Shown here: piece by piece, positions 1 to 64,000 of the stretch
Layout of the letters: every line of letters begins with the position of its first letter
Numbering within the stretch: the first letter of the stretch is position 1
From: Torpedo marmorata
Lineage: Eukaryota
Direction of reading: 5' to 3'
NCBI GenBank assembly: GCA_977017645.1
Contig: OZ360229.1
Location: 103,850,001 to 103,914,000 of the forward strand
Length of the DNA stretch: 64,000 nt
Notes under the pieces: generated by a model
The model's input: the letters and a program-made list of their open reading frames with translations, nothing else
Told to the model about the DNA's origin: nothing
Database searches by the model: none
Made by a program: the position numbers and the translations under genes

Positions 1-677
1 TGAAGATCCCACTGCAGGTGAATTTTGCATATTGTGCTTGCATTGATGCTACTTAGAGGAGTCCAGGACTTGATAAATGTACTGGGGAAAATGAAAATCT
101 GACTGGCAAATGTGGAGACAAGGTTTCCTGATATTGCACAATGTGCAGAAAACTGGTCTACGTTGGGTTAAGCTGACTTTCAAGAGCACAATAATGTTTA
201 TTTTCTTCTGTTTTGTGAATGAATTTCTTGCCTCATCTGTCTACAATCGCAAACTTGTATCTGCATAATGTTGTACAATATTGTGAAGCAATCTACACAG
301 AATCCCACAAGTTCAAAATTTGTTACCCAAAAAAAGCTTTTGAATTACAGAGCTAAATGTGTTCAATACAACTTATGTAAAACTTTGAACAGACTGGAGA
401 TCTTAAATGTATAAAAAGAAACACTGAAAGATGATCCATTGAGGGCTAGGTTAAGTGGTGATTAGTAGTAGTAAGAAATTGGGTATTTGAGTTAATTAGT
501 AGTGACCTATAACAGGAAGGGAAGTTGAGGGAGCGGCCAGTGAGTGAGTCGCACAGGGAAGGAGTGGAGCACTGAGGCTTTGGCTCAAGAGGCTTCGGAG
601 AGAAGAAGCTGAGGTAGTGCTACCGGTAAGGTTGTTAAGTTTATTCCTATTTAATCTAGTGTAGTTAAGAGGGGGTT

Positions 678-1619
678 ATGGAGGCAGTTGGGTTAGTCAT
701 GTGTTCTGAATGCAGGATGTGGGAGGTCAGGGACATCACAAATGTTCCTGATGACCACACCTGCAAAAGGTGCATCCAGATACAACTCCTGAGAGACCAA
801 GTTAGGGACCTGGAGTTGCAGCTGGATGAACTTTGGATCATGAGGGAGGCAGAGGTAGTCATAGACAGGAGTTTCAGGGAGACAGTCACCCCAAATAGAC
901 AGGAGTCAGCTAACTGGGTGACTGTGAGGAAAGGGAAGGGGGGGAGACAGACAGTGCAGGGAACCCCTGTGGCCGTTCCCCTCAATAATAAGTATACTAT
1001 TTTAGATACTGTTGTGGTGGGTGGGGACCTACCAGGGGCAAGTTGCGGGGGTCAGGTCTCTGGCACAGGGGCTGGCCCCTTGGCTCAGAAGGGAAGGGGG
1101 GAAAAGAGGAGAGCTTTTGTAATTGGGGACTCGCTGGTTAAGAGGAACAGATAGGAGGTTTGCTGGACGAGATCGGAGCTCCCGGTTGGTATGTTGCCTT
1201 CCAGGTGCCAGGGTCAAGGATGTCTCTGATCAAGTACACAGCATTCTGGAGGGGGAGGGCGAGCAGCCAGGTGTCGTGGTCCACGTGGGGACCAATGACA
1301 TAGAAAGAAATGGGGATGAGGTCCTGAAGAAGGAATAATAGGAATTAGGAAGGAAGTTAAAAAGCAGGACTCGAGGGTGGTAATCTCAGGGTTGCTGCCT
1401 GTGCCACGCGCTAGAGAGGGTAGGAATAGGAAGATGTGGAGGATGAATGCGTGGCTAAAGAGTTGGTGCTGGGGGCAGGGGTACACATTTGTGGATCATT
1501 GGGATCTCTTCTGGGGAAGGTCTGACCTGTTCAAAAGGGATGGGCTGCACTTGAACTGGAGTGGGACCAATATCCTGGCAGGTAAGTTTGCTAGAGCTGT
1601 TGGGGAGGGTTTAGACTAG
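678..1619 (+). pseudogene. CR1 ORF1: Cys-rich zinc-finger and coiled coil plus SGNH/GDSL esterase; frameshift and stop
   Basis: ORFs 678-1154, 1123-1338 and 1377-1619 give CSEC..CKRC, a leucine-rich heptad stretch, FVIGDSLV, CLPGARV, HVGTND and DGLHLN, which are the SGNH blocks. Confidence 0.88.
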
Positions 1620-1682
1620 TTTGGCAGGGGGGATGGGAATCAGAATGAGAATGCAGAGAGTAGGGTAGAAGAACACCTAGAT

Positions 1683-4600
1683 TTGAAGGAAGAGAGGAAC
1701 CAGAATGTTAAAGTTAACGAAGGAGAGGGTAATCAAAGGAGTGTATGTGGGGGACATTCTCTCAAGTGTATATATTTCAATGCAAGGAGCATTGCAAGAA
1801 AGGTGGATGAACTTAGAGTATGGATTGATACATGGAAATATGATATTGTAGCCATCAGTGAAACTTGGTTGCAGGAGGGGCATAATTGGCAGCTAAATAT
1901 TCCTGGATTCTGTTGTTTTAGGCGTGATAGAACAGGGGGGATAAAAGGTGGAGGAGTCGCAGTACTTGTTAGAGAAACCATTACAGTGGTGCTATGGCAG
2001 GATAGATTGGAGGGCTCATCCAGTGAGGCTATTTGGGTGGAATTGAGGAATGGGAAAGGCATGAAAACACTAATGGGAGTGTATTATAGACCACTGAATG
2101 GGCAGAGGGAATTAGAGGAGGAAATTTGTAAGGAGATAGAATATATGTGTAATAAACATAAAGTGGTGATTATAGGTGATTTTAACTTTCCACACATTGA
2201 CTGGGACGCCCATACTGTAATAGGGCAGGATGGGTTGGAGTTTGTCAAATGTGTTCAGGAAAGTTTTCTAAATCAATACATAGAAGAACCGACAAGAGAG
2301 GGGGCAGTATTGGATCTCCTATTTGGGAACGAGATAGGTCAGGTGACAGAGGTTTGTGTTGGGGAACACTTTGGGTCTAGTGATCATAATACCATTAGTT
2401 TTAGGTTGATAATGGAGAAGGATAGGGCTGGGCCTAAGGTTGAGATTCTTGATTGGAATAAGGCAAATTTCAAGGAGATGAGGAAGGATTTAGAGGGTGT
2501 GGATTGGGATAATTTATTTTTAGGAAAGGATGTCACAGATAAATGGAGGATATTCAAAGGGGAAATTTTGAGAGTACAGAGTCGGTTTGTCCCTGTGAGG
2601 ATTAAAGGAAGAGTTAGAAAATAAAGGGAGCCTTGGTTTTCAAAGGATATTGGGAATTTGATTCGGAGGAAGAGGGATGTGTACAACAGGTATAGACAGC
2701 AAAGAATAGATGAGGTCCTTGAGGAATATAAGGAGTGTAAAAAAAATCTTAAGAAAGAAATTAGAAAGGCTAAAAGGAGATATGAGGCTGCTTTGGCAGG
2801 CAAGGTAAAAAATAAATCCAAAGGGTTTCTACAGGTACATTAAAAGCAAAAGAATAGTGAGGGATAAAATTGGGCCCATTGAGGATCAGACGGGTAGGCT
2901 ATGTGAGAGGTCAGAGGAGATGGGGGAGATTTTAAATGAATTTCTTTCTTCAGTATTTACAAAGGAAAGGAATATTGAGCCAGGTCAAGTAAGGAAATCT
3001 GGCAGTGAGATCATGGATAATATAAAGATTAATGAGGAGGTAGTATTGGCTATTTTAAAGAGTATAAAGGTGGATAAATCTCCAGGTCCTGACAGGATAT
3101 TCCCGAGGACCCTGAGGGAGGTTAGTGTACAAATAGTGGGGGCTCTGACAGAAATATTTAAAATGTCACTGGCCACGGGGGAGGTGCCGGAGGACTGGAG
3201 GGTAGCTCATGTTGTCCCGCTGTTTAAGAAGGGCTCCAAAAGTAAACCTGGAAATTATAGGCCTGTGAGTCTGACATCGGTGGTAGGTAAATTAATGGAG
3301 AGTGTTCGTAGAGATGGTGTATACAGTTATTTGGAAAGATAAGCATTGATTAGGAGTAGTCAACACGGTTTTGTTCGTGGTAGATCATGTTTGACAAATC
3401 TGAGTTTTTCAATGAGGTTACTAAGAGGGTTAATGAGAGGAAGGCTGTGGATGTTGTCTATATGGACTTTAGTAAGGCATTTGACAAGGTTCCGCATAAG
3501 AGGCTCGTTAGGAAGGTTCAAGCATTAGGTATTAATGACGAAGTAGTGAAATGGATTCAACAATGGTTGGATAGGAGATGCCAGAGAGTGGTGGAAAATT
3601 GTTTGTCAAATTGGAGGCCGGTGACTAGTGGAGTGCCTCAGGGATCGGTACTGGGTCCATTGTTGTTTGTCATATATATTAATGATCTAGAAGATAGGGT
3701 GGTAAATTGGATTAGTAAGTATGCAGATGATACGAAGATTGGTGGTGTTGTGGACAGTGAAGAGGGATATCAAAGCTTGCAGAGGGATATAGGACAGTTA
3801 GAAGAGTGGATGGAAACATGGCAGATGGAGGTTAATACTGATAAATGTGAGGTGCTACATTTTGGTAGGATTAATCAGCAAAGGTCATACATGTTAAATG
3901 GAAGACAATTGAGAAGTGCAGTAGAACAGAGGGATTTAGGAATTCTGGTACATAATTCCCTGAACGTTGAGTCACACGTAGATAGGGTGGTAAGAAAGCA
4001 TTTGGTATGTTGGCCTTCATAAATCAGAGTATTGAATATAGGAGTTGGGATGTCATGTTGAAGTTGTTTAAGGCATTGGTGAGGCCAAATTTGGAATATT
4101 GTGCGCAGTTTTGGTCGCCGAATTACAGGAAGGATATAAACAGAATAGAGAGAGTGCAGAGGAGATTTACAAGAATGTTGCCTGGGTTTCTGGGTTTGAG
4201 TTACAGGGAAAGGTTGAACAGGCTGGGACTTTATTCCCTGGAGCGTAGAAGGTTGAGGGGTGATTTGATAGAGGTATTTAAAATTATGAAGGGGACAGTG
4301 TTATGGACCATGACTGATCATTTGGACTGCGGACGGTCAGGAGGAAGGATGAAGTCTTTTGGAGTACACACTGGGACCAGGTACTGAAAGAGTTAACTTG
4401 CCCAGGACTTGGTGTACCCAGAGAGAGAGAGAGAGCAGAGAAAGACAGGCTGTGGAAAAGATACTTTGTTTCACTTTTGCAAAAGCAGGTGTAGACCTCT
4501 GCAAAAAGCAGGCAGTTTGGAGTTGCAAAGGCTAGAGAACACAGCAAAATCCAGACTTGTGCATCCCAGAGAAAAAGGCTGGAAGAATAGCACATGGCCT

Positions 4601-5434
4601 CCTGTCTCAGAAAAATCCTGAGTTAAAGCAACTTTTGTGGAGAACAGGCGTGAGATCAACGAGACCAGCTGTGAGATCCAAGCACATGCCTCAATCAGTG
4701 GTATACTGATTTGGAGTCGCAATCCTCGTGAATCTCTACCAAAAGGGAAAGTCATCAGAGAAGAAAAAACAAGGCAAGTATTCGTAAGCATAAACAGTCA
4801 TTGTCTCTCTCCAACGTTCATTGAAAAGTCCTTCTACCAGCACACAGAGCTGAATTTGGAACCTGAACTTAGAGAGTGAATTTTTGTGGACTGTATTATA
4901 TTTTTTTGACTGACTTGTTTTTATGACTGACCTGGGGTTTTTGGGGAAAGTTTTTCCATTTTTACATGAGGGTTTGGCACAGACTGTAATGGTCTGGGCT
5001 TTACACACACACACACACACCTTTTAGATAAGAATAGTGTTTATAGATGTTTATAGTGGGGTTAATTGTTGTGAAATTATATGTTTAATTGTCTTTAATA
5101 AATATAAATTTCTATTTTACCCCTTTTGCATTGCGTCTTCTGTCGTTGCTGGTTTGATTTTGTAACAACAGATAGAGTCAATGTGGACAGGCTTTTTCCA
5201 TTGAGAGTGGGGAAGATTCAATCAAGAGGGCATGGATTGAGATTGAAGGGGGAAAAGTTTAGAGGAAACATGAGGGGGAATTTCTTCACTCAGAGGGTGG
5301 TAGAAGGGTGGAACGAGCTTCCGGCCGAAGTGGTAGATGCAGGTTCAATTTTAATGTTTAAGGAAAGGTTGGATAGGTATATGGACGAGGGAGGTGTGGA
5401 GGGTTATGGGCCAGGTGCGGGTCAGTGGGACTAG
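1683..5434 (+). pseudogene. CR1 ORF2: APE endonuclease plus reverse transcriptase; several stops/frameshifts; split by a solo LTR
   Basis: APE motifs are YFNARS, ISETWL, GDFNFP and GSSDH. RT motifs are NYRPVSLTS, DFSKAFDKV, GVPQGSVLGP and KYADD. The C-terminus IMKGT|DRVNVDRLFPL resumes after 5167. Confidence 0.93.
4299..5167 (+). mobile_element. Solo LTR (869 bp), probably Gypsy-type
   Basis: Termini are TGTTA...TAACA with a 4-bp TSD ACAG (4295-4298 and 5168-5171). The CR1 reading frame is continuous across it. The same family occurs inverted at 37532-38977. Strand is inferred. Confidence 0.9.
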
Positions 5435-5614
5435 GTGGGAGAATGTGTTTGGCATGGACTAGAAGGGCCGAACTGGCCTGTTTCTGTGCTGTAAATGTTA
5501 TGTGGTTATATGGTTTAAACTTATGGAATGGATTGACAGGAAAACTCAATGGATAGGAATTTGCCTCAAGGATGTTCCAATACATGATTCACAGATTATA
5601 TTCATTAAATTATG

Positions 5615-6040
5615 GAGTCATAGAATTGTATGGCATGGAAATGGACCCTTGGGCCCTTCATGTCTATGCTGACCTTGCTTATTTAAGTGTCAATCTAAAT
5701 TAATTGTAGATGATAACACCTCCTTCGGAAGCACGTTCCAGATATTGGCCACTCTCTGTATAAAACTTACTTCTCAAATCCATTTCAACCTCCCACCTTA
5801 AAGCTATGCCCTCATCTTTGATACTACTACCAAGAAGAAAATATTTTCATTACCTACCCAATCATTGCCTCTCGTAATATTATATACTCAATTAGGTCAC
5901 CCCTCAGTCTCCTTTGCTTCGGGGAAAACAAGCCCAACGTATCCAATCTCTCCCCATAACTAAAGTCCTCCAATCCAGGCAACATCCTGGCAAATCTCCT
6001 CTGCACTCTCTCCAGCACAACCACATCTTTCCTCTCGTGT
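5615..6040 (-). mobile_element. CR1 LINE 3' fragment
   Basis: ORF 5854-6078(-) encodes LERVQRRFARMLPGL...RRLRGDLIE. A degenerate HE1-like tail lies near 5615-5670. Confidence 0.8.
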
Positions 6041-6191
6041 GGGGCTCTGTTTCCAAAGTTTAACTTCATTAAAGTCAAAGGAACTGTATTTTAAAGCAGA
6101 GTACAATGTGAATTTTCTTCTTGAGGACAATTTTGGACATAATCAATGATAGACAAAAAATACAATGACCAGTGTCTGCATTCATCATTAA

Positions 6192-6947
6192 CGTAATGAA
6201 GTGGCTGCCGCGGACCTGCGGGGAGCGGAGATACAGCACTCCCGCGGGGTCCAACCGCCCAGTCGACTGCCGTCAGCTCCGCACGGGCTTTGAACGGCCC
6301 ATTAAAGGAGCCGACGGTAGTTTTATTTAAAATCCCGCAACCGCGGGGTATGCGCCCAAGATGGCAGCGCCTCTGATCGGCAGCAGCCACGAGGGGTTGC
6401 AGACTTCAGGGGAGCGGAGGACTGGCACAGGGCACCAGAAAACGGGGAGACCATCCCCCGTCTGAGAAGGAGAAGCAGAGGAGACGACCCACAGGACGGT
6501 GACCACGGCGGAGGACCAGTGAGGGGGCACTGCGGCTGAAAGACCAATGCATGCGGTGGGCTGCTGGCGACTTGAGGCGAGGAACCCGTGAAGGCTGCGG
6601 ACTGCTGGACACTGGCTCGAACTGGCTGAAGGGGTACCGGGTATCGGAACGGGGATGCGAGGGGGTGCCGAAGGCGCTGAAGGGTTCCTGACCGAGTCGG
6701 AAGTTCGGATCTGGAGCTCGGGTTGCCAATAGTTTTGACTGGATGCTGTGTGGCTGCCAAGGCGAATCTACGGACACCGGGTGACTCTGGGGGGGACTCT
6801 CTTTTGCTTCTCTTTCTCTGACTGTAAGAGGCGCTTCAGGCAATTTCTGCCGATGGCGAATCTGTCTGCCTTACAGCAGGCGATGGAAATTTTGTGTAAT
6901 ATGACACTGTTTTATTGCATGACAATAAATTGAATCTTGATCTTGAA
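6192..6947 (+). mobile_element. CpG-rich non-coding retro-element (SINE-like or non-autonomous) with a Rex1-like 3' tail
   Basis: It is an abrupt GC/CpG-rich block in AT-rich flanks and ends catgacaataaattgaatcttgatcttga, like the Rex1 tails in this window. It has no credible protein motif. A weak TSD candidate is catcattaa/catctttaa. Confidence 0.55.
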
Positions 6948-8654
6948 CATCTTTAATACAATAACGTTATATTTAGAGCTGACTGGCAATTAGATATTTA
7001 ATCACACAATCATAAAACATGAATTGCAGTTTTAATTGCATTATCAAACAACAATGGAATAATACACTTTAGAAAACTGCAGAGGAAAATGCTTTGAGAG
7101 GGAGAGAAAGAGCCAAATATAGGGGAAATGAAAGCCCAGAAGAGCACAAACAGTGAATCAGATGAACGTGAGACAGAGAGACAGTCTGCTGCCCCAAATC
7201 AGTAGCAAATGAGTGTACAATGCAGCAAACAAAGATCTAGCCTTTAATCAAATGGGACACACAGCACTGTATCCTGAATTTTGTATGATTTATGCACTTC
7301 ACTCAAATTATTCCAAACACAATGTCAACAACAGAATCCTCATCATCACCTCCATAAATCTATTCGAATTATTTGCACTATATTCATTTTAATATGATCG
7401 CAGAATGATAACTGTGCAGAATGAGGATGATCGGCTCTTTGAGTCAATGTCAGCTCTCTGCAACAGCAGCTCCGTTGGTCCCACACTCCACAAATGAGTT
7501 TGCCGACATTCCCTCTCCAGGCAATGCTTTCCAGATGTTCACCATTCACAGAGAAATGTGTTTCTCATGTTTGACCCATCTACCAATGGAAACTGTTTCT
7601 CTCTGTCTAGTTCTCTCATTCTATTGAACACTTTTATTCCTCCAGTCCTGAAAGAGGTCTCTTAGCTCTTTGTGCAAGGCATCTTTCTGTTTTTGTGTCT
7701 TTTCCATGTTGTTTTGATTTTTTACTTCATCACATTACTTGTAACATTTTCTATTCTGCATAGTTTTCATTGATAAAACTGCACTTGTAAAAATAGTCGT
7801 AAAGTCGCACAACAATAAGATAAACATTCTGCGCACATTCAGATAACTCTGATCTGCAACAAACTAGTGGACTCGTCCCAATTCATTTGCCAATAAATTG
7901 ATTTCTCTGGCGTTGTCCCTTAAGTTTCATGTTGCTACTATACATGGTCATTGTGTAAAATGCACAAGAGCTTGTGCTACTGAACGCAGGCATGTTAAGT
8001 GGTTGCAAGTTTAGACAAAATATACACAGCTTTGACATTTACAAAAATCCAGAGCTGCTTAGGCTCCAGCTAAACTCACATTTCACAGCTCCAATCTAAA
8101 TTCTGACAATCCATCAAGAAAGCAAGTGAATATAGTTTAGATAAATTCAAACAAGTCACTCCAGATTGATTGCCGAACCAGTCATTTGCGAAAACATGTT
8201 GGCATGAAGATGAAGGAATTGTTCAATCTTCCTTTGATAGTTTTATGGTTACAGAAGGACGTTCTACTTTGTGGTGAGGTGTAAAGGAAATGAAAGAATT
8301 TGGAGGTTTTACAAAGAGCCTGGTTACCGTAGTTAATCCACAGGCATTAGCTGAAAAAGTATTGCAAAGTTCCAACTAAATGGAGAAAGGCTCAGAGAAT
8401 TGTACGCAATTCCAACAACAAAAACAAAACTGCCCGGTCCTTGTATAAAACCATTGATAATTCGCCTCCAGAGTAGAGAGTTGGATTTTAAGATATGAAC
8501 TGAACTTAAGATGTGTGTTAGAGGTTAGCTATGTGTTACAGAGAAGATGCACTTTCCGTTTCCATTTTGGACATTTCTAATTTCCAGCTTTTCACAAAAA
8601 CACAGTTCAGAAAGTGTACATTTTTAGATCTTTGTCTGGAACTATTTAAGGTTT

Positions 8655-8765
8655 TAGTTCTGATGAAGGGTCTCAACTTGAAAGATGAAATGATTCTCTT
8701 TCCACAGATGCTGCCTGACCTTTGCTACTTTTATTTCAGATTTATACCACCTGCAGTTGTTTTTT
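8655..8765 (+). mobile_element. Degenerate Penelope-type terminal repeat fragment with a decayed hammerhead-like core
   Basis: ctgatgaagggtctcaacttgaaa...cacagatgctgcctgacc resembles the units at 42891-43112 and 57438-57756. Confidence 0.5.
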
Positions 8766-9399
8766 TCTTATAATGATAGAAATTTGCCAGATATATGTCA
8801 TGACATGGGAGGAAGTGCGCTCCACAGTTTTCGTTTGCTTCTCTGAACACCTTAATGTAAGAGAAATATCCTGTCTCTGTGAAAGAAAACTTCTCAATGT
8901 CCAAATTGAAGCTTGTCAAGTTACTAATCAAATCACAATGAGAAAACAAAGGCTATCAATCTGTTTCAAGATTACTCTCTGAGTGGTAAAAAAAATCACA
9001 TTTTAAAATAATCAATTTATCTTCTCAACAATCCTTAAACATCACCTGAAAACAATCAAAGAATTATAAACACATTTTATAAGATACCACAAAAATCCAA
9101 CATGCAAATTCTGCCATTTCACTCAAGACTTTGAACTGCAAAGTGCTGCACATCTGGATCTAGTTCAGGGCATCTGATTCTTCAGACAGACTCTTGCTTC
9201 AGGGCCAGATTTTGTTTGATGCTCTTGTGAAGCACCATGGTTTTTAAAAAAAAAAACTACATTAAGCACACAAGATGTTGCTGCATAATATGAAATTGAT
9301 GCAGAATTTACCCAGAGCTAGAGTTCAACCTTGTAAATTTGGAAGATAAAGTAAATGTTTATTTTTATTCTTTAATTTTAAAAATATTTTTCTCAGACT

Positions 9400-9737
9400 T
9401 CTCTACATGAGGCGGTGTCTTAAAAAAGCAGCCTCTGTCCTCAAAGACCCCCACTACCCAGGCCATGCCCTCTTCACTCTGCTACCATCGGGGAAAAAGG
9501 TACAGGAGCCTAAAGACGAGCACTCAACGGCACAAGGACAGCTTCTTCCCCGCTGCCATCAGACTCCTGAATAATCAATGAACCAAAGACATTGCCTTAC
9601 TTTTCGTGCACTATTATTTATATTTTTTTATAGTAATGTCATAAGATGGTTATAATATGAATGTTTGCACTATGATGCTGCTGCAAAACACCAAATTTCA
9701 TGACTTGTTCATGACAATAAATTCTGATTCTGATTCT
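9400..9737 (+). mobile_element. Rex1/Babar-type LINE 3' fragment
   Basis: Nearly identical to 62590-62927, ending aataaattctgattctgattct. Confidence 0.9.
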
Positions 9738-10812
9738 TTTTAGTGTTTTAATTCCTAATTTTTACTATTAAAATATTTACAGAAATCTTAATAGTTTTTA
9801 CTTGTCCCTGAATACCAGAGAAATTTACAAACTTTTAAATTACGAACTTTAACTCTTGAATGGCAAGGCATGAAAGGCTGTGGGACTAGTATAGATAATT
9901 ACAATAGTCAACATAGTTGGCAAATGGCCTGTTTCTCACTGTGTGACTCTATAATTCTCTGGTACAGGTCTTAAAAACAATCAAAGTTTTGTTTCCAGCT
10001 TTGCTTTCAAGGGCTGTGTGGATGTCCTGGAAGTCGGGTCTCAGGGGTAAACCACCTAAAACCTGGTTGCCACTGCGGTACAGCTACACGTCACCAGATG
10101 CCACCTCAGAGTAGAGGATCAGCTCCATCAGCCTTCTGCATCCATTCTATATACGTGCACTTGTTTAGGTGATGGGCTGCCGCTTGGCAAATGCCAAAAC
10201 AAACCTTGGTTTTCAATATATATACTGTGGTGGGCCTGCCTTGGCAGAGGGTGTCTTGTATTTAAAAGGCTGAAACACCCAATGATACCAAGGAATACAA
10301 CTGAAGTTGTGTCCGATACCGGTTAATATTCCCTAGTGGTCATCCTCCATTATTGTAATCGAGACAACCGACTGTACTAACTCTATGAGAGAGGATCAAT
10401 CTAACCAATACTGAAACATCAGGGATTGTAACACCTAGTCCTATATATCAACAACACCTCATTTGGTTCTGTGTTTGTGCTTCATTGTATTGTTCCCAAA
10501 TGATACTGATAAAATGATAACCTGCTGAACACAGACCTATCGTTATTAAAGACTCATTTTAATGTAGCAGAAGGAACTGAAATCAATCCACTGGTGTGTT
10601 TGCTCTGAAGCATGCTTTTCAAGTCCAGGGCAAAGAGGAGGTAGCTCGACACACCTAGGAGGTTAAAGTAAACAGGTATAGACTGGTACAGAGTATCAGA
10701 ATGAAAGTGGCCAACACAATTGTTCAAATAAGTAAAATAGGTTGCATTTACCTGCATGACCATAATTGTGCGAAATTAAGATGTACACAGCCCTGACATT
10801 ACTCTGTTTGTA

Positions 10813-11572
10813 AAGTTCAAAGTACAAAAGTTCAGATTTATTGTCAGAATACATACATGACATCATATACAACTCTGAGATTCTTTTTCCTGCAGGCGAG
10901 ACAGAATTACCACTTATTGGTAGTGCAATAAAGAAATGTAAACAAACTGACTGTGGAATACAGAGAAAAAAAATTAATAAAGTGCAAAAGTAAGAATCCT
11001 TAATTGAGTCTCTGATTGAGTTTGTTGTTGAGGAATATGATGGTGGAGGTGTAGTAGCTGTTCATGAACCTGGTGGTGCAAGTCTTGTGGTACCTTTTCC
11101 TCTTTCCTGATGGTAGCAGCAAGAACAGAGCATGTGCTGGGTGGTGTGGATCTTTGACGATTGCTGCTGCTCTCTGACAGCAGCGCTCCCTGTAGATGTT
11201 CTCGATAGTGGGGAGGGTTTTGCCTGTGATGTCCTGGGCTGTGTCCACTACCTTTTCCAGGGCTTTTTGCTCAGACGTATTGGTGTCCCCATACCAGACC
11301 GTGATGCAGCCGGTCAGCACACTTTCCACCACACATCTGCAGAAATTTGCCAGGGTTTCCAATGTCATATCAAACCTCCTCAATCTCCTGAGGAAGTAAA
11401 GGCGCTGACGTGCTTTCTTCATGATGCCATTAGTGTGTTGGGCCCAGAAAGATCCTCCAAGATAGTGACTCCCAAGAACTTAATTTCTGATGGAGATTGT
11501 GGAGAAGATGTTCTTACCAATCCTCACTGATTGTTGTCTGGAGGTGAGGAAATCCAGGATCTAATTACACAG
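10813..11572 (-). mobile_element. Rex1/Babar-type LINE fragment; continues at about 20501-20550 beyond Gypsy element A
   Basis: ORF 11000-11422(-) encodes KKARQRLYFLRRLRRF...ITVWYG...PHHPAHALF.LLPSGKR. The host sequence resumes after the TSD at 20501. Confidence 0.85.
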
Positions 11573-11807
11573 TGATGAGCCCATCAATAACTTCAAAAGA
11601 CTAGAAGTTACACTTGAACTGAAAGGCTTTTATTAGCAAAAGAATGGAGCTACATCTGTGCTGGTAATCTGTCCAGGACTGGGGGAGGAGTGGTGGCACA
11701 ATGGCATTTATTCAGGGGGTCTGTGGGAGGAGCCACCGGGACAGTCAGCAGTGGGCATGTCCAGACATATCACCCATCCCAAAACCTATTCATAGTGGAT
11801 TACCACA
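11573..11807 (-). repeat. 3' LTR of Gypsy A
   Basis: Reads TG...CA on the minus strand and is a direct repeat of 20267-20500. Confidence 0.93.
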
Positions 11808-11857
11808 TTCACCCCTCCTTTTAAAAGAGTCCCACGGGGTAAAGGGTGTAACATTAC

Positions 11858-14185
11858 TTATAAAGAATTTACAAAGTACAAATCGAGTCGATCAGGCGGT
11901 CGGGTCCGCCGCTGTGATCGGCGCGGTACTTGTGGTGATGGGGCATGCGGCGGTGCTGCCTCCTGCCTGATTTGGGGTACCGGCACATCTGGCGTTCGCA
12001 AAACCTCGTGTGAATATGCCGGTACGTTTGGTGTCATGTTTGAATTGGGTGGTGCCTCTTGTGTGTCTTTAATTGTATGTACGGGTGTGACAGTAAATAC
12101 GGAGTGTTCGAGGGCGGGTCCCAGTGCTCCTGCAGGCGCCAGGTCCCGGATGGAGACCGTGTCTTCCCGCCCATCAAGAAAAACCACGTAGGCGTACTGG
12201 GGGTTCGCGTGTACTAATTGAACCCTCTCGACCAGGAGTACTTATTGCTCCTGACATGTTTCCGGAGCAGCACTGGCCCTGAGGACGTCAGCCATGCTGG
12301 TAGGGTAGTCCCGGTGGTTGAATTCCTTGGGAAGGAAAAGAGTCTCTCATGAGGTGTGGCATTGGTTGATGTGCATAGCAGGGATCGGATGGAGTGGAGT
12401 GCCTCGGGAAGGACTTCTTGCCAGCGGGAGACTGGTAATCCCTTAGACCTGAGGGCTAAGAGTGTGGCCTTCCAGACCATGGCGTTCTCCCTCTCCACGT
12501 CCATTTCCCCGTGGGTTATAGCTCATGGTCCTGCTAGTCGCGATACCCCTGGCCAGCAGGTAGTGGCGCAGCTCGTCACTCATAAACGAGGACCCTCGGT
12601 CACTATGTATACAGCAGGGGTATCCAACCAATGTGAAGAGTTTGCGGAGGGCTTTTATGACCAAGGTGGTAGTGGTATCGGGGCAGGGAATGGCGAAAGG
12701 GAACCGCGAGTATTCGTCAATGACGTTGCGGAAGTACACATTGCAGTCGGTGGAGGGAAGGGGGCCCCTAAAGTCGACGCTTAGCTGCTCAAACAGGCGG
12801 GTTGCTTTTATCAACTGTGCTTTGTCAGGTCTGTAGAAGTGCGGTTTGCACTCTGCGCAGACTTGACAGCTCCCGGTCATCGTCCTGACCTCTTCCAGGG
12901 CTTACAGCAGGTTACGAGCTTTTACAAAGTGGAAAAGCCGGGTGACTCCGGGGTGGCAGAGGTCGCAGTGGAGGGCATATAACCAGTCGATCTGTGCGCT
13001 GGCGCACGTCCCCCGGGATAGAGCATCGGAGGGCTCATTGAGCTTCCCGGGCCGGTACATTATATCATAGTTGTAGGTGGAGAGTTCGATCCTCCACCTC
13101 AGGATTTTATCATTTTTGATTTTACCCCGCTGCTGGTTGCTGAACATGAATGCGACTGAGCATTGGTCAGTCAGCAGGGTAAACCTTTTGCCGGCGAGAT
13201 AGTGCCTCCAGTGCCTGATAGCTTCCACTATGGCGTGGGCCTCTTTCTCCACTGCTGAGTGCCGAATTTCTGGGCCTTGAAGTGTACGGGAGAAGAACGC
13301 CACCGGTCTTCCCACTTGGTTGAGGGTAGCAGACAGTGCGAAGTTAGACGCGTCGCTCTCTACTTGGAAGGGAGTGGACTCGTCCACCGCGCTGCTCTGG
13401 CAATGTCCCCTTTTATGAGGCTGAAAGCCTCATGTGCCTCCGCTGCAAGGGGAAAAGTGGTGGACTTGACAAGGGGGCGGGCCTTGTCCGCATAATTAGG
13501 GACCCATTGAGCATAGTAAGAAAAGAAGCCCAAGCACCTTTGAGGGCTCTGAGGGTGTAGGGAAGCGGTAGTTCCAACAGGGGGCACATGCGGTCAGGGT
13601 CAGAGCTGATGACCCCGTTCTCCACAACACACCCTAGTCGGGTGGTTCCGAACATGCACTTATCCTTGTTATAGGTGAGGTTAAGTGCTTTGGTTGTCTG
13701 GAGGAACTTCCGGAGATTGTTATCATGGTCCTGCCGGTCGTGACTGCAGATCGTGATGTTGTCTAGGTATGGAAAAGTGGCCTTTAATTTGTACTGGTCC
13801 ACCATCCTGTCCATCTCCCTCTGGAAGACTGATACCCCAGTTGTGACCCCGAAGGGGACGCGCAGGATATGATAGAGTCTGCTGTCCGCCTCGAAGGCGG
13901 TGTAGGGGCGGTCCTCCAGGCGAGTGGGGACCTGGTGGTAGGCAGATTTGAGGTCTATGGTGGAGAATAGCTTATATTGGGCTATCTGGTTCACCATATC
14001 TTCGATGCGTGGTAGAGGGTATGCGTCAAGCTGTGTGAACCTATTGACGGTCTGACTATTATCTACCACCATCCTATTTTTCTCCCCGTTCTTGACGACA
14101 ACCACCTGGGTCCTCCAGGGACTCGTGCTCGCCTCGATGATCCCTTCCCCAAGTAATCACTGCACCTCTGACTTAATGAATGCCC
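11858..14185 (-). pseudogene. Gypsy A pol (RT, RNase H, integrase), fragmented
   Basis: ORF pieces carry DAYPLP, IDLKSAYHQ, PFG, YLDN, VESDAS, EKEA, LCHPG..CQVC, IHSDRG and RRTRPPDRLDL. Confidence 0.92.
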
Positions 14186-14438
14186 TGTGGTAAACCACTG
14201 TGTTTGTATTTGTGGTATGTACAGGTATTACAGGCCGGACTGATGTCTACTCCCTCCCCTCCCTTGGGTGTCCAGGTAATCCCTCCCCTTTCCTCACCTG
14301 AATAAAGGCCACTGTATCTCGGCCACCCCCTCCAGTCCGGATCTGATCGAGTAGGAAGCACGGCTTCATTCTTAGTCAATAAAAGCCTATGATTCACTTG
14401 CTCTCACAGTCTTCGAGTGATTATTGATAGGCCTATCA
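14186..14438 (+). repeat. 5' LTR of Gypsy B
   Basis: TGTGG...TATCA; TATA-like aataaagg at 14301 and AATAAA at 14378. Confidence 0.96.
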
Positions 14439-14461
14439 ATTTTATTGACTAAGTACTTCTG

Positions 14462-17400
14462 ATGGAAGGAGCACTACGGCCGGCTATCCTCGACCTCGAT
14501 CACCTAGCCCACGATGCCGGTAACGTCTTCGAACACTGGCTGCGATGTCTAGAATCGTTTATGGACACCATCGAAGCCGTAAGTGAAGCGCAACGATTGA
14601 AAGTCCTCATCTCCAGGGTGAGCTCTCGAGTGTACGTTACGATAAGAGACTGTGAAACCTACACGGGGGCTATGGATGCCCTGAGAGGAATCTACCTGTC
14701 GCCTGTCAACGGGGTCTACGCGCGATACCGGCTCTACTCCCGAATGCAGCGAGCAGGGGAATCGACCGTGGAATATGTCAGGGCCATACAGTCACTAGCA
14801 CGGGCGTGCAACTGTAAAGCCCTGACTGCTGAGGAACATTTGCGAGTGGTGGAGCGAGATGCGTTCATCATGGGGCTCAGGTCGGTATATGTGCGCCAGA
14901 GACTGCTAGAGCACGCCGACCTGGACTTTCGGGGGGCCGTAGCGATGGTCCGCACGTTGGAGACCGCGCAGCGGAACTCCGATGCCATGCAAGCTCGCGA
15001 CCCCCAGCCCGCAACGTGGTCAGCCCCATCTCCCAGCCCTGCGAACGAGATGACCGCCGCTGCCGCCATCCGTGCCGACCCGACCGCTACCGCGATCCTC
15101 ACCGCCGCTGCAGCCAGCCGCGAGCCCGAGAAGTGTTACTTCTGCGGGCTTGAGAAGCACCCGCGGAAGCGCTGCCCGGCCCGCGACGCAACTTGTTCCG
15201 GATGCGGCAGGAAAGGCCACTACGTGAAGGCCTGCCGCTCCAAGTCGCGCCCGGGTCTGAGCAGCGCCGCGTGCGAGCTGCGGGGGCAGCCATCTTACCT
15301 GAGGAGGCTTCCGGAGTCAGCCTCGTGCGAGCTGCGGGGGCAGCCATCTTACCTGCGGGAGCTTCCGGAATTGGCCTCATGCGAGCCGCGGGGGTGGCCA
15401 TCTTTGATGCTGGCACTTCCGGCGCCACCCGCGTCGGTACTTCCGGCCATACTACCGCCGCCATCTTACGGCAGCAGCAGCAGCGACACGTGCGAGCCAC
15501 GGGAGCGGCCATCTTTGTCGGCAGTAGAAGAAGATGAAGAATACATCGCAACTCTTGCCTCAGTCACCCTCGACCAGAACATCCCTCACCAGTTGTCGAG
15601 ATCCATGATGGACATTCTGGTGGAGGGACACAAAACCACCTGCCTCTTCGATACGGGCAGTACGGAGAGCTTCATCCACCCGGACACTGTCCAGCGCTGT
15701 GGCCTCACTACCATACCGGTAAGCCAGAGGGTGGCCATGGCGTCTGGGTCACACACAACAGACATCCGGGGGACTTGTGTGGCTGATATTGTTGTACAGG
15801 GGACTAAGTATAAACATTTTTCTTTATTTATAATGAATCGTTTGTGTGCACCCGTATTGTTGGGACTTGATTTTCAGAGCCACTTGCGCAGTGTTACTAT
15901 GCGGTACGATGGTCCCCACCCTGCGATCACTGTAGTCAACCACCAGTTCCATAATAATGAGCCCCAGACTACCTGTGGCCTCTCCACTCTTAAGATCTCG
16001 CCTCCGTCGTTATTCGCCAACCTGACCCCTGACTGTAAGCCTGTTGCAACCAAGAGCAGGCGATACAGTTCGGAGGACAGGGCGTTTATCAAGACGGAGG
16101 TACAGAGGTTGCTACAAGAGGGGATTATTGAAAGGAGCAATAGTCCCTGGAGGGCCCAGGTGGTTGTGGTAAAAGGGGCCAAGAGTAGGATGGTGGTGGA
16201 CTACAGTCAGACGATTAACCGGTTCACCCTGTTGGACGCATACCCGCTACCAAGAATTGCGGATATGGTTAATCAGATCGCTCAGTATAAGGTCTTTTCT
16301 ACGATTGACCTGAAGTCCGCGTACCATCAGCTCCCTATCCGTCGGGAGGACCGCCAGTACACTGCGTTCGAGGCTGACGGGAAACTGTTCCACTTCCTGC
16401 GGGTCCCGTTCGGGGTGACTAATGGTGTTTCTGTGTTCCAGCGGGAGATGAATAACATGGTAGAGGTATATAAACTTAAAGCCACCTTCCCGTATCTGGA
16501 CGATATCACCATCTGTGGGCTGGATCGCCAGGATCACGACACCAATCTCCGGAAGTTCCTGCAGGCGGCTAAAGCACTAAACCTAACATACAATAAAGAT
16601 AAATGTGTGTTCGGTACCACGCGCCTCGCTATTTTGGGGTACGTGGTAGAGAACGGGGTGATTGGGCCAGACCCCGATCGCATGCGCCCCCTACTGGAAC
16701 TTCCACTACCCTCCACCCCCAAAGCACTCAAGCGATGCCTCGGGTTCTTTTCATATTATGCACAATGGGTACCGAATTATGCAGATAAGGCCCGACCCCT
16801 GGTGAAATCCACCGTATTTCCCCTTGACTCGGAGGCACGTAAGGCTTTTGACCTTATAAAAGGGGACATTGCGCGAGCAACAATGCACGCGGTGGATGAG
16901 GAGATACCTTTCCAGGTAGAGAGTGACGCGTCGGACTTCGCGCTGGCTGCTACCCTCAACCAAGCGGGAAGGCCGGTGGCGTTTTTCTCGCGCACCCTTC
17001 AAGGCCCCGAAATTCGGCACTCCGCGGTAGAGAAAGAAGCCCAGGCCATCGTGGAAGCAATCAGGCACTGGAGGCACTATCTCGCCGGCAAGCATTTTAC
17101 CCTGCTGACCGACCAACGCTCGGTGGCATTTATGTTCAGCAACCAACAGCGGGGTAAGATCAAAAACGACAAGATCATGAGGTGGAGAATAGAACTCTCC
17201 ACCTATAACTACGACATCCTCTACCGGCCCGGGAAGCTCAATGAGCCCTCAGACGCTCTATCCCGGGGATCATGCGCCAGCGCGCAGATCGACCGATTAC
17301 ACGCCCTACAAGACCTCCTCTGTCACCCAGGAGTTACCAGGCTTTTTCACTTTGTGAAGGCACAGAACCTGCCATACTCCCTGGAGGAAGTCAGGACTTT

Positions 17401-18410
17401 GACCAGAGACTGTCAGGTTTGCGCAGAGTGCAAACCTCAGTTCTACCGCCCGGACAGGGCACAGCTGATCAAAGCCACGCGCCCCTTTGAACGTCTTAGT
17501 ATTGACTTCAAGGGGCCCCTTCCCTCCACGAACCGCAACGTGTACTTCCTAAACGTTGTTGACGAGTACTCGCGGTTCCCCTTTGCCATCCCCTGCCCCG
17601 ACACTTCAGCTACCTCAACCATAAAAGCTCTCCACCAGGTATTCGCGCTGTTTGGTTTCCCAAACTACATACATAGCGACCGGGGAGCAGCTTTTATGAG
17701 TGAGGAGCTGCGCAGGTACCTGCAGGACCGAGGCATCGCCACCAGCAGGACAACAGCATACAACCCCCGAGGAAATGGACAGGTGGAAAGGGAGAACGCT
17801 ACGGTGTGGAAGGCCGCGCTCCTAGCCCTTAAGTCAAAGGGCTGGCCGGTCTCCCGCTGGCAGGATGTTCTCCCCGAAGCCCTCCACTCTATCCCTACTA
17901 TGCACTTCCACCAACGCAACTCCTCATGAACGATTTTTTTCCTTCCCCAGGAAGTCGACCACCGGGACCTCCCTACCTGCCTGGCTTATGTCCCCGGGAC
18001 CAGTGCTGCTCCGCAACCACCTTCGGAGCAGCAAATATGAACCGACGGTTCAGAGGGTGCAGTTGGCGCACGCCAACCCCCAATATGCGTACGTGGTCTT
18101 CCCTGATGGACGAGAGGACACAGTCTCCATCCGAGACCTGGCGCCTGATGGGGCGCCAGAGGAGCATTCCGACGGGCAAGTCCACGTACTGCAAAACACA
18201 CCGCCACCCCTTCCTAACGCCCCACCCGATGTGTTAGACCCCGCCCCCTCAACGGGACCGCAAGCGTTCCGAGAGGCCAGGCAGGAGGCGACGGCACAGA
18301 CGAACCTACCACCTCCCCCATCACTAATATCTTCCCCAGCACCACAGCCCGACCCGACACTACGCAGGTCACAGCGGAAAATTCGGCCGCCGGATCGCCT
18401 GGACCTGTGA
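14462..18410 (+). CDS. gag-pol: Gypsy B Gag-Pol polyprotein; single ORF broken by one frameshift near 17890 in integrase
   Basis: The 1155-aa ORF has two CCHC-type knuckles (CYFC..H..C, CSGC..GH..C), protease LFDTGS, RT YLDD, RNase H SDAS and integrase IDFKG/HSDRG/VER. It continues in ORF 17865-18410 to PPDRLDL. Confidence 0.93.
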
Positions 18411-18498
18411 AAAGGAGGGTCTATATGTATATATATGTATTGTGTGATTAGAGTGGTCACGTCACCCCGCTGGACTCTTTCTAAAAAGGAGGGGTGAA

Positions 18499-18751
18499 TG
18501 TGGTAAACCACTGTGTTTGTATTTGTGGTATGTACAGGTATCACAGGCCGGACTGATGTCTACACCCTCCCCTCCCTTGGGTGTCCAGGTAATCCCTCCC
18601 CTTTCCTCACCTGAATAAAGGCCACTGTATCTCGGCCACCCCCTCCAGTCCGGATCTGATCGAGTAGGAAGCACGGCTTCATTCTTAGTCAATAAAAGCC
18701 TATGATTCACTTGCTCTCACAGTCTTCGAGTGATTATTGATAGGCCTATCA
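18499..18751 (+). repeat. 3' LTR of Gypsy B
   Basis: Direct repeat of 14186-14438. Confidence 0.96.
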
Positions 18752-18756
18752 TGCCC

Positions 18757-20243
18757 TGTCCCCTGTGCTGTATCTCCTGCTCTTGGTTGCCACGGGTTTA
18801 CAATCAGGGGTCAGATTGGGGAAGAGTGTTGGGGGTGGGATCTTGAGGGTGGATAGACCGCAAGTAGCGTGGTGTGACGAAATACATCTGCCGTTTTTAA
18901 GAAATTGGTGGTTACCGACAGTAATTGGTGGGACGGGCCCGTCATACTCCATAGTCACACTTTGGAGGTGACTCTGGAAGTCGAGCCCCAGTAGTACAGG
19001 GGCACACAGTCAGGACATGACCAATAGCGTGAAGTCCCGGTATTCAGTGTCCTGCACCACTAGCATCGCTACACAACCCCCCCGGATGTCTGTTGTGTGC
19101 GACCCGGAAGCCATGGCAACCCTCTGGCTTATCGGCTGTGTCTTGAGGCCGCATCACTGTACCGTGTCTTGGTGAATGAAGCTCTCTGTGCTGTCTGTGT
19201 CGAACAGGCAGTTTGTTCTGTGTCCCTTGACCAGGATGTCCATCATCGACCTCGCGAGTTGGTGGGGTGCACTCTGATCGAGTGTAACTGACGCCAACGT
19301 TGAGTCGCTGTCTTGATCCGACGCGATGGAGTGCCTGCCATTCCGGGATATCGGCACCCTGTGCCGGCGCGGTGGCGTGGAACAAAATGGCCGCTCCCAT
19401 GGCTCGCACGTGTTGGCCGCGGGTAAGTAAGATGGCGACGACGGAAGTGACGACACGCAAGATGGCCACCCCCATGTCTCGCACGCGGCGCTGCTCGATC
19501 CCGCTTGTGGTTTAGATCTACAGACCTTAGCGAAATGGCCTTTCTTCCTGCAACTGGAGCAGGTCGCTTCTCGGGCCGGGCAACGTTTCCGGGAGTGCTT
19601 TTCAAGTCCGCAGAAGTAGCATTTCTCGGATCGCGGCTGACGGCAGCTGTGGTCGATTCACCGGCGTGGTGTGGGGTCTGCAGTATCCACGGAGCCTGCG
19701 GGAGATTGCGTGCCTGTATAGCATCAGAGTTCTGTAGCGCGGCCTCCAGTGTATCGGCCAGCTTGTTCGCGGAACGGAAGATGAGGTCAGCTTGTTCCAG
19801 CAGCCGCTGGCGCACATACACTGACCTCGTCCCCATAACAAAAGCGTCTCTTACTAGGAGCTCTGCGTGTTGTTCGGCCGTCAGTCCCTGGCAGTCACAG
19901 GCCCGCACGAGTGTCTGTAGGGCCCGGACGAACTCTGCGCTCGACTCTCCGGGCCACTGCTGCCGCGTCGCTAGCCGGTGTCGCGCATATACAGTATTCA
20001 CAGGCCGTATATACTGCTTTTTAAGGGCATTCATAGCGTCTTCGTAAGTCTGCAGATCTCTGATCATGGAGTAGACTCGTGGGTTTACCCTAGAGAGGAG
20101 GACCTTGCGTTTTGCGGTGTCTTCTTGTACCTTGATCTCCTCCAGGAACGACTCAAAATAGGCTAGCCAGAGTTCAAAAGCATTGCCGGCCTCTGGTGTT
20201 TGTGGATCGAGGTCCAGTTTGTTTGGTCTCAAGACATTCTCAT
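18757..20243 (-). pseudogene. Gypsy A gag-protease, frameshifted
   Basis: ORFs 19243-20232, 19154-19456 and 18749-18958 are homologous to the N-terminal part of elements B and C. Confidence 0.9.
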
Positions 20244-20266
20244 TCTTACAATTTTGCCAATAAAAT

Positions 20267-20500
20267 TGATGAGCCCATCAATAACTCCAAAAGACTAGAA
20301 GTTACACTAGAAGTGAAAGCTTTTATTGGCAAAAGAATGGAGCTAAATCCGTGCTTATAATCTGTCCCGGTCTGGGGTAGGAGTGGTGGCACAATGGCCT
20401 TTATTCAGGGGGTCTGGGGAAGGAGCCACCGGGACAGTCAGCAGAGGGCACGTCCAGACATATCACCCATCCCACAACCTATACATAGTGGTTTACCACA
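20267..20500 (-). repeat. 5' LTR of Gypsy A
   Basis: Direct repeat of 11573-11807; gag starts immediately inside it. Confidence 0.93.
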
Positions 20501-20554
20501 CGCAGTGGGGAATTTAGGCCCAGTTCTTTGAGTTTGCTGATAAACTGTGACGTC

Positions 20555-20957
20555 TGAATAAAAAGGTTCCAGGTTCACGATCCACTCCAGAGGTGAGAGC
20601 ACAAAATTGTATGTTAACACTCCATTGCACGATTAAAAGGGGGCTGCATTGCTGGAGGTGCAGTCTATCAGGTGGAACATTAAACCAGAGCCATTTAGCT
20701 CTTCAAACAGCACAGAAAACTCCATGGCAGTGTTTAAAGAACAGAAAGGTTGATTGACCAATATTTAAGCACGAAACACTTTAAAATAGATTACCTGGTC
20801 ATTATTACACTACTTTTGTGGGAGCTTACTGTGTGCAAATCAGATGATGTGTTTCCTACAGTACACCAGTGTCCACGCTTCAAAACCTACTCATTGGTTG
20901 TTAAGATACTCAAAAGAGTGTGAAAGACCCTTTATAAGTGGAATTCCTTCTTTCTTA
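20555..20957 (+). mobile_element. DeuSINE (SacSINE1/AmnSINE1-like), degenerate
   Basis: Matches the consensus blocks as I recall them: gagcacaaaa..., ctgcattgctggaggtgc..., attaaacc, agattacctggtcattat, tttgtgggagcttactgtgtgcaaat, tttcctaca, cttcaaaa...cattgg, ending in a cttt tail. Confidence 0.7.
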
Positions 20958-22950
20958 CTCAATCATCTGTCGAGACTATGAAAAGATATTGAAATATTCC
21001 ATGTCTGAACTTTATCTCTTAAAATTGGACAACGTATTTCCGAGCCAAGATTAGAGGTCAGAGAAAGCTTCAGATTGCATCCAACTGCACCATAAGTAAT
21101 TTGAAGTGTTTTATATATTCCAAGCCACATCAATGAATCTCCTTCACTTTGAACACAAAAAAAATCATGAAGAAATATTTAAAAATAGTATTAATATGCT
21201 GACACTGGTTAAATACAAGTCAGAATATCAACCCAGATACAAATTAGTTGTATGTGGTTAATCCAAGCTGTTAGGTCAACTAATTAAATTGCTAGTGAAT
21301 AGCAGAATGTTATCATCAGCAGAATTAATTCTCTCCAACAAAACTGTGTTTCAGACCTCATGAACAAGGACGAATACCATGTTGGTATGTATGCTTATAT
21401 AATACAGGCCTTTGTTGATGGGTGGGCCAGGTGTCTTTCATTGTGAAGTCTAATTACTGGAATTCTTTGACTGCTAATGTTTATCTGTCCAGGGCACTTG
21501 CTGACTGAAAAAAACAAGTAACAACATCTGCAGATGTTACTGGGGCCAAGATCCTGTGTAAAACAGGCAGAGAATCTCAATGACGGTTACTAATGGTTAA
21601 AAAGAGGAAAAGGAGCAACACCTTTGACAAATTATGCCAACAGCAACCATACCCTAGTGGCAACAAGAGACTACTGAACACTGCAAAATGTTTGAACAAG
21701 GGCTTTTAAAATGAACAACAAACCAACTAACTCTTAATAGCTTATATTTTTATTTTCACTGCACCCCATGCATTCTTGCTCCACCTACTGAACACTGCAA
21801 AAGAACAAAATCCCTGGGTAACACAGGTCAAAAAGCATGTGCAGGAGAAACTAGTTATAATGGCCCACAAAATATATCCTATAAAGATTTCTTTAACCCT
21901 TCGATTACTGAAGCCAAAGTGGACAGCAATTTTGGATTTGAAGTCTGAATCACGGTGACTATTTATTGAGCATTTTTATACCACAATTACATCTGAATTT
22001 TTGCACATTATTATTAATCGCTATCAGTTTCAGATCAAACGCACTGCAATTAGTAAAAAACTGGAGCCTTCCATTCAGCAGTGAGCGCCTGTCACCATTT
22101 ACCCCAAAGAGGCCAGGCCACAAAGATTAACCAGCCTCTGAAGCATCAAGTTCCATGTACCCAATGCTGGCACATCCATTATAGGAGATGTGTGAAGTTC
22201 AATAATAGTGAAATCATCAAGAATGCCAATCAGATATGAACGTTTTCACAGAGCATAAGATAAGAAGTAAAAATCACTCCATTTTATAATCATAGTATAT
22301 TTTAAAAAATCAAGAATACGAGCCAGGATTTAGCTGGATTTTTCAGGACTAGAGAGGTTATTCAGTGGTATTTAGGGCTTCATACATTCTTAAACCTCAT
22401 TCATTGTGGCTTAAAGATTTTCAAAATAATAATTGAAAGTTACCATTAAAATTCATAACAATGCTTCTGAATCGACCAAATCCACAAAAGTTCGAACAAC
22501 ACACCAAACTTCATTTGCAGACAAGCCACGTGTCTGATTGCTACACTGTCCTGTTTAGTTATGCACGTATGTAGACACCATCTCTGTCATTTCACAATTT
22601 TACAATTGTAAATGACATGCCAATTTATGATTAATGATGAGAGCTCACTTAACTTCATGCAAACCTGACTATTGTAACAGATTAATTACCGAATATTTTG
22701 GCGAATAAGTCGACTCGCGGAAAAGTTGACCACCCTTTTTCAGCCTAATTTTAATGGTTTTATTGTATATCCGGTGTATAAGTCGACCCCCAAAAATTGC
22801 GATGCCTGAGATGCTGAGCGTTGACCGGCGTATAAGTCGACCCCCAAAAATCGCAATGATTGCGCTACTGGGCGTTGACCGGCGTATAGGTCGACCCACA
22901 ACGATCGTGCTGATTTAGCTGCTGGGCGTTGGCTGGAGGTGATTGTTATC

Positions 22951-24223
22951 ATGGAGGCTCAATTGAAACGACGAAAGTATGAGGCGAGTTTTAAATTAAA
23001 AGTGATAGAAATGGGCAAGAAAACCAACAACTGTGTTGCTGCAAGAAAATTTGATATATATGAGAAGTTGGTAAGAGATTGGAGGAAGAAAGAAGATATT
23101 TTAAGAAAAATACCAAAAAGGCAATGTTCGATGAGAAGAGGAATCACTCGTTGGCCAGAGTTGGAAAATCATGTTGCAGCATGGGTACGTGAACAGAGGC
23201 AAGATTGCTACATAGTCACCCAAAATAAAAGAACATTTGCACTGAAGTGGGCAAAGTCGCACCCAGAACTCAGTAATGATTTTGAAGCTACAGTAGGCTG
23301 GTGCAACCGTTTTATGAACAGGAAAAATCTGGTATTACGACAAAAAACAAAAATTGCTCAGAAACTACCAAAAGATCTTGATCATAAAGTTGTAAGTTTT
23401 CACCAGTTTATTTTACGTAACCGGCAGAAGCACCAGTTTGCATTGGCAAATATTGGAAACATGGACGAAACCCTCATGAATTTTGACATGATAGGCAATA
23501 GAACAGTGGAATGGAAAGGTGTGAAAACTGTGCAAACCAGGAGTACAGGCCATGAAAGGACCAGGTTTACTGTGCATGGCCGACGGGACAAAGTTAAGAC
23601 CCATGGTAATCTTCAAACGTAAATTTAAACCTAAAATAAAATTCCCTGCGGGTATTTTTGTACATTTTCATGAAAAAGGATGGATGGATGAAAATGGTGT
23701 AAGACTATGGATAGACAATGTGTGGAACAGGCGGCCAGGTGGTTTACGCAAGGAACGGAGTTTGCTGGTCTGGGATATGTTTCGTAGCCACTTAACTGAG
23801 AAGACTAAAAGTAGATTAGCACAACATAATACTTACATGGCGGTTATCCCGGGTGGTTTGACGTCTATATTGCAACCTCTCGATGTCTGCTTGAACAAGC
23901 CATTCAAAGACGATGTGCGTGAAGAGTGGAATACATGGATGTCGAGTGCATCGCTTGATGTGCTGTGTGACTTTGTGCTCAAGGCATGGGACAAAGTGAA
24001 AGTAGAGACTGTAATAAAATCGTTTAAAAAGTGCGGTATCTCTTGTGCAATTGATGGTACGGAAGATGATTTATTGTGGGACACTGACAACGAAGCTGAA
24101 GACGTCTCATCAGATACAGACTGGGACCCGTACGATGACTGTTTAAACAGTGAGACCCCGGATGTGCTTGCCGAGATCTTTGCCTCAGACGATGATAGCG
24201 AAAGTGATTTTGAAGGGTTCTAA
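22951..24223 (+). pseudogene. pogo transposase (Brinker-type DBD, CENP-B HTH, DD35D), frameshift near 23570
   Basis: RRKYEASFKLKVI..KLVRDWRK, WPELE..W, GWCNRFMNR, NMDET, VWD-35aa-LD(VCLNKPFK) and an acidic tail. Confidence 0.9.
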
Positions 24224-24288
24224 ATGTCTTGTTGTTTTTTTCAATAAAAATGTCAATGAAAATTTGTTGCAGTCGGTTTTTTTTTGGT

Positions 24289-24408
24289 TTTTCAAGGGTC
24301 GACTTATACGCCGAATCGGGTTTTCAAGGGTCGACTTATACGCCGAATCGTGTTTTCAAGGGTCGACTTATACGCCGAATCGGGTTTTCAAGGGTCGACT
24401 TATACGCC
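24289..24408. repeat. Subterminal 32-bp tandem repeat (about 3.7 copies) containing the TIR core gggtcgacttatacgcc
   Basis: Unit ttttcaagggtcgacttatacgccgaatcggg. Inverted cores also occur near 22772, 22826, 22880 and 24462. Confidence 0.9.
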
Positions 24409-25402
24409 AAATTGGCGTGGAGTGGTTTTTGAGCTGATTTTAAGGTCTCAAAAGTATATCGGGCGTATAAGTCGACCCCCGTTTTTGAGAGATTTTTGAG
24501 GGTTTCAAGACTCGACTTATACGCCGAAATATACGGTATATACAAAATTTCAGATGTTTGAGCAGCAGCAAATGATGTAATACCCCAGCCAATCATGGCA
24601 TGAAAATGCATAAGTTTGTGTGTTGCTGAAATTACAACTGGACTGCTTTTTTTGCCACCGAGCAGGTCAATTGCAATGTTTCCAAATCAAAGTTTACCAT
24701 TTTTATTGCCCACGTACTCTATTCCCTGTTAGGTTCTTGAATGCTTTTGCTGTATGTTTTCCTGAGTGTAGAAACATTCTTTAAAATTGCTAGGATTCCA
24801 TTTTGAAGAAGGCAAAAAAAAAATCCAGTTGTGAAATTGTTGCTGTCACATCTTTTTTACTTTTCAAAACAGCCTTCCAGAAGAAACCACATGCGCAGTA
24901 AATGATGAGCTTGGTAGAATCAATTTAATCCTGCAAAATTTCAAGTTTCTAACCCTTTTAATGACCCAGTAATATCAGAATCAGAATCAGAATTTATTGT
25001 CATGAACAAGTCATGAAATTCGGTGTTCTGCGGCAGCATCATAGTGCAAACATTCATATTATTACCATCTTACGACATTACTATAATAAAATATACATGA
25101 TAGTGCACGAAATGTAAGGCAGTGTCTTTGGTTCATTGATTATTCAGGAATCTGATGGCAGCGGGGAAGAAGCTATCCTTGTGCTGTTGAGTGCTTGACT
25201 TTAGGCTCCTGTACCTTTATCCCGATGGTAGCAGAGTGAAGAGGGCATGGCCTGGGTGGTGGGGGTCTTTGATGACAGAAGCTGCTTTTTTAGGACACCG
25301 TCTCGTGTAGATGTCCTCGATGGAGTGAAGTCTGGTGCCTGTGATGTCATAGGCCGAGTTAACAACCCCCTGGAGTTTATTCTTGTCCTGAGAGTTGGCG
25401 CC

Positions 25403-26079
25403 TGTAAGAGCCATAGGCTCACTACCTACCTTCTGTTTTGGCCACGGGCGCCAGCGGTGTCCCGGGGTCCGTAGGCCTCTTCCGTAGGCCGCACCAGCGC
25501 GAGCGCCGCCACCGCTTACGGAGCTGGAGCATGCGTGGTTAGCCAGCGGCGGTGGCTTCGGCTGGGGCCGGCGTATCCATCAGTGCGCATGCGCACTGAT
25601 GGACTGGGTCGACGCGTGCGCGGTTGTCTCGGCCCCGGTGGCGAGCGGTTGGAGCCGGGGCCAGCGCGTGTAGCCACGGAGCATGCGCGGGTGGGATCTT
25701 CTTTTAAAGAGGTTCCCCCGCGCGAGTCGGCAGTTGAAAACCTGAGGAGGGTGAGTTAGATGTCGACAATCTCTGTCGACCGTTTAATACTTTTGGAAAT
25801 CGTTTTATACTTTTGGAAATCGTTTAATACTTTTGGAAATCGTTTAATACTTTTGGAACACTTTTTATAACCTTTTTACATTGTTTTATATCCTTTTACA
25901 TTATTTTACATCATTTCAAGAAATGTTTATATTAAAGTCTGAAGATTACTGCAAGTCTAATGTAAATAAAGGTTTTTTGAACATTTTGGACTTTGTTGGT
26001 AAATGAATGAAAACGCGTCGCAGACAAACATCTAACTTAGCCTCCAAGCGACTATTTTTTATTGGACGAAGTCGCTACA
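25403..26079 (+). repeat. 5' LTR of the BEL/Pao element
   Basis: CpG-rich 5' half, TATA-like ttttaaa at 25702, and four copies of a 20-bp unit cgtttaatacttttggaaat at 25781-25859. Confidence 0.95.
25576..25603. promoter_or_regulatory. Perfect 28-bp palindrome centred on an NRF1 consensus in the LTR U3
   Basis: tccatcagTGCGCATGCGCActgatgga; the 3' LTR copy has one mismatch. Confidence 0.5.
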
Positions 26080-26486
26080 TTAAGTCGACAGAGAATTTGT
26101 TGAACTAAGTCGACAGAGATTCGGTCACTGAAACGGAAAATAGGATAGGAAGGAGAAGCCAGGAGGGTCAGTGAGGTTTCCAGATACATAAGGACCACAC
26201 TTAGCCTCCAGGTGACCAACGTTGGATCGAAGTCACCGCAATCTACGTAGTCAATAGAGAGCTGGCTGTTTGGAACAGAAAATAGAAGGAAAGAAGATAA
26301 AAAAACTCGTTTGTGGATTGCAGCACATTACAGTCAGTTGAAGTGGTTGGCATAAGTCTGTGGACTCCTTCTGTGTATCTTTAGTAAGTAAGAACACAGA
26401 TTGGAATTGCTGCCGCTGGTCCATTGGGGACTGTTGTTTGGCTGGTATTGTGTATGCTTGAAGGAAAGAGGAACTAGACGAGTAAA

Positions 26487-29400
26487 ATGGCCGCAGCAGC
26501 CACTGATACAGCAGCTACTGATATATCAGCAGCTGGCGCAGCAACCGCTGATGTTGCTGTTGAGGACCGACGTATTGAAGACATGAAGGTTACGGATATT
26601 AAAGAAGAATTGAAGCGACTGAAAAAGGACATAAGAGGAAATAAAAGGGTTCTTATCGAAAGATTGAAGCAGGCAAAGGATGAAGAGGCAGCTTCATTAA
26701 ATGAACAAGAAGATAACTTGGAAATGGCTGAAATTGTGTCAACAAATGATGAAGGAATTAAAGTGGTTGAAGATTCAAAGGATATACAATTTGAATTGAA
26801 TAAAGAGGTAAGTATGAAGACAGCATATGAACTGCAGGACGAAATACAAGCAAGTGACAGTGTCTCAATTGCTGAAAGCAGGAGAAGCAAAAGAAGTTCT
26901 GGTTCGAGCTCCAGAGTTTCTCGCACTTCAAATTATACATCGTCACGTACAAATGTTGATGTTAAATTGGCCGCTCTTCTTGCACAACAAAAAATGCTTA
27001 AGGATAAATATATTTTGGAAGAAGAGGAGGAGCAGCTAAGACAAAAGGAGAAGCAGCTAATGGAGCAGCTAAGACAAGAGAAGGAGCAACTAAGGCAGAG
27101 AAAAGAACAGCAGGAGCTAGAAGCAAACATTGCTATTTCCAAGGCAGAAAAGAAAGCAATAGAAGGCTCGATGGTATCTGGTGCTAGCAGTAAATTATCT
27201 AAATTGTCTGATAATAAAAGGTCATATTTAAAAAAGGAGTCACAGGAAAAGAAACCAACCAAAAGGATAGATATTTTAGAACCAAGGATACAAAACTTAC
27301 ATATACAAGGACAAACCTTTCAAGGGCATATTGGTATCGAGTCACATGTACCAATAGTAACATCTGAAGACAAGGCTGCGGCTTGGGTTCGGTCGAACGA
27401 AGCAGCTTCTTTGTTATATGAGACAAGAATCAGAAATATGGAAGAAACTACACCAGTGAGGTTTCCAGATACATTGCATGCAACAAGAGACAGTGAACAG
27501 AGCAATGTATTGACATCCAAGGAAAGACAAAATGAAATTGCTGCATCATTGTTTCAGTTACAGTCTCTCTCTTCTTTACCCAAAAAGGAGATACAAACCT
27601 TTGATGGTGATCCACTTCAATATCAATCATTTATGAGATCTTTCAAACGCAATATTGAATATAAATGTCAAGGTCGTGATGAATGTCTTTATTATTTGGA
27701 AATGTTTACAAAGGGACATCCAAAAGAACTGGTAAAGAGTTGTAAACAAATGTCTTCAGAAAGAGGATTAGACAAAGCTAAGGCTTTACTGGAACAATAT
27801 TTTGGCAACAAGCATCGAATTGCTTTAGCTTATATGGATAAAGCTCTTAATTGGACATCAATAAAACAAAATGATGTAAAGGCTCTGCAAGAATATACTC
27901 TGTTTTTAAGAGGATGTTGTAATGCTATGGAAGAAATCGATAATATTCGTGAGCTTGAAGTGCATAGTAATATGCGAATCATCTTAGAAAAATTATCTTA
28001 CAAGTTATGGGATAGATGGAGAAATTTGGCTTGTGATTTACAAGTAGATTACGGTCGAAAGAGTACCTTAAAGGATTTGGTAAATTTTCTTGAACGACGG
28101 GTGTACGTTGAAACAGATCCACTATATGGAAATGCCAGAGATAATTCAATGGGCAAAGATGTAAAGAAGTCTAACACACAGTCTAGTCCGAAAGTAAAAA
28201 GGAGTACCTTTGCTACTAATGTGCAAGTTATAAGTAAAGAAAAGGACAAAGTAAATAAGGAAAAGGAAAGTTTGCCTGATGAAAAGAGTTGTTTGTTCTG
28301 TAAAGGTGGACATGCTTTGGAAATGTGTTTACGATTGGAAAAGAAGGAACATAAGGAAAAGATCGCTTTCTTAAAGGAAAATGGAATATGTTTTAGCTGT
28401 TTGTGTAAAGGACACATCAGTAAAAACTGCGAGAAGCGAATTAATTGTAACATATGCAATTTGAAACATCCTAGAATTTTGCATATCCATAACAGAAACA
28501 AGGAATTGGGAAAAGAGCAAACAGAAACAAAGGAAACAACAGAAAATAATGTTATAACCTCGGTTCAGACAAGTGGTCTTACTGGGGCCGGAATGAATAA
28601 CTGCAAACTTTCAATAGTGCCTGTACAAGTCAAGGCCAAGAAAGGGGATGTAATAGTTAAAACATATGCATTTTTAGATCCAGTCAGCACTGCTTCCTTT
28701 TGCACGGAAGGACTAATGATTAAACTTAATATTCAAGGAAAAAGATCAAAAATTATGTTAAGAACAATGGGACAAGAAAAGGTTGTTGAAACTAACATTG
28801 TTTCAGGCTTAGAGGTTGCTGGATTGGATGACAAAAAAATTTGTGATCTTCTAAGTGTATATACTCAGAAGACTATGCCTGTGAATGAAGGAAATATTCC
28901 TCATCAAAGGGATATCCATCATTTAGCTTATCTGTGGAAGGTTTATTTACCTGAGATTAATTCTGAGATAGAAATGCTGATTGGTTCAGATGTGCCAAAG
29001 GTTTTGGAACCGAAAGAAGTAATAGAGAGTAAAAGGAATGGACCTTACGCTATTAGAACCAAGTTTGGTTGGACAATCAATGGACCACTGGAAAGAAATA
29101 ATGATATTGCTCAGGAACAGTTGGCGATAAATATTAATAGAATTTCGGTTGAGAAAGTTGAAGAGTTAAGCGAAGAGCAAAAAACTGTGAATAAGAAAAT
29201 CACTTTTGAAGAAAAGAAAACAGATCAATGTGAAAATAAATCAATGGTATTTAAAACAACATTGAAGGAATTAATTTCGTCAGAAATGGATGAAAGTGAA
29301 GTATTAGAAAATGTTGCAAATAATACTATTGATCATTCATGTGTAATTGAATCCAATACAGGAATAAAACAAGTGACTGAAAACAAATCTGAATGTAGAT

Positions 29401-30203
29401 TTTGTAATTCAGAGAATACAACAGACAAAGCTAACGAAGAAAGATTACAACGTGATGTAAAACTGGAAAACACAGAAAACTGTACTGATGGAATAAAGAA
29501 TATTGCGAATGATAATTTAATGCAATTGAATTCAGAGAACAAAATGTTGAAAGGGGAATTGGAAATATTAGATAATCAAGAAAACAGTAAACAGAAAGAT
29601 TTAATTGTAAGTAAAACTCGCAAAGTCAGAAAGCGGAAGAAAAGAATAACTGCTGAAGAAATGAATACAGTTATCGAGGAAAGAGATTTAGCATTATCAA
29701 AATGTAAAAGGTTGGAGGAAGAGATTAATGTTTTGAAAGAGAACAAGTTATTGGTTAATAACACAAAACAATTAACAATGCAGAAAGAATGTGATATTGC
29801 ATTGCAGAAATATAACAAACAAGACGAAGAAATTAAAAAATTTCAAGTTTGCCGCAACAGGATTGACAATGGAAATATCAATGTAGCACATGATATTTTG
29901 ACTTCAGATCAAAGTATTAATTTCTCGAAAAGAACTGAGACCGAATTGAAAGTTGCAAAATTGGATTTAGAATTGCAGGAAAGAGCCATAGAAACCAGAG
30001 TGGTTAAACAGACCTGTTTAAAATCGAAAGGATCAGATAAATATTCAAATTCTAGTTCTAAGAGTTTAAATTCTTCACATGAGAAGTGGAATACTGAAAA
30101 AAGAAATAAAGTGAAACGACATGTTGAAGAAGTGCCTTGTGTTAAATTCAAAAGAAAAACTGTATCTATTTTATCTGAGGAAGATTTGAAGTTTACTGGT
30201 TAA
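26487..30203 (+). CDS. 1238-aa chimeric polyprotein: SAP domain, BEL/Pao Gag (three Zn knuckles), aspartic protease-like domain, coiled-coil tail with MIPOL1-like segments
   Basis: The ORF is uninterrupted. SAP-like IEDMKVTDIKEELKR...GNKRVLIERLKQA; Gag LPKKEIQTFDGDPLQY..F; knuckles CLFC..H..C, CFSC..GH..C and CNIC..KH..LH; protease TYAFLDPVS..LIGSD..RTKFGWTINGP; tail RITAEEMNTVIEERDLALSKCKRLEEE. Confidence 0.85.
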   Translation: MAAAATDTAATDISAAGAATADVAVEDRRIEDMKVTDIKEELKRLKKDIRGNKRVLIERLKQAKDEEAASLNEQEDNLEMAEIVSTNDEGIKVVEDSKDIQFELNKEVSMKTAYELQDEIQASDSVSIAESRRSKRSSGSSSRVSRTSNYTSSRTNVDVKLAALLAQQKMLKDKYILEEEEEQLRQKEKQLMEQLRQEKEQLRQRKEQQELEANIAISKAEKKAIEGSMVSGASSKLSKLSDNKRSYLKKESQEKKPTKRIDILEPRIQNLHIQGQTFQGHIGIESHVPIVTSEDKAAAWVRSNEAASLLYETRIRNMEETTPVRFPDTLHATRDSEQSNVLTSKERQNEIAASLFQLQSLSSLPKKEIQTFDGDPLQYQSFMRSFKRNIEYKCQGRDECLYYLEMFTKGHPKELVKSCKQMSSERGLDKAKALLEQYFGNKHRIALAYMDKALNWTSIKQNDVKALQEYTLFLRGCCNAMEEIDNIRELEVHSNMRIILEKLSYKLWDRWRNLACDLQVDYGRKSTLKDLVNFLERRVYVETDPLYGNARDNSMGKDVKKSNTQSSPKVKRSTFATNVQVISKEKDKVNKEKESLPDEKSCLFCKGGHALEMCLRLEKKEHKEKIAFLKENGICFSCLCKGHISKNCEKRINCNICNLKHPRILHIHNRNKELGKEQTETKETTENNVITSVQTSGLTGAGMNNCKLSIVPVQVKAKKGDVIVKTYAFLDPVSTASFCTEGLMIKLNIQGKRSKIMLRTMGQEKVVETNIVSGLEVAGLDDKKICDLLSVYTQKTMPVNEGNIPHQRDIHHLAYLWKVYLPEINSEIEMLIGSDVPKVLEPKEVIESKRNGPYAIRTKFGWTINGPLERNNDIAQEQLAININRISVEKVEELSEEQKTVNKKITFEEKKTDQCENKSMVFKTTLKELISSEMDESEVLENVANNTIDHSCVIESNTGIKQVTENKSECRFCNSENTTDKANEERLQRDVKLENTENCTDGIKNIANDNLMQLNSENKMLKGELEILDNQENSKQKDLIVSKTRKVRKRKKRITAEEMNTVIEERDLALSKCKRLEEEINVLKENKLLVNNTKQLTMQKECDIALQKYNKQDEEIKKFQVCRNRIDNGNINVAHDILTSDQSINFSKRTETELKVAKLDLELQERAIETRVVKQTCLKSKGSDKYSNSSSKSLNSSHEKWNTEKRNKVKRHVEEVPCVKFKRKTVSILSEEDLKFTG

Positions 30204-30242
30204 CGTTTTAACTCGAAGATTATAGAGATAAAAGAACTTTGG

Positions 30243-30353
30243 AGAGACATTGTGATTATTATGGATAATTCGACTTCAAGAAACTCCTGGTTACTTGGAA
30301 AAATTATTGAGACTTTTCAAGACAAAGGAGGAACTTTGATAAATGTAAACTAA
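30243..30353 (+). pseudogene. Remnant of the BEL/Pao integrase C-terminal domain (DUF5641-like)
   Basis: Translates RDIVIIMDNSTSRNSWLLGKIIETFQDKGG, matching the GD.V......PR..W.LG.I...FPD..G pattern. Confidence 0.75.
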
Positions 30354-30546
30354 CTTTATTTGTTGTTGTATATTTCAGGTTACAGAGTTTTGTTCATCCA
30401 GAGTTATGGTAAACTCTGGTCTTGTGAAGAAAGAAGAAAGGATTTGTATATTTGTTCGAATGTTATATGGTTATTGTTATTATAATGTTATAGTTATGTA
30501 ATTATTATTAGAGATGTTACATCTCATTATAATAATTAGGGGCCGG

Positions 30547-31233
30547 TGTAAGAGCCATAGGCTCACTACCTACCTTCTGTTTTGGCCACGGGCGCCAGCG
30601 GTGTCCCGGGGTCCGTAGGCCTCTTCCGTAGGCCGCACCAGCGCGAGCGCCGCCACCGCTTACGGAGCTGGAGTGTGGCGGCGCATGCGTGGTTAGCCAG
30701 CGGCGGCGGCTTCGGCTGGGGCCGGCGTATCCATCAGTGTGCATGCGCACTGATGGACTGGGTCATTGCGTGCGCGGTTGTCTCGGCCCCGGCGGCGAGC
30801 GGTTGGAGCCGGGGCCAGCGCGTGTAGCCACGGAGCATGCGCGGGTGGGATCTTCTTTTAAAGAGGTTCCCCCGCGCGAGTCGGCAGTTGAAAACCTGAG
30901 GAGGGTGAGTTAGATGTCGACAATCTCTGTCGACCGTTTAATACTTTTGGAAATCGTTTTATACTTTTGGAAATCGTTTAATACTTTTGGAAATCGTTTA
31001 ATACTTTTGGAACACTTTTTATAACCTTTTTACATTGTTTTATATCCTTTTACATTATTTTACATCATTTCAAGAAATGTTTATATTAAAGTCTGAAGAT
31101 TACTGCAAGTCTAATGTAAATAAAGGTTTTTTGAACATTTTGGACTTTGTTGGTAAATGAATGAAAACGCGTCGCAGACAAACATCTAACTTAGCCTCCA
31201 AGCGACTATTTTTTATTGGACGAAGTCGCTACA
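30547..31233 (+). repeat. 3' LTR of the BEL/Pao element
   Basis: Direct repeat of 25403-26079. Confidence 0.95.
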
Positions 31234-34076
31234 GCGCCTCCATACCAGGCAGTGATGCAACCAGCCAGAATGCTCTCCACGGTACACCTGTAGATGTTTA
31301 CAAGAGTCTTCGGTGACATACCGAATCTTCTCAGACACCTCACAAAGTATAGCCGCTGATGAGCCTTCTTTGTGATTTCATCAACGAGGAGGCTCCAGGA
31401 CAGATCCTCGGAGATGTTGACACCCAGGAATTTGAAGTTCTTGACCCTCTCCACTACTGAGCCCTCGATGAGGACTGGGTCGTGTTCCCCTGACTTCCTC
31501 CTGAAGTCCACAATCATCTCCTTGGTTTTGCTGACATTGAGCGCAAGGTTGTTGTCGTTACACTATTCAACGAGCTGATCTATCTCCCTCCTATATGCTT
31601 CCTCATTGCCGTTTGTGATTCTGCCGACAACTGTGGTGCCATCGGCAAACTTGTAGATGGCATTGGAATTATGCCTGGCCACACAGTCATGGGTGTATAA
31701 CGAGTAGAGCAGTGGGCTAAGCACGCATCCTAGGGGTGCGCCTGTGTTGATAATCAGTGAGGAGGAGACGTTGTTTCCAATTCATACTGACTGTGGTCTT
31801 CCGATGAGAAAGTCAAGGATCCAGTTGCAGAGGGGGGTACAGAGGCCTAAAGGTTGTAGCTTCTTGACCAGCACTGAGGGAATAATGGTATTGAAGTTGA
31901 TGACGAGCAGCCGTATGTATGAGTTGCTGTTTTCGAGGTGATCCAGAGCTGAGTGGAGAGCCAGTGATATTGCATCTTCTGTGGAGCGATTGTGACGATA
32001 GGCGAATTGCAGTGGGTCCATACCTTTGCTTAGGTACATGTTAATTCTGGCCATGACCAGCCTCTCAAAGCATTTCATCACAGTAGAAGTTAGTGCAGCT
32101 GGACGGTAGTCGTTGAGGCAGCTCACACTACTCGTCTTTGGTACCGGGATGATTGATACCCTTTAGAAGCAGGTGGGAACCTCTGACTGCTGCATATAAT
32201 ATAACCTCTAATTTCACAAAAAAAATATATAGACAGAGGTTTTGACATAGCTAACCATTCCAAGTATGATAAATGAGCATTAATGATAAAAATATGACTG
32301 AGCCATGAAAGAAGTGAAGATTTAGGCAGAGTCAGAGGAAAGAGCAGTGGAGGCAGGAATGCTTGCAGAGAATTCTACTGTTTAATGTCTGGGGTCACTG
32401 AGAGTAGAACAATTATGGTCGAAGATAGAGTGAAAGGAACACAAGGATCCTGGTGCTGGAGGATGAAGCAGGTTTACATCTGAAGGTGATCAGCTTCTCC
32501 TAAGATCCTCTAAAATACAAGAACTTCCATACCAAAAGATTCTATCATACGATCATGAAATCAGGAGCAAAAGAGACCATTCAACTCATTAGATTTTACC
32601 CAGATCTTCCAATGCACAACCCATCCACATCACTCACTCTGCCATTCCCCTATATCACTATAATTTCTTTCTTATTCATTATAGCGCTTCACACAATGAA
32701 GGTGAACAGTATAATATGACAGAACTGCTGTCAGTTGTGTAAAAGATTTTTGAGTAAGAAATGAGTGTCGGAATGATAAAAGAATTCATCAACAAGACCT
32801 TTAGGACAGTCATCGTCAAGGATGGATGCAAGCCTTGTTTGTTTAGCTATTAAAATCAGCTTGCTCAATTTACATTTTTCAATGAACAATGAAATATTCA
32901 TTTGTAAAAAACTATAAACATTATCAATTGAAATAAGAATGACGGTTTTAGGGATTTGATGTGCGCAAAAGAAAATTTTGAGCAATCTAGTTCAAAAATA
33001 TTTTGTTTATTGGCTGGAACTGATGGCAGCGGTTTGCTAACTGCTGATATAAACTGATGTTGTAAGCATTGCGAAATGATCACCAAATAAACAGCCTACA
33101 TCTAAAAACAAAAAGAAAATAATGCCTTTCCTCTCCATTGGCTCTACACAGTTTGTAACCACAGGAATTTCCTGAATGTGTTTGGAGACTGAAAATCTGA
33201 AATTGACTCTGTGGAGAATGGGAAGCAGTGAAGCACACATCATTGTATTTCCCTGTATATTACAAAAAGTTAAAGACATCAGCTGAAGCTGACCAACCTC
33301 CTGTGCCACAACAATCAAAATGGCCAAACAAAAGCAATAAATAACTCTTTTGGAAAACATTTAAAATGAATTGTAATTAAACTGAACATCGGGTCTCAAA
33401 CATCCCTGCAAGAGGTTCTGTAAACAAAACTGGATACAAGTACACAACATTTACAATCATCTACAATATATTACATAAACAATAGAACTTCGATTGTAAC
33501 TATCTGCCAAAGTCATACGAATAATATCAAACAATAGACCAATTTCTGCCTTTACCAATTCCAAGATTGAATTTTAAAAATGAAGTCTTTCAACATTGGA
33601 ATTAGCCCTGCAATGAAACAGTTTATTTTCAGTTCAAATCAGTCTGTAATCATATTGCCTGTTCCAACTCAACACTAATTGTCACTAAATCATCAATGAT
33701 CTATCTCTTCACGAGATCAAGGATGGCTGGCATATCAAATGGAATAATCTCACATAGGTTAGTCAAGGCATAATGTTAAGGAAAAAATTTGGAAGGTGTT
33801 TGATATTGGTTGAATGAAGAGGGCTCACAGAATTATATTTACCGTATTTGACGGCATATAAGACCCCCCTTTTTTCCCCAAAATATCACCTCAAAAACCA
33901 TCCCGGGTCTTATATGCGAAGGTGACATTTTGGTGCCGCCATTTTGGTGCCGCCATTTTGGGCACTGAGTGTAGTCCAGGAAGCGGGCCCGCAGCTTCGC
34001 GGACCATCTTCCCTTGGGTGGCCCGTACTTTCCGGAGTCGCTGCTGCCGCCGCTCACTTCCCCCAGAAAGAAGGCT

Positions 34077-34333
34077 CGCTCTCTCCCTCCTTCCCGCCCG
34101 CCCACCCGCTCTCTCTCCCTCCCGTTCGCTCTCCTGCCCACCTGCTCGCTTGCTCTTGCCCGCACTCTCCCCGCCCGTTCGCTCTCCCCGCCCGCTCGCT
34201 CACTCTCGCCCGCTCTCTCCCCATCCGTTCGCTCTCCCCGTCCGCCCGCTCGCTCGCCCGCTCTCTCCCCGCCCGTTCGCTCTCCCCGCCCGCTCACTCG
34301 CTCTCGCCCGCTCTCTCCCCGCCCGTTCGCTCT
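34077..34333. repeat. Pyrimidine-rich minisatellite
   Basis: Repeated ccccgcccgttcgctct / cgctcgcccgctctct units. Confidence 0.9.
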
Positions 34334-34342
34334 CACCAACAG

Positions 34343-34583
34343 TGCTTTGAGGGGAGCGTGGGCCTCGATGATCAGCCTTTGTTTGACGAGCACAGACCCT
34401 CGAGCAAATTGAATGAGGCGCGGGGGCGGGTGGCAGTGAGCGAGCGGCCTGTTGAGCTGAGCTTGACAGGCCGCTCGTTCACTGCCACCCACGCCTCATT
34501 CAATCTGTTCGGGGGGCCGTGCGCGTCGAACAAAGACTCAGCGTGGAGCCTGATCACCGACGCCCAGCGCTCCCCTCAAAGCA
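34343..34583. repeat. 241-bp imperfect inverted repeat (hairpin)
   Basis: Arms tgctttgaggggagcg.../...cgctcccctcaaagca pair inward to ggcctgttgagct-g-agcttgacaggcc, centred near 34459. Confidence 0.88.
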
Positions 34584-35068
34584 AGCGATCGATTGTCTGC
34601 TCCCTGCGACGGTGGGCCTGGGCCCTGCCCGTTGTCCTGGCTTCTCTCCCTCCCACCCTCACGCGCCCGCAGGTCCCGGCACACCTGTCAATCAATTAGT
34701 GTTTGGACGGTGGGGGGGGAAGCAGCCTGAGCCTCGGCGTGCGGCGGGCAGGAGGACATGTTGCTGCTGTGAAGGTAAATACATTAAAACAATTTTTTCC
34801 TGAAATATCACGCTAAAAATGGCCGGGGGGGGGTCCTATATGCCAGTGGGTCCTTTGTGCTGTCAAATACGGTACATATTAATAAGCTTTAGTCTCATCT
34901 GTAATTGACTTCTTTGCTAAATATTGCTGATAATGTCTTCTGATTGGGAAATGATAATTAAATTTTGAAGCCTTAATCTATATCATAGTCCAGTGACTTC
35001 CCTCTGTTTGTAAGTAACAGGACTTTCCATTTCATTACATTAGTTCTACATTATCAAGCCTCTGTGTA

Positions 35069-36618
35069 TCAAGGGTAGATAAGTCTCCCGGACCGGATGG
35101 AATGAAGGAGGTTTCTGCAGAGATTGTGGAGGCATTGGTAATGAACTTCCAGGAATCAATGGATTCTGGCATGGACCCAGAGCACTGGAGAATCGTGAAT
35201 GTCACTCTGCTGTTTAAGAAGGGAAGGAGGCAGCAGAAAGGAAACTATAGAGCTATTAGTCTGACTTCGGTGGTTGGGAAGGTGTTGGAATCAATTGTCA
35301 AACATGAGGTTACGGAGTACCTAGAACAGCATCACAAGATAGGTCCAAGTCAGCATGGTTTCCTTAAAGGAAAATCATGCCTGACAAACCTACTACATTT
35401 TTTGAGGAGATAACAAACAGGATAGACAGGGGAGAAGCAGTAGATGTTGTGTACTTGGACTTTCAAAAGGCCTTCGACAAGGTGTCACATATGAGGCTGC
35501 TTAACAAGATGAGAGCTCATGGAATTACAGGAAGGATATTAGCATGGGTAGAGCATTGGTTAATAGGCAGGAAGCAAAGTGGGAATAAGGGGATCCAATT
35601 CGGGTTGGTTGCCTGTTACTAGTGGTGTTCCGCAGGGGTCAGTGTTGGGGCCACTTCTTTTTACGTTGTATATAAATAATTTGGATAATGGTATAGATAG
35701 CTTTGTGGCTATATTTGCGGATGACATCAAAATAGCTGGTGGTGCTGAGGACACGGAAAGGCTGCAGAGAGACTTGGATAGATTGGGAGAATTGGCAAAG
35801 AGATGGCAGATGAAATACAATGTTGGGAAGTGTACAATCATACACTTTGGTACAAGAAATAGACGGGCAGACTATTATTTAGATGGGGAGAAAATTCAAA
35901 ATTTGGAGATGCAAAGGGACTTGGGAATCCTCGTGCAGGATACCCTAAAGGTTAACCTCGAGGTTGAGTCGGCAGTGAAGAAAACGAATGCGATGTTGGC
36001 ATTCATTTCCAGAGGAATAGCATACAAGAGCAGGGATGTAATGATGAGACCCTATAGGGCGCTGGTGAGACCTCATTTGGAGTACTGTGTACAGTTTTGG
36101 GTGCCTTATTTGAGAAAGGATTGGAGAGGGTTCAGAGAAGATTTACCAGAATGATACCAGGAATGAAAGGGTTAGCATATGAGGAACATTTGTCGGCTCT
36201 TGGACTGTACTCGTTGGAGTACAGAAGGATGAGGGGGGACCTCATAGAGACATTTCAAATGCTGAAAGGCCTGGACAGCATAGATGTGACAAAGTTGTTT
36301 CCCATGGTGGGGGAGTCTAGGACAAGAGGCCACAATTTCAGGATAAAAAGGCGTCAATTTAAAACAGAAATGCGGAGAAACTTCTTTAGCCAGAGGGTCA
36401 TGAGTCTGTGGAATTTGTTGCCACAGGCGGCAATGGAAGCGAGGTCCTTGGGTGTATTTAAGGCAGAAATTGACAGGTATTTGATGAGACAGGGCATCAA
36501 ACGTTACGGGGAGAAGGCCGGGGAGTGGGGCTGAGTGATAAGGATCAGCTCATGATTAAATGGCAGAGCAGACCTGACGGGCCGATTGGCGTACTTCTGC
36601 TCTTATATCTTGTGATCT
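35069..36618 (+). mobile_element. 5'-truncated CR1 LINE (RT to 3' UTR)
   Basis: DKSPGPDG, NYRAISLTS, DFQKAFDKV, GVPQGSVLGP, IFADD and RNFFSQRV; tail ttctgctcttatatcttgtgatct. Confidence 0.92.
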
Positions 36619-37531
36619 CTGCTTCACTGATAGATGCCCGGAGTATAGATACACTCCATCTGCCTCATTCTCAATTCTAAGGGATTCAGTAGATTGCATT
36701 ATGTTACTGATGAAAAAGTTTTCAAGATATTTTTTCAAATGCAGTTCATTATTTGAATTATACTCTCAAGAGTTTTTAATCAATCATACCTATATAGACA
36801 AGCCGTCAGTTCCATTGATAGAATGTCTCAACATTTAAGTAATGCAATTTTTTTTTTACATCTTTAAGAATGAACAAGTAATAAGACTTGTAATTAGTGA
36901 TTGGATCACATAGACACTGTTTCAAAAAGAAAAGGATTGCATGCTGAGCGGATTTCTCAGATATTGACAGATCCAGACAAAGGCAGAGTGATTTCTATGC
37001 TAATAAGGCAACAGCCATATTGATGGACTCAGTTGCTCACAAGTTAACAAAAAACTTACATAGATGAATGGGAAGGTTTGGAAAATGTACATTGAGATCA
37101 TAATATGTAATGAACTCACATCCATCTGAATGGAACAAAACTCACGCTATTGACAATCATGATTCCCAGGTTCCCATGCTGTTGATTGCCTAAGTACAAT
37201 GTCATTGGTGCTATTTTGTGAATAGCAAACTCCAAGCAAGCTTTCATCAATTAAGATAGTCTGCACCATATACAGACAAACAAATTGTGGCCTTCTATCT
37301 TATGTTAAATAAGAATAGTGCAAATGTTGCTTGCGGCAGTCAAGAAAGAGACAGGAGTATAAATGTTAATGATCACTATGACTCACATTGGCTCTATTAT
37401 GCAGCTGCAGTTGTGGCTGTGTTGCATGGTCCTTTGCTTAAAGACTTTTGTGAAGTGGAGTTGGCTCATCTATTCTTCCTTGTTGAGTTGCATATTGAAG
37501 AGATAGGAGATTGAACACCAATAGTGGATAG

Positions 37532-38977
37532 TGTTACAAATTCAAACCAGCAACGACAGAAGACACAATGCAAAAGGGGTCAAATTGAAATTTATATTTG
37601 TTAAAGACAATTAAAGATATAATTTCATAACAATTAACTCCANNNNNNNNNNNNNNNNNNNNNNNNNNNNNNNNNNNNNNNNNNNNNNNNNNNNNNNNNN
37701 NNNNNNNNNNNNNNNNNNNNNNNNNNNNNNNNNNNNNNNNNNNNNNNNNNNNNNNNNNNNNNNNNNNNNNNNNNNNNNNNNNNNNNNNNCCCTCATGTAA
37801 AAATGGAAAATCTTCCCCAAAACTCCCAGGTCAGTCATAAAAATAAGTCAGTCCCAAAAATACAGTCCACAAAAATCACTCTCTATGTTCAGGGTCCAAA
37901 TTCAGCTCTGTGCGCTGGCATGAAGGACTTCTTAATGAACGTTGGAGAGAGAGACAATGACTGTTTAAGCTTATGAATTCTTGGCCTGCTTTCCTTCCCT
38001 GAAGACTTTCCCTTTTGGTAGGTGCACGAGGATTGCGATTCCAAAATTAGTATACCACTGATTGAGGCGTATACTTGGATCTCACAGCCTGTCTCGCTGA
38101 TCTCACGCCTGTTCTCCATGAAAGTTGCTTTATCTCAGGAGTTTGCTGATACAGGAGGCCATGTGCTATTCTTCCAGCTTTTTTCACTGGAATGCACAAG
38201 CCTCTGGTTTTGCTGTGTTGTCCCAGCCTTTTGCAACTCCAAACTCGATGCTTTTTGCAGAGATTTGCACCTGCTTTTGCAAAAGTGCAACAAAGTATCT
38301 TTCCACCGCCTGTCTCTCTCTCTCTGTCTCTCTCTCCCCAAAACCACCAGGTCAGTCATAAAAATAAGTCAGTCCCAAAAATACAGTCCACAAAAATTAT
38401 TCTCGATGTTCAGGGTCCAAATTCAGCTCTGTGCGCTGGCATGAAGGACTTCTTAATGAACGTTGGAGAGAGAGACAATGACTGTTTAAGCTTACGAATG
38501 CTTGTCCTGCTTTCCTTCCCTGATGACTTTCCATTTTGGTAGGTGCACGAGGATTGCGATTCCAAAATCAGTATACCACTGATTGAGGCGTATACTTGGA
38601 TCTCACAGCCTGTCTCACTGATCTCACGCCTGTTCTCCACGAAAGTTGCTTTATCTCAGGATTTTGCTGATACAGGAGGCCATGTGCTATTCTCCCAGCC
38701 TTTTTTACTGGAATGCACAAGCTTCTGGTTTTACTGTGTTGTTCCAGCCTTTTGCAACTCCAAACTTGATGCTTTTTGCAGAGATTTGCACCTGCTTTTG
38801 CAAAAGTGCAACAAAGTATCTTTCCACAGCCTGTCTCTCTCTCTGTCTCTCTCTCTGAGCACACCCAGTCCTGGGCAAGTTAACTCTTTCAGTACCTGGT
38901 CCCAGTCTGTATTGCAAAATACTTCATCCTTCCTGCTGACCGTCCACAGTCCAAATGGTCAGTCATGGTCCGTAACA
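37532..38977 (-). mobile_element. Solo LTR (same family as 4299-5167) with a 521-bp internal tandem duplication; spans the assembly gap
   Basis: TGTTA...TAACA with TSD ATAG (37528-37531 and 38978-38981). Repeat units are 37815-38335 and 38336-38856. Confidence 0.9.
37643..37789. other. Assembly gap (147 N)
   Basis: Run of N covering the position of the (CA)n tract seen in the sister LTR. Confidence 0.99.
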
Positions 38978-40234
38978 ATAGAGTTTCCTGTTAAGACCTC
39001 TTCTCCCACTAAACCCCTGCCCTTTCTGGCAGGCTGCACAGTTCAGACACTTTGCTCATTCATTTTATCTAATACTCCAAGAGGAATAATAAGCAAGGCA
39101 CTTATGTCTGAGCACAGAGTTATGCTGAAATTTTAAAAGGTATATGATTGTTTAGGCTGCCACTCCACTACCTGCAGACTTCACAAACTTCATTGAGGTT
39201 AGCAATGGCAAACAGTGCCCTGGTCTATAAATCAGTTCACAACAAACCAACAAGTAAATGGTGACATATTGAAATAGTAGAACTTGAGATTGAATAAGGT
39301 GTGGTCACCTGTTACTGGACTATCAGTGCAAATTGAATAGATGGCATTAACTGAAATTAAGTGAAATGTTCAGGTGTAATCTGGCAGCATTGGCATCAAA
39401 TCAACATGGCACACAATCTGTCTACATCACATACTTCTGGTAACTAAGAGCACTGTAAGCAACAGCAGCATTCCCAACATGACCAACACATGCCATATTG
39501 GATCTAACCTGTCATCTGCAATATCCAATGTCCTTGAGCCCAATTTGCCATGGCATATGTATAAAAATTTGCAGTAGAAATTTGTGACATTTGTAATATG
39601 AGGGGTGGGTGATACAGCATTACCAATCAAGCTTGTCTGTATACAATCAAAGGACACATTTAATCAGCAATGCTCTTTGATTTATGCTTCAGTTAACATG
39701 ACCACCTTTAAAAGTTGAATAACAGAACGCATCATATCGTATTTTTATGAATAAGGTCGACATAAAACAGATGCAATCCCATAAATAATACAGCTAAATT
39801 ACTTCAAAACTTAGTTATTTTACTTTATAATGAAGTAAGAAGTGTTGATATATGGAATATTTGCCTGCACAATATGCAGGTTTTATAAAAATCATTTTTG
39901 AAAATGCATCAAATCTCCATTTTATATTTTCCAAATTCTTTTCATTGCAAATTGTGTCTGTTTCCATTTTGCCTGCAACAAAATTATCTGTAACAAAGCC
40001 TCAAGAGTAAAGACTGCCAAAAGTCACAGCTGGAAAAAACATGAAGTACGCCTAGAGGAGTTGTACATAATTTTGAGCAAATTTTTATCGGAATCATATG
40101 TCTATGAACAAAAAAATGTCATTTTTAATAGGACATTGCTAAAATCCTGTTATGCCTGCCTCACTCTATTAAAATTTCACCAAATAGAAGAGAAGAATTA
40201 TTATTTGTTTTTTAATCCGCATTCGACTGGTTTC

Positions 40235-40840
40235 AGAATCTGAATCAGGTTTATTGTCATGAACACATGTCACGAAATTTGTTGTTTTGCGGCAGCATTA
40301 TTGTGCATTATGGTTGCAAAATTGCAAGAAATTATGGTTCTGTAAATACAATAATTAAAAATAAATAATTAGTGCAAAAAAATAAAAAAGTGAGGTAGTG
40401 TCTATAGGTTCATTATCCGTTCAGAAATCTGATGGCGGAGAGGAAGAAACTGAATTTGTAACATTGGCGTGTGTGTCTTCAAGCTCCTGTACCAGCTTTC
40501 TGATGGTAGCAGTGAGAAGGGGGCATGGCCTGGGTGGTGAGGGTCCTTGATGATAGATGCTGTTTTCTGGAGACACCGCTTCTTAAAGATGTCCTTAATG
40601 GAATGAAGACTAATGACCATGATGGCGCTGGCCGAGTTCACAACTCTGCAGCCTTTTCCTGTCCTGTGCATTGGCACCTCCATACCAGACAGTGATGCAA
40701 CCAATCAGAATTCTCTCCACGGTACACCTGTAGAAATTTGCAAGAGTCTTTGGTGACATACCAAATCTCCTCAAACTCCTAACGAAATATAGCCACTGGC
40801 AAGCCTTCTTCATGATTGCATCAGCATTATGGCCCCAGGA
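40235..40840 (-). mobile_element. Rex1/Babar-type LINE 3' fragment
   Basis: KKACQWLYFVRSLRRFGMS...ITVWYGGA and KDPHHPGHAPFSLLPS, with the tail at 40235. Confidence 0.88.
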
Positions 40841-41544
40841 TAAAATTAGCCAAGATTTCATTCTTGTGGCCGCTAAAGGTGTTCCTCGGGTGCAGGGCAA
40901 TGAATAACAAGGACGAAATCATTTACCTTTCATCTCTAAAATTTCGTCCTGAATTCAGCATAACTGAATAAACCTCCAGTGTCTATTTCAACTCCATGTA
41001 TTCACGTATTATGAGTTAAGGGGCAATATCCACACTGCTCAGAACAGGAAAATTCCAGTCAAAAACTATCCCCTATTTGGCAAAATGAGTGTTAAACTAC
41101 ATCCTCTACTCACCAAGTCCACAAAAATATTGAGCACAAAAATTAATAAGTGCAATCTTCTGCAGTGACAGATTAGACTCTATTAAGAGGGAGCAGGGAA
41201 AGTTTTGCTCCTTAGTATTGTGCCTGACCTGGAATGTTTCAGCCTGACAATGGTTACCACAAGTGGAAGCACCTGTCAATCATGTACATTCATGGCTCAG
41301 TGTTTCCTGACTGTTTTCCCATATTGCCAATGAGAATAAAGGCAGCTGGGCCAAGGTTAGCTAACATCACCCACCAAGGATGGCCATCGATTCTGCTGAA
41401 CTATATGAAGCTTGACGAAGGTGACTGTAGAAATTACATTTCTATTCTATCACCAAGAGTACCTATTTCTACCTGCTTAATACCACCCTACTCCATTCTA
41501 CCCAAGTTCATTTGCTACTAAAACCCTTTTTCATGCCCTTGGGA

Positions 41545-41940
41545 GACCACCTAGGAACACCGGGTGCTATAGTTTTCTGTGAGGGGCGCTGGACAAAGTA
41601 GTGACCCTCTGTCTGCCTTATGGTAGACAAAAATTAAAGAATTTCATGTATGTTACTGATGAGCCCATCAATAACTTCAAAAGACTAGAAGTTGTACTTG
41701 AACTGAAAGGCTTTTATTAGCAAAAGAGTGGAGCTACATCCGTGCTGGTAATCTGTCCCAGACTGGGGGAGGAGTGGTGGCACAATGGCCTTTATTCAGG
41801 GGGTCTGTGGGAGGAGCCACCAGGACAGTCAGCAGAGGGCATGTCCAGACATATTACCCAGCCCAAAACCTATACATAGTGGTTTACCAGTTACATTCTA
41901 AATGTAGTATTACGTGACAATAATGGAACCTTTACCTTTA
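41545..41940 (+). mobile_element. 3' fragment of a non-coding retro-element related to 6192-6947, interrupted by a solo LTR
   Basis: Shares tctgtctgcctta...gaattt..tgta...tgacaataa and ends in an (accttt)n tail. Confidence 0.5.
41657..41889 (-). mobile_element. Solo LTR of the Gypsy A/C family
   Basis: Highly similar to 11573-11807, with TSD GTTAC (41652-41656 and 41890-41894). Confidence 0.93.
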
Positions 41941-42890
41941 ATCCTCCTTGACTTGATGACTCCGATGCCCATCTGGAAGGCCTCCCTTATTCTACTCTCC
42001 ATAATCTTGAAAGTCACCCAAAGCAACGTAGCTTGTAGCTTGGAATTATTAGCAAGTATTGGCAGCTAAATATTGGCTAAATGAAGGGGAGATAAAGCAG
42101 GAGAGAAATGAAGTTGCATCATATGGAGCTGATGCTGAGCTGGGCATAGGGCCATGCAGAAACTGAATGCTGTAATAAACTCAAGGCTATGAAGATGGAC
42201 AGGACTAACTGAAAGTTGTATGGGTGGGCCAGGACGTTGTCAGCTATTAAAGGTGTGGTCCAACAGTTTATAAAGTAATCTGGCTAGTTTTTCTTCTTTG
42301 AAAATAAGACATTAATCAAAAGAGAAATTGCCAAAAGAGATTTCACCAGACAAGAAGTCAGTGATGAGAACAACATCTAATAATTTGAAACAGATTATTG
42401 CAAATTTGGACAAACTGTTCAAAATAAATTACTTTTATCATACAAATTTACAGGAAGAATATGTTCAGTGCAAGGATTTTTCTTTGGGATTGGGATTTCT
42501 TCTGGTCATTATTTGTGTAGAACATAAACAAAAGTAAAAGATGTTTACCATTTGTTTCTTAAATAGAATGATGGGAATCTTCCATTTTCCCCACCATCAC
42601 CACTCACCAGCAGTCCCAGGTTCAAAAAGTATTTTGTGACTGTATATGAAATGAAGGGGAAAAATGCACAAAAGCATTAATAATCCATTCAGAAAAAGTA
42701 CTTCATTACAAATTGTCACAAGGTTTAATTAAAAACATGAGTGAGCAAGGTTGCACAAAACAGTAAGTTGGAACAAGTTAGCAAAGTTATGTTTTGCAAG
42801 GTAGGAAATTATAAAGATATATGATCATGATCTTTCAAGTCAGGTGCAAACCAAGGTCAACTGAACAAATTTTCCCAAACAATCCTTATG

Positions 42891-43112
42891 GTAAAAACAT
42901 GATGCTGGAGAAACTCAGCAGGTCAAACAGTGTGCTTTATGTAGCAAAAATAAAGATACATAACCGTACATACCTTGATGAAGGCCTCAAGCCTGAAACG
43001 TTGGTTATGTATCTTTATCTTTGCTGTATAAAGTACACTGTTGTACCTGCTCAGTTTCTCCAGAATTGTGTTTTACTTCAATCACGGTGTCTGCAGACTT
43101 TCGTGTTTTACT
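42891..43112. mobile_element. Penelope-type foldback element with a hammerhead-like core
   Basis: Inverted arms at about 42891-42965 and 43003-43076. Core catacc-ttgatga-aggc ctcaa gcct-gaaa-cgtt-ggttatg at 42969-43009. Confidence 0.7.
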
Positions 43113-43171
43113 CCAGACAGCCTTTTGGACTTGATAGAGTAAGAACCTGGGAACAAACAAGAATCTGTAAA

Positions 43172-44410
43172 GTCAAGTCAAGTTTATTATCATCCGATTG
43201 TACAAGTACAACCCGACAAAACAACATTCTTCGGTCCTCGGTGCAAAACACAGAGACACACAACCAGACATAACACACATACAGACAAACAATAGATATG
43301 CAGGACAAATGTTCATATATACAAATAAATAAATAAATATTGTTTCATGTATATGAGAGTCTCGGATAGTTAGTGTGATCATTTCCTTTGGTCATTCAGT
43401 ATTCTCAATGTCCGTGAGAAGAAGTTGTTCCTCAGCCTGGTGGTGCTGACTCTGAAACTCCTATATCTCTCTCCTCATGGGAGCAGCTGAAACGTGCTCT
43501 GTGGGGGTGGAAGGGGTCCTCAATGATTTTGCATGCCCTCTTCAGACAAAGGTCCCGGTAGATCACGTCAATGGGGAGAGGGGGGGAGGGGGAGGGAGAC
43601 TCCAGTGATCCTCTCTGCCACTTTTATGATCCCGTGGATTGACCTCCGATCAATTTCTCTGCAGCAACTGTATCACACTGTGATGCAGCCGGCCAGGACG
43701 CTCTCAATAGAGCTCCTGTAGAAGGTTGACATAATGGTGGCCGGTAGCCTTGCACACTACAGACTTCTGCAGAAGTGCCATCGCTGTTGCGCCTTCCTGA
43801 CAAGTGAGGAGATGTTGAGTGCCCACGATAGGTCACTAGTTAAGTGAACTCCACTACAGAATTGTTGATGTGTAGTGGAGGGGGTCATTCCTGATCCCCC
43901 TGAAGTCCACGATCATCTCCTTCGTCTAGTCCACGTTGAGACTCAGGTTGTTATTGTCGCACTATATTACAAGATTTTCCACCTCTTCTCTGACGAGCGA
44001 CCCATCGTTGTTGCTGATGAGGCCAACTTCTGTAGTGTCATCTGCAAATTTGATGACACTTTTGGAGCTGGATCTGGTGATGCATTCGTGGGTAAGTAGC
44101 GTGAACAGGAGCAGGCTGAGCACACAGCCCTGAGGTGCGCCAGTGCTCAGTGTGATGGTGCTCTACGTTCTGCTACCGACCCGGACACACAGTGTTCTTT
44201 CCATTAGGAAGTCCAGAATCCAGTTAAAGAGAGGGGTGTTGTCCCAGCAAGAACAGCTTCTCCACCAGCCTCTGGGGAATGATAATATTTAAACACCGAG
44301 CTGAAGTCAATGAACAGCAGCCTGGCGTATGAGGCGTCGTTCTCTGTGTGGGTCAGGACGGAGTGAAGGGGCAAGGCTACAGCATCGTCTGTGGAATTTG
44401 CCCACCAGCC
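43172..44410 (-). mobile_element. Rex1/Babar-type LINE fragment (different subfamily), degenerate
   Basis: [11 protein letters not shown]...[11 protein letters not shown] plus GAPQG and KFADD equivalents; (gtcaa)n tail at 43172. Confidence 0.85.
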
Positions 44411-45683
44411 TTCAGACACTAGGTGTAACTCTCAAGGATACAGAGCTCAATTTGGAATCACATTATATCTTATAGTTACTAAACCGAATTTAACTGTTGC
44501 CCAGGATTCTTTGAGTCATCTTAATGTTCTCTTTCTAATGAAGGTCACATTCTCTTATCATAAAAGCTGCAAATGCTGAAAACACCAAGTGGCACTAATG
44601 TTTTCACGCTTTTTTTTGTTCATTTTGTTGATAGATTATTTAGTTCCATTGATATGATAATGCTTTACCACCGTGAGAGACAAATGACAGTTTCATTTTT
44701 GCGGTATCAATGGTTATATATTTGAAACAGAGGAAAATACATGATTTCAGAGAGAGAAATTAAATGAAATTTGTCTTCGATTGTTTTAGCAAAAATCCAG
44801 CAAGCAAATGGCCTTGTTCTCTGTTGTAAGCTGCCACAGATGTACTACTACACCATTATAACCACAGCTTCTACCAACCAAAGATACAAAAACAAAGTCT
44901 GATCTCAGTGATACCAAAAGAAATGTGCCCACAGTCAAAACATTTTCCAGCAACCAGAATTGTGCTGATGATATATATAATGGCAGGTCTTTCAAGATTT
45001 TGAGGATAACTTTAAAATGTATTACCAAAATACTACAAAAATATAACATAACTATTGGTAAGACAACTTAATATCTGGATGGGATGACAGCTGTGTTTAT
45101 CGTTCGTGTGTTTGAAGAAGTATAAAATGCTAATCTCATAGAGGAAGTGAGGTCCATTGCAAGAGGAATGGAAATATGGGAGTCATGGCTAATTTGGGAG
45201 TAATTAATGCAGAACGTTGCAAACATTTCATTTTATAGCATTGCATTCATTCAACTTGATGCATGTACACCAAAAAGAAATAAGTAAGACCTAATTGGGT
45301 CCATTTGTGGCCAGCTTCCAGCCACCATCTGTTCAAATCTGACATTCTTAGAAGCAGCTGAACCATTTATAAAAGAACGATTGGGCACAATTTTCCTCTG
45401 CTCACACCATTCTCACTTCTCAGGGATAATAACTGTCAGAGACCAATTGCAACAAGTCTCCAAACATATACATTACACAGGGATTTCTTGGAGTAATTCT
45501 GTGAATGATAAGGTGGGGTGCTGGGGTAGGAAATAGCCAGAGCCACAAGAAGCATGAGCAAAGTTCAGCAATGCAAATGAAATTGGCGGAGTGCCCAGAA
45601 GAAAAGAGCCTCTGCTTTTGCAACCCGAACTGGTCATTTCTTGGCAGGACCTGTTAGAGTTAAACAGCAGTTATGCAAGCATA

Positions 45684-46262
45684 GAGTGGAAAAAGTAGCC
45701 CCTCTGTCTCTCTTAAATCTCTCCCCTCTCACCTTAAACCTACGCCCTCTAGTTCTAGAATCATCTACCCTGGGAAATACACTGTGAGCATTCACTCTAT
45801 CTGTGCCTCTTAAGTTCTCATAAATTTCTATAAGGTCACCCCTCAGTCTTCCACACTCCAGGGAATAAAGATCCAGGCTATCTGATGTCTCCCGATAACT
45901 CAAACAATCCAGTCCCAGTAATATCCTGATGAATCTCCTCAGCACCCCTTCCAACTTATTGATATCCTTCCTATAGCTGGGTGATCAGAACTGCACACAG
46001 TACCCCAAGTGTGGTGTCACCAACACCTTGTACAGGTGCATCACAAAGTCCCAACCTTTGTACTCAATACTCTGCCCAATGAAGGCAAGCATGCCATACA
46101 CCTTCTTCACCACCCTGTCCATCTGAATCACCACTTTCATGGAACTATGCATCTGTATTCCTAGGCCTCTCTGTTCTACAACACACTCCTGGGCCCTGCC
46201 ATCTACTGTGACAGTCCACCCTTGTTTGACTTACAATACTGAGTGCAATACCTCATACATTT
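45684..46262 (-). mobile_element. CR1 LINE fragment
   Basis: ORF 45634-45954(-) encodes RRFIRILLGL..LYSLE..RLRGDLIE..SRTRG. Confidence 0.85.
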
Positions 46263-46280
46263 ATCTGATTCTGTTCCTAT

Positions 46281-49200
46281 TGTGGTAAACCACTATGTAT
46301 GGGTTGTGGGCTGGGTGATAGGTCTGGACATGCTCCTGCTGACTGTCCCGGTGGCTCCACCCACAGACCCCCTGAATAAAGGCCATTGTTCCACTGCTCC
46401 TCCCCCAGTCCGGGACAGATCACCAGCACGAATGTAGCTCCATTCTTTTGCCAATAAAAGCCTTTCAGTTCTTGTGTAACTTCTAGTCTTTTGGAGTTAT
46501 TGATGGGCTCATCAATTTTATTGGCAAAATTGTAAACATGGAGAATGTCTTGAGACCAGACAAACTGGACCTCGACCCACAAACACCGGAAGCTGGCAAT
46601 GCCTTCGAACTCTGGCTAGCCTGTTTTGAATCGTTCCTGGAGGAGATCAAAGTGCAAGAAGACGCCGCAAAATGCAAGGTTCTCCTCTCTAGTGTAAGCC
46701 CACGAGTCTATTCTATGATCCGAGATCTGCAGACTTATGAGGACGTGATGAATACCTTTAAAAGACAGTATTTACGGCCTGTGAATACAGTATATGCAAG
46801 AAACAGGCTAGCGACGCGGCAGCAGCAGCCCGGGGAGCCGAGCGTGGAGTTCGTACGGGCCCTACAAACACTCGTGCGGGCCTATGACTGCCGGGGACTG
46901 ACGGCCGAACAACACGCAGAGCTCCTAGTGAGAGTCGCTTTTGTTACAGGGACCAGGTCAGTGTATGTGCGCCAGCGGCTGCTGGAACAAGCTTACCTCA
47001 CCTTCCATTCCGCGATCGAGCTGGCCGATACGCTGGAGGCCGCGCTACAGAACTTGGATGCTATCCAGGCGCGCGATCTCCAGCAGGCTCCGTGGATGCC
47101 GCCGACCTCCCACTATGCCAGTGAATCAGCCACTGCAGCCATCAGAGGTGAACCCGAGAAATGCTATTTCTGCAGGCTTGAGAAGCACCCCCGGAAACAT
47201 TTCCCGGCCCGAGAAGCGACCTGCTCCAGCTGCGGGAAGAAAGGCCACTTCACTAAGGTCTGTAGATCAAAACCGCGAGCGGGATCGAGCAGCGCTGCGT
47301 GCGAGGCTTGGGGGCGGCCATCTTGTGTGTCGTCACTTCCATCTCCGCCATCTTACCTACCCGCGGCCGCGGCAAACACGTGCGAAGTATGGGGGCGGCC
47401 ATCTTGTGTTTCGTCACTTCCGTCGCCACCATCTTACCTACCCGCCGCCAAAACGTGCGAGTCATGGGAGCGGCCATTTTGTTCCACGCTATTGAGCCGA
47501 CACAGGGTGCCGCTATCCCGGGACAGCAAGCACTCCATCACGCCGTCGGATCAAGACAGCGACCCAACGTTGGCGTCAGTTACACTCGACCAGAGTGCAC
47601 CCTACCAACTCGCGAGGTCGATGATGGACATCCTGGTCGAGGGACACAGGACAAACTGCCTGTTCGACACAGGCAGCACAGAGAGCTTCATCCACCCTGA
47701 CACGGTACAGCGATGCGGCCTCATGACACAGCCGGTAAGCCAGAGGGTTGCCATGGCTTCCGGGTCGCACACAACAAACATCCGGGGGGGGTTGTGTAGC
47801 GACGATAGTGGTACTGGACACAGAATACCGGGACTTCACGCTATTGGTCATGCCCCGACTGTGCGCACCTGTACTACTGGGCCTCGACTTCCAGAGTCAC
47901 CTCCAAAGTGTGACGATGGAGTATGATGGGCCACTCCCACCGATTACTGTCGGTAATCACCAATTTCTTAAAAACGGCAGAAATATTTGGTCACACCACG
48001 CTACTTGTGGTCTATCCACCCTCAAGATCCCGCCCCCAACGCTATTCGCCAACTTGACCCCTGATTGTAAATCTGTGGCAACCAAAAGCAGGAGATATAG
48101 CGCAGGGGACAGGGCATTCATTAAGTCAGAGGTGCAGCGGTTACTTGGGGAAGGGATCATCGAGGCGAGCACAAGTCCCTGGAGGGCCCAGGTGGTTGTC
48201 GTCAAGAACTGGGAGAAAAACAGGATGATGGTAGATTATAGTCAGACCGTCAATAGGTTCACACAGCTTGACGCGTACCCTCTACCACGCATTGCAGATA
48301 TGGTGAACCAGATAGCTCAGTATAAGCTTTTCTCCACCATAGACCTCAAATCTGCCTACCACCAGCTCCCCATTCGCCGGGAGGACCGCCCCTACACCGC
48401 CTTCGAGGCGGACGGCAGACTCTATCATTTCCTGCGCGTTCCCTTCGGAGTCACAAATGGGGTATCCGTCTTCCAGAGGGAGATGGACAGGATGGTGGAC
48501 CAATGCAAATTAAAGGCCACTTTTCCATACTTAGATAACATCACCATCTGCGGTCACGACCGCCAGGACCACGATAACTATCTTCGGAAGTTCCTCCAGG
48601 CAACCAAAGCACTTAACCTCACCTATAACAAGGATAAGTGCATGTTCGGAACCACCCGACTCGCTATCCTGGGGTGTGTTGTGGAGAACGGGGTCATCGG
48701 CCCCGACCCCGACCGCATGCGCCCCCTGTTGGAACTACCGCTTCCCCACACCCTCAGAGCCCTCAAAAGGTGGTTGGGCTTCTTTTCTTATTATGCTCAA
48801 TGGGTCCCTAATTATGCGGACAAGGCACGCCCCCTAGTCAAGTCCACCACTTTTCCCCTTGCAACAGAGGCACGTGAGGCTTTCAGCCTCATAAAAGGGG
48901 ACATTGCCAGAGCAACAATGCACGCGGTGGACGAGTCCACTCCTTTTCAAGTAGAGAGTGACGAGTCCGACTTCGCACTGGCTGCTACCCTCAACCAGGC
49001 GGGAAGACTGGTGGCGTTCTTCTCCCGTACCCTTCAAGGCCCAGAAATTCGGCACTCGGCGGTGGAGAAAGAGGCCCAAGCCATAGTGGAAGCTATCAGG
49101 CACTGGAGGCACTATCTCGCTGGCAAAAGGTTTACCCTGCTGACTGACCAAGGCTCAGTCGCATTCATGTTCAGCAACCAGCAGCGGGGTAAAATCAAAA

Positions 49201-50751
49201 ATGATAAAATCCTGAGGTGGAGAATCGAACTCTCCACCTACAACTACAATATAATGTACCGGCCCGGGAAGCTCAATGAGCCCTCCGATGCTCTATCCCG
49301 GGGGATGTGCGCTAGCGCACAGATCGACCGGTTATATGCCCTCCACTGTGACCTCTGCCACCCCGGAGTCACCCGGCTTTTTCACTTTGTGAAAGCCCGT
49401 AATTTACCGTACTCCCTGGAAGAGGTCAGGACAATGACCAGCAGCTGCCAAATCTGCGCGGAGTGCAAACCGCACTTCTACCGTCCTGACAAGGCACAGT
49501 TGATAAAAGCAACCTGCCCATTTGAGCGACTAAGCGTCGAATTTAAGGGCCCCCTTCCCTCCACCGACCGCAATGTGTTCTTCCTCAACGTTATTGATGA
49601 GTACTCGCGGTTCCCTTTCGCCATTCCCTGCCCCGATACCACTACCACCTCAGTCATAAAGGCCCTCCGCAAACTCTTCACATTGTTTGGATACCCCTGC
49701 TATATCCATAGCGACCGAGGGTCCTCGTTTATGAGTGACGAGCTGCGACAATACCTGCTGGCCAAGGGTATCGCGACTAGCAGGACCACGAGCTATAACC
49801 CACGGGGTAATGTACAAGTGGAGAGGGAGAATGCCACGGTCTGGAAAGCCACACTCTTAGCCCTCAGGTCTAAGGGATAACAGTCTCCCGCTGGCAAGAA
49901 GTCCTTCCCGAGGCACTCCACTACATCCGATCCCTGCTATGTACGTCCACCAATGCTACACCTCATGAGAGACTCTTTTCCTTCCCCAGGAAGTCGACCA
50001 CCGGGACTACCCTACCAGCATGGCTGACGTTTTTCAAGGCCAGTGCTGCTCCGGAAACATGTCAGGAGCAACAAATACGCCCCGATGGTCGAGAGGGTCC
50101 AATTAGTACACGCGAACCCCCAGTACGCCTACGTGGTTTTTCGTGATGGGCGGGAAGACACAGTCTCCATCCGGGACCTGGCGCCCGCAGGAGCACTGGG
50201 ACCCGCCACTGCCCTCGAACACTCCGTAGTTACTGTTACCCCCTTACCTACCATTAAGGACACATAAGAGGCACCAACCAATTCAAACATGACACCAAAC
50301 GTACTGGCATATTCATCCGAGGTTTCGCGATCGCCAGACGTGCCGGTACCCCAGATCAGGCAGGAGGCAGCACCGCCACCTGCCCCATCACCACAAGTAC
50401 TGCGCCGATCACAGCAGCGGACTCGACCGCCTGATCGACTCGATTTGTAATTTTAATTCTTTGTAAATATTGTTATACCCTTCACCCCGCTGGACTCTTT
50501 TAAAAAGGAGGGGTGAATGTGGTAAACCACTATGTATGGGTTGTGGGCTGGGTGATAGGTCTGGACATGCCCCTGCTGACTGTCCCGGTGGCTCCTCCCA
50601 CAGACCCCCTGAATAAAGGCCATTGTGCCACTGCTCCTCCCCCAGTCCGGGACAGATCACCAGCACGAATGTAGCTCCATTCTTTTGTCAATAAAAGCCT
50701 TTCAGTTCTTGTGTAACTTCTAGTCTTTTGGAGTTATTGATGGGCTCATCA
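46281..50751 (+). mobile_element. Gypsy LTR retrotransposon C (same family as A), full length
   Basis: The 234-bp LTRs 46281-46514 and 50518-50751 have 4 mismatches. The TSD is CCTAT (46276-46280 and 50752-50756), and a PPT precedes 50518. Confidence 0.97.
46538..50450 (+). pseudogene. gag-pol: Gypsy C gag-pol with frameshifts (G8 run at 47784-47791; near 49880; near 50030) and a late stop
   Basis: ORFs 46538-47926, 47748-49880 and 50043-50267 carry LFDTGS, YLDN, HPG..CQIC, IHSDRG and PPDRLDL. Confidence 0.92.
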
Positions 50752-50932
50752 CCTATATTCCTTTTAAACTCTATGTGTTCACTTAAATATTTATTCTTCT
50801 ACTATTTAAGATCTAAGCAAAGAGTGAATTGAAAATGTGTTTTCACAGTGGGAATAGCGTCCAATAGTCTGGAAAATCTGCTAGGTTGGGACTAGCAAAT
50901 TTCCAACAATGATTAGTTGTTTTCGTAAAATC

Positions 50933-51228
50933 CTAGAATATAGATACAGGAGTAGGCCTTTCAGCCTTTTGACCCTGCACCACCATTCAATACGATTATG
51001 GCTGATCATGCAACCTCAGTAGCCTATTCCTGCTTTCTCTCCATACTCCAAGATCCCTCTAGTCTCGCCATATGGGCCAGATCCAATTCCTTTTTAAATA
51101 TATCTAACAAACTGGCCTCAACAAGTTTCTATGGTAGGAGTTCCACAAAGTTCACAACTCTCTGAGTTAAGACGTTTCGCCTTATCTAGGTTCTAAATGC
51201 CTTACCCGTCATCCTTAGACTGTGAACC
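50933..51228 (-). mobile_element. Degenerate CR1 3' end fragment
   Basis: aggagtaggcc..tcagcc..ccattcaata..attatggctgatc tail and cacaactctctgag block typical of these CR1s. Confidence 0.65.
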
Positions 51229-52694
51229 CGAAAGTAAGTTTTTAAATTAATGGTCACGATCTTTATTGCAAATTTCGAGCCCATCTTGGCCTTGCTGCAG
51301 AATGAAATTATATTGGGAGAGAACATGGTCTCAATGGCACCTTAAGCCATGCAAAGCAGGAACTCCAGATATGCCCAAGAGCTAGATGTTAATTTTTAGG
51401 TAGAAATAGGCAGAGCATTCACAGCTCCTGGTTGATCTGGTAGTGCTAGGTGAAGAGCTGCCAAACCCACAGTTCAGGCAACAACATGTAATTTTACAGA
51501 AGTTGCCTAAGTCCTCTTATCCTAAATAAATCTTCCAGCCTGCTACCCTCCCCCTTTTAAATCAATTTCTCCTTTCCTGTGAAGTTTCTAAGATTATAGC
51601 ACTGTTTAGCAGTAGTCAAGCAGATGAAAATGGTTCAAACCTCATGTCCTGGAAAACAGGAAGATAGTGCAATCACCCAGCTTGCTGATAAATAATGAAA
51701 ATTGTCCCCCAAGTTTCTCTAACATCAATCATATAAATCTCTCTAGGTTTTAAATAAAATGCCTTCAGAGCTCTCTTGATTGCGTGATGGCAAATATGCA
51801 ATGGGTGGTTGTACTGAGCAATGGGAGTCATGAGCACAGTAGTCATCTCCCTGCTGATTTAGTTGATCTCACCCTGGGATGATCATTATAAGTGGGCCAG
51901 TGAATGGAAGGTTTGCTGATCTGCCTGTTCCTTCTCACTAACTGTAACTCTGGCTCACACATCAAAGAACATTGGCTGACCACAGACAGACATACATATA
52001 ATTTCCGGGACAGCTGTTGGTAACTGGTGTATCATACTATACAGATGTGAACAGCTGTCTCAGTATCTACTGCAATCAAGAGGGATAGGGAACGAAACTG
52101 GGGTAAAGTTAATAACTATACCACAATATTCATTGATTACTGGAAGGATTTTGAGAGACAGTTAATATCTTCGTGCATGAAACAGCAAGGACATTGGCAA
52201 TATGAACCTCTTTGCTGTCTTAATACTCAGTTGATCTGTATCTACTTTTATTTGACTTTCCTCCCACTTTCTACATGAATAATTGTGTCACACGTCTTTT
52301 AAGTTTTCTTTCTGTATCCTTTCCATGATTTGTTGTTTTTATGCATAATATTTCTGGAATGCTAACAACCATATCTATAACCTCAAAACAGACTCCATTA
52401 ACATTTAAGGGGTCACTAAGTATAGAAATGTGTTTCTAATTGAATAAATGCAGCTGAACAAGAATTATGGTTCAACTTCGAAGTTCAGAACTAAATAGCT
52501 CATTTGTGTGTTTTCCCCCCCCCCCTCTGCTGCTGGAGCATTGCTTTCTCTTCACATATTGTTTCAACATTTCTTCGCTCTCTACAACCCAAACTTCAGA
52601 GAAGTTGAAAAGTATTCTGCAACATTTTCAGAAAGGACACTGCAATACCCCATATTTTCATTGCAGGCTTCTTATTTTAAAAGGGCAACACCGT

Positions 52695-52840
52695 GGCACT
52701 GCAGTAGTTGGCTGCTGCTATGCATCTCCAGTGATCTAGAGGTGATTCTGACCTCTGGTGCTGTCTGTACCGAGTTTTCATGTTCTCCCTGTGACATTAG
52801 GGGATTGCCATGGGTGCCCTGGTTTCATCCCACATCCCAA
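52695..52840 (+). mobile_element. Degenerate V-SINE/HE1-like fragment
   Basis: gctgtctgt..gagttt.catgttctccctgtg...ggtttcatcccacatcccaaa resembles the body of 63730-63978. Confidence 0.6.
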
Positions 52841-53134
52841 ATTTTTTATGGCAGATTCACATTTAATGACCAAATATTTTGAACTACAGTAAAAATCCAA
52901 TAGTCCAGCACACTCAGGACTTACAGATTTTCCAGACCATTGGATGTTATTCCAATTAATACTCAAACTCACTAATAATTTCCATTTATTTTAAGGTTTT
53001 CTGGTGAACGTTGTTGTTTAAGGGGAATTCAGGAACTGAGGCCATTGTGAGCCAGTGTTTCCAAACAGCTGGAGAGCAAATTAATGGGGCTTTACTGCAT
53101 TGTTTTGGAAATACAGAAGGAAAAGCCGATTGGT

Positions 53135-54017
53135 TAGTCCATTGCTGTTCACCCTGCTGACTCACGACTGTACAGCAAAACACAGCTCGAATAACATCAT
53201 AAAGTTTGCTGACGATACAACTGTGGTAGGCCTTATCAGTAAGAATGATGAGTCAGCATACAGAGATGAGGTGCAGTCACTAATGGAATGGTGCGGAAAC
53301 AACAACCTGCAGCTGAACGTGAACAAAACAAAAGAGTTGGTTGTCGACTTCAGAAGGGCCCGGGGGTATCATTCTCCTTTGACCATGGATGGCTCTACCA
53401 TTGAGGTCGTAAAGAGTACCAAGTTTCTTGGAGTGCACTTGGCGGAGAGTCTCAGCTGGTCCCTAAACACCAGTCAAGAAAGCCCAGCGTCTTTACTTCC
53501 TGTGAAGACTGAGGAAAGTTCATCTCCCACACCCTATCCTTACTACATTCTACAGGGGATGTATTGAGAGTATTCTGAGCAATTTCATCACCACTTGGTT
53601 TGGAAACTGTACCACCTTGGACCGAAAGACCCTGCAGAGGATAGTGAGGGCAGCGGAGAAAATTATTGGTGTCTCTCTCCCCACCATGACAGACATCTAC
53701 AACACACGATGCATGAGGAAGGCTAAAAACATTGTGAAGGACTTCTCACACCCCTTTGGTAAACTGTTTTCCGCTTTGCCATCTGGAAGGAGGTACCGAA
53801 GCACTCGGGCTCGTACGTCCAGACTGTGCAACAGTTTTTTCCCCCAAGCCATCAGGCTCCTCAATTCCTAGATATATATGTGTATTAGCATGTTATAGTT
53901 TTTTCTATTGTATTATGATATTTATGTACATCTGCCCATGGTCCTGGAGAAACGCTATCTCGTCTTACTGTGTATATGGTAATGAACGACAAATAAAGGT
54001 GACTTGACTTGACTTGA
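53135..54017 (+). mobile_element. 5'-truncated Rex1/Babar-type LINE
   Basis: [25 protein letters not shown] and LPSGRRYRS..NSFFPQAIRLLN; tail aataaaggtgacttgacttgacttga. Confidence 0.9.
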
Positions 54018-54619
54018 CATCATATGTTTTTTTCTCATATGATGAGATCTTGGCAGGTCTGTGGCCTATCTCCAGGTATCTGCATTTGCTCCTATTTCTT
54101 AGTAATTATGCAAACAAAAAATCATCAATAAATCAATTAAGATTTAAGATTAACAACTCAAACATCTTGCAGAAACTGTACCATGCTTTGGGGTCGAATT
54201 ATTTCCCAATTTAACTCCTAAATGATCAGGGACCAATTTTTGGATCATTCACCCACCTCAACAACAAAACTAGCAGATATTTTAATCTGTTATTTCTCCT
54301 TAATATTTTAAAAACTTCAATCAAATCATTATCTAGAAAATCATTTCAAGTTTGTGTAACCTACCCCAACATTAATTTGTATAATTTGTACACACAGTTC
54401 AACCCTCAGAGTATTATAGTTTAGCTCAGCCAGTACTAAAGGAGTTTAAGGTAAGAAAGATAATGACAACTAATTAGAATCACAAGTTCAAAAATTGAAG
54501 ACAAAAGTTATCACTCATGGGAAAACTGGTTTAAAGTTCTACACAGAACTACAAGGCTTTGGAATGTAGGAATGATTTTTGAAAATTTATTCATTTTACA
54601 GGATCTTATCATTTCTGTT

Positions 54620-54870
54620 AAATTTTTAAATTTAGACATACAGCACGGTAACAGGCCCTTTCGGCCCACTAGTCTGTGCCACCCAATTATACCCAATTGA
54701 CCTACAACCCCAGTACATTTTGAAGGGTGAGAGGAAACTGGAGCACCCGGAGGAAACCCACACAGACACGGGGAGAACATACAAACTCCTTACAGACAGT
54801 ACTGGATTCGAACCCCGGTCGCTGGCGCTGTAACAGTGTTATGCTAACTGCCACGCTAACCGTGCAGCCC
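54620..54870 (-). mobile_element. HE1-type tRNA-derived V-SINE
   Basis: The minus strand gives A box tagcgtggcagttagc, B box ggttcgaatcc, V-domain gagtttgtatgttctccccgtgtctg and a CR1-like tail gggccgaaagggcctgtt. Confidence 0.88.
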
Positions 54871-54872
54871 CG

Positions 54873-55705
54873 GTTAAGGCCAGCATTTATTGACCATCCC
54901 TAATTGCTCATGAGAAGGTGATGACAAGTCACCTTCTTCAACAGCAGCAGACGATCTGATGAATGTAACCACAAGAGCCATTGAGAAGTGAATGCAGGAT
55001 TTGAAGCGAGCCACAAGGAAGAAATGGCAGTGAATTTCCAAGTCAGGATGGTGCGTGTCTTGAAGGAGATTCTGCTAGTAGTGGTATTTCCGTGTTCCTG
55101 GTTCTTGACCTTCATGCTGACGAGTTTGCGGGTTTGGGGGGTGCTATGAGATACCTGGAGAATGACTGCAATTATTTTGCAGATGGTGAGGCCTGCAGCC
55201 ACTGTACAATGATGGGAGAAGGAATAAATATTTGGGGTGGTGGATAGGTAAGCAATCAAGAGAGTGGGCTTGTGCTGGATGGTGTTTAGCTTCTTGAGAG
55301 ATGTTGGAGCCCACAACCAGCCAAATGGAGAGTATTCTATCACATTCTGACTTTTGACTTTGTCGAAGATGAGTTATGTGTCCACAGGATATCCAAACTC
55401 TGCTCTGCCTTTGTAGCGGCAGAGTTTATATGGCTAGTCCAATTGAGATCCTGATCAATGGTGCTTCCCAGGATGTTGATGGTGAGGACTCAGTGCTGGA
55501 AGTAAAGTTGGAGTTCATTGCCTGGTACTTTTGGATTATGAATGTCACTTGCCCATGTCTGAATCTTGCTGAATACAAGCAAGTACTGGTTGATTTGCTG
55601 AGCAGTTGCAAATGCAATTGAACATCATGTAATCATCAATGAGCATTCCCACTTCTGACCATTTGGTAGGAGGAACGTCAGATGAAATAGCTGAAGATGA
55701 TTGAA
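54873..55705 (-). mobile_element. Old CR1-group LINE 3' fragment
   Basis: ORF 54900-55343(-) begins EYSPFGW..APTSLKKLNTIQHK..LLI, a degenerate RT C-terminal block. Confidence 0.6.
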
Positions 55706-55706
55706 C

Positions 55707-57340
55707 CATAGAATTATAGAACATTACAGCACATAAGCAGGCCCTTTGGCCTTTCTATTCTGCGCCGGACTATTATTCTCTCTTGTCCCACTGACCTGCA
55801 CCCTGACCATAGCCCTCCATACCTCTACCATTCATGTACCTGTCCAAATTCTTCTTAAATGTTAAAATTGAGCCCGCATTCACCACCTCAGCTGGCAGGT
55901 CGTCCCACTCTCCCACCACTCTCTGTCTGAAGAAGTTCCCCCTCACGTTCCCCCTAAACTTTTCCCCTTTCACTCTTAACCCATTGTCCTCTGGTTTGTA
56001 TCTCACCTACCCTCTGTGGAAAAAGCCTATCTACATTTACTCTCTCTATCCCACTTATAATTTTAAATACCTCTATCAAATCTCCCCTCATTCTTCTACG
56101 CTCCAGGGAATAAAGTCCTGACTTGTTTAACCTTTCCCTGTAACTCAGTTCCTGAAGTCCGGGCAACATCCTAGTAAATCTTCTCTGCACTCTTTCTATC
56201 TTATTGATATCTTTCCTGTAGTTAGGTGACCAAAACTGCACACAATACTCCAAATTTGGCCTCACCAATGTCTCATACAACTTTACCATAACATCCCAAC
56301 TCCTGTACTCAATACTTTGATTTATGAAAGCCAATATGCCAAAAGCTCTCTACAACTCTATCCACCTGTGATGCCACTTTTAGGGAATTATGTATCTGTA
56401 TTCCCAGATCCCTCTGTTCTAACGCACTCCTCAGTGCCCTACCATTTACCGTGTATGTCCTTTCTTGGTTTGTCCTTCCAAAATGCAACACCTCACACTT
56501 GTCTGCATTAAATTCCATCTGCCATTTTTCAGCCCATTTTTCCAGTTGGTCCAGATCCCTCTGCAAGCTTTGAAAACTTTCTTCGCTGTCCACAACACCT
56601 CACTGCTTGTTTTCCGTACTTCCCACGACTCTGTGCCTGTTTCCTGAGTGAATACTGATGAAATAAAACCATTTAAGATCTCCCCCCATCTCTTTTGGCT
56701 CCATATAAAGCCGACCACTCTGATCTTCAAGGGGACCAATTTTGTCCCTTACTATCCTTTTGCTCTTAATATACCTGTAGAAACCTTTAGGATTTTCCTT
56801 CACATTATCTGCCAAAGCAACCTAATGTCTTCTTTTTGCCTTCCTGAATTATTTCTTGAGGTTTTTCTTGCATTTTTTATACTCCTCAAGTACCTCATTT
56901 GCTCCGTGTTGCCTATACCTGTTATTCACCTTTCTCTTCTTCTGAACCAGATCCCCAATATCCCTCTAAAACCAAGGTTTCCTATGCCTGCTAACCTTGC
57001 CTTTAATCCTGACAGGAACATACAAACTCTGTACTCTCAAAATTTCACCTTTAAAGGTCCACCACTTACCTCGCACATCCTTGCCTGAAAACAACTTATC
57101 CCAATCCACGCATTCTAGATCCTATCTCATTTCCTCAAAATTAGCCTTTCTCCAATTTAGAATCTCAACCCAAGGCCCAGACCTATCCTTCTCCATAATT
57201 AACTTGAAACTAATGGCATTATGATCACTGGACCCAAAATGTTCCCCTACACATACTTCTGTCACCTGTCCTTTCTCGTTCCCTAAAAGGAGATCCAGTA
57301 TTGCATTCTCTCTAGTTGGTAGCTCTATATATTGATTTAT
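55707..57340 (-). mobile_element. CR1 LINE fragment with an internal deletion near 56599
   Basis: Homologous to 2290-5500. It jumps from the pre-RT linker to VVDSEE..LQRDLD, and the tail lies at 55707. Confidence 0.9.
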
Positions 57341-57437
57341 TGGGGAAAGAAACTTCTATTGTGAAGTCGTGGGTCTCAGATGATTGATCCTCAAAAAGTA
57401 CAATTGGCCACGAGAAACCATACACATTTCTCTAATA

Positions 57438-57756
57438 AGAAAAACACGAAAATCTGTAGACACCGTGGTTGAAGTAAAAAACACAAGTGCTGGAGAAACT
57501 CAGCAGGTCAAACAGTGTCTTTTATGAAGCAAAGGTAGAAATACATAACCGACGTTTCGGGCTTGAGCCCCTCATCAAAGTATGAGAAAATGTCGGCAGG
57601 CGTCAGAATCCCCTCACTCTTTTGTTCGGGCGCCTGCGGCATTTTATCATACTTTGATGAAGGGCTCAAGCCCGAAACGTCGGTTATGTATTTCTACCTT
57701 TGCTACATAAAAGACACTGTTTGACCTGCTGAGTTTCTCCAGCATTTGTGTTTTTT
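57438..57756. mobile_element. Penelope-type foldback element with two inverted hammerhead-like cores and a 14-bp flanking duplication
   Basis: Arms at about 57474-57608 and 57625-57758. Direct repeat acatttctctaata at 57424-57437 and 57757-57770. Confidence 0.8.
57648..57688 (+). ncRNA. Minimal type I hammerhead-ribozyme-like motif (antisense copy at 57544-57584)
   Basis: catact-TTGATGA-a-GGGC tcaa GCCC-GAAA-CGTC-ggttatg. It deviates from consensus by C3>U and one extra purine before helix II. Confidence 0.55.
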
Positions 57757-59779
57757 ACATTTCTCTAATAGTTTGTACAAAATGTAGACAATAATCCAAA
57801 ATCCTTCAGTTCTCCAACAAATTTTTGAATAACATAAATCTGTAAACATGCAATGTCAACTAAAATTTAATTGATAGCACTCTTGCCCTCTAAATAGAAC
57901 TTCATTGATAAATGCAACTCCACAGTCTTGGCATTTAGACTTGTGCAATATTGGGGCATATCTTCTTTCCTGTTTTAAAAGTACCAATGGAACCAACTTG
58001 AAATACATGAAAATTATTCTTAATATTCTACCCCTTAACCAGCAGCACCAAAAGCAAAACTGAAACACTACAGACGTGGGAAGTCTGAAACAAGTCAGGG
58101 AGAGGCTTTCCATAAAAGTCATTTATCTTTAATGTGAACCATTACTAACTCCATATTGGCTATTTCATCATGTTCTGTCTTTCTCACTTACAATCAATTT
58201 GCATGATTATTATTGCCTGTGAGAGCTTATTTTCACAAAATGACGTCCATAATTGTACCCTTGATTATACACTTCAGAAATACTTCATTGGCTCTCAAGA
58301 CATCCAAAAAGGAATATCAAAGGCACCGTATAAATGAATGTAATCTTTTTCTCTTTCTCTTACTTAAGTCTCCAACTTTTACCTATCCAGGTATCAATGC
58401 CAGGCATCAAAATATCTCTCACCCAGGTTGCAAGTTTTATGGGTAAATGCAGAACCTGTGACTCCACAAATGGCAAGATTCCCTGAGTGGAGATCATTTG
58501 ACTTCTGAGGAACAGCATGAAAAGGTTGGTATTGATTCAACTGATATATAAATTTTTACTGGTTTTCAAATCCTTTGACTTCGATCAAAATCAGAGAAAT
58601 ATGTCATTTCTCAGAGTAACCCAAAGTGATTCTCAAACCAATACATTTCTTTATACCTTTGGTTATCATCATTATGTAGTAAAACTTAGGAAATAAGTTT
58701 GCATTCAACAGGCCTACACAAACAAAAAAATCATGGAATTTTACAGCACAAAAACAGGCCCCTCCTACGTATGTATGCTTTTCTGAACTGTGATTCCCAG
58801 ATTAGTACATCCCCATCAGCTCAGGCTTAACCAGTGATTTATGAAATTTTAGCATAGTCTCTTTGCTTTTATATCTTATTCACCTTTTGAGAAATGCAAG
58901 TAATCTATATTCTAGTTGAACAATTAATGCAGTAGTGGTGGAAAAATTATGAGTCAAAAATGGTTTCAACATTCCATAAGAAGATTCGCTGTGCAACTTC
59001 TATATGACTTTAGAAACAACATCCAACATCAAAGAACTAGTGAAGCCATTATCCATCCTCTGGCCTCAGATCAGTGGAAATTTCAAGTGCTGAGTTTTCC
59101 CTTTGTCACCTGATTTCTAGTAGATATAATATAGAAATAAAAAGTTGCTTTGGGTTTTCACTGGCTATACGAAAAACATTTGAACTTCATCTATTTGTTG
59201 ACTCAATTAAGTTTTCAGTGGACAACTTTAAAATCAGAATGTAGCTTCATGTGCATCAGACTCCCCCAATGCTGTCTACATTTCACATATCCTGATTTTA
59301 TTACTTTTATCTCCCAGTATACTGTGTACCAAATGGAAATAGCCACAATATTGGTTTGTGGTAAAATACATCAAGGGTACTTTTGGTTTATTGCCACTGA
59401 CATAGCCAAAGTGATTTGCTGAGGTACATTAATGCTTTAAAGTATACTTTTGGTAAAGGGTTTGCTGCTGTAAGGTGGCAAGCTAATTTATACATTTTTA
59501 ACTTGTTGATCATTGCATCCCAAGTCCCACCTCTAAACCTGTCTCACAAAAAGGTGATAAATCTGATAAAATAATGAATTGAAAAAATAAAGGAATACAT
59601 AAACAAAAACATTTAATTTTTGGATGAGGCCGACATTGGCAATGTTAACATTTATTGCCCAGCCTCAGTTGTCCTGAGTGACTTGTTTGACTATTTCACA
59701 GGAAAGCTCACCATCAAAATCGTTGGTGTGATACTGATGTCTCATGTCCACGAGATCAAGCAAGCACAATTCATTTATA

Positions 59780-62700
59780 AAATGGCGCCTTACAGTGGCG
59801 ACTCTTTGCGAGCAGCTCTGACAGGAATAATCAAATATTCTCGTTCAGAACTTCTAAAAATCAAACAAAAAACGAGAAACATAAAATCAAACTTACCTGA
59901 CAACATGGATGTACTAAGATCACTGGCAGACCTTCGAATCGGCAGAATCGGCAGTCTCCGTCGGGCCGCGGGACCTTTAAACAGCTCACGCAAGTTCAAC
60001 AACAACACCGCGGGAGTTTTAAACAGATAGAGAATGGGCCATTTAAACTTCACGGGAGTCGCAGAGAGCAGGCAATCAGCACACTTAAACATCGCGGAGG
60101 ATTTAAAGGGATAGCGCATGGACCATTTAAACACCGTGGGAACTACCAGCAGTGGACCCATGGGCCAGGTAAAGAAGACCCGACCAGGTGGACGCAGAGG
60201 GGGGCTACAGGTCAAGCTGAGATGCGGGGACCTGAAGCTTCCACTCTCTACCATCCTCCTGGCCAACGTACAATCCTTGGAGAACAAACTTGATGAACTC
60301 CAAGCCAGACGTTAACATCAGAGAGTCATCAGGGAGTGCTGCGTGATGTGCTTTACAAAAACATGGCTAAACGCGGACATTCTGGACATGGCACTGCAGC
60401 CCAAGGGCTACACCCTCCATTGCGCTGACCGAACAACGGCGTCTGGAAAAACCAGGGGAGGCGGCGTTTGTGTCATCATCAATTCATCGTGGTGCACAGA
60501 GTGACGGTCATGTCCCAGTCCTGCTCCCCCGACCTGGAACACCTGGCGATCAAGTGTCACCCATTCTACCTGCCGAGGGAGTTCACCACCATCATCCTAG
60601 TCGCAGTGTACATTCCGCCCCAGGCTAACGTCAGGCTGGCACTGGAGGGACTGAGCACTGTGATAAACAGCCATGACACAGCACATCCTGATGCCTTCCT
60701 GATCATTGTGGGAGACATCAATCAGGCCAACCTGAAGAAGTCACTGACAAACTACCACCAACACATCACATGCGAGACAAGGGGAACCAACACACTCGAC
60801 CACTGCTACACCACCATGAAGAACGCATACCGAGCCATACCACGACCACACATCGGCAAGTCTGATCACCTGGTTGTACTTCTACTCCCAGCGTACAAGC
60901 AGAGACTGAAGACCACAGCACCAGTGGTGAGGATGGCGAAAGTATGGTCGATGGAGGCGGAGGAGCGTCTGCAGGACTGCTATGAATCCATAGACCTGAA
61001 TGAATATGCAACAGGTGTCACCGACGTCATCAAGACCTGCGTGGATGAGTGTGTGCCCATGCACAAATACCGGGTGTTCCCCAACCAGAAGCCCTGGATG
61101 AATCAGAGAATTCACAACCTGGTGAGGGTGAAAAGAAGGGCGTTTAAGGCCGGGGATCGGGATCTTTACAAGAAGTCCAGGCACAACCTGCGGAAGGCCA
61201 TCTCTGAAGCAAAGTGGCAATTCCGGAGGAATCTAGAGACAGAGACAGATACACGCCAGCTATGGCAGGGTGTGCAGGCCATTACAGCCTACAAAGCGAG
61301 GGCGAACACTATAGACGGCTGTGATGCTTCACTACCCGATGAGCTGAACACCTTCTATGCTCGCTTTGAGAAGAAGAACCAAACAGTGCCTACTAGAATC
61401 CCTGAAAAGGCTGAGGACTCTGTGATATCTGTCTCTGAGGGCAACAGGCCCTGACGGCGTACCTGGCAGGGTACTGAAAATCTGCGCCAAACAACTAGCC
61501 GGAGAGTTCACGGACATTTTCAACCTCTCATTGCGGCAGTCAGAGGTTCCCACCTGCTTCAAAAGGGCATCAATCATCCCGGTACGCAAGAAGAGTAGTG
61601 TGAGCTGCCTCAACGACTACCGCCCAGTAGCACTAACTTCTACTGTGATGAAATGCTTTGAGAGGCTGGTCATGGCCAGAATTAACACGTACCTAAGCAA
61701 AGATCTGGACCCACTGCATTTCGCCTATCGTCACAATCGCTCCACAGCAGATGCAATATCGCTGGCTTTCCACTCAGCTCTGGATCACCTCGAAAACAGC
61801 AACTCATACATACGGCTGCTCTACATCGACTACAGCTCGGCCTTCAATACCATTATTCTCTCAGTGCTAGACAAGAAGCTACAAACTCTAGGCCTCTGTA
61901 CCACCCTCTGCAACTGGATCCTTGACTTTCTCATTGGAAGACCACAGTCAGTACAAATTAGAAACAACGTCTCCTCCACACTGATTATCAACACAGGCGC
62001 ACCCCAAGGATGCATGCTTAGCCAACTGTTCTACTCGTTATACACCCATGACTGTGTGGCCAGGCACAATTCCAATGCCATCTACAAGTTTGCCGATGAC
62101 ACCACAGTTGTCGGCAGAATCACAAACGGCAATGAGGAAGCGTACAGGAGGGAGATAGATCAGCTCGTTGAATGGTGTAACGACAACAACCTTGCGCTCA
62201 ACGTCAGCAAAATCAAGGAGATGATTGTGGACTTCAGGAGGAAGTCAGGGGAACACAACCCAGTCCTCATCGAGGGCTCAGTAGTGGAGAGGGTCAAGAA
62301 CTTCAAATTGCTGGGTGTCAACATCTCAGAGGATCTGTCCTGGAGCCTCCACGTTGATGCAATCACAAAGAAGGCTTGCCAGCGGCTATACTTTGTGAGG
62401 TGTCTGAGGAGATTCGGAATGTCACCAAAAACTCTCGTAAACTTCTACAGGTGTACCGTGGAGAGCATTCTGGCTGGTTGCATCACTGCCTGGTATGGAG
62501 GCGCCAACTCTCAGGACAAGAATAAACTCCAGAGGGTTGGTAACTCGGCCTGTGACATCACAGGCACCAAACTTCACTCCATCGAGGACATCTACATGAG
62601 GCGGTGTCTTAAAAAAGCAGCCTCTGTCCTCAAAAACCCCCACCACCCAGGCCATGCCCTCTTCACTCTGCTACCATCGGGAAAAAGGTACAGGAGCCTA

Positions 62701-62927
62701 AAGACGAGCACTCAAAGGCACAAGGACAGCTTTTTCCCCGCTGCCATCAGATTCCTGAATAATCAATGAACCAAAAACACTGCCTTACTTTTCGTGCACT
62801 ATTATTTATATTTTTTTTTATAGTAATGTCGTAAGATGGTTATAATATGAATGTGTTCACTATGATACTGCAGCAAAACACCGAATTTCATGACTTGTTC
62901 ATGACAATAAATTCTGATTCTGATTCT
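59780..62927 (+). mobile_element. Near full-length Rex1/Babar-type LINE
   Basis: 5' aaaatggcgcc start, IKYSRSELLKI leader, APE and RT domains, and tail aataaattctgattctgattct. Confidence 0.9.
60238..62769 (+). pseudogene. Rex1/Babar APE endonuclease-reverse transcriptase ORF, disrupted
   Basis: LANVQSLENK, AVYIPP, TLDHCY, KSDH; [29 protein letters not shown]. Stop at 60313 and frameshifts. Confidence 0.92.
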
Positions 62928-63729
62928 AAAAGATTTTGCTTAATGCAGTATCACAACCACTAAACTACTGTACCCAAATGTTTTGAACCAATCTTTGCCA
63001 AGGTAGTGGGAAATAGTTCATTTGAGTTAGAAAATGCAATGGATGAAGTGCAAAATCTTTGGATCTCACATGTATTTTAATAATAATGAGCACTACAAAC
63101 ATAAATAAACAAATTTTCTTACTTTTCTCAGTGTATAAAAACACAGACAGATGTACAGTAAAGATTTATTTATGCAAGGAAAAATTATACATGATCCACA
63201 AAACAGCTGACTGCCAGACATTAACTCAATAAGTCAAAGTATCAATTGAAAAGATGTTCTGATTATTTTTTTTTAACCTTTACAACTATATTTTCGTATC
63301 ATAACATTTTCTGGTAGAAATTGAAGTGTATGGGCAAGTCAGGACACAAGCACCAAAAAACAACCTTCTGAGTATTTACACTATGAATTTTAATTGATTT
63401 ACTTAAACTATGTACCTCCAAATCAAAAATGTACTGAGACAATTAAATATTAGTGCAAGGAAGATGTAATTAAAATTTTGTCTCATCTCTGTTTTGGTCT
63501 CATTCTTCTCAAAATTCTCATTGATGTTTAATTTATGTCAGGTATCAAAATGAACTACAAGGTTATAGAGGATAAATTTATTCTTTGGACAAATGTCAGC
63601 TTATAAAATTGTATTCCACAAATTTCCCATTGCAATTTATTTCATATTTATTTAACAATGAGCCATGGAATGGTTGATATGTCTGATGCCTGACAAAATG
63701 CAGAGAATGCTGCATGATGAAGAAATCAT

Positions 63730-63978
63730 GCATGGTTAGTGTAGCGGTTAGCACAACGCTATTACAGCGCCAGCAATCCCGGTTCAAATCTAGCCCTGTC
63801 TGAAAGGAGTTTGTATGTTCTTATTGTGTCTGCGTGTGTTTCCTCCAGGTTCTCCGGTTTCCTCCCACATTCCAAAGACATACAGGGTTAGTAGGTTAAT
63901 TGGTCACATGGATGTATTTGGGCAGTGTGGGCTCATGGGCCAGAAAGGCCTGTTATCATGCTGTATCTCAAATTTAAA
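63730..63978 (+). mobile_element. HE1-type tRNA-derived V-SINE
   Basis: A box tagtgtagcggttagc, B box ggttcaaatc, V-domain, and tail gggccagaaaggcctgtt; sister of 54620-54870. Confidence 0.88.
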
Positions 63979-64000
63979 ACAAATTGTAAAATAAAGATGG

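Follow-up and report, generated by a model that had tools for sequence, protein, structure and literature searches.

Three Gypsy copies of Torpedo marmorata, here called A, B and C, carry a 14-nt site at the primer-binding position behind the 5' LTR that is exactly complementary to a segment (the arm) of the same LTR. Comparable stems precede gag in most families of a group of Gypsy elements without a chromodomain. Comparison of these sequences makes it very likely that the elements prime reverse transcription with their own RNA, in one geometry or another. Probably, the primer carries a long capped leader, so that the arm is internal to the RNA.

Arm-site pairing in the elements of the window

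The window, a stretch of 64,000 nucleotides, contains the three elements listed in Table 1, the LTR ends of which were set from the 3' LTR copies and the target-site duplications (TSDs). The initial annotation had described exact arm-site complementarity for B and C and, on the minus strand, for A. All three pairings were recomputed and were reproduced base for base, so that the observation is confirmed. The junctions have the same order in A, B and C: the terminal CA of the LTR, a single A, the 14-nt site, 8 nt, and the gag ATG. The distance of about 8 nt to the ATG and the absence of TGG after any 5' LTR, both noted before, also hold for the window copies. The two families had been said to differ in both partners and still to pair at 14 of 14 positions. 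This is correct, but A and C belong to one family (about 90% identity) and, therefore, the window yields two independent comparisons and not three. The LTRs of B and C are 74% alike.

In one respect the annotation had to be revised. Variants in other LTR copies had been read as C>T changes that are compatible with G-U pairing. These variants are located in 3' or solo LTRs, and the arm variant TTTTGCT marks a subfamily whose site, AGCAAAA, matches it and which was found in 10 of 76 family C copies. Because of this matched site no G-U pair is needed, and the G-U reading of the 3' LTR variants was rejected.

Table 1. Positions of the elements A, B and C and of their features in the window.
Feature	Position	Strand	Remarks
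Element B, whole	14186-18751	+	5' LTR 14186-14438, 3' LTR 18499-18751, TSD TGCCC
B 5' LTR, 253 nt, TG...CA	14186-14438	+	99.2% identity to 18499-18751; TSD TGCCC
B TATA-like block TGAATAAAGGCC (putative function)	14299-14310	+	33 nt 5' of the initiator A
B initiator-like CCAGTCC; RNA predicted to begin at the A at 14334	14332-14338	+	identity of B and C; stops of aberrant copies
B predicted leader, 37 nt, preceding the arm	14334-14370	+	part of the predicted primer
B arm CTTAGTCAATAAAA, contains AATAAA	14371-14384	+	exact complement of the site; predicted 3' end of the primer
B inner helix, GCCTAT (14385-14390) with ATAGGC (14427-14432)	14385-14432	+	begins at the first post-arm base
B lone unpaired A separating the LTR from the site	14439	+	LTR boundary; predicted first templated base
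B primer-binding position TTTTATTGACTAAG, without TGG	14440-14453	+	exact complement of the arm
B gag-pol: two CCHC knuckles, PR, RT, RNase H, integrase; without chromodomain	14462-18410	+	
B polypurine tract (PPT)	18483-18498	+	
B 3' LTR	18499-18751	+	TSD follows; no site after it
Element C, whole	46281-50751	+	LTRs 98.3% identical; TSD CCTAT
C 5' LTR, 234 nt	46281-46514	+	98.3% identity to 50518-50751
C TATA-like block; initiator-like block with A at 46407	46373-46384; 46405-46411	+	shared with B
C arm TTTTGCCAATAAAA	46446-46459	+	exact complement of the C site
C primer-binding position TTTTATTGGCAAAA	46516-46529	+	gag ATG at 46538
C 3' LTR, arm variant TTTTGTC	50518-50751	+	no site after it
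Element A, whole, family C	20500-11573	-	B nested inside
A 5' LTR (family C)	20267-20500	-	arm 20334-20321
A primer-binding position	20252-20265	-	exact complement of the A arm
A 3' LTR, arm variant TTTTGCT	11573-11807	-	91.9% identity to the A 5' LTR

The young element B is inserted in the opposite orientation into the older element A, and the two diverged LTRs of A carry arms of different subfamilies. The gag-pol frame of B is disrupted close to the end of the integrase. A solo LTR of family C is located at 41657-41889 on the minus strand; it lacks its first two bases and has GTAAC repeats on either side. The host genome comprises 6.2 Gb, and a first-look count gave 63,341 gag candidates of this abundant family. 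Two further features of the window are an ORF of 1238 aa with SAP and DUF1759 domains (26487-30203), which lies between direct repeats about 5.1 kb apart and is BEL/Pao-like without an RT, and, at 22951-24223, two transposase ORFs that we take to be pogo/Tigger-like, with a 32-nt tandem repeat after them.

Joint change of arm and site within family C

Family C was sampled at 90 of 150 places listed by a gag-protein search that was blind to the LTR, and both arms could be aligned in 76 copies. Full pairing at 14 of 14 positions was found in 62 of the 76 copies, which represent six haplotypes; for copies of B, also picked by gag, the value was 28 of 30. The changes in family C include flips between A-T and T-A, which cannot proceed via G-U, and G-U occurs rarely, in 3 cells across the 14 paired positions. 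In locus L323, a private double change is present in the 5' LTR, in the 3' LTR and in the site. The LTRs of locus L337 are unlike, and its site matches the arm of the 5' LTR rather than that of the 3' LTR.

Covariation was tested with a 23-row alignment of family C. In this alignment 99.4% of the cells were paired, compared with 36-54% in slid controls. The covariation score was attained by none of 500 shuffles, a test that is inflated by relatedness and in which two of five measures stayed within the shuffles. Arm and site track each other over 14 nt and no further: at position 15, the C of the LTR is met by T (47), G (19) or C (7). In family C, 0 of 7 positions are variable in the initiator block and 1 of 12 in the TATA-like block, compared with 4 of 7 in the outer arm.

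Stems before gag in a widespread group

With an alignment of 40 proteins as query, the best 80 of 522 metagenome loci and 8 GTDB loci were selected. The gag start was present in 52 of these 88 loci; three with too little upstream DNA were removed and the three window copies were added, resulting again in 52. The 176 nt before gag were searched for a perfect stem of at least 10 bp. Among the matches listed, 44 of the 52 loci contained such a stem, versus 0 of 149 coding control windows. In dinucleotide-shuffled versions of the upstream sequences the longest stem averaged 6-8 bp, and the best of 12 shuffles got to 10 bp in 11 of the 52 loci. The mean stem length in the shuffles and the empty control windows led us to reject chance pairing.

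Clustering at 75% gag identity yielded 29 families among the matches listed, with RT-RH identities to B of about 47-66%. In 23 of the 29 families a stem of at least 10 bp, each time of a different sequence, was found before gag. The pairing is widespread within the group; the initial annotation had let its interpretation depend on conservation across the clade. The stems are 11-19 bp long, and over pairs 5-12 no arm matched the site of another family (0 of 506 cross comparisons).

The inner edge of the helix is fixed across the families, with AAA|RCC in the LTR and CA-A|TTT at the junction: RCC comes directly after the arm in 18 of 23 families, and CAA is followed by TTT at the junction in 19 of 23. 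The position just inward of the helix is paired in none of the 23 families. An unpaired inner position together with RCC is as expected of a cut site. In loci that have both LTRs, the start of the site mostly lies 0-2 nt past the aligned LTR end. TGG at the junction, the mark of a tRNA-primed Gypsy element, was found in 0 of the 23 families having a stem. A second helix of at least 4 bp that starts at the first post-arm base is present in 19 of 23 families, compared with an average of 7.3 and at most 13 in shuffles. TG...CA ends and PPT-GAA|TG recur among the relatives.

A stem of at least 10 bp is absent from 6 of the 29 families. In five of them it appears to be decayed or interrupted by one mismatch; the sixth, L079 (RT-RH identity 56%), has no stem before gag at all. 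L079 carries a TGG about 30 nt 5' of the ATG, and it could be truncated or a tRNA-primed exception. In the distant families L071, L089, L091, L064 and L102 the site directly adjoins the gag ATG or overlaps with it, an arrangement in which the primer helix could gate translation.

The closest named proteins are from rays and sharks, and further named relatives are from a sea anemone, nematodes and a damselfly. No relative was found among viral contigs, and tblastn gave no phage match. The N-terminus of a ray gag had no match at E 1e-30 in this genome. Elements of the group in GTDB contigs filed as bacterial (L141-L147) are most likely misbinned eukaryotic DNA.

The predicted RNA start and run-on junctions

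The TATA-like block TGAATAAAGGCC is identical in B and C, and so is CCAGTCC, which follows 32-33 nt further on. The initiator consensus is YYANWYY. We consider it likely that the RNA starts at this upstream initiator, 37-39 nt before the arm. The initial annotation had predicted this start, to which aberrant copies that terminate at the initiator lend indirect support.

Such copies were found by searching this genome for junctions at which the site continues as the complement of the pre-arm bases; reversed control patterns gave 0 matches. In a first set 87 loci were mapped, 58 of which run through to the LTR start. The other 29 end inside the LTR and represent 27 independent events, 7 of which terminate within +1 to -2 of the initiator A. 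Three of the four first-set switches onto a plus-sense template stop at the initiator. For a replication the window from +1 to -2 was fixed beforehand and 40 of 43 new one-mismatch places among the matches listed were fetched; 3 places that resembled no family were dropped. Seven of the new copies end inside the LTR, one within the window and one at +3 (p 0.16 alone), and two further copies extend past the initiator. Combined, 8 of 34 independent junctions lie within +1 to -2 (uniform p about 2e-6, local p 0.003), with L242 scored at +5, outside the window, and with L214/L215 and L237/L258 each counted as one event. The 37 positions of the leader contain 23 junction ends and the 122 positions beyond it 11, a density about seven times higher in the leader. 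A second cluster at +31 to +34 coincides with the detection floor of the search.

Individual copies illustrate the run-ons. L353 and L361 have otherwise normal 5' ends with 5-7 extra bases copied from the leader, and in L210 and L215 a PPT-preceded 3' LTR is followed by A, the site and a leader copy. Against the upstream start speak the microhomology of 4-6 nt at several junctions and the acceptor that L203 and L373 share. A run of C lies immediately upstream of the initiator; reverse transcriptases may pause at C-runs, which could account for part of the pile-up. The 58 read-throughs among 87 loci indicate that template switching at the inverted repeat takes place without a stop at the initiator. 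In the distant families, a conserved leader length was not evident by eye.

These results bear on the most serious alternative, the classic geometry of Tf1. In that case the RNA would begin at the arm or no more than a few bases away from it, the primer would be about 14-17 nt long, and the upstream TATA-like and initiator-like blocks would serve another transcript or none. A 14-nt primer would be the simpler explanation for the halt of tracking at 14 nt in family C, the stem lengths of the families fit it, and plus-strand transfer would pose no flap problem. In addition, run-ons of 1-3 nt in copies of B reach no further than the A of TCATT, which is itself initiator-like. However, this geometry does not predict that eight aberrant copies end at the upstream initiator, that ends are so much denser in the leader, or that TATA-like and initiator blocks are conserved at a spacing of 32-33 nt, and no TATA-like block was seen 30 nt before the arm. 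We regard it as unlikely.

It is considerably less likely that the arm acts from elsewhere, either from the 3' R copy of the same or of a second genomic RNA or, in trans, from a solo-LTR transcript. Five loci (L211, L221, L231, L233 and L270) that read from the site through U3, the PPT and internal sequence in reverse would agree with such an origin, but these long read-throughs are also explained by mis-transfer of the plus strong-stop end. A 3' R primer offers no reason for stops at the initiator, and the site of L337 follows the 5' LTR arm; L337 alone is not decisive.

A further type of rearrangement was observed in 18 of 57 read-through loci, in which the LTR carries a template-switch patch: the arm is followed by 6-36 bases of the LTR 3' end in reverse, and the sequence then resumes at GCCT. 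Patched LTRs were seen in L204, L219, L228, L230, L238, L239, L244, L246, L247, L249, L251, L253, L257, L272 and L277, and many of them are solo with a TSD of their own. As they recur across subfamilies, they were probably formed during reverse transcription, and they look as if the priming step had been preserved in the genome. Near-palindromic sequence is present at the predicted 5' end of the RNA (14335-14342; 46408-46416), with GTCCGGAC in B subfamilies and GTCC-N-GGAC in C, and might be a dimerization contact.

The poly(A) signal and RNA folding

Folding predictions gave an unpaired probability of the hexamer in B and C of 0.00-0.01 in the 5' context versus 0.70-0.75 in the 3' context. 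The z-scores for folding of the whole leader are modest (-1.6 and -2.2) and were not counted as evidence. The polyA hairpin of HIV-1 is a precedent for hiding a 5' poly(A) signal. In B and C, concealment of the 5' AAUAAA by the arm-site helix may be a side benefit of secondary importance. Among the arms of the 23 families, 10 contain AATAAA, 6 ATTAAA and 7 neither. Because these 7 arms still pair, masking cannot account for the pairing in general. In L084 the helix is kept with TGAAGA/TCTTCA and covaries through the hexamer itself. Masking at the 5' end alone, as put forward in the initial annotation, is predicted for B and C, but it is not the feature that is conserved across the group.

One could also assume that hiding the 5' poly(A) signal is all that the helix does, that its exactness is due to selection or to template-switch conversion, and that priming occurs by other means. 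The predicted closed and open states of the hexamer, its presence in 16 of 23 arms in one of the two forms, and the template-switch patches at this repeat in 18 loci would be in line with this assumption. It is nevertheless highly improbable, because pairing is intact in the arms that lack both hexamers, the helix is fixed to the LTR end to the base and at the sole place for a primer to bind, and the pairs remain Watson-Crick without a drift to G-U.

The 3' end of the B LTR (14425-14438) forms a perfect 14-nt palindrome, TGATAGGCCTATCA, and an imperfect one is present in C (46499-46516). The palindrome competes with the inner helix, and it recalls the retroviral U5-IR stem.

The proposed priming mechanism

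The initial annotation had suggested self-priming and/or masking of the poly(A) signal. Self-priming is well supported by the fixed geometry at the start of the minus strand, by the lack of TGG in all 23 families and by compensatory change both across and within families; masking as the general reason for the pairing was abandoned. That a tRNA fragment or another host small RNA binds the site, with the LTR match being incidental, is close to refuted. Half-tRNA priming without TGG is described for some copia lineages in the consulted part of PMC6317226, but six site haplotypes of family C and the sites of 23 families each match their own LTR, which a constant host RNA cannot follow, and no Rfam match was found at E up to 1.

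In the mechanism that we propose, the RNA would start at the initiator 37-39 nt upstream of the arm and would fold such that the arm lies on the site, adjoining the inner helix that begins right after the arm. A cut at AAUAAAA|GCC, presumably by the RNase H of the element as in Tf1, would generate a capped primer of 51-53 nt, composed of the paired 14-base 3' end and a 5' extension of 37-39 nt. Extension would begin opposite the lone A that follows the LTR, and strand transfer could proceed via the R bases between the cut and the poly(A) site. The plus strand would then copy the arm of the primer and thereby rewrite the site in every cycle, which would explain why arm and site change together. 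It would be limited to 14 of the 51-53 nt of the primer; a stall at a leader hairpin or trimming of a flap are our guesses for the reason. In B, a computed fold places a small hairpin at 14355-14367 within the predicted leader; in several C subfamilies a leader hairpin is weak.

Only tentatively do we advance the full picture, namely a widespread group of non-chromovirus Gypsy elements that would use a capped leader of about 50 nt as primer with its last 14 bases at the site, in which the helix would close the 5' poly(A) signal, arm and site would form one templated unit, and the RNA start would be recorded in failed insertions.

Classification and comparison with known systems

The Pfam domains of the single gag-pol are arranged in the Gypsy order (PR 384-471, RT 574-728, RH 789-915, rve 1006-1102), and the best PDB match is Ty3 Gag-Pol. 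By domain order, TG...CA LTRs, PPT and TSDs, which lie within the 4-6 bp expected, the elements belong to Ty3/Gypsy (Metaviridae). No Chromo domain was found at E up to 0.01 in the tail ORF of B or in 6 of 6 full-length relatives, nor is it among the domains listed for 120 relatives. Two CCHC knuckles are present in B (225-238 and 245-258) and in 83 of the 120 relatives. The group probably works like Tf1, but it is not filed as Tf1/sushi because it has two CCHC knuckles and no chromodomain; its LTRs of 150-300 nt also set it apart from the Tf1/sushi chromoviruses.

According to the consulted parts of three sources (PMC7175516, bioRxiv 2022.12.06.519325, PMC11042837), Tf1 has no tRNA site, and an LTR segment pairs at the site after the 5' LTR, next to an adjoining helix. 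Tf1 and Tf2 of Schizosaccharomyces pombe and the Tf1/sushi elements thus share with the present group a site complementary to their own 5' LTR. Within the same parts of the literature, the Tf1 primer comprises the first 11 nt of the RNA, whereas the arm of the present group has 11-19 nt. In B and C it is preceded by 37-39 nt of the predicted RNA, and the poly(A) hexamer is located at its end. Of the three duplexes of the "pretzel" described for Tf1, which has two helices beside the site, the central duplex and one inner helix, starting right after the arm, were seen here in 19 of 23 families. Tf1 cDNA often retains the site sequence on its 3' end, derived from the copied primer (PMC11042837, in part).

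For Tcn1 chromoviruses and TAR copia elements, self-priming was predicted, as here, from an LTR-site match of at least 10 bp; these are plant and fungal lineages, and the consulted part of PMC6317226 gives no start mapping, internal arm or poly(A) overlap. The Skipper elements, dictyostelid chromoviruses, have a pyrimidine-rich stretch and no TGG after the LTR; in the part of PMC5006619 consulted they are described as being without a complementary LTR region, whereas the region found here is exact.

Two further lineages were compared by description. Cigr-1 combines a SURL-like gag with 245-bp LTRs and a single ORF of 3.6 kb, and our group may resemble it. The Cigr-1 clade is named in the part of PMC6238403 consulted. 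Two CCHC arrays, as in this group, are usual in the Mag lineage according to the part of PMC2577118 consulted. Self-priming is assigned to neither the Mag nor the Cigr-1 clade in the sections of the literature that were searched. Three motifs of the group had no match in the searched supplements of PMC6238403 (five files, apart from a picture PDF) and PMC8556966 (apart from files 11, 13 and 14). Two named candidates were dropped, Barthez for its length of 7.3-8.8 kb (table of PMC11117352, seen in part) and Saci2 for its use of tRNA sites. No description of this priming variant was found in the literature searched, which was accessible in part and beyond which lay most subscription papers, Repbase and GyDB.

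Implications

Annotation tools that require a tRNA site will mislabel elements of this kind. Failed insertions can be used as a record of the RNA start where RNA data are absent. A primer with a long leader raises a question of enzymology, namely how the reverse transcriptase cuts at an internal arm and the plus strand halts after 14 nt. In the portions of the literature searched, Gypsy self-priming is linked with the Tf1/sushi chromoviruses, and its primer is the very 5' end of the RNA. If our interpretation is true, a second, chromodomain-less group is self-priming, and tRNA-free priming either arose again or is older than assumed. This bears on whether hairpin priming preceded tRNA priming, a question raised in the consulted part of PMC3601003. 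For Torpedo marmorata it would mean that an abundant family of retrotransposons is beyond the reach of silencing by tRNA fragments.

Follow-up and report, generated by a model that had tools for sequence, protein, structure and literature searches.

A Pol-less BEL/Pao family of Torpedo marmorata carrying in-frame BRCA1, MIPOL1 and Elongin A sequence, with the MIPOL1 exons in back-spliced order

A stretch of 64,000 nucleotides from Torpedo marmorata (contig OZ360229.1, positions 103,850,001 to 103,914,000; here called the window) contains a BEL/Pao element whose single long open reading frame (ORF) holds about 1 kb of non-BEL sequence. The locus raises the question of where that sequence came from, how such an element multiplies, and what has kept its frame open. 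An earlier note, made from the letters alone, had described paired LTRs, a GCGCC target site duplication (TSD) within a LINE and one stop-free ORF of 1238 aa, all of which were confirmed by the LTR alignment, the LINE flanks and the ORF itself (Table 1).

Table 1. Features of the window element (positions are those of the window)
Feature	Position	Strand	Remark
5' TSD GCGCC	25398..25402	.	inside LINE on minus strand
5' LTR, 677 nt, TG...CA	25403..26079	+	
Primer-binding position	26084..26094	+	complementary to LTR 25770-25780; possible self-priming
ORF, 1238 aa + stop: SAP-Gag-protease-host mosaic	26487..30203	+	no internal stop
SAP domain, aa 30-63	26574..26675	+	common to autonomous and older BEL families of the Torpedo marmorata genome
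Capsid domain, about aa 364-549; DUF1759	27576..28133	+	modelled fold similar to PNMA2 (Z 8.5) and Copia (Z 8.2) capsids
Triple Cys-His nucleocapsid, aa 602-666	28290..28484	+	motif as defined in the available text of PMC554778
Retropepsin-like protease, about aa 705-859	28599..29063	+	LDPV at 28674-28685 here, LDPG in family
BRCA1-derived segment, aa 898-1037 (Pristis BRCA1 aa 201-357)	29178..29597	+	crosses host exon junction without intron
MIPOL1 segment, downstream exons, remnant of aa ~352-468	29597..29857	+	ends at host splice donor
Back-splice junction, downstream donor to upstream acceptor	29857..29858	+	alignable despite erosion in this copy, exact in older ones
MIPOL1 segment, upstream exons, remnant of aa ~210-290	29858..30008	+	starts at host splice acceptor
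Elongin A-derived segment	30009..30219	+	contains SEEDLKFTG and stop codon (30201-30203)
Integrase C-terminal remnant, after stop	30244..30350	+	from young autonomous family
Purine-rich tract preceding 3' LTR	30526..30546	+	
3' LTR, 687 nt	30547..31233	+	
3' TSD GCGCC	31234..31238	.	

The two LTRs of the window copy differed by 6 mismatches and 10 gap columns, and a second LINE of the window carries the two flanking stretches uninterrupted (92-93% identity), with a 5-nt overlap corresponding to the TSD. TG...CA LTRs and a short TSD, as expected of BEL/Pao, were thus found in the window copy and in 19 of the 39 best family copies, whose perfect 5-bp TSDs comprised 18 different words (one further TSD was imperfect and 19 were uncalled by the script). 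For self-priming in BEL/Pao, no report was found in the main texts searched outside most subscription journals.

Pfam matches in the ORF were confined to SAP and DUF1759 (aa 372-512), the latter at 24.8 bits, slightly below the cut-off of 25.4. The nucleocapsid region contains the boxes CX2CX3HX4C, CX2CX4HX4C and CX2CX3HX4H, a triple arrangement that the available text of PMC554778 gives as a feature of BEL/Pao Gag. The family protease has the LDPGS and later LIGSD motifs of BEL/Pao aspartic proteases, and its modelled fold resembled retropepsins (Z 8.2-8.7). Foldseek returned no match under E 0.001. The LDPV from which an uncleaved polyprotein had been proposed is present in the window copy, but it is private to it: 70 of the 74 other copies carrying the motif read LDPGS and none LDPV, so that the idea was rejected for the family. 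Both Pfam and comparison with autonomous copies bore out the absence of reverse transcriptase (RT), RNase H and integrase core. The integrase C-terminal remnant after the stop (~30244-30332) was confirmed, at 89-93% identity to autonomous copies. The same range of identity to autonomous copies of this genome was found for Gag-protease, which relates it to PF05380 elements. The protease-RT-RNase H-integrase series that autonomous members encode in one ORF is missing, and the element is a non-autonomous BEL/Pao derivative rather than an autonomous member. No env-sized ORF was found in the element or its autonomous partner; an extra ORF of one copy (L015), considered as a possible pol, proved to be an inserted LINE.

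Host-like domains had been claimed at both ends of the ORF. The claim held for the C-terminal mosaic, but not for the N-terminal SAP domain, whose capture by the chimeric family was rejected since the autonomous partner and numerous further BEL families of the genome have it too. No host donor for SAP appeared among 20 loci examined of 150 scored; 18 were BEL leaders, and the other two, which by their motif are presumably host genes, had no DNA match to the element. Atlas and PDB searches with the SAP segment returned generic SAP only, and neither the cargo nor the SAP segment matched any of 108 database BEL/Pao homologues.

As a member of a family of ~11,000 copies, the window element is not a chance product: the 24-mer spanning the protease/BRCA1 junction had 11,003 matches in the genome, compared with 1,473 for an RT 24-mer of the autonomous partner, and the reversed-pattern controls for both had 0. 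The chimeric family therefore exceeds its partner 7.5-fold, and it fills about 1% of the 6.2-Gb genome, a secondary retroposition of the kind known from LTR-mediated retrocopies. These counts, the distinct TSDs and a partner sharing LTRs and Gag-protease bore out the proposal of the earlier note that the element belongs to a non-autonomous BEL/Pao lineage which captured its cargo in frame. The autonomous copy L053 was 93% identical over element positions 1-3778, LTR included, and another, L046, carries PF05380, RVT_1, rve and DUF5641. An older chimeric family (at least 448 copies, 90-96% identical to host exons) has its cargo, which is less eroded, joined to another BEL Gag-protease. The dS to older chimeric copies was 0.25 for the cargo, 0.90-0.95 for the capsid and 0.57-0.68 for the protease, while capsid dS to young autonomous copies was 0.03-0.17. 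Since capsid dS (0.93) and cargo dS (0.25) to the older family differ in this way, a transfer of the cargo to a new chassis is likely. No report of this chimeric family was found in the main texts searched outside most subscription journals and Repbase.

The non-BEL sequence was in frame, as claimed, but it extends past the proposed end at 30170, running from ~29180 to ~30219 and including SEEDLKF and the stop codon. It is pieced together from intron-less host RNA of BRCA1, MIPOL1 and Elongin A, every piece in its host reading frame and fused to the full Gag-protease. This replacement of part of an ORF by partial intron-less mRNA is a trait of LTR-mediated retrocopies. The young-family cargo was 71-84% identical to host sequence (the BRCA1 match was 49% over 158 aa), whereas the older copy L073 matched four BRCA1, five Elongin A and one MIPOL1 host exons at 90-96%, introns being absent. 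SEEDLKF, which had been taken for the BEL S.ED..F block, belongs to Elongin A, with 84% DNA identity of its region to the host exon; the true block follows the partner's protease (EYSKEDKQF) and is absent here. The Elongin A Pfam domain and other host motifs are heavily deleted. Short words that may represent microsimilarity were seen at two joints: CAAAA at the old RT/BRCA1 joint and CAGCAA at the young protease/BRCA1 joint. The host MIPOL1 exons at the BRCA1/MIPOL1 and MIPOL1/Elongin A joints were not located in the genome. No chimeric protein was found in other species (4 matches; 4 matches; the best 150 of 735); among those best 150 of 735 protein matches none was to Gag-protease and 10 overlapped two segments, likely by alignment run-on. 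Contigs from four sequencing runs covered the chimeric stretch, one of them, of 930 nt, spanning the protease/BRCA1/MIPOL1 joints, and both observations may reflect carry-over of a very high-copy repeat.

Within the cargo, two MIPOL1 exons are joined exactly at their splice sites in reversed order. The host donor (...TACTACAG/GTAAG) lies at C40:64,385,712, and the acceptor (...GTAATAG/CAGGGCTG) at C40:64,591,881 on the donor's strand, its exon being 206 kb upstream of the donor exon in the gene. The joined 23-mer was found at 448 loci in the genome.

The claim of selection on this ORF stood as regards the open frame; amino-acid constraint on the cargo was weak. All seven deletion blocks of the cargo were in frame ((1/3)^7 = 5e-4), and no stop was found in 281 cargo codons against 8.6 expected (P 8e-5); among private indels only 15 of 91 were in frame. 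Cargo N/S over the long branch, for its part, was 0.98 of the neutral expectation. Thus, the frame was kept while the cargo amino acids drifted as if neutral. Among recent subfamilies, purifying selection on the cargo was weak to modest. Variants shared between copies had a dN/dS (w) of 0.42, and singletons one of 0.98 (Fisher p 0.005, or 0.03 with CpG excluded), a contrast that loses significance at a 5-copy threshold, and stops made up 1 of 71 shared and 17 of 239 singleton variants (p 0.085, not significant alone). The lower w of the shared variants hints at more than a spacer. In the comparison of host with copies, limited to BRCA1 rows as the all-exon alignments overran, w was 0.6 for both. 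The singleton values indicate that copies decay neutrally once inserted.

Our preferred reading, held with moderate confidence, is that of a Pol-less BEL/Pao element that captured its cargo by template switching, is mobilised by a helper and keeps the tail as a translated spacer. The cargo would have been acquired when RT switched templates to host RNAs packaged in the same particle, among them probably a circular RNA of MIPOL1, and would first have entered an older BEL lineage just past the RT region. After in-frame trimming it would have passed to the present lineage by recombination at the 6-nt word CAGCAA just after the protease, and LTRs would have been exchanged repeatedly with those of helper subfamilies. 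The element would supply Gag, protease and the RNA to be packaged, with Pol coming from the helper, the RT and integrase of a co-assembling autonomous partner, rarer than the chimeric family, likely effecting its mobilisation. The least certain step is the last: the tail was most likely kept as a translated spacer in Pol's place, the selected trait being translation to near the normal stop (for RNA stability or particle assembly) and not any function of BRCA1, MIPOL1 or Elongin A. RNA surveillance may play a part in the retention of such a tail.

A working particle domain, in which the MIPOL1 coiled coil and the basic patch RKVRKRKKR (a candidate nuclear-import signal) give an edge over the helper, is a possible but doubtful account of the same tail. 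Shared variants in the MIPOL1 and Elongin A parts had w values of 0.25-0.33; the patch, derived from host RKARERKKR, was identical in 23 of 40 unselected copies; and in 32-34 copies LSEEDLKFTG is preserved by a compensated +1/-1 shift ten codons ahead of the stop. Long modelled helices (pLDDT 70-88 in places) and the excess over the helper point the same way. However, the long branch was neutral, the host motifs are eroded, and the single-sequence model was of low confidence overall (mean pLDDT 56, pTM 0.21). Moreover, 5 of the 79 copies, about three of which are related, have a stop at aa 1117, and replication with a shortened tail may therefore be possible. The history that would follow, with a particle copying a circular RNA and two mRNAs into its tail, the tail crossing lineages and gaining a particle role through coiled coil and nuclear-import patch, and a Pol-less parasite beating its helper 7 to 1 to reach ~1% of the genome, is one we would put forward only tentatively.

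The scrambled exon order of MIPOL1 is typical of circular RNA, and such a circle is the likely source. No paper with "circMIPOL1" was found in the texts searched. An origin from a linear transcript in which exons were repeated or trans-spliced, or from two separate template switches, is improbable. DNA does not separate a circle from exon repetition, the captured stretch is shorter than one turn of the circle, and the available text of PMC4897178 also names other routes. Against this, both ends coincide exactly with canonical splice sites whose phases match, an arrangement not favoured by template switching, and of the 12 matches to the exact acceptor pattern one was a host site, with no match in the gene region lying downstream of the donor. 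Captured MIPOL1 lies wholly within the aa 210-468 span, as the parts aa ~352-468 and ~210-300, flanked by BRCA1 and Elongin A. The non-colinear splice-site junction, the restriction to circle-resident exons and the lack of poly(A) are those of circular-RNA retrocopies.

The donors BRCA1, MIPOL1 and Elongin A are essential genes, a point in favour of RNA-level camouflage, by which host-like sequence would dampen small-RNA silencing. Camouflage has been proposed for plant gene-capturing elements (available text of PMC13317346), but here we consider it very improbable, for it leaves frame conservation unexplained, and it is the rarer old family that has stayed host-like, the successful young one having drifted from the host sequence. 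A neutral passenger open by chance, or a domesticated host gene, is hardly credible: the window copy was noticed since it is intact, but the frame statistics rest on family-wide shared changes, copies decay neutrally after insertion, and an ORF of at least 1,270 codons was kept by only 3 of 40 unselected copies.

Acutely transforming, helper-dependent retroviruses carry gag-onc fusions, with cellular sequence in frame with Gag replacing pol. The present family resembles them, by analogy only, in its in-frame fusion, replaced pol and need for a helper, and differs in having no env, three donors and no sign of retained donor function, and in being a germline retrotransposon. Compared with the 108 database homologues from autonomous fish BEL/Pao, it shares Gag-protease (up to 51% identical), the triple Cys-His boxes and DUF1759, but those homologues carry RT, RNase H and integrase. 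The closest likeness is to the LTR-mediated animal retrocopies of Tan et al. 2016 (PMC5131818), which in the available text are partial spliced mRNAs, combinable from several parental genes, that replace part of an LTR-element ORF in sense and often in frame and re-transpose as non-autonomous elements; one mosquito case is flanked by a BEL element. Unlike those, the present family outnumbers its helper, moved its cargo between BEL lineages, holds its frame under long-term selection and contains a back-spliced segment, the word "circ" being absent from that text. Maize Bs1 (as given in the available text of PMC5131818 and PMC13317346) is likewise a non-autonomous LTR element with three host-gene pieces in a hybrid ORF, but it has 1-5 copies and one piece out of frame, whereas the animal BEL/Pao described here has every piece in host frame, joined to a complete Gag-protease. 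Circular-RNA-derived pseudogenes such as those of mouse circRFWD2 (33-42 pseudogenes; Dong et al. 2016, PMC4897178, whose available text calls the mechanism mysterious) share the non-colinear splice-site junction, the missing poly(A) and nearby LTR sequence; here the junction lies in the coding frame of a complete LTR element whose helper family is identified. The supplements of PMC5131818 and PMC4897178 list individual cases and may include closer parallels.

Gene annotation may be misled by the thousands of fragments of BRCA1, MIPOL1 and Elongin A, which could also give rise to small RNAs directed at the donor genes. The copy number far exceeds that of Bs1 and the 397 copies of the largest BEL/Pao family in a 62-genome survey (PMC3118150), and thousands of copies permit a direct test of selfish selection for an open frame against new protein function. 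A back-splice junction in a complete LTR element bears on circular-RNA retrotransposition, left open in the available text of PMC4897178. One genome thus holds a dated series, from host exons through at least 448 old host-like copies to ~11,000 young remodelled ones, of LTR machinery making coding sequence from host RNA.

The paired LTRs of the BEL/Pao element differed by 6 mismatches and 10 gap columns, and both flanks of the interrupted LINE were contiguous on another LINE copy within the window, confirming the earlier note as to the LTRs and the target site duplication (TSD); the integrase C-terminal remnant that it had placed 3' of the ORF stop was also present. Pfam recognized only SAP and DUF1759 in the ORF. 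The predicted structure of aa 348 to 898 (built from 80 sequences; mean pLDDT, 80) resembled, at middling Z values, retrotransposon capsids (PNMA2, Z of 8.5; Copia, Z of 8.2) and also retropepsins (Z of 8.2 to 8.7), and a Foldseek search with this model rendered nothing under an E value of 0.001.

Features of the BEL/Pao element and of its surroundings in the window
Feature	Position	Strand	Remarks
Gypsy-like LTR element	12443-14156	-	
Gypsy-like LTR element	14453-17929	+	
Gypsy-like LTR element	19154-20277	-	
Transposase fragments, presumably Pogo/Tigger-like	22879-24528		Followed by 32-bp tandem repeats
BEL/Pao element	25403-31233		LTRs of 677 and 687 nt; TSD GCGCC
LTR-internal motif	25770-25780		
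Primer-binding position	26084-26094		
Relic in leader	26190-26260		From a second LTR type, with its 3' end and primer site
Single ORF	26487-30200		1238 aa
SAP	26574-26675		
Q/E/K/R-rich tandem repeat	27020-27110		Gag N-terminal region
Cargo compared with old family	29180-30200		
MIPOL1 junction, eroded	29857/29858		
Compensated +1/-1 shift	30150-30175		Ten codons before the stop
Run of N	37643-37789		147 N, sole such stretch; outside the element
Gypsy-like LTR element	46487-49880	+	

One of the Gypsy-like elements contains an open Gag-Pol frame of 1158 aa.

The C-terminal part of the ORF is, judged by sequence, derived from three host RNAs, those of BRCA1, MIPOL1 and Elongin A. Residues 897 to 1038 matched BRCA1 (49% identity in ray, 42% in shark), and residues 1040 to 1178 matched MIPOL1 in two pieces whose order is reversed. 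A genome search with MIPOL1 revealed many loci in which aa 340 to 470 are immediately followed by aa 210 to 300 (70 to 85%). Thirteen such places and the host exon were fetched; the thirteen belong to an older BEL family (LTR pairs 81 to 92% identical where both remain) consisting of Gag-protease, in some copies a piece of RT, and then BRCA1, MIPOL1, MIPOL1 and Elongin A, all sharing one frame apart from private breaks, with PF06881 detected in the Elongin A part. One older copy, L073, matched four BRCA1 exons, five Elongin A exons and one MIPOL1 exon of the genome at 90 to 96%, with the introns absent; the window copy matched those exons at 71 to 84%. The terminal SEEDLKF, likened in the earlier note to a BEL block, turned out to be Elongin A sequence, which holds SEEDLKFTG and the ORF stop. 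Besides the Elongin A donor at C41:39.0 Mb, a second intron-split Elongin A-like locus lies at G000:C25:175318134-175337048. In one old copy the MIPOL1 part is duplicated in tandem over 405 nt (L069:8836-9945), and another contains a 579-nt insertion (L083).

The joint between the two MIPOL1 pieces has the sequence of a back-splice junction. The host exon encoding aa 436 to 468 ends in TACTACAG followed by GTAAG (C40:64,385,712; the sole exact one among 3 matches), and the exon starting near aa 210 begins with CAGGGCTG after GTAATAG (C40:64,591,881; of 12 matches to the acceptor pattern, one is the host site and the rest look like cargo copies). The acceptor exon lies between the exon for aa 25 to 209 (64.64 Mb) and the donor exon; the three share the minus strand. 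In the cargo, TACTACAG is joined directly to CAGGGCTG, that is, a downstream donor to an acceptor 206 kb upstream, and both sides are in phase 2, so that the frame holds. The joined 23-mer is present at 448 loci, and such a junction is what defines circRNA-derived retrocopies according to PMC4897178. A linear RNA with exon repetition would leave identical DNA.

The cargo has likely changed its BEL chassis. Between young and old copies, dS was 0.25 for the cargo, 0.57 to 0.68 for the protease and 0.90 to 0.95 for the capsid; capsid dS between young chimeric and young autonomous elements was 0.03 to 0.17. In the old family the cargo joint follows the RT motif PETERAK; in the young family it directly adjoins the protease, at a 6-nt word that helper (the autonomous relative with Pol) and cargo have in common in frame. 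The 3' end was exchanged as well, for the integrase end of the young helper. Repeated recombination gradually replacing Gag-protease would give the same picture.

The copies with distinct TSDs and the autonomous partner sharing LTR ends that the earlier note had proposed to look for were both found. All 40 scored loci in a cargo DNA search matched at 99% or more. In the 6.2-Gb genome, a 24-mer spanning the protease-cargo junction gave 11,003 matches (at most 1 mismatch) and an autonomous RT 24-mer, common to 12 of 14 fetched autonomous loci, gave 1,473, a ratio of 7.5 to 1 in k-mer counts rather than curated copy numbers; reversed controls gave 0. By this count the chimeric family would make up about 1% of the genome if every copy were full length. 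Two sets of copies were fetched, the 39 best and, unselected for cargo identity, the 40 that head the list of junction matches on contig C1. A perfect 5-bp TSD was present in 19 of the 39 best (18 different words), one was imperfect and 19 were uncalled; their LTR pairs differed by 0 to 6.4%. One copy contains an inserted LINE (L015:5066-6531).

The autonomous locus L053 was 93% identical across element positions 1 to 3778, with LTRs 81 to 85% identical to those of the window copy. Nine further autonomous loci matched in Gag-protease (87 to 95%) and had different LTR types. Since most unselected chimeric copies bear those other types, LTRs have likely been exchanged with several helper subfamilies. 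The stretch left as a relic in the leader of the window copy forms the genuine LTR end in most helper and chimeric elements. Complementarity of 11 to 15 nt links the primer-binding position with the LTR-internal motif, and the two co-vary among copies as well as in the old family (window copy, L003, L102, L105, L074), which suggests tRNA-independent self-priming, as in Tf1/sushi; self-priming in BEL/Pao was not found in the literature searched.

Two other readings of the earlier note gave way on comparison among copies. LDPV is private to the window copy: LDPGS was found in 70 of the 74 motif-bearing copies (the remaining four having other private variants) and in 12 autonomous loci, and five copies had no motif. 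SAP is no N-terminal addition of the chimeric family, for the helper and many older BEL families of this genome have it; it was absent from 108 database homologues, and is possibly an older capture. A first look at the genome gave 29,045 candidates for SAP, which stands N-terminally in the Gag of many diverged BEL families there. The Q/E/K/R-rich repeat differs in unit number among copies, in frame in every intact one.

From the old to the young family the cargo lost seven blocks (24, 120, 45, 81, 198, 3 and 111 nt), every one a multiple of three and two still partly polymorphic. Across 281 cargo codons, 138 strongly A/T-biased base changes produced 0 stops against 8.6 expected (P = 8e-5). Shared indels in young copies were in frame or compensated with three exceptions (two within one near-identical pair, one in an A-run), and 15 of 91 private indels were in frame. 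In the 40 unselected copies, cargo w (dN/dS) was 0.98 for singletons and 0.42 for variants in at least three copies (p = 0.005), close to 0.51 for Gag-protease; the contrast had a p of 0.03 without CpG sites and was not significant at a 5-copy threshold. The frame and stop data uphold the selection on the open frame proposed earlier, yet the old-to-young codon changes agreed with neutrality (synonymous, 25 versus 24 expected; nonsynonymous, 88 versus 86). Only 3 of the 40 unselected copies retained an ORF of at least 1,270 codons, and therefore copies decay after insertion, with selection acting in replication and not on host loci. Among the 138 changes, 94 were G>A, C>T or C>A, and the share of A increased from 37% to 45%. 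The compensated shift before the stop was seen in 32 to 34 of 79 copies, and the terminal stop was absent there in about 10 unselected copies.

The frame data fit a tail that probably acts as a spacer, translated where Pol would otherwise be. The main alternative, that the tail has a role of its own, seems less likely; the shared-variant w would suit it. Counting against a strict need for the tail, 5 of 79 copies have a stop at aa 1117, which falls on an A/T run; the carriers belong to at least two separate clades, and about three of them are related. The element would be translated into Gag-protease-tail, would package its own transcript and would borrow the helper's Pol; helper-dependent gag fusions are a precedent.

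Template switching likely copied in host RNAs that had been co-packaged in BEL particles, a capture modelled in PMC5131818. According to that paper, maize Bs1 is likewise a multigene LTR capture, with 1 to 5 copies; circRNA retrocopies near LTRs (PMC4897178) are a further precedent. Neither a back-splice junction in an LTR-element coding frame, nor an apparent transfer of chimeric cargo between lineages, nor BEL/Pao amplification on this scale was found in the literature or protein databases searched, and the chimeric family far exceeds the largest BEL/Pao family of PMC3118150 (397 copies). Each ingredient has a precedent.

Follow-up and report, generated by a model that had tools for sequence, protein, structure and literature searches.

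A BEL/Pao element without its enzymes

The window, i.e., the whole 64-kb stretch of DNA that was analysed, contains an insertion of 5.83 kb (25403–31234), bounded by long terminal repeats (LTRs) and carrying one open reading frame (ORF) of 1238 codons, in which a SAP domain, a BEL/Pao Gag with its protease region, and pieces of the host gene MIPOL1 follow each other (Table 1). The LTRs begin with TG, end with CA, and are flanked by a short target-site duplication, as is the case for BEL/Pao elements. Alignment of the two LTRs gives 671 matches, 6 mismatches, and 11 gap columns (about 99% alike). A Pfam scan of the ORF detected no reverse transcriptase (RT), RNase H, or integrase, and the homology to BEL polyproteins ends at residue 898; the enzymes of an autonomous BEL/Pao element are absent. 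What the window contains is a young copy of a non-autonomous element. An in-frame stop lies 9 nt upstream of the ATG at 26487, and the reading frame was confirmed to open there with the Ala-rich leader quoted in the preliminary description. No TGG-type primer-binding site was found directly after the 5′ LTR (26080–26125), where a short motif occurs twice instead. Neither a second copy of the element nor another SAP domain is present in the 64-kb window.

Table 1. Features of the insertion, with positions in the window.
Feature	Position	Strand	Remarks
5′ LTR	25403–26079	+	TG...CA ends; GC-rich; 5-bp target-site duplication just upstream
5′ untranslated region	26080–26486	+	Between 5′ LTR and ORF
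Chimeric ORF	26487–30203	+	SAP leader, BEL Gag, protease region, MIPOL1 mosaic
Ala/Thr/Asp-rich leader	26487–26564	+	aa 1–26; 15-nt internal periodicity
SAP domain	26574–26675	+	aa 30–63; Pfam PF02037
Acidic linker	26676–26804	+	aa 64–106; meets BEL Gag near aa 107 (5′ junction)
BEL/Pao Gag and protease region	26805–29180	+	aa 107–898; coiled coil, DUF1759, Cys-His boxes, protease motif
DUF1759	27600–28022	+	E 2e-5; 24.8 bits, just below the cut-off of 25.4
Three Cys-His boxes	about 28290–28484	+	Within aa 107–898
Protease motif	near 28674	+	One conserved position differs from the relatives
MIPOL1-derived coiled coil, two adjoining pieces	29598–29834	+	aa 1038–1116; 44/60 and 14/20 identical; E 2e-21, Narcine MIPOL1
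Third MIPOL1 piece	29937–30002	+	aa 1151–1172; 19/22 identical to Narcine MIPOL1 348–369
Integrase C-terminal (DUF5641) remnant, untranslated	30246–30347	+	59% over 34 aa to P0287 2008–2041; E 7e-10
Polypurine-tract-like stretch	30531–30546	+	Directly before 3′ LTR
3′ LTR	30547–31234	+	Target-site duplication just downstream, same 5 bp as the 5′ flank

The GC-rich LTR looks like a CpG-island promoter. A 28-bp palindrome within it (25576–25603 and 30730–30757) holds what we take to be an NRF1-like core. An exact repeat of 21 nt is shared by the 5′ untranslated region (26169–26189) and a spacer in Gag (27454–27474), and it is possibly the footprint of a template switch. Elsewhere in the window, two related Gypsy-type LTR elements (14186–18751 and 46281–50759) have a gag region with repeated GC-rich units (families D16 and D20), each with a YY1-like core. 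Ordinary repeats at 22879–24223, 1620–2624, and 60429–62769 consist of pogo/Tc5-type transposase in two frames and of LINE fragments (endonuclease; RT with ALKBH8_N).

The BEL Gag body and its two ends

Residues 107–898 are 51% identical to a full-length relative of 2066 residues (P0287), with homology starting at residue 107, and identity to BEL relatives reaches 59% over residues 340–900. The arrangement of this part, a Gag with DUF1759 and three Cys-His boxes followed by a protease, is that of BEL/Pao, and it is homologous to Peptidase_A17-bearing polyproteins. With the fish-type BEL/Pao (Belpaoviridae) polyproteins, such as P0287 and P0002, the element has in common the Gag coiled coil, DUF1759, the three Cys-His boxes, the protease region, the LTRs, and the integrase C-terminal tail, which is a remnant here. 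It differs from them in having a SAP cassette in the place of the N-terminal domain and a MIPOL1 mosaic in the place of RT, RNase H, and integrase. Since the active-site motif of the protease departs at one conserved position, processing may be lost in the window copy.

The relatives open with a conserved N-terminal domain of about 130 residues, located ahead of an SDSVS-type motif. In the preliminary description, the SAP domain was placed before what was held to be the usual start of BEL Gag, marked by this motif. This has to be corrected: in the relatives, the motif is internal (median position 162, range 136–201; the pattern matched 19 of 47 full-length relatives) and stands behind the N-terminal domain, which the query is missing. 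A profile of the native domain, matching all 47 relatives used in its building and 45 of the 73 left out of it, did not detect the domain in the query, and the 5′ untranslated region scored below 0 bits in three frames. The comparison with relatives indicates that the SAP cassette replaces the native N-terminal domain of Gag and was not added before it. With none of 125 relatives carrying one, the possibility that a SAP ordinarily belongs to this lineage of BEL was rejected. No SAP was found by precomputed Pfam annotation in 120 relatives (the best 120 of 388 matches), nor by a SAP profile in any of 125, where the highest score was 1.0 bit, and the claim that the domain is foreign to BEL Gag holds.

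At the C-terminal end, the ORF continues into three pieces of MIPOL1, whose order is scrambled, as the third one maps to MIPOL1 348–369, upstream of the other two (452–545). Over 102 MIPOL1 residues, 77 are identical in Narcine, 73 in Pristis, 70 in Hypanus, 66 in Pristiophorus, and 52–57 in bony vertebrates. MIPOL1 Pfam families were found in all 120 matches listed (the best 120 of 190), with batoids at the top (best E 2e-21; Atlas 0.96), so the homology is both significant and consistent with lineage. This gradient, with the electric ray Narcine at its head, points to a batoid as the probable host. Vimentin was also considered as a match of the C-terminus and was rejected as a generic coiled coil (E 0.08). 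Scrambled pieces of the host gene MIPOL1 thus stand in the place of RT, RNase H, and integrase, in the reading frame of Gag. The presence of these pieces in the ORF means that the element demonstrably captures host mRNA, and the evidence for this capture is stronger than that for any donor of the SAP domain. In the alignment, the piece at about 29613–29645 is more basic than ray MIPOL1, and this stretch resembles a nuclear localisation signal. The nearest named BEL relatives (among P0002–P0121) are teleost-labelled, with 51–56% identity over residues 340–900, and the MIPOL1 fragment is ray-like; a transfer of the BEL element between fishes is possible.

Repeated template switching is described as yielding chimeric LTR-flanked retrocopies with scrambled fragments (PMC5470649). 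It is proposed that both exchanges, that of the native N-terminal Gag domain for the SAP cassette and that of RT, RNase H, and integrase for MIPOL1, arose in the same way, by switching of the reverse transcriptase onto co-packaged RNAs, and we give this reading a probability of about 0.85. With the LTR-mediated chimeric retrocopies, as they are outlined in that source, the element shares out-of-order host gene fragments between two LTRs; the difference is that the fragments are here in frame with Gag and that the chimera has multiplied into a family present in several organisms.

The SAP domain and its possible donors

A Pfam SAP scan places the domain at 26574–26675, exactly where the preliminary description had seen the fold, with 28.4 bits in the whole ORF and 32.1 bits in an isolated 88-residue piece (curated cut-off 23.9). 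A chance match was rejected, as a SAP profile made without the query gives it 49.7 bits, compared to at most 1.0 in 125 BEL proteins. The sequence has the two helices and the extended loop of a SAP domain, with the conserved Gly, Lys, Arg, and Leu positions. Three columns invariant in 59 other SAP domains are kept, while a further Leu column reads Ile, and the basic surface is preserved along with the core residues, although this conservation of the core partly follows from the mode of detection. AlphaFold, when given a 19-row alignment, which leans the model toward the SAP fold, predicts two helices at the SAP positions in a helix-loop-helix arrangement. The top fold matches of this model are the SAP domains of ERI1, hnRNPUL1, DEK, Tho1, and MKL1, none reaching E 0.001 with so small a model. 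AlphaFold without an alignment gives one long helix for the first 100 residues, which counts against the fold and was taken as a poor model. The SAP domain is genuine, and the element is a BEL/Pao member with a true SAP, not a protein of the SAFB family. The SAFB-family architecture consists of SAP, RRM, and an ER-rich repeat, as given in PMC10901741, and no RRM was detected in the Pfam scan of the ORF. With SAFB1, SAFB2, and SLTM, the Gag shares an N-terminal SAP after an Ala-rich start; it differs in having neither RRM nor ER-rich repeat and in its unaligned flanks.

The debatable issue is where the cassette came from. It was suggested earlier that it resembles the N-termini of SLTM and SAFB, including the leader, and the resemblance of the domain itself is real. 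SLTM gives the highest single identity (23/43, compared to 20/43 for the best SAP outside the SAFB family). A search of 1.84 billion proteins returned 34 matches, 18 of which are of SAFB/SLTM type by reading (5 are so named by their source), and the query has the SAFB/SLTM-typical residue in 8 of 15 columns, compared to at most 6 in 44 other SAP domains. In SAFB and SLTM, as in Gag, the domain is N-terminal. A capture of the 5′ part of an SAFB or SLTM mRNA of the host, followed by rapid divergence, is thus a serious candidate, to which we give somewhat less than an even chance. However, over the 34-residue core, SLTM (20/34) exceeds an MRTF-like SAP (19/34) by one residue, and a viral SAP (17/34) stands above SAFB (16/34). 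Codons 28 and 62 (Arg28 and Gln62) differ from the window in nearly all aligned copies, and two of the SAFB/SLTM identities are therefore peculiar to the window copy; when both residues are masked, the SAFB/SLTM profile scores the MRTF-like SAP higher than the query (49.9 and 47.8). The likeness of the leader, in turn, was not upheld: against four mammalian-type SLTM/SAFB leaders, it matches no better than composition shuffles (p 0.21–0.86), and among all 10 leaders tested, two reached p of about 0.04 and one 0.06, uncorrected, and none is significant once the 10 tests are allowed for. Homology of the leader to SLTM/SAFB was rejected, and none of 10 comparisons of the acidic linker with the conserved acidic tail of SAFB/SLTM was significant (p 0.16–0.83). 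The leader matches itself best at a lag of 15 nt, the top lag tested (38/66, or 0.58; other multiples of 3 give 0.32–0.53), and this periodicity is probably a local duplication.

Trees and divergence also weigh against an SAFB or SLTM donor. In both reduced trees, built from 25 rows (9 SAFB/SLTM, 15 other proteins with one SAP each, and the query) on 43 columns that resolve little, and from a panel without a chondrichthyan SAFB/SLTM paralogue or a transposon SAP, SAFB and SLTM form a starred clade (96/91–93) with the query outside it. Nesting of the query within SAFB or SLTM has a p-AU of 0.054–0.088 (43 columns), a borderline value by which it is disfavoured and yet not rejected; the sister position, which would still agree with such a donor, reaches 0.50, and pairing with the MRTF-like SAP 0.13, so that neither of these is rejected. 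In a 60-row tree, from which one non-SAP row had been removed beforehand, the query is unplaced. Divergence from the best match is greater for the SAP (23/43) than for the MIPOL1 pieces (77/102; Fisher p 0.011), though the SLTM SAP regions are alike at 32–39 of 43 positions among bony vertebrates. The earlier suggestion stands insofar as SLTM is the closest single SAP, and not as an identification of the donor. The same holds for the proposed second host capture: the domain is foreign to BEL, and a capture of MIPOL1 is found in the same ORF, but SAFB/SLTM is not its proven source.

The donor may instead have been a virus, some other mobile element, or a host gene for a different SAP protein (e.g., Zisupton-type, Penelope-like, iridovirus, or MRTF/hnRNPU-family). 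The position of the query outside the SAFB/SLTM clade and the unrejected pairing with the MRTF-like SAP speak for this. Unrelated SAP domains reach 47–56% core identity. Donors other than SAFB/SLTM stay possible, since SAP domains are reported in Zisupton and Chlamys Penelope-like elements (PMC8557442) and annotated in fish and amphibian iridoviruses. Candidates of this kind are, however, wanting: no transposon-borne SAP is among the 34 matches, no donor of this type was found, the vertebrate iridovirus SAPs are only 19–35% identical to the query, and viral contigs gave seven generic SAPs with a core identity of 13–17/34. A word-index search with residues 1–135 scored none of 1547 candidates, and an Atlas search with residues 1–115 gave no usable match. 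We regard such a donor as holding even or slightly better odds.

Related copies and the role of the SAP-Gag

Contigs from four sequencing runs, labelled as four organisms, cover the internal region in 30, 30, 28, and 30 of 30 bins, with depths that do not represent copy numbers. They are mostly 90–99% identical to the element, and the bin of the SAP is covered in all four. Among the contigs listed, none bridges SAP to Gag in another organism; from the even cover, and because none of the 24 loose ends listed falls at the junction, we infer that the two are linked there as well. Of the insertions and deletions in the best 12 of 37 rows, which are clustered, 11 fall in the untranslated regions, although these make up 17% of the stretch, and one, of 3 nt, falls in the ORF. 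This pattern suggests selection on the reading frame. Over the whole ORF, the synonymous share at polymorphic sites is 7/16 (best 40 of 543 difference rows), above neutral but not significantly so (p 0.11). A metagenome scan with the whole protein confirmed none of 386 stretches.

It is proposed that, after template switching had removed the native N-terminal domain and the enzymes, the element would make its own Gag and obtain Pol from an autonomous BEL helper. The N-terminal SAP, together with basic patches resembling nuclear localisation signals, is predicted to bind chromatin or AT-rich DNA, and possibly nascent RNA, since some SAP-bearing proteins, e.g., ERI1, were solved bound to RNA. 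Such binding would bring Gag to the element’s own transcripts, or particles to the chromosomes, and the outcome would be that the element is favoured over its helper. Chromatin tethering by the Gag SAP is plausible; a chromatin-binding signal is described for foamy virus Gag (PMC7828637), which is a functional analogy only, with no homology to the putative tether described here. For the combination of borrowed Pol with a putative SAP tether that favours the element, we see an even balance of chances. A more specific course of events is rather improbable. In it, a parasitic BEL family of rays would have acquired its SAP from SAFB/SLTM, the host’s own repressor of transposons, and its coiled coil from MIPOL1; selection would then have turned the diverging SAP into a chromatin tether or an anti-SAFB decoy, and the Pol-less element would have spread in several species at the expense of its helper.

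The SAP could also be a passenger, a helical filler that preserves the reading frame and binds nothing. Its strong divergence from every known SAP would agree with this, as would one contig of run X1 that skips the domain (26516–26715, depth 48). The core residues and the basic surface are nevertheless kept, the domain is covered in every run, and SAP-less forms make up a tiny share in X1, which makes the passenger reading unlikely, if still deserving some weight. According to the preliminary description, the domain might also act as a decoy against a host repressor. Competition of the Gag SAP with host SAFB proteins would lift repression of the element’s A-rich RNA (the ORF is 40% A, compared to 29% in the window), and binding and repression of A-biased RNAs, those of L1 and of LTR elements, by SAFB proteins are described for human, mouse, and fly (PMC10901741). 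The repression described there acts on RNA, and the RNA-binding part of the family is the RRM. The decoy idea is weak because the SAP piece comes without the RRM and the ER-rich repeat of the SAFB family; moreover, the identity of the donor is unproven, and the SAP is only about half identical to SAFB/SLTM, so that we hold this idea to be very unlikely. Restriction by Gag-derived proteins is known, and a trans-dominant, Pol-less Gag might serve the host by poisoning the particles of autonomous BEL elements. An intact Gag, a missing Pol, and a protease motif that departs from the relatives in the window copy would agree with such a role, but the youth of the LTRs, the presence of a target-site duplication, and the large number of divergent copies fit a selfish family and not a single domesticated locus, and we consider such a role the most improbable of the explanations. 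The SAP as a putative tether of a selfish, helper-dependent element is the reading we prefer.

Host-fragment capture by LTR elements and SAP domains in other classes of transposons are already known. Plant TR-GAG elements are Gag-only, non-autonomous LTR elements that keep Gag, are without Pol, and need a helper; the element described here belongs to an animal BEL lineage and has foreign domains at both ends of Gag. In Zisupton, a DNA transposon, and in the Penelope-like Chlamys-1_pPol, SAP is likewise an accessory domain of a transposon protein, whereas here it is part of an LTR-element Gag, a distinction drawn from the descriptions given in PMC8557442 and not from sequence. No report of SAP on a BEL/Pao Gag was found in a literature search that was thin on subscription papers, Repbase-type records, and supplementary domain tables, nor, at the level of titles and listings, any of a retrotransposon with MIPOL1. 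No SAP-Gag is named in the available part of a survey of additional domains in plant LTR elements (PMC9289625).

The firm finding is a Gag that is chimeric twice over and has been amplified. Its spread as a family, with both ends rebuilt in one reading frame, shows that BEL Gag can lose its native N-terminal domain. The element is, moreover, a natural experiment on the question of whether a putative chromatin-binding module helps a non-autonomous element to compete for the enzymes of its helper.

Follow-up and report, generated by a model that had tools for sequence, protein, structure and literature searches.

How does part of a host gene come to lie inside the open reading frame of a retrotransposon, stripped of its introns and with its exons in the wrong order? 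The question is raised by a locus near the middle of a 64,000-nucleotide stretch of the Torpedo marmorata genome (here called the window; all features below are given on its plus strand), where a first-pass annotation had noticed two peptides resembling the host protein MIPOL1 and attributed them to capture of an mRNA by template switching.

The carrier is a non-autonomous LTR retrotransposon of BEL/Pao type, about 5.8 kb long (25403 to 31233), which is inserted in a minus-strand LINE-like repeat and flanked by a 5-bp target-site duplication (25398 to 25402 and 31234 to 31238). Its two LTRs (5′ LTR, 25403 to 26079, with TG...CA ends; 3′ LTR, 30547 to 31233) are identical at 671 of 677 aligned bases and also differ by one 10-nt indel. 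Between them, a single open reading frame (ORF) of 1238 codons (26487 to 30203) encodes a Gag-protease followed by a host-derived tail. The Gag part includes a SAP domain (26574 to 26675, E = 1.2e-6), the BEL/Pao Gag domain DUF1759 (27600 to 28022, E = 2.4e-5; its 24.8 bits are slightly below the 25.4 cut-off), and three Cys/His knuckles seen in the translation (28290 to 28484). It shares the frame with an aspartic protease region bearing an LDP motif, also read from the translation (28605 to 29100); the protease region of older copies matches DUF1758 weakly (E = 0.002 to 0.003, below cut-off). A domain search found no reverse transcriptase (RT), RNase H, or integrase in the ORF. A remnant of the 3′ end of pol (30244 to 30332) is 91 to 93% identical to the DUF5641 region of intact relatives, and the polypurine tract (30534 to 30546) is identical to theirs. 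No TGG-type primer-binding site follows position 26079, here or in the relatives (host tRNAs not being part of the comparison), and there are no tRNA genes in the 64-kb window. A short repeat lies behind the 5′ LTR, in the region 26080 to 26308, where positions 26190 to 26308 resemble the LTR end and leader of autonomous relatives (83 to 88%); this match suggests that an LTR was swapped and the end of a second one stayed behind. Elsewhere in the window are two Gypsy-like LTR elements (14186 to 18751 and 46281 to 50759; LTR pairs 99% and 97%) with long gag-pol frames, a related inverted copy at about 11570 to 20500, and transposase frames at 22879 to 24444, which we take from their motifs to be Pogo/Tigger-like, followed by a 32-nt tandem repeat.

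Is the noted segment truly MIPOL1? Both peptides are present where they had been placed, in the frame of this ORF. A search of 5.8 billion proteins with the surrounding ORF residues gave 188 significant matches among 370 candidates; at least 120 belong to the MIPOL1 family, all 120 listed carry Pfam PF27918 and PF27921 (MIPOL1_N and MIPOL1_C), and the best among the matches listed is a ray MIPOL1 (E = 2.4e-17). An index-free search returned 31 unnamed matches. In composition-adjusted BLASTP, ORF residues 982 to 1131 align with MIPOL1 residues 297 to 470 (E = 4e-22) and residues 1151 to 1178 with 247 to 274 (E = 4e-4), which places the second piece out of host order, as had been proposed. Against that MIPOL1, the first piece scores 246, compared with 66 for the highest of 1000 shuffles, and the second scores 69, compared with 49. 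Generic coiled-coil likeness is ruled out by the MIPOL1 search, the adjusted BLASTP, and the shuffle control, in agreement with the claim that the resemblance goes further than that. The Pfam copy and PDB used contain no MIPOL1 models or structures, and the tail gave only noise in them. In a tree of 29 rows, the window, on a long branch, clusters with three older element copies (98/94) beside ray MIPOL1 (100/97).

A genome search with ray MIPOL1 gave 91 matches, namely one host exon and many intron-free copies with up to 86% identity. The host gene lies on contig C40, where we read 400 kb and found its exons, with GT/AG edges, over about 320 kb in the order Ea-Eb-Ec-Ed-Ee-Ef-Eg-Eh-Ei (the labels are our own). 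The window segment consists of the 3′ part of Ef (29597 to 29702, 88% identical to the exon in the same genome), the 5′ part of Eg (29703 to 29770, 85%) up to a 45-nt deletion, Eh up to its donor end (29771 to 29857, 82%), Eb from its acceptor (29858 to 29926, 70%) up to an 81-nt deletion, and Ec (29933 to 30011, 84%). The in-frame deletions of this stretch are of 3, 45, and 81 nt. At 29857/29858, the last base of Eh meets the first base of the upstream exon Eb in a reversed joint of back-splice type. An intron-free, in-frame, permuted MIPOL1 capture within a BEL/Pao-type element had thus been described correctly. It had also been described as two segments, and here the identity stands but the separateness does not: the gap between them (29850 to 29927) is MIPOL1 too, comprising the end of Eh and then Eb (48 of 69 bases identical), and there is one stretch from 29597 to 30011.

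Older copies of the element begin their MIPOL1 part with the last 124 nt of Ef, run on through Eg, Eh, Eb, and Ec, and stop 21 nt into Ed; identity to the host exons is 93 to 98% in the four copies mapped first and 91 to 98% across the older copies. Junctions were scored in the best 30 of the 91 matches by likeness to ray MIPOL1, all of which descend from one event. The last base of Eh directly meets the first base of Eb, with no gap, in all 30. The match does cross exon-exon junctions, a check that the first-pass annotation had proposed: Ef/Eg and Eg/Eh are exact in 30/30 copies each, Eb/Ec in 26/27, and Ec/Ed in 25/26 scorable copies. Exons Eb through Eh amount to 780 nt, of which about 589 nt were captured, and no exon from outside Eb-Eh occurs in the copies mapped. 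Since the outer ends of Eb and Eh are both in phase 2, the joint preserves the reading frame. Four MIPOL1-carrying element copies, in both orientations, lie within introns of the host gene itself (C40 near 64495400, 64487700, 64408200, and 64340500), where they could disturb its splicing or annotation.

MIPOL1 is one of three host genes that contributed to the window tail. The earlier description of the host content was right about MIPOL1, but the captured BRCA1 and Elongin A sequences that flank it had gone unnoticed. A BRCA1-derived part (29176 to 29596; spliced, in its native frame, and 78% identical to the host) precedes MIPOL1 and joins one small exon to the beginning of the large one. 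The host BRCA1 locus is on C61, with PF12820 over the cut-off and three RING exons upstream. This identification came by way of the loose end of a contig, and weaker atlas leads (<0.9) agree with it; with the BRCA1 piece, a protein search gave 0 of 686 candidates, the atlas search gave coiled-coil look-alikes, PDB gave nothing, and a DNA search of the same genome gave element copies only. Older copies have up to four spliced BRCA1 exons, mostly 87 to 100% identical to the host, with 76% for one small exon in two copies. The Elongin A-derived part (30002 to 30220) is in its native frame and 78% and 84% identical to two host exons, between which a 111-nt deletion lies. Exon skipping was rejected as the source of this deletion, as the last bases of the skipped exon are retained. 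The first 10 bases of this part, from 30002, fit Ec too, and the ORF ends within it, at 30201 to 30203. In older copies, Elongin A follows MIPOL1 (Pfam E = 6.7e-16, PDB E = 7.5e-37) and is 88 to 98% identical to spliced host exons on C41, the contig on which the window also lies.

The cassette is more varied still in other copies. Among ten copies chosen for a long Elongin A match, four have Elongin A residues ∼54 to 117 also directly after the pol stump. One of these four runs on into IARS1 (E = 3.6e-70), and a second copy has the same joint; in one copy NDC80 comes next, its two halves colinear and each with NDC80 as its sole match (E = 1.4e-3 and 4.6e-4). The in-frame IARS1 after Elongin A is seen in an old branch (L141:7015-7881, on G000:C60, and L140), with NDC80 in L141. 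All captured pieces are in sense orientation and in their native frame, with open frames of up to 803 codons, and MIPOL1 is the only one that is permuted. In L105 (6587-6605) and further old copies, MIPOL1 exon Ed is separated from Elongin A by about 17 bases that fit neither donor and perhaps represent a further, very short template.

What kind of template could have yielded this arrangement? Judging from the sequence comparisons, we think that the MIPOL1 piece was copied from a back-spliced circular RNA by RT template switching, within a cassette of host RNA that replaced pol, and we give this reading a probability of about 0.78. The earlier proposal of template switching on RNA is retained as the best reading; the linear mRNA that it took as template is not, and the template was probably a circle because the reversed joint falls exactly on a donor and an acceptor. 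In such a scenario, host RNAs would have been co-packaged in the element's particles. The RT, moving 3′ to 5′, would have switched from the Elongin A RNA to a point about 21 nt inside Ed on the 780-nt MIPOL1 circle and gone back through Ec and Eb, over the back-splice joint, and through Eh, Eg, and 124 nt of Ef before passing to the BRCA1 RNA, whether in one excursion or in several rounds. The resulting chimera, with its LTRs, Gag-protease, and polypurine tract retained, would have been mobilised by RT and integrase that intact relatives provide, and it may go on recombining with them. A back-splice joint between two mid-exon switch points, among captured spliced RNAs and in an LTR element, is what template switching in particles predicts. 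Because less than one full round was captured, there is no repeated exon to prove the circle. Also counting against a circle are the three bases (AGC) common to Ea/Eb and Eh/Ei in linear mRNA, which would assist a plain switch, and a later deletion in Elongin A that, via microhomology, ended a few bases from two exon ends. On the same side are a BRCA1-MIPOL1 joint with about 2 bases of homology and the roughly 17 bases that fit neither MIPOL1 nor Elongin A.

The spliceosome could have made the same exact joint in a linear RNA that was then captured, by trans-splicing of two MIPOL1 pre-mRNAs or after an ancestral tandem duplication of Eb-Eh, and with about 589 of 780 nt captured the sequence does not separate these routes from a circle. 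We nevertheless find this improbable. The 400 kb around the host gene contain a single Eb with an acceptor and a single Eh with a donor, and a present-day tandem duplication, of which there is none in that interval, was rejected. Spliced host contigs from runs X13 and X14 diverge from the reference at the joint into the true neighbouring exons, with Eh going directly to Ei; in the X14 contig, whose exon order is normal, the captured ends are 191 letters apart, exactly the length of the missing arc of the circle (109 + 34 + 48). None of the runs used for contigs is recorded as RNA, and element copies bear the same joint. In addition, a circular Mipol1 RNA, its exons unstated, has been reported in mouse (PMC9888537); we found no literature under the name circMIPOL1.

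Less probable again is an extra RT jump on a linear MIPOL1 mRNA that took off where Eb begins, landed where Eh ends, and met both edges by chance with the aid of the three bases (AGC) that Ea/Eb and Eh/Ei share in that mRNA. The cassette does contain several switches, and the Elongin A deletion mentioned above shows that an event can end near two exon ends. Against this, a random extra switch would hit two exon edges with a chance of 8e-5, or 1.3e-3 given the frame and 2-nt homology. The range is 1e-4 to a few 1e-3, and somewhat higher because the real sites share three bases. Moreover, the between-gene joints inspected all fall within exons. Least credible of all is that LINE machinery inserted processed copies of host RNAs into element DNA and the element merely spread them: LINE-type RT frames are abundant in the window, and the available part of a preprint links the retrocopies of cartilaginous fishes, MIPOL1 first-listed in its top five, to non-LTR elements (bioRxiv 10.64898/2026.06.26.734816), but every piece starts and stops inside coding exons, in sense and in frame, neither poly(A) nor a duplication is seen at the joints inspected, and the pieces replace pol and do not interrupt it.

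Whatever its template, the captured cassette has spread widely. With the window tail as query, the 6.2-Gb genome has at least 150 places at 97 to 100% identity (36,783 candidates). The exact host-type 24-mer across the joint occurs at 164 places and a degenerate 25-mer pattern at 10,607, a count that takes in fragments and possible assembly duplicates; controls gave 0 for both. All of the first 40 listed junction places match the element tail, and in 9 of them an ORF of more than 1000 codons (1123 to 1349) runs through the joint. LTR pairs are at least 99% identical in 7 of the 23 junction places that have a pair. The young copies, with LTRs 99 to 100% identical, are recent insertions, and the carrier is still inserting; the older, host-like copies have LTR pairs about 88 to 93% identical. 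Contigs bridge the joint in six of eight sequencing runs (five organisms, one possibly of this genome's species). Some copies are rearranged. In L115 and L116, the N-terminal low-complexity part of gag comes after a piece that stems from the boundary between knuckles and protease, and the capsid region is missing, with the tail in frame. The MIPOL1 part forms tandem, 100% identical repeats in L118:7836-8945, and three copies lie at a spacing of about 4965 bases in G000:C31:168004984-168015348; both may be either tandem arrays or assembly artefacts.

The intact relatives are close at hand. Five of the six PF05380 loci examined match the window gag-protease at 91 to 95% and have the same polypurine tract. 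Three PF05380-bearing relatives have frames of 2018 to 2054 codons, and the one checked, 91% identical, encodes RT, Pao RNase H, and integrase; protein identity to such relatives is 86 to 87% over about 870 residues. These relatives could supply RT and integrase to the carrier. Older carriers are only 65 to 80% identical to that intact relative. From these identities we infer that the carrier backbone has kept pace with the autonomous family, whether through recombination or through joint descent, as would be expected if the two are packaged together.

Is the tail under selection? Pooled pairwise dN/dS is pseudo-replicated and has no neutral baseline, and instead we counted variants shared by at least 3 of 41 copies and compared them with private ones, dropping CpG transitions. 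Stops in the tail make up 1 of 163 shared variants and 25 of 334 private ones (p = 0.00045; p = 0.0026 with CpG kept), and inherited stop codons are thus purged from the host-derived tail. By the same comparison, the ratio of nonsynonymous to synonymous variants is 0.51 in the gag-protease core (p = 0.0003) and 1.10 in the Gag N-terminus; the whole tail stands at 0.59 (p = 0.021) and MIPOL1, taken by itself, at 0.73 (p = 0.37). The deletions of 24, 120, 45, 81, and 111 nt that occurred en route to the window all preserve the frame; among segregating indels, no bias toward keeping the frame is seen (3 in frame and 4 shifting among shared ones, 16 and 50 among private ones). Between the window and host MIPOL1, dN/dS is about 0.8, with rough alignment edges. 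We read this as suggesting that the open frame matters more than its residues and that the MIPOL1 residues drift. The tail would be translated at the former place of RT, with selection mainly for an open frame and not for MIPOL1 function, for example as a putative read-through spacer that guards against decay of RNA bearing an early stop. The mild amino-acid constraint on the tail (0.59) is not what a pure spacer predicts.

Alternatively, the tail may have been recruited as a working domain, such as a coiled coil with whose aid the Gag-protease of the defective element would co-assemble with helper particles or compete for them. The frame kept through the five deletions, the deficit of nonsynonymous variants among shared ones, which comes near that of the gag-protease core, and the presence of the junction-bearing family at more than 10,000 places all favor such a role. 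Set against them are the ratio for MIPOL1 alone, the window-to-host dN/dS, and a tail that goes on shrinking and varies between branches, and we regard recruitment as possible but doubtful. In defective retroviruses that transduce oncogenes, a host coding sequence takes the position of pol and is fused to gag, and a helper provides for their spread. Unlike them, the window element is a germline retrotransposon without env, and there is no sign that host protein function was kept. A bolder picture, to which we give slightly less credence than to recruitment itself, would nonetheless make this vertebrate BEL/Pao lineage the counterpart of a defective transducing retrovirus: pol would have given way to copies of a circular RNA and of four or more mRNAs (Elongin A, BRCA1, IARS1, and NDC80), a working coiled-coil extension of Gag-protease would exploit an autonomous helper, and the cassette would have passed over successive gag/LTR backbones to more than 10,000 copies in rays.

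The copying of a circle by RT, our preferred reading, has a precedent in mouse. Pseudogenes derived from circular RNA are defined by a donor joined to an upstream acceptor, and 33 such copies of circRFWD2 lie beside MMERVK10C-int sequence, by a mechanism called mysterious (PMC4897178). The elements described here share with them the non-colinear joint at splice sites (exact in the 30 older copies, with the window in register), the restriction to exons of the circle, the lack of poly(A), the adjoining LTR-element sequence, and the multiple copies. They differ in scale and carrier, with 10,607 junction matches in BEL/Pao compared with 33 ERV-associated pseudogenes, and in that the piece from the circle continues the open frame of the Gag-protease, lies between two other captured mRNAs, and is carried by an element that is still inserting.

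Retrocopies mediated by LTR elements offer a second comparison. The accessible part of one study describes captures by the Pao element BATUMI in fly and by BEL18_AG in mosquito (PMC5131818). Partial spliced multi-gene chimeras within LTR elements, template switching, and secondary spread are common to those cases and ours, in which partial spliced pieces have the same element on both sides and spread is secondary and non-autonomous. Copy numbers there are far lower, the word "circular" is absent from the main text as available, and the BEL matches found in the available supplements are from insects (in two of the three places shown). The first-pass annotation knew of no capture by a vertebrate BEL/Pao element. 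Our partial coverage of the literature likewise turned up no vertebrate case, but capture by insect BEL/Pao is described in the part of that study available (PMC5131818). The maize element Bs1 is also a non-autonomous LTR element with three host-gene pieces and a chimeric ORF, but it has one to five copies, belongs to plants, and has no circular-RNA joint described in the accessible parts of its reports (PMC5131818, PMC13317346). In a literature covering few subscription papers, neither this family nor any in-frame fusion of a back-splice joint within the ORF of an LTR element came up.

Altogether, these elements bear on how circular RNAs enter genomes, a copying route that the circRFWD2 paper left open (PMC4897178). 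The reversed joint would preserve an ancient circular RNA isoform in fossil form, at about 300 times the copy number of the mouse case and in an element that still moves, and the older and younger branches provide a series in which captured sequence becomes part of a selfish protein. For work on these genomes, the practical consequence is that the calling of circRNAs will be confounded, as will the mapping of reads to MIPOL1, BRCA1, and ELOA. In a recent preprint, MIPOL1 ranks in the top five for retrocopies in cartilaginous fishes, and the part available views these retrocopies as independent, not driven by LTR elements, and selectively retained; "circular," "BRCA1," and "ELOA" are absent from its main text as available (bioRxiv 10.64898/2026.06.26.734816). 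Those MIPOL1 retrocopies are probably the elements described here, which would probably explain the high rank of MIPOL1 without host selection. Finally, thousands of near-exonic copies may direct small-RNA silencing at MIPOL1, BRCA1, and ELOA, a putative effect of a selfish element on the very genes from which its tail was drawn.
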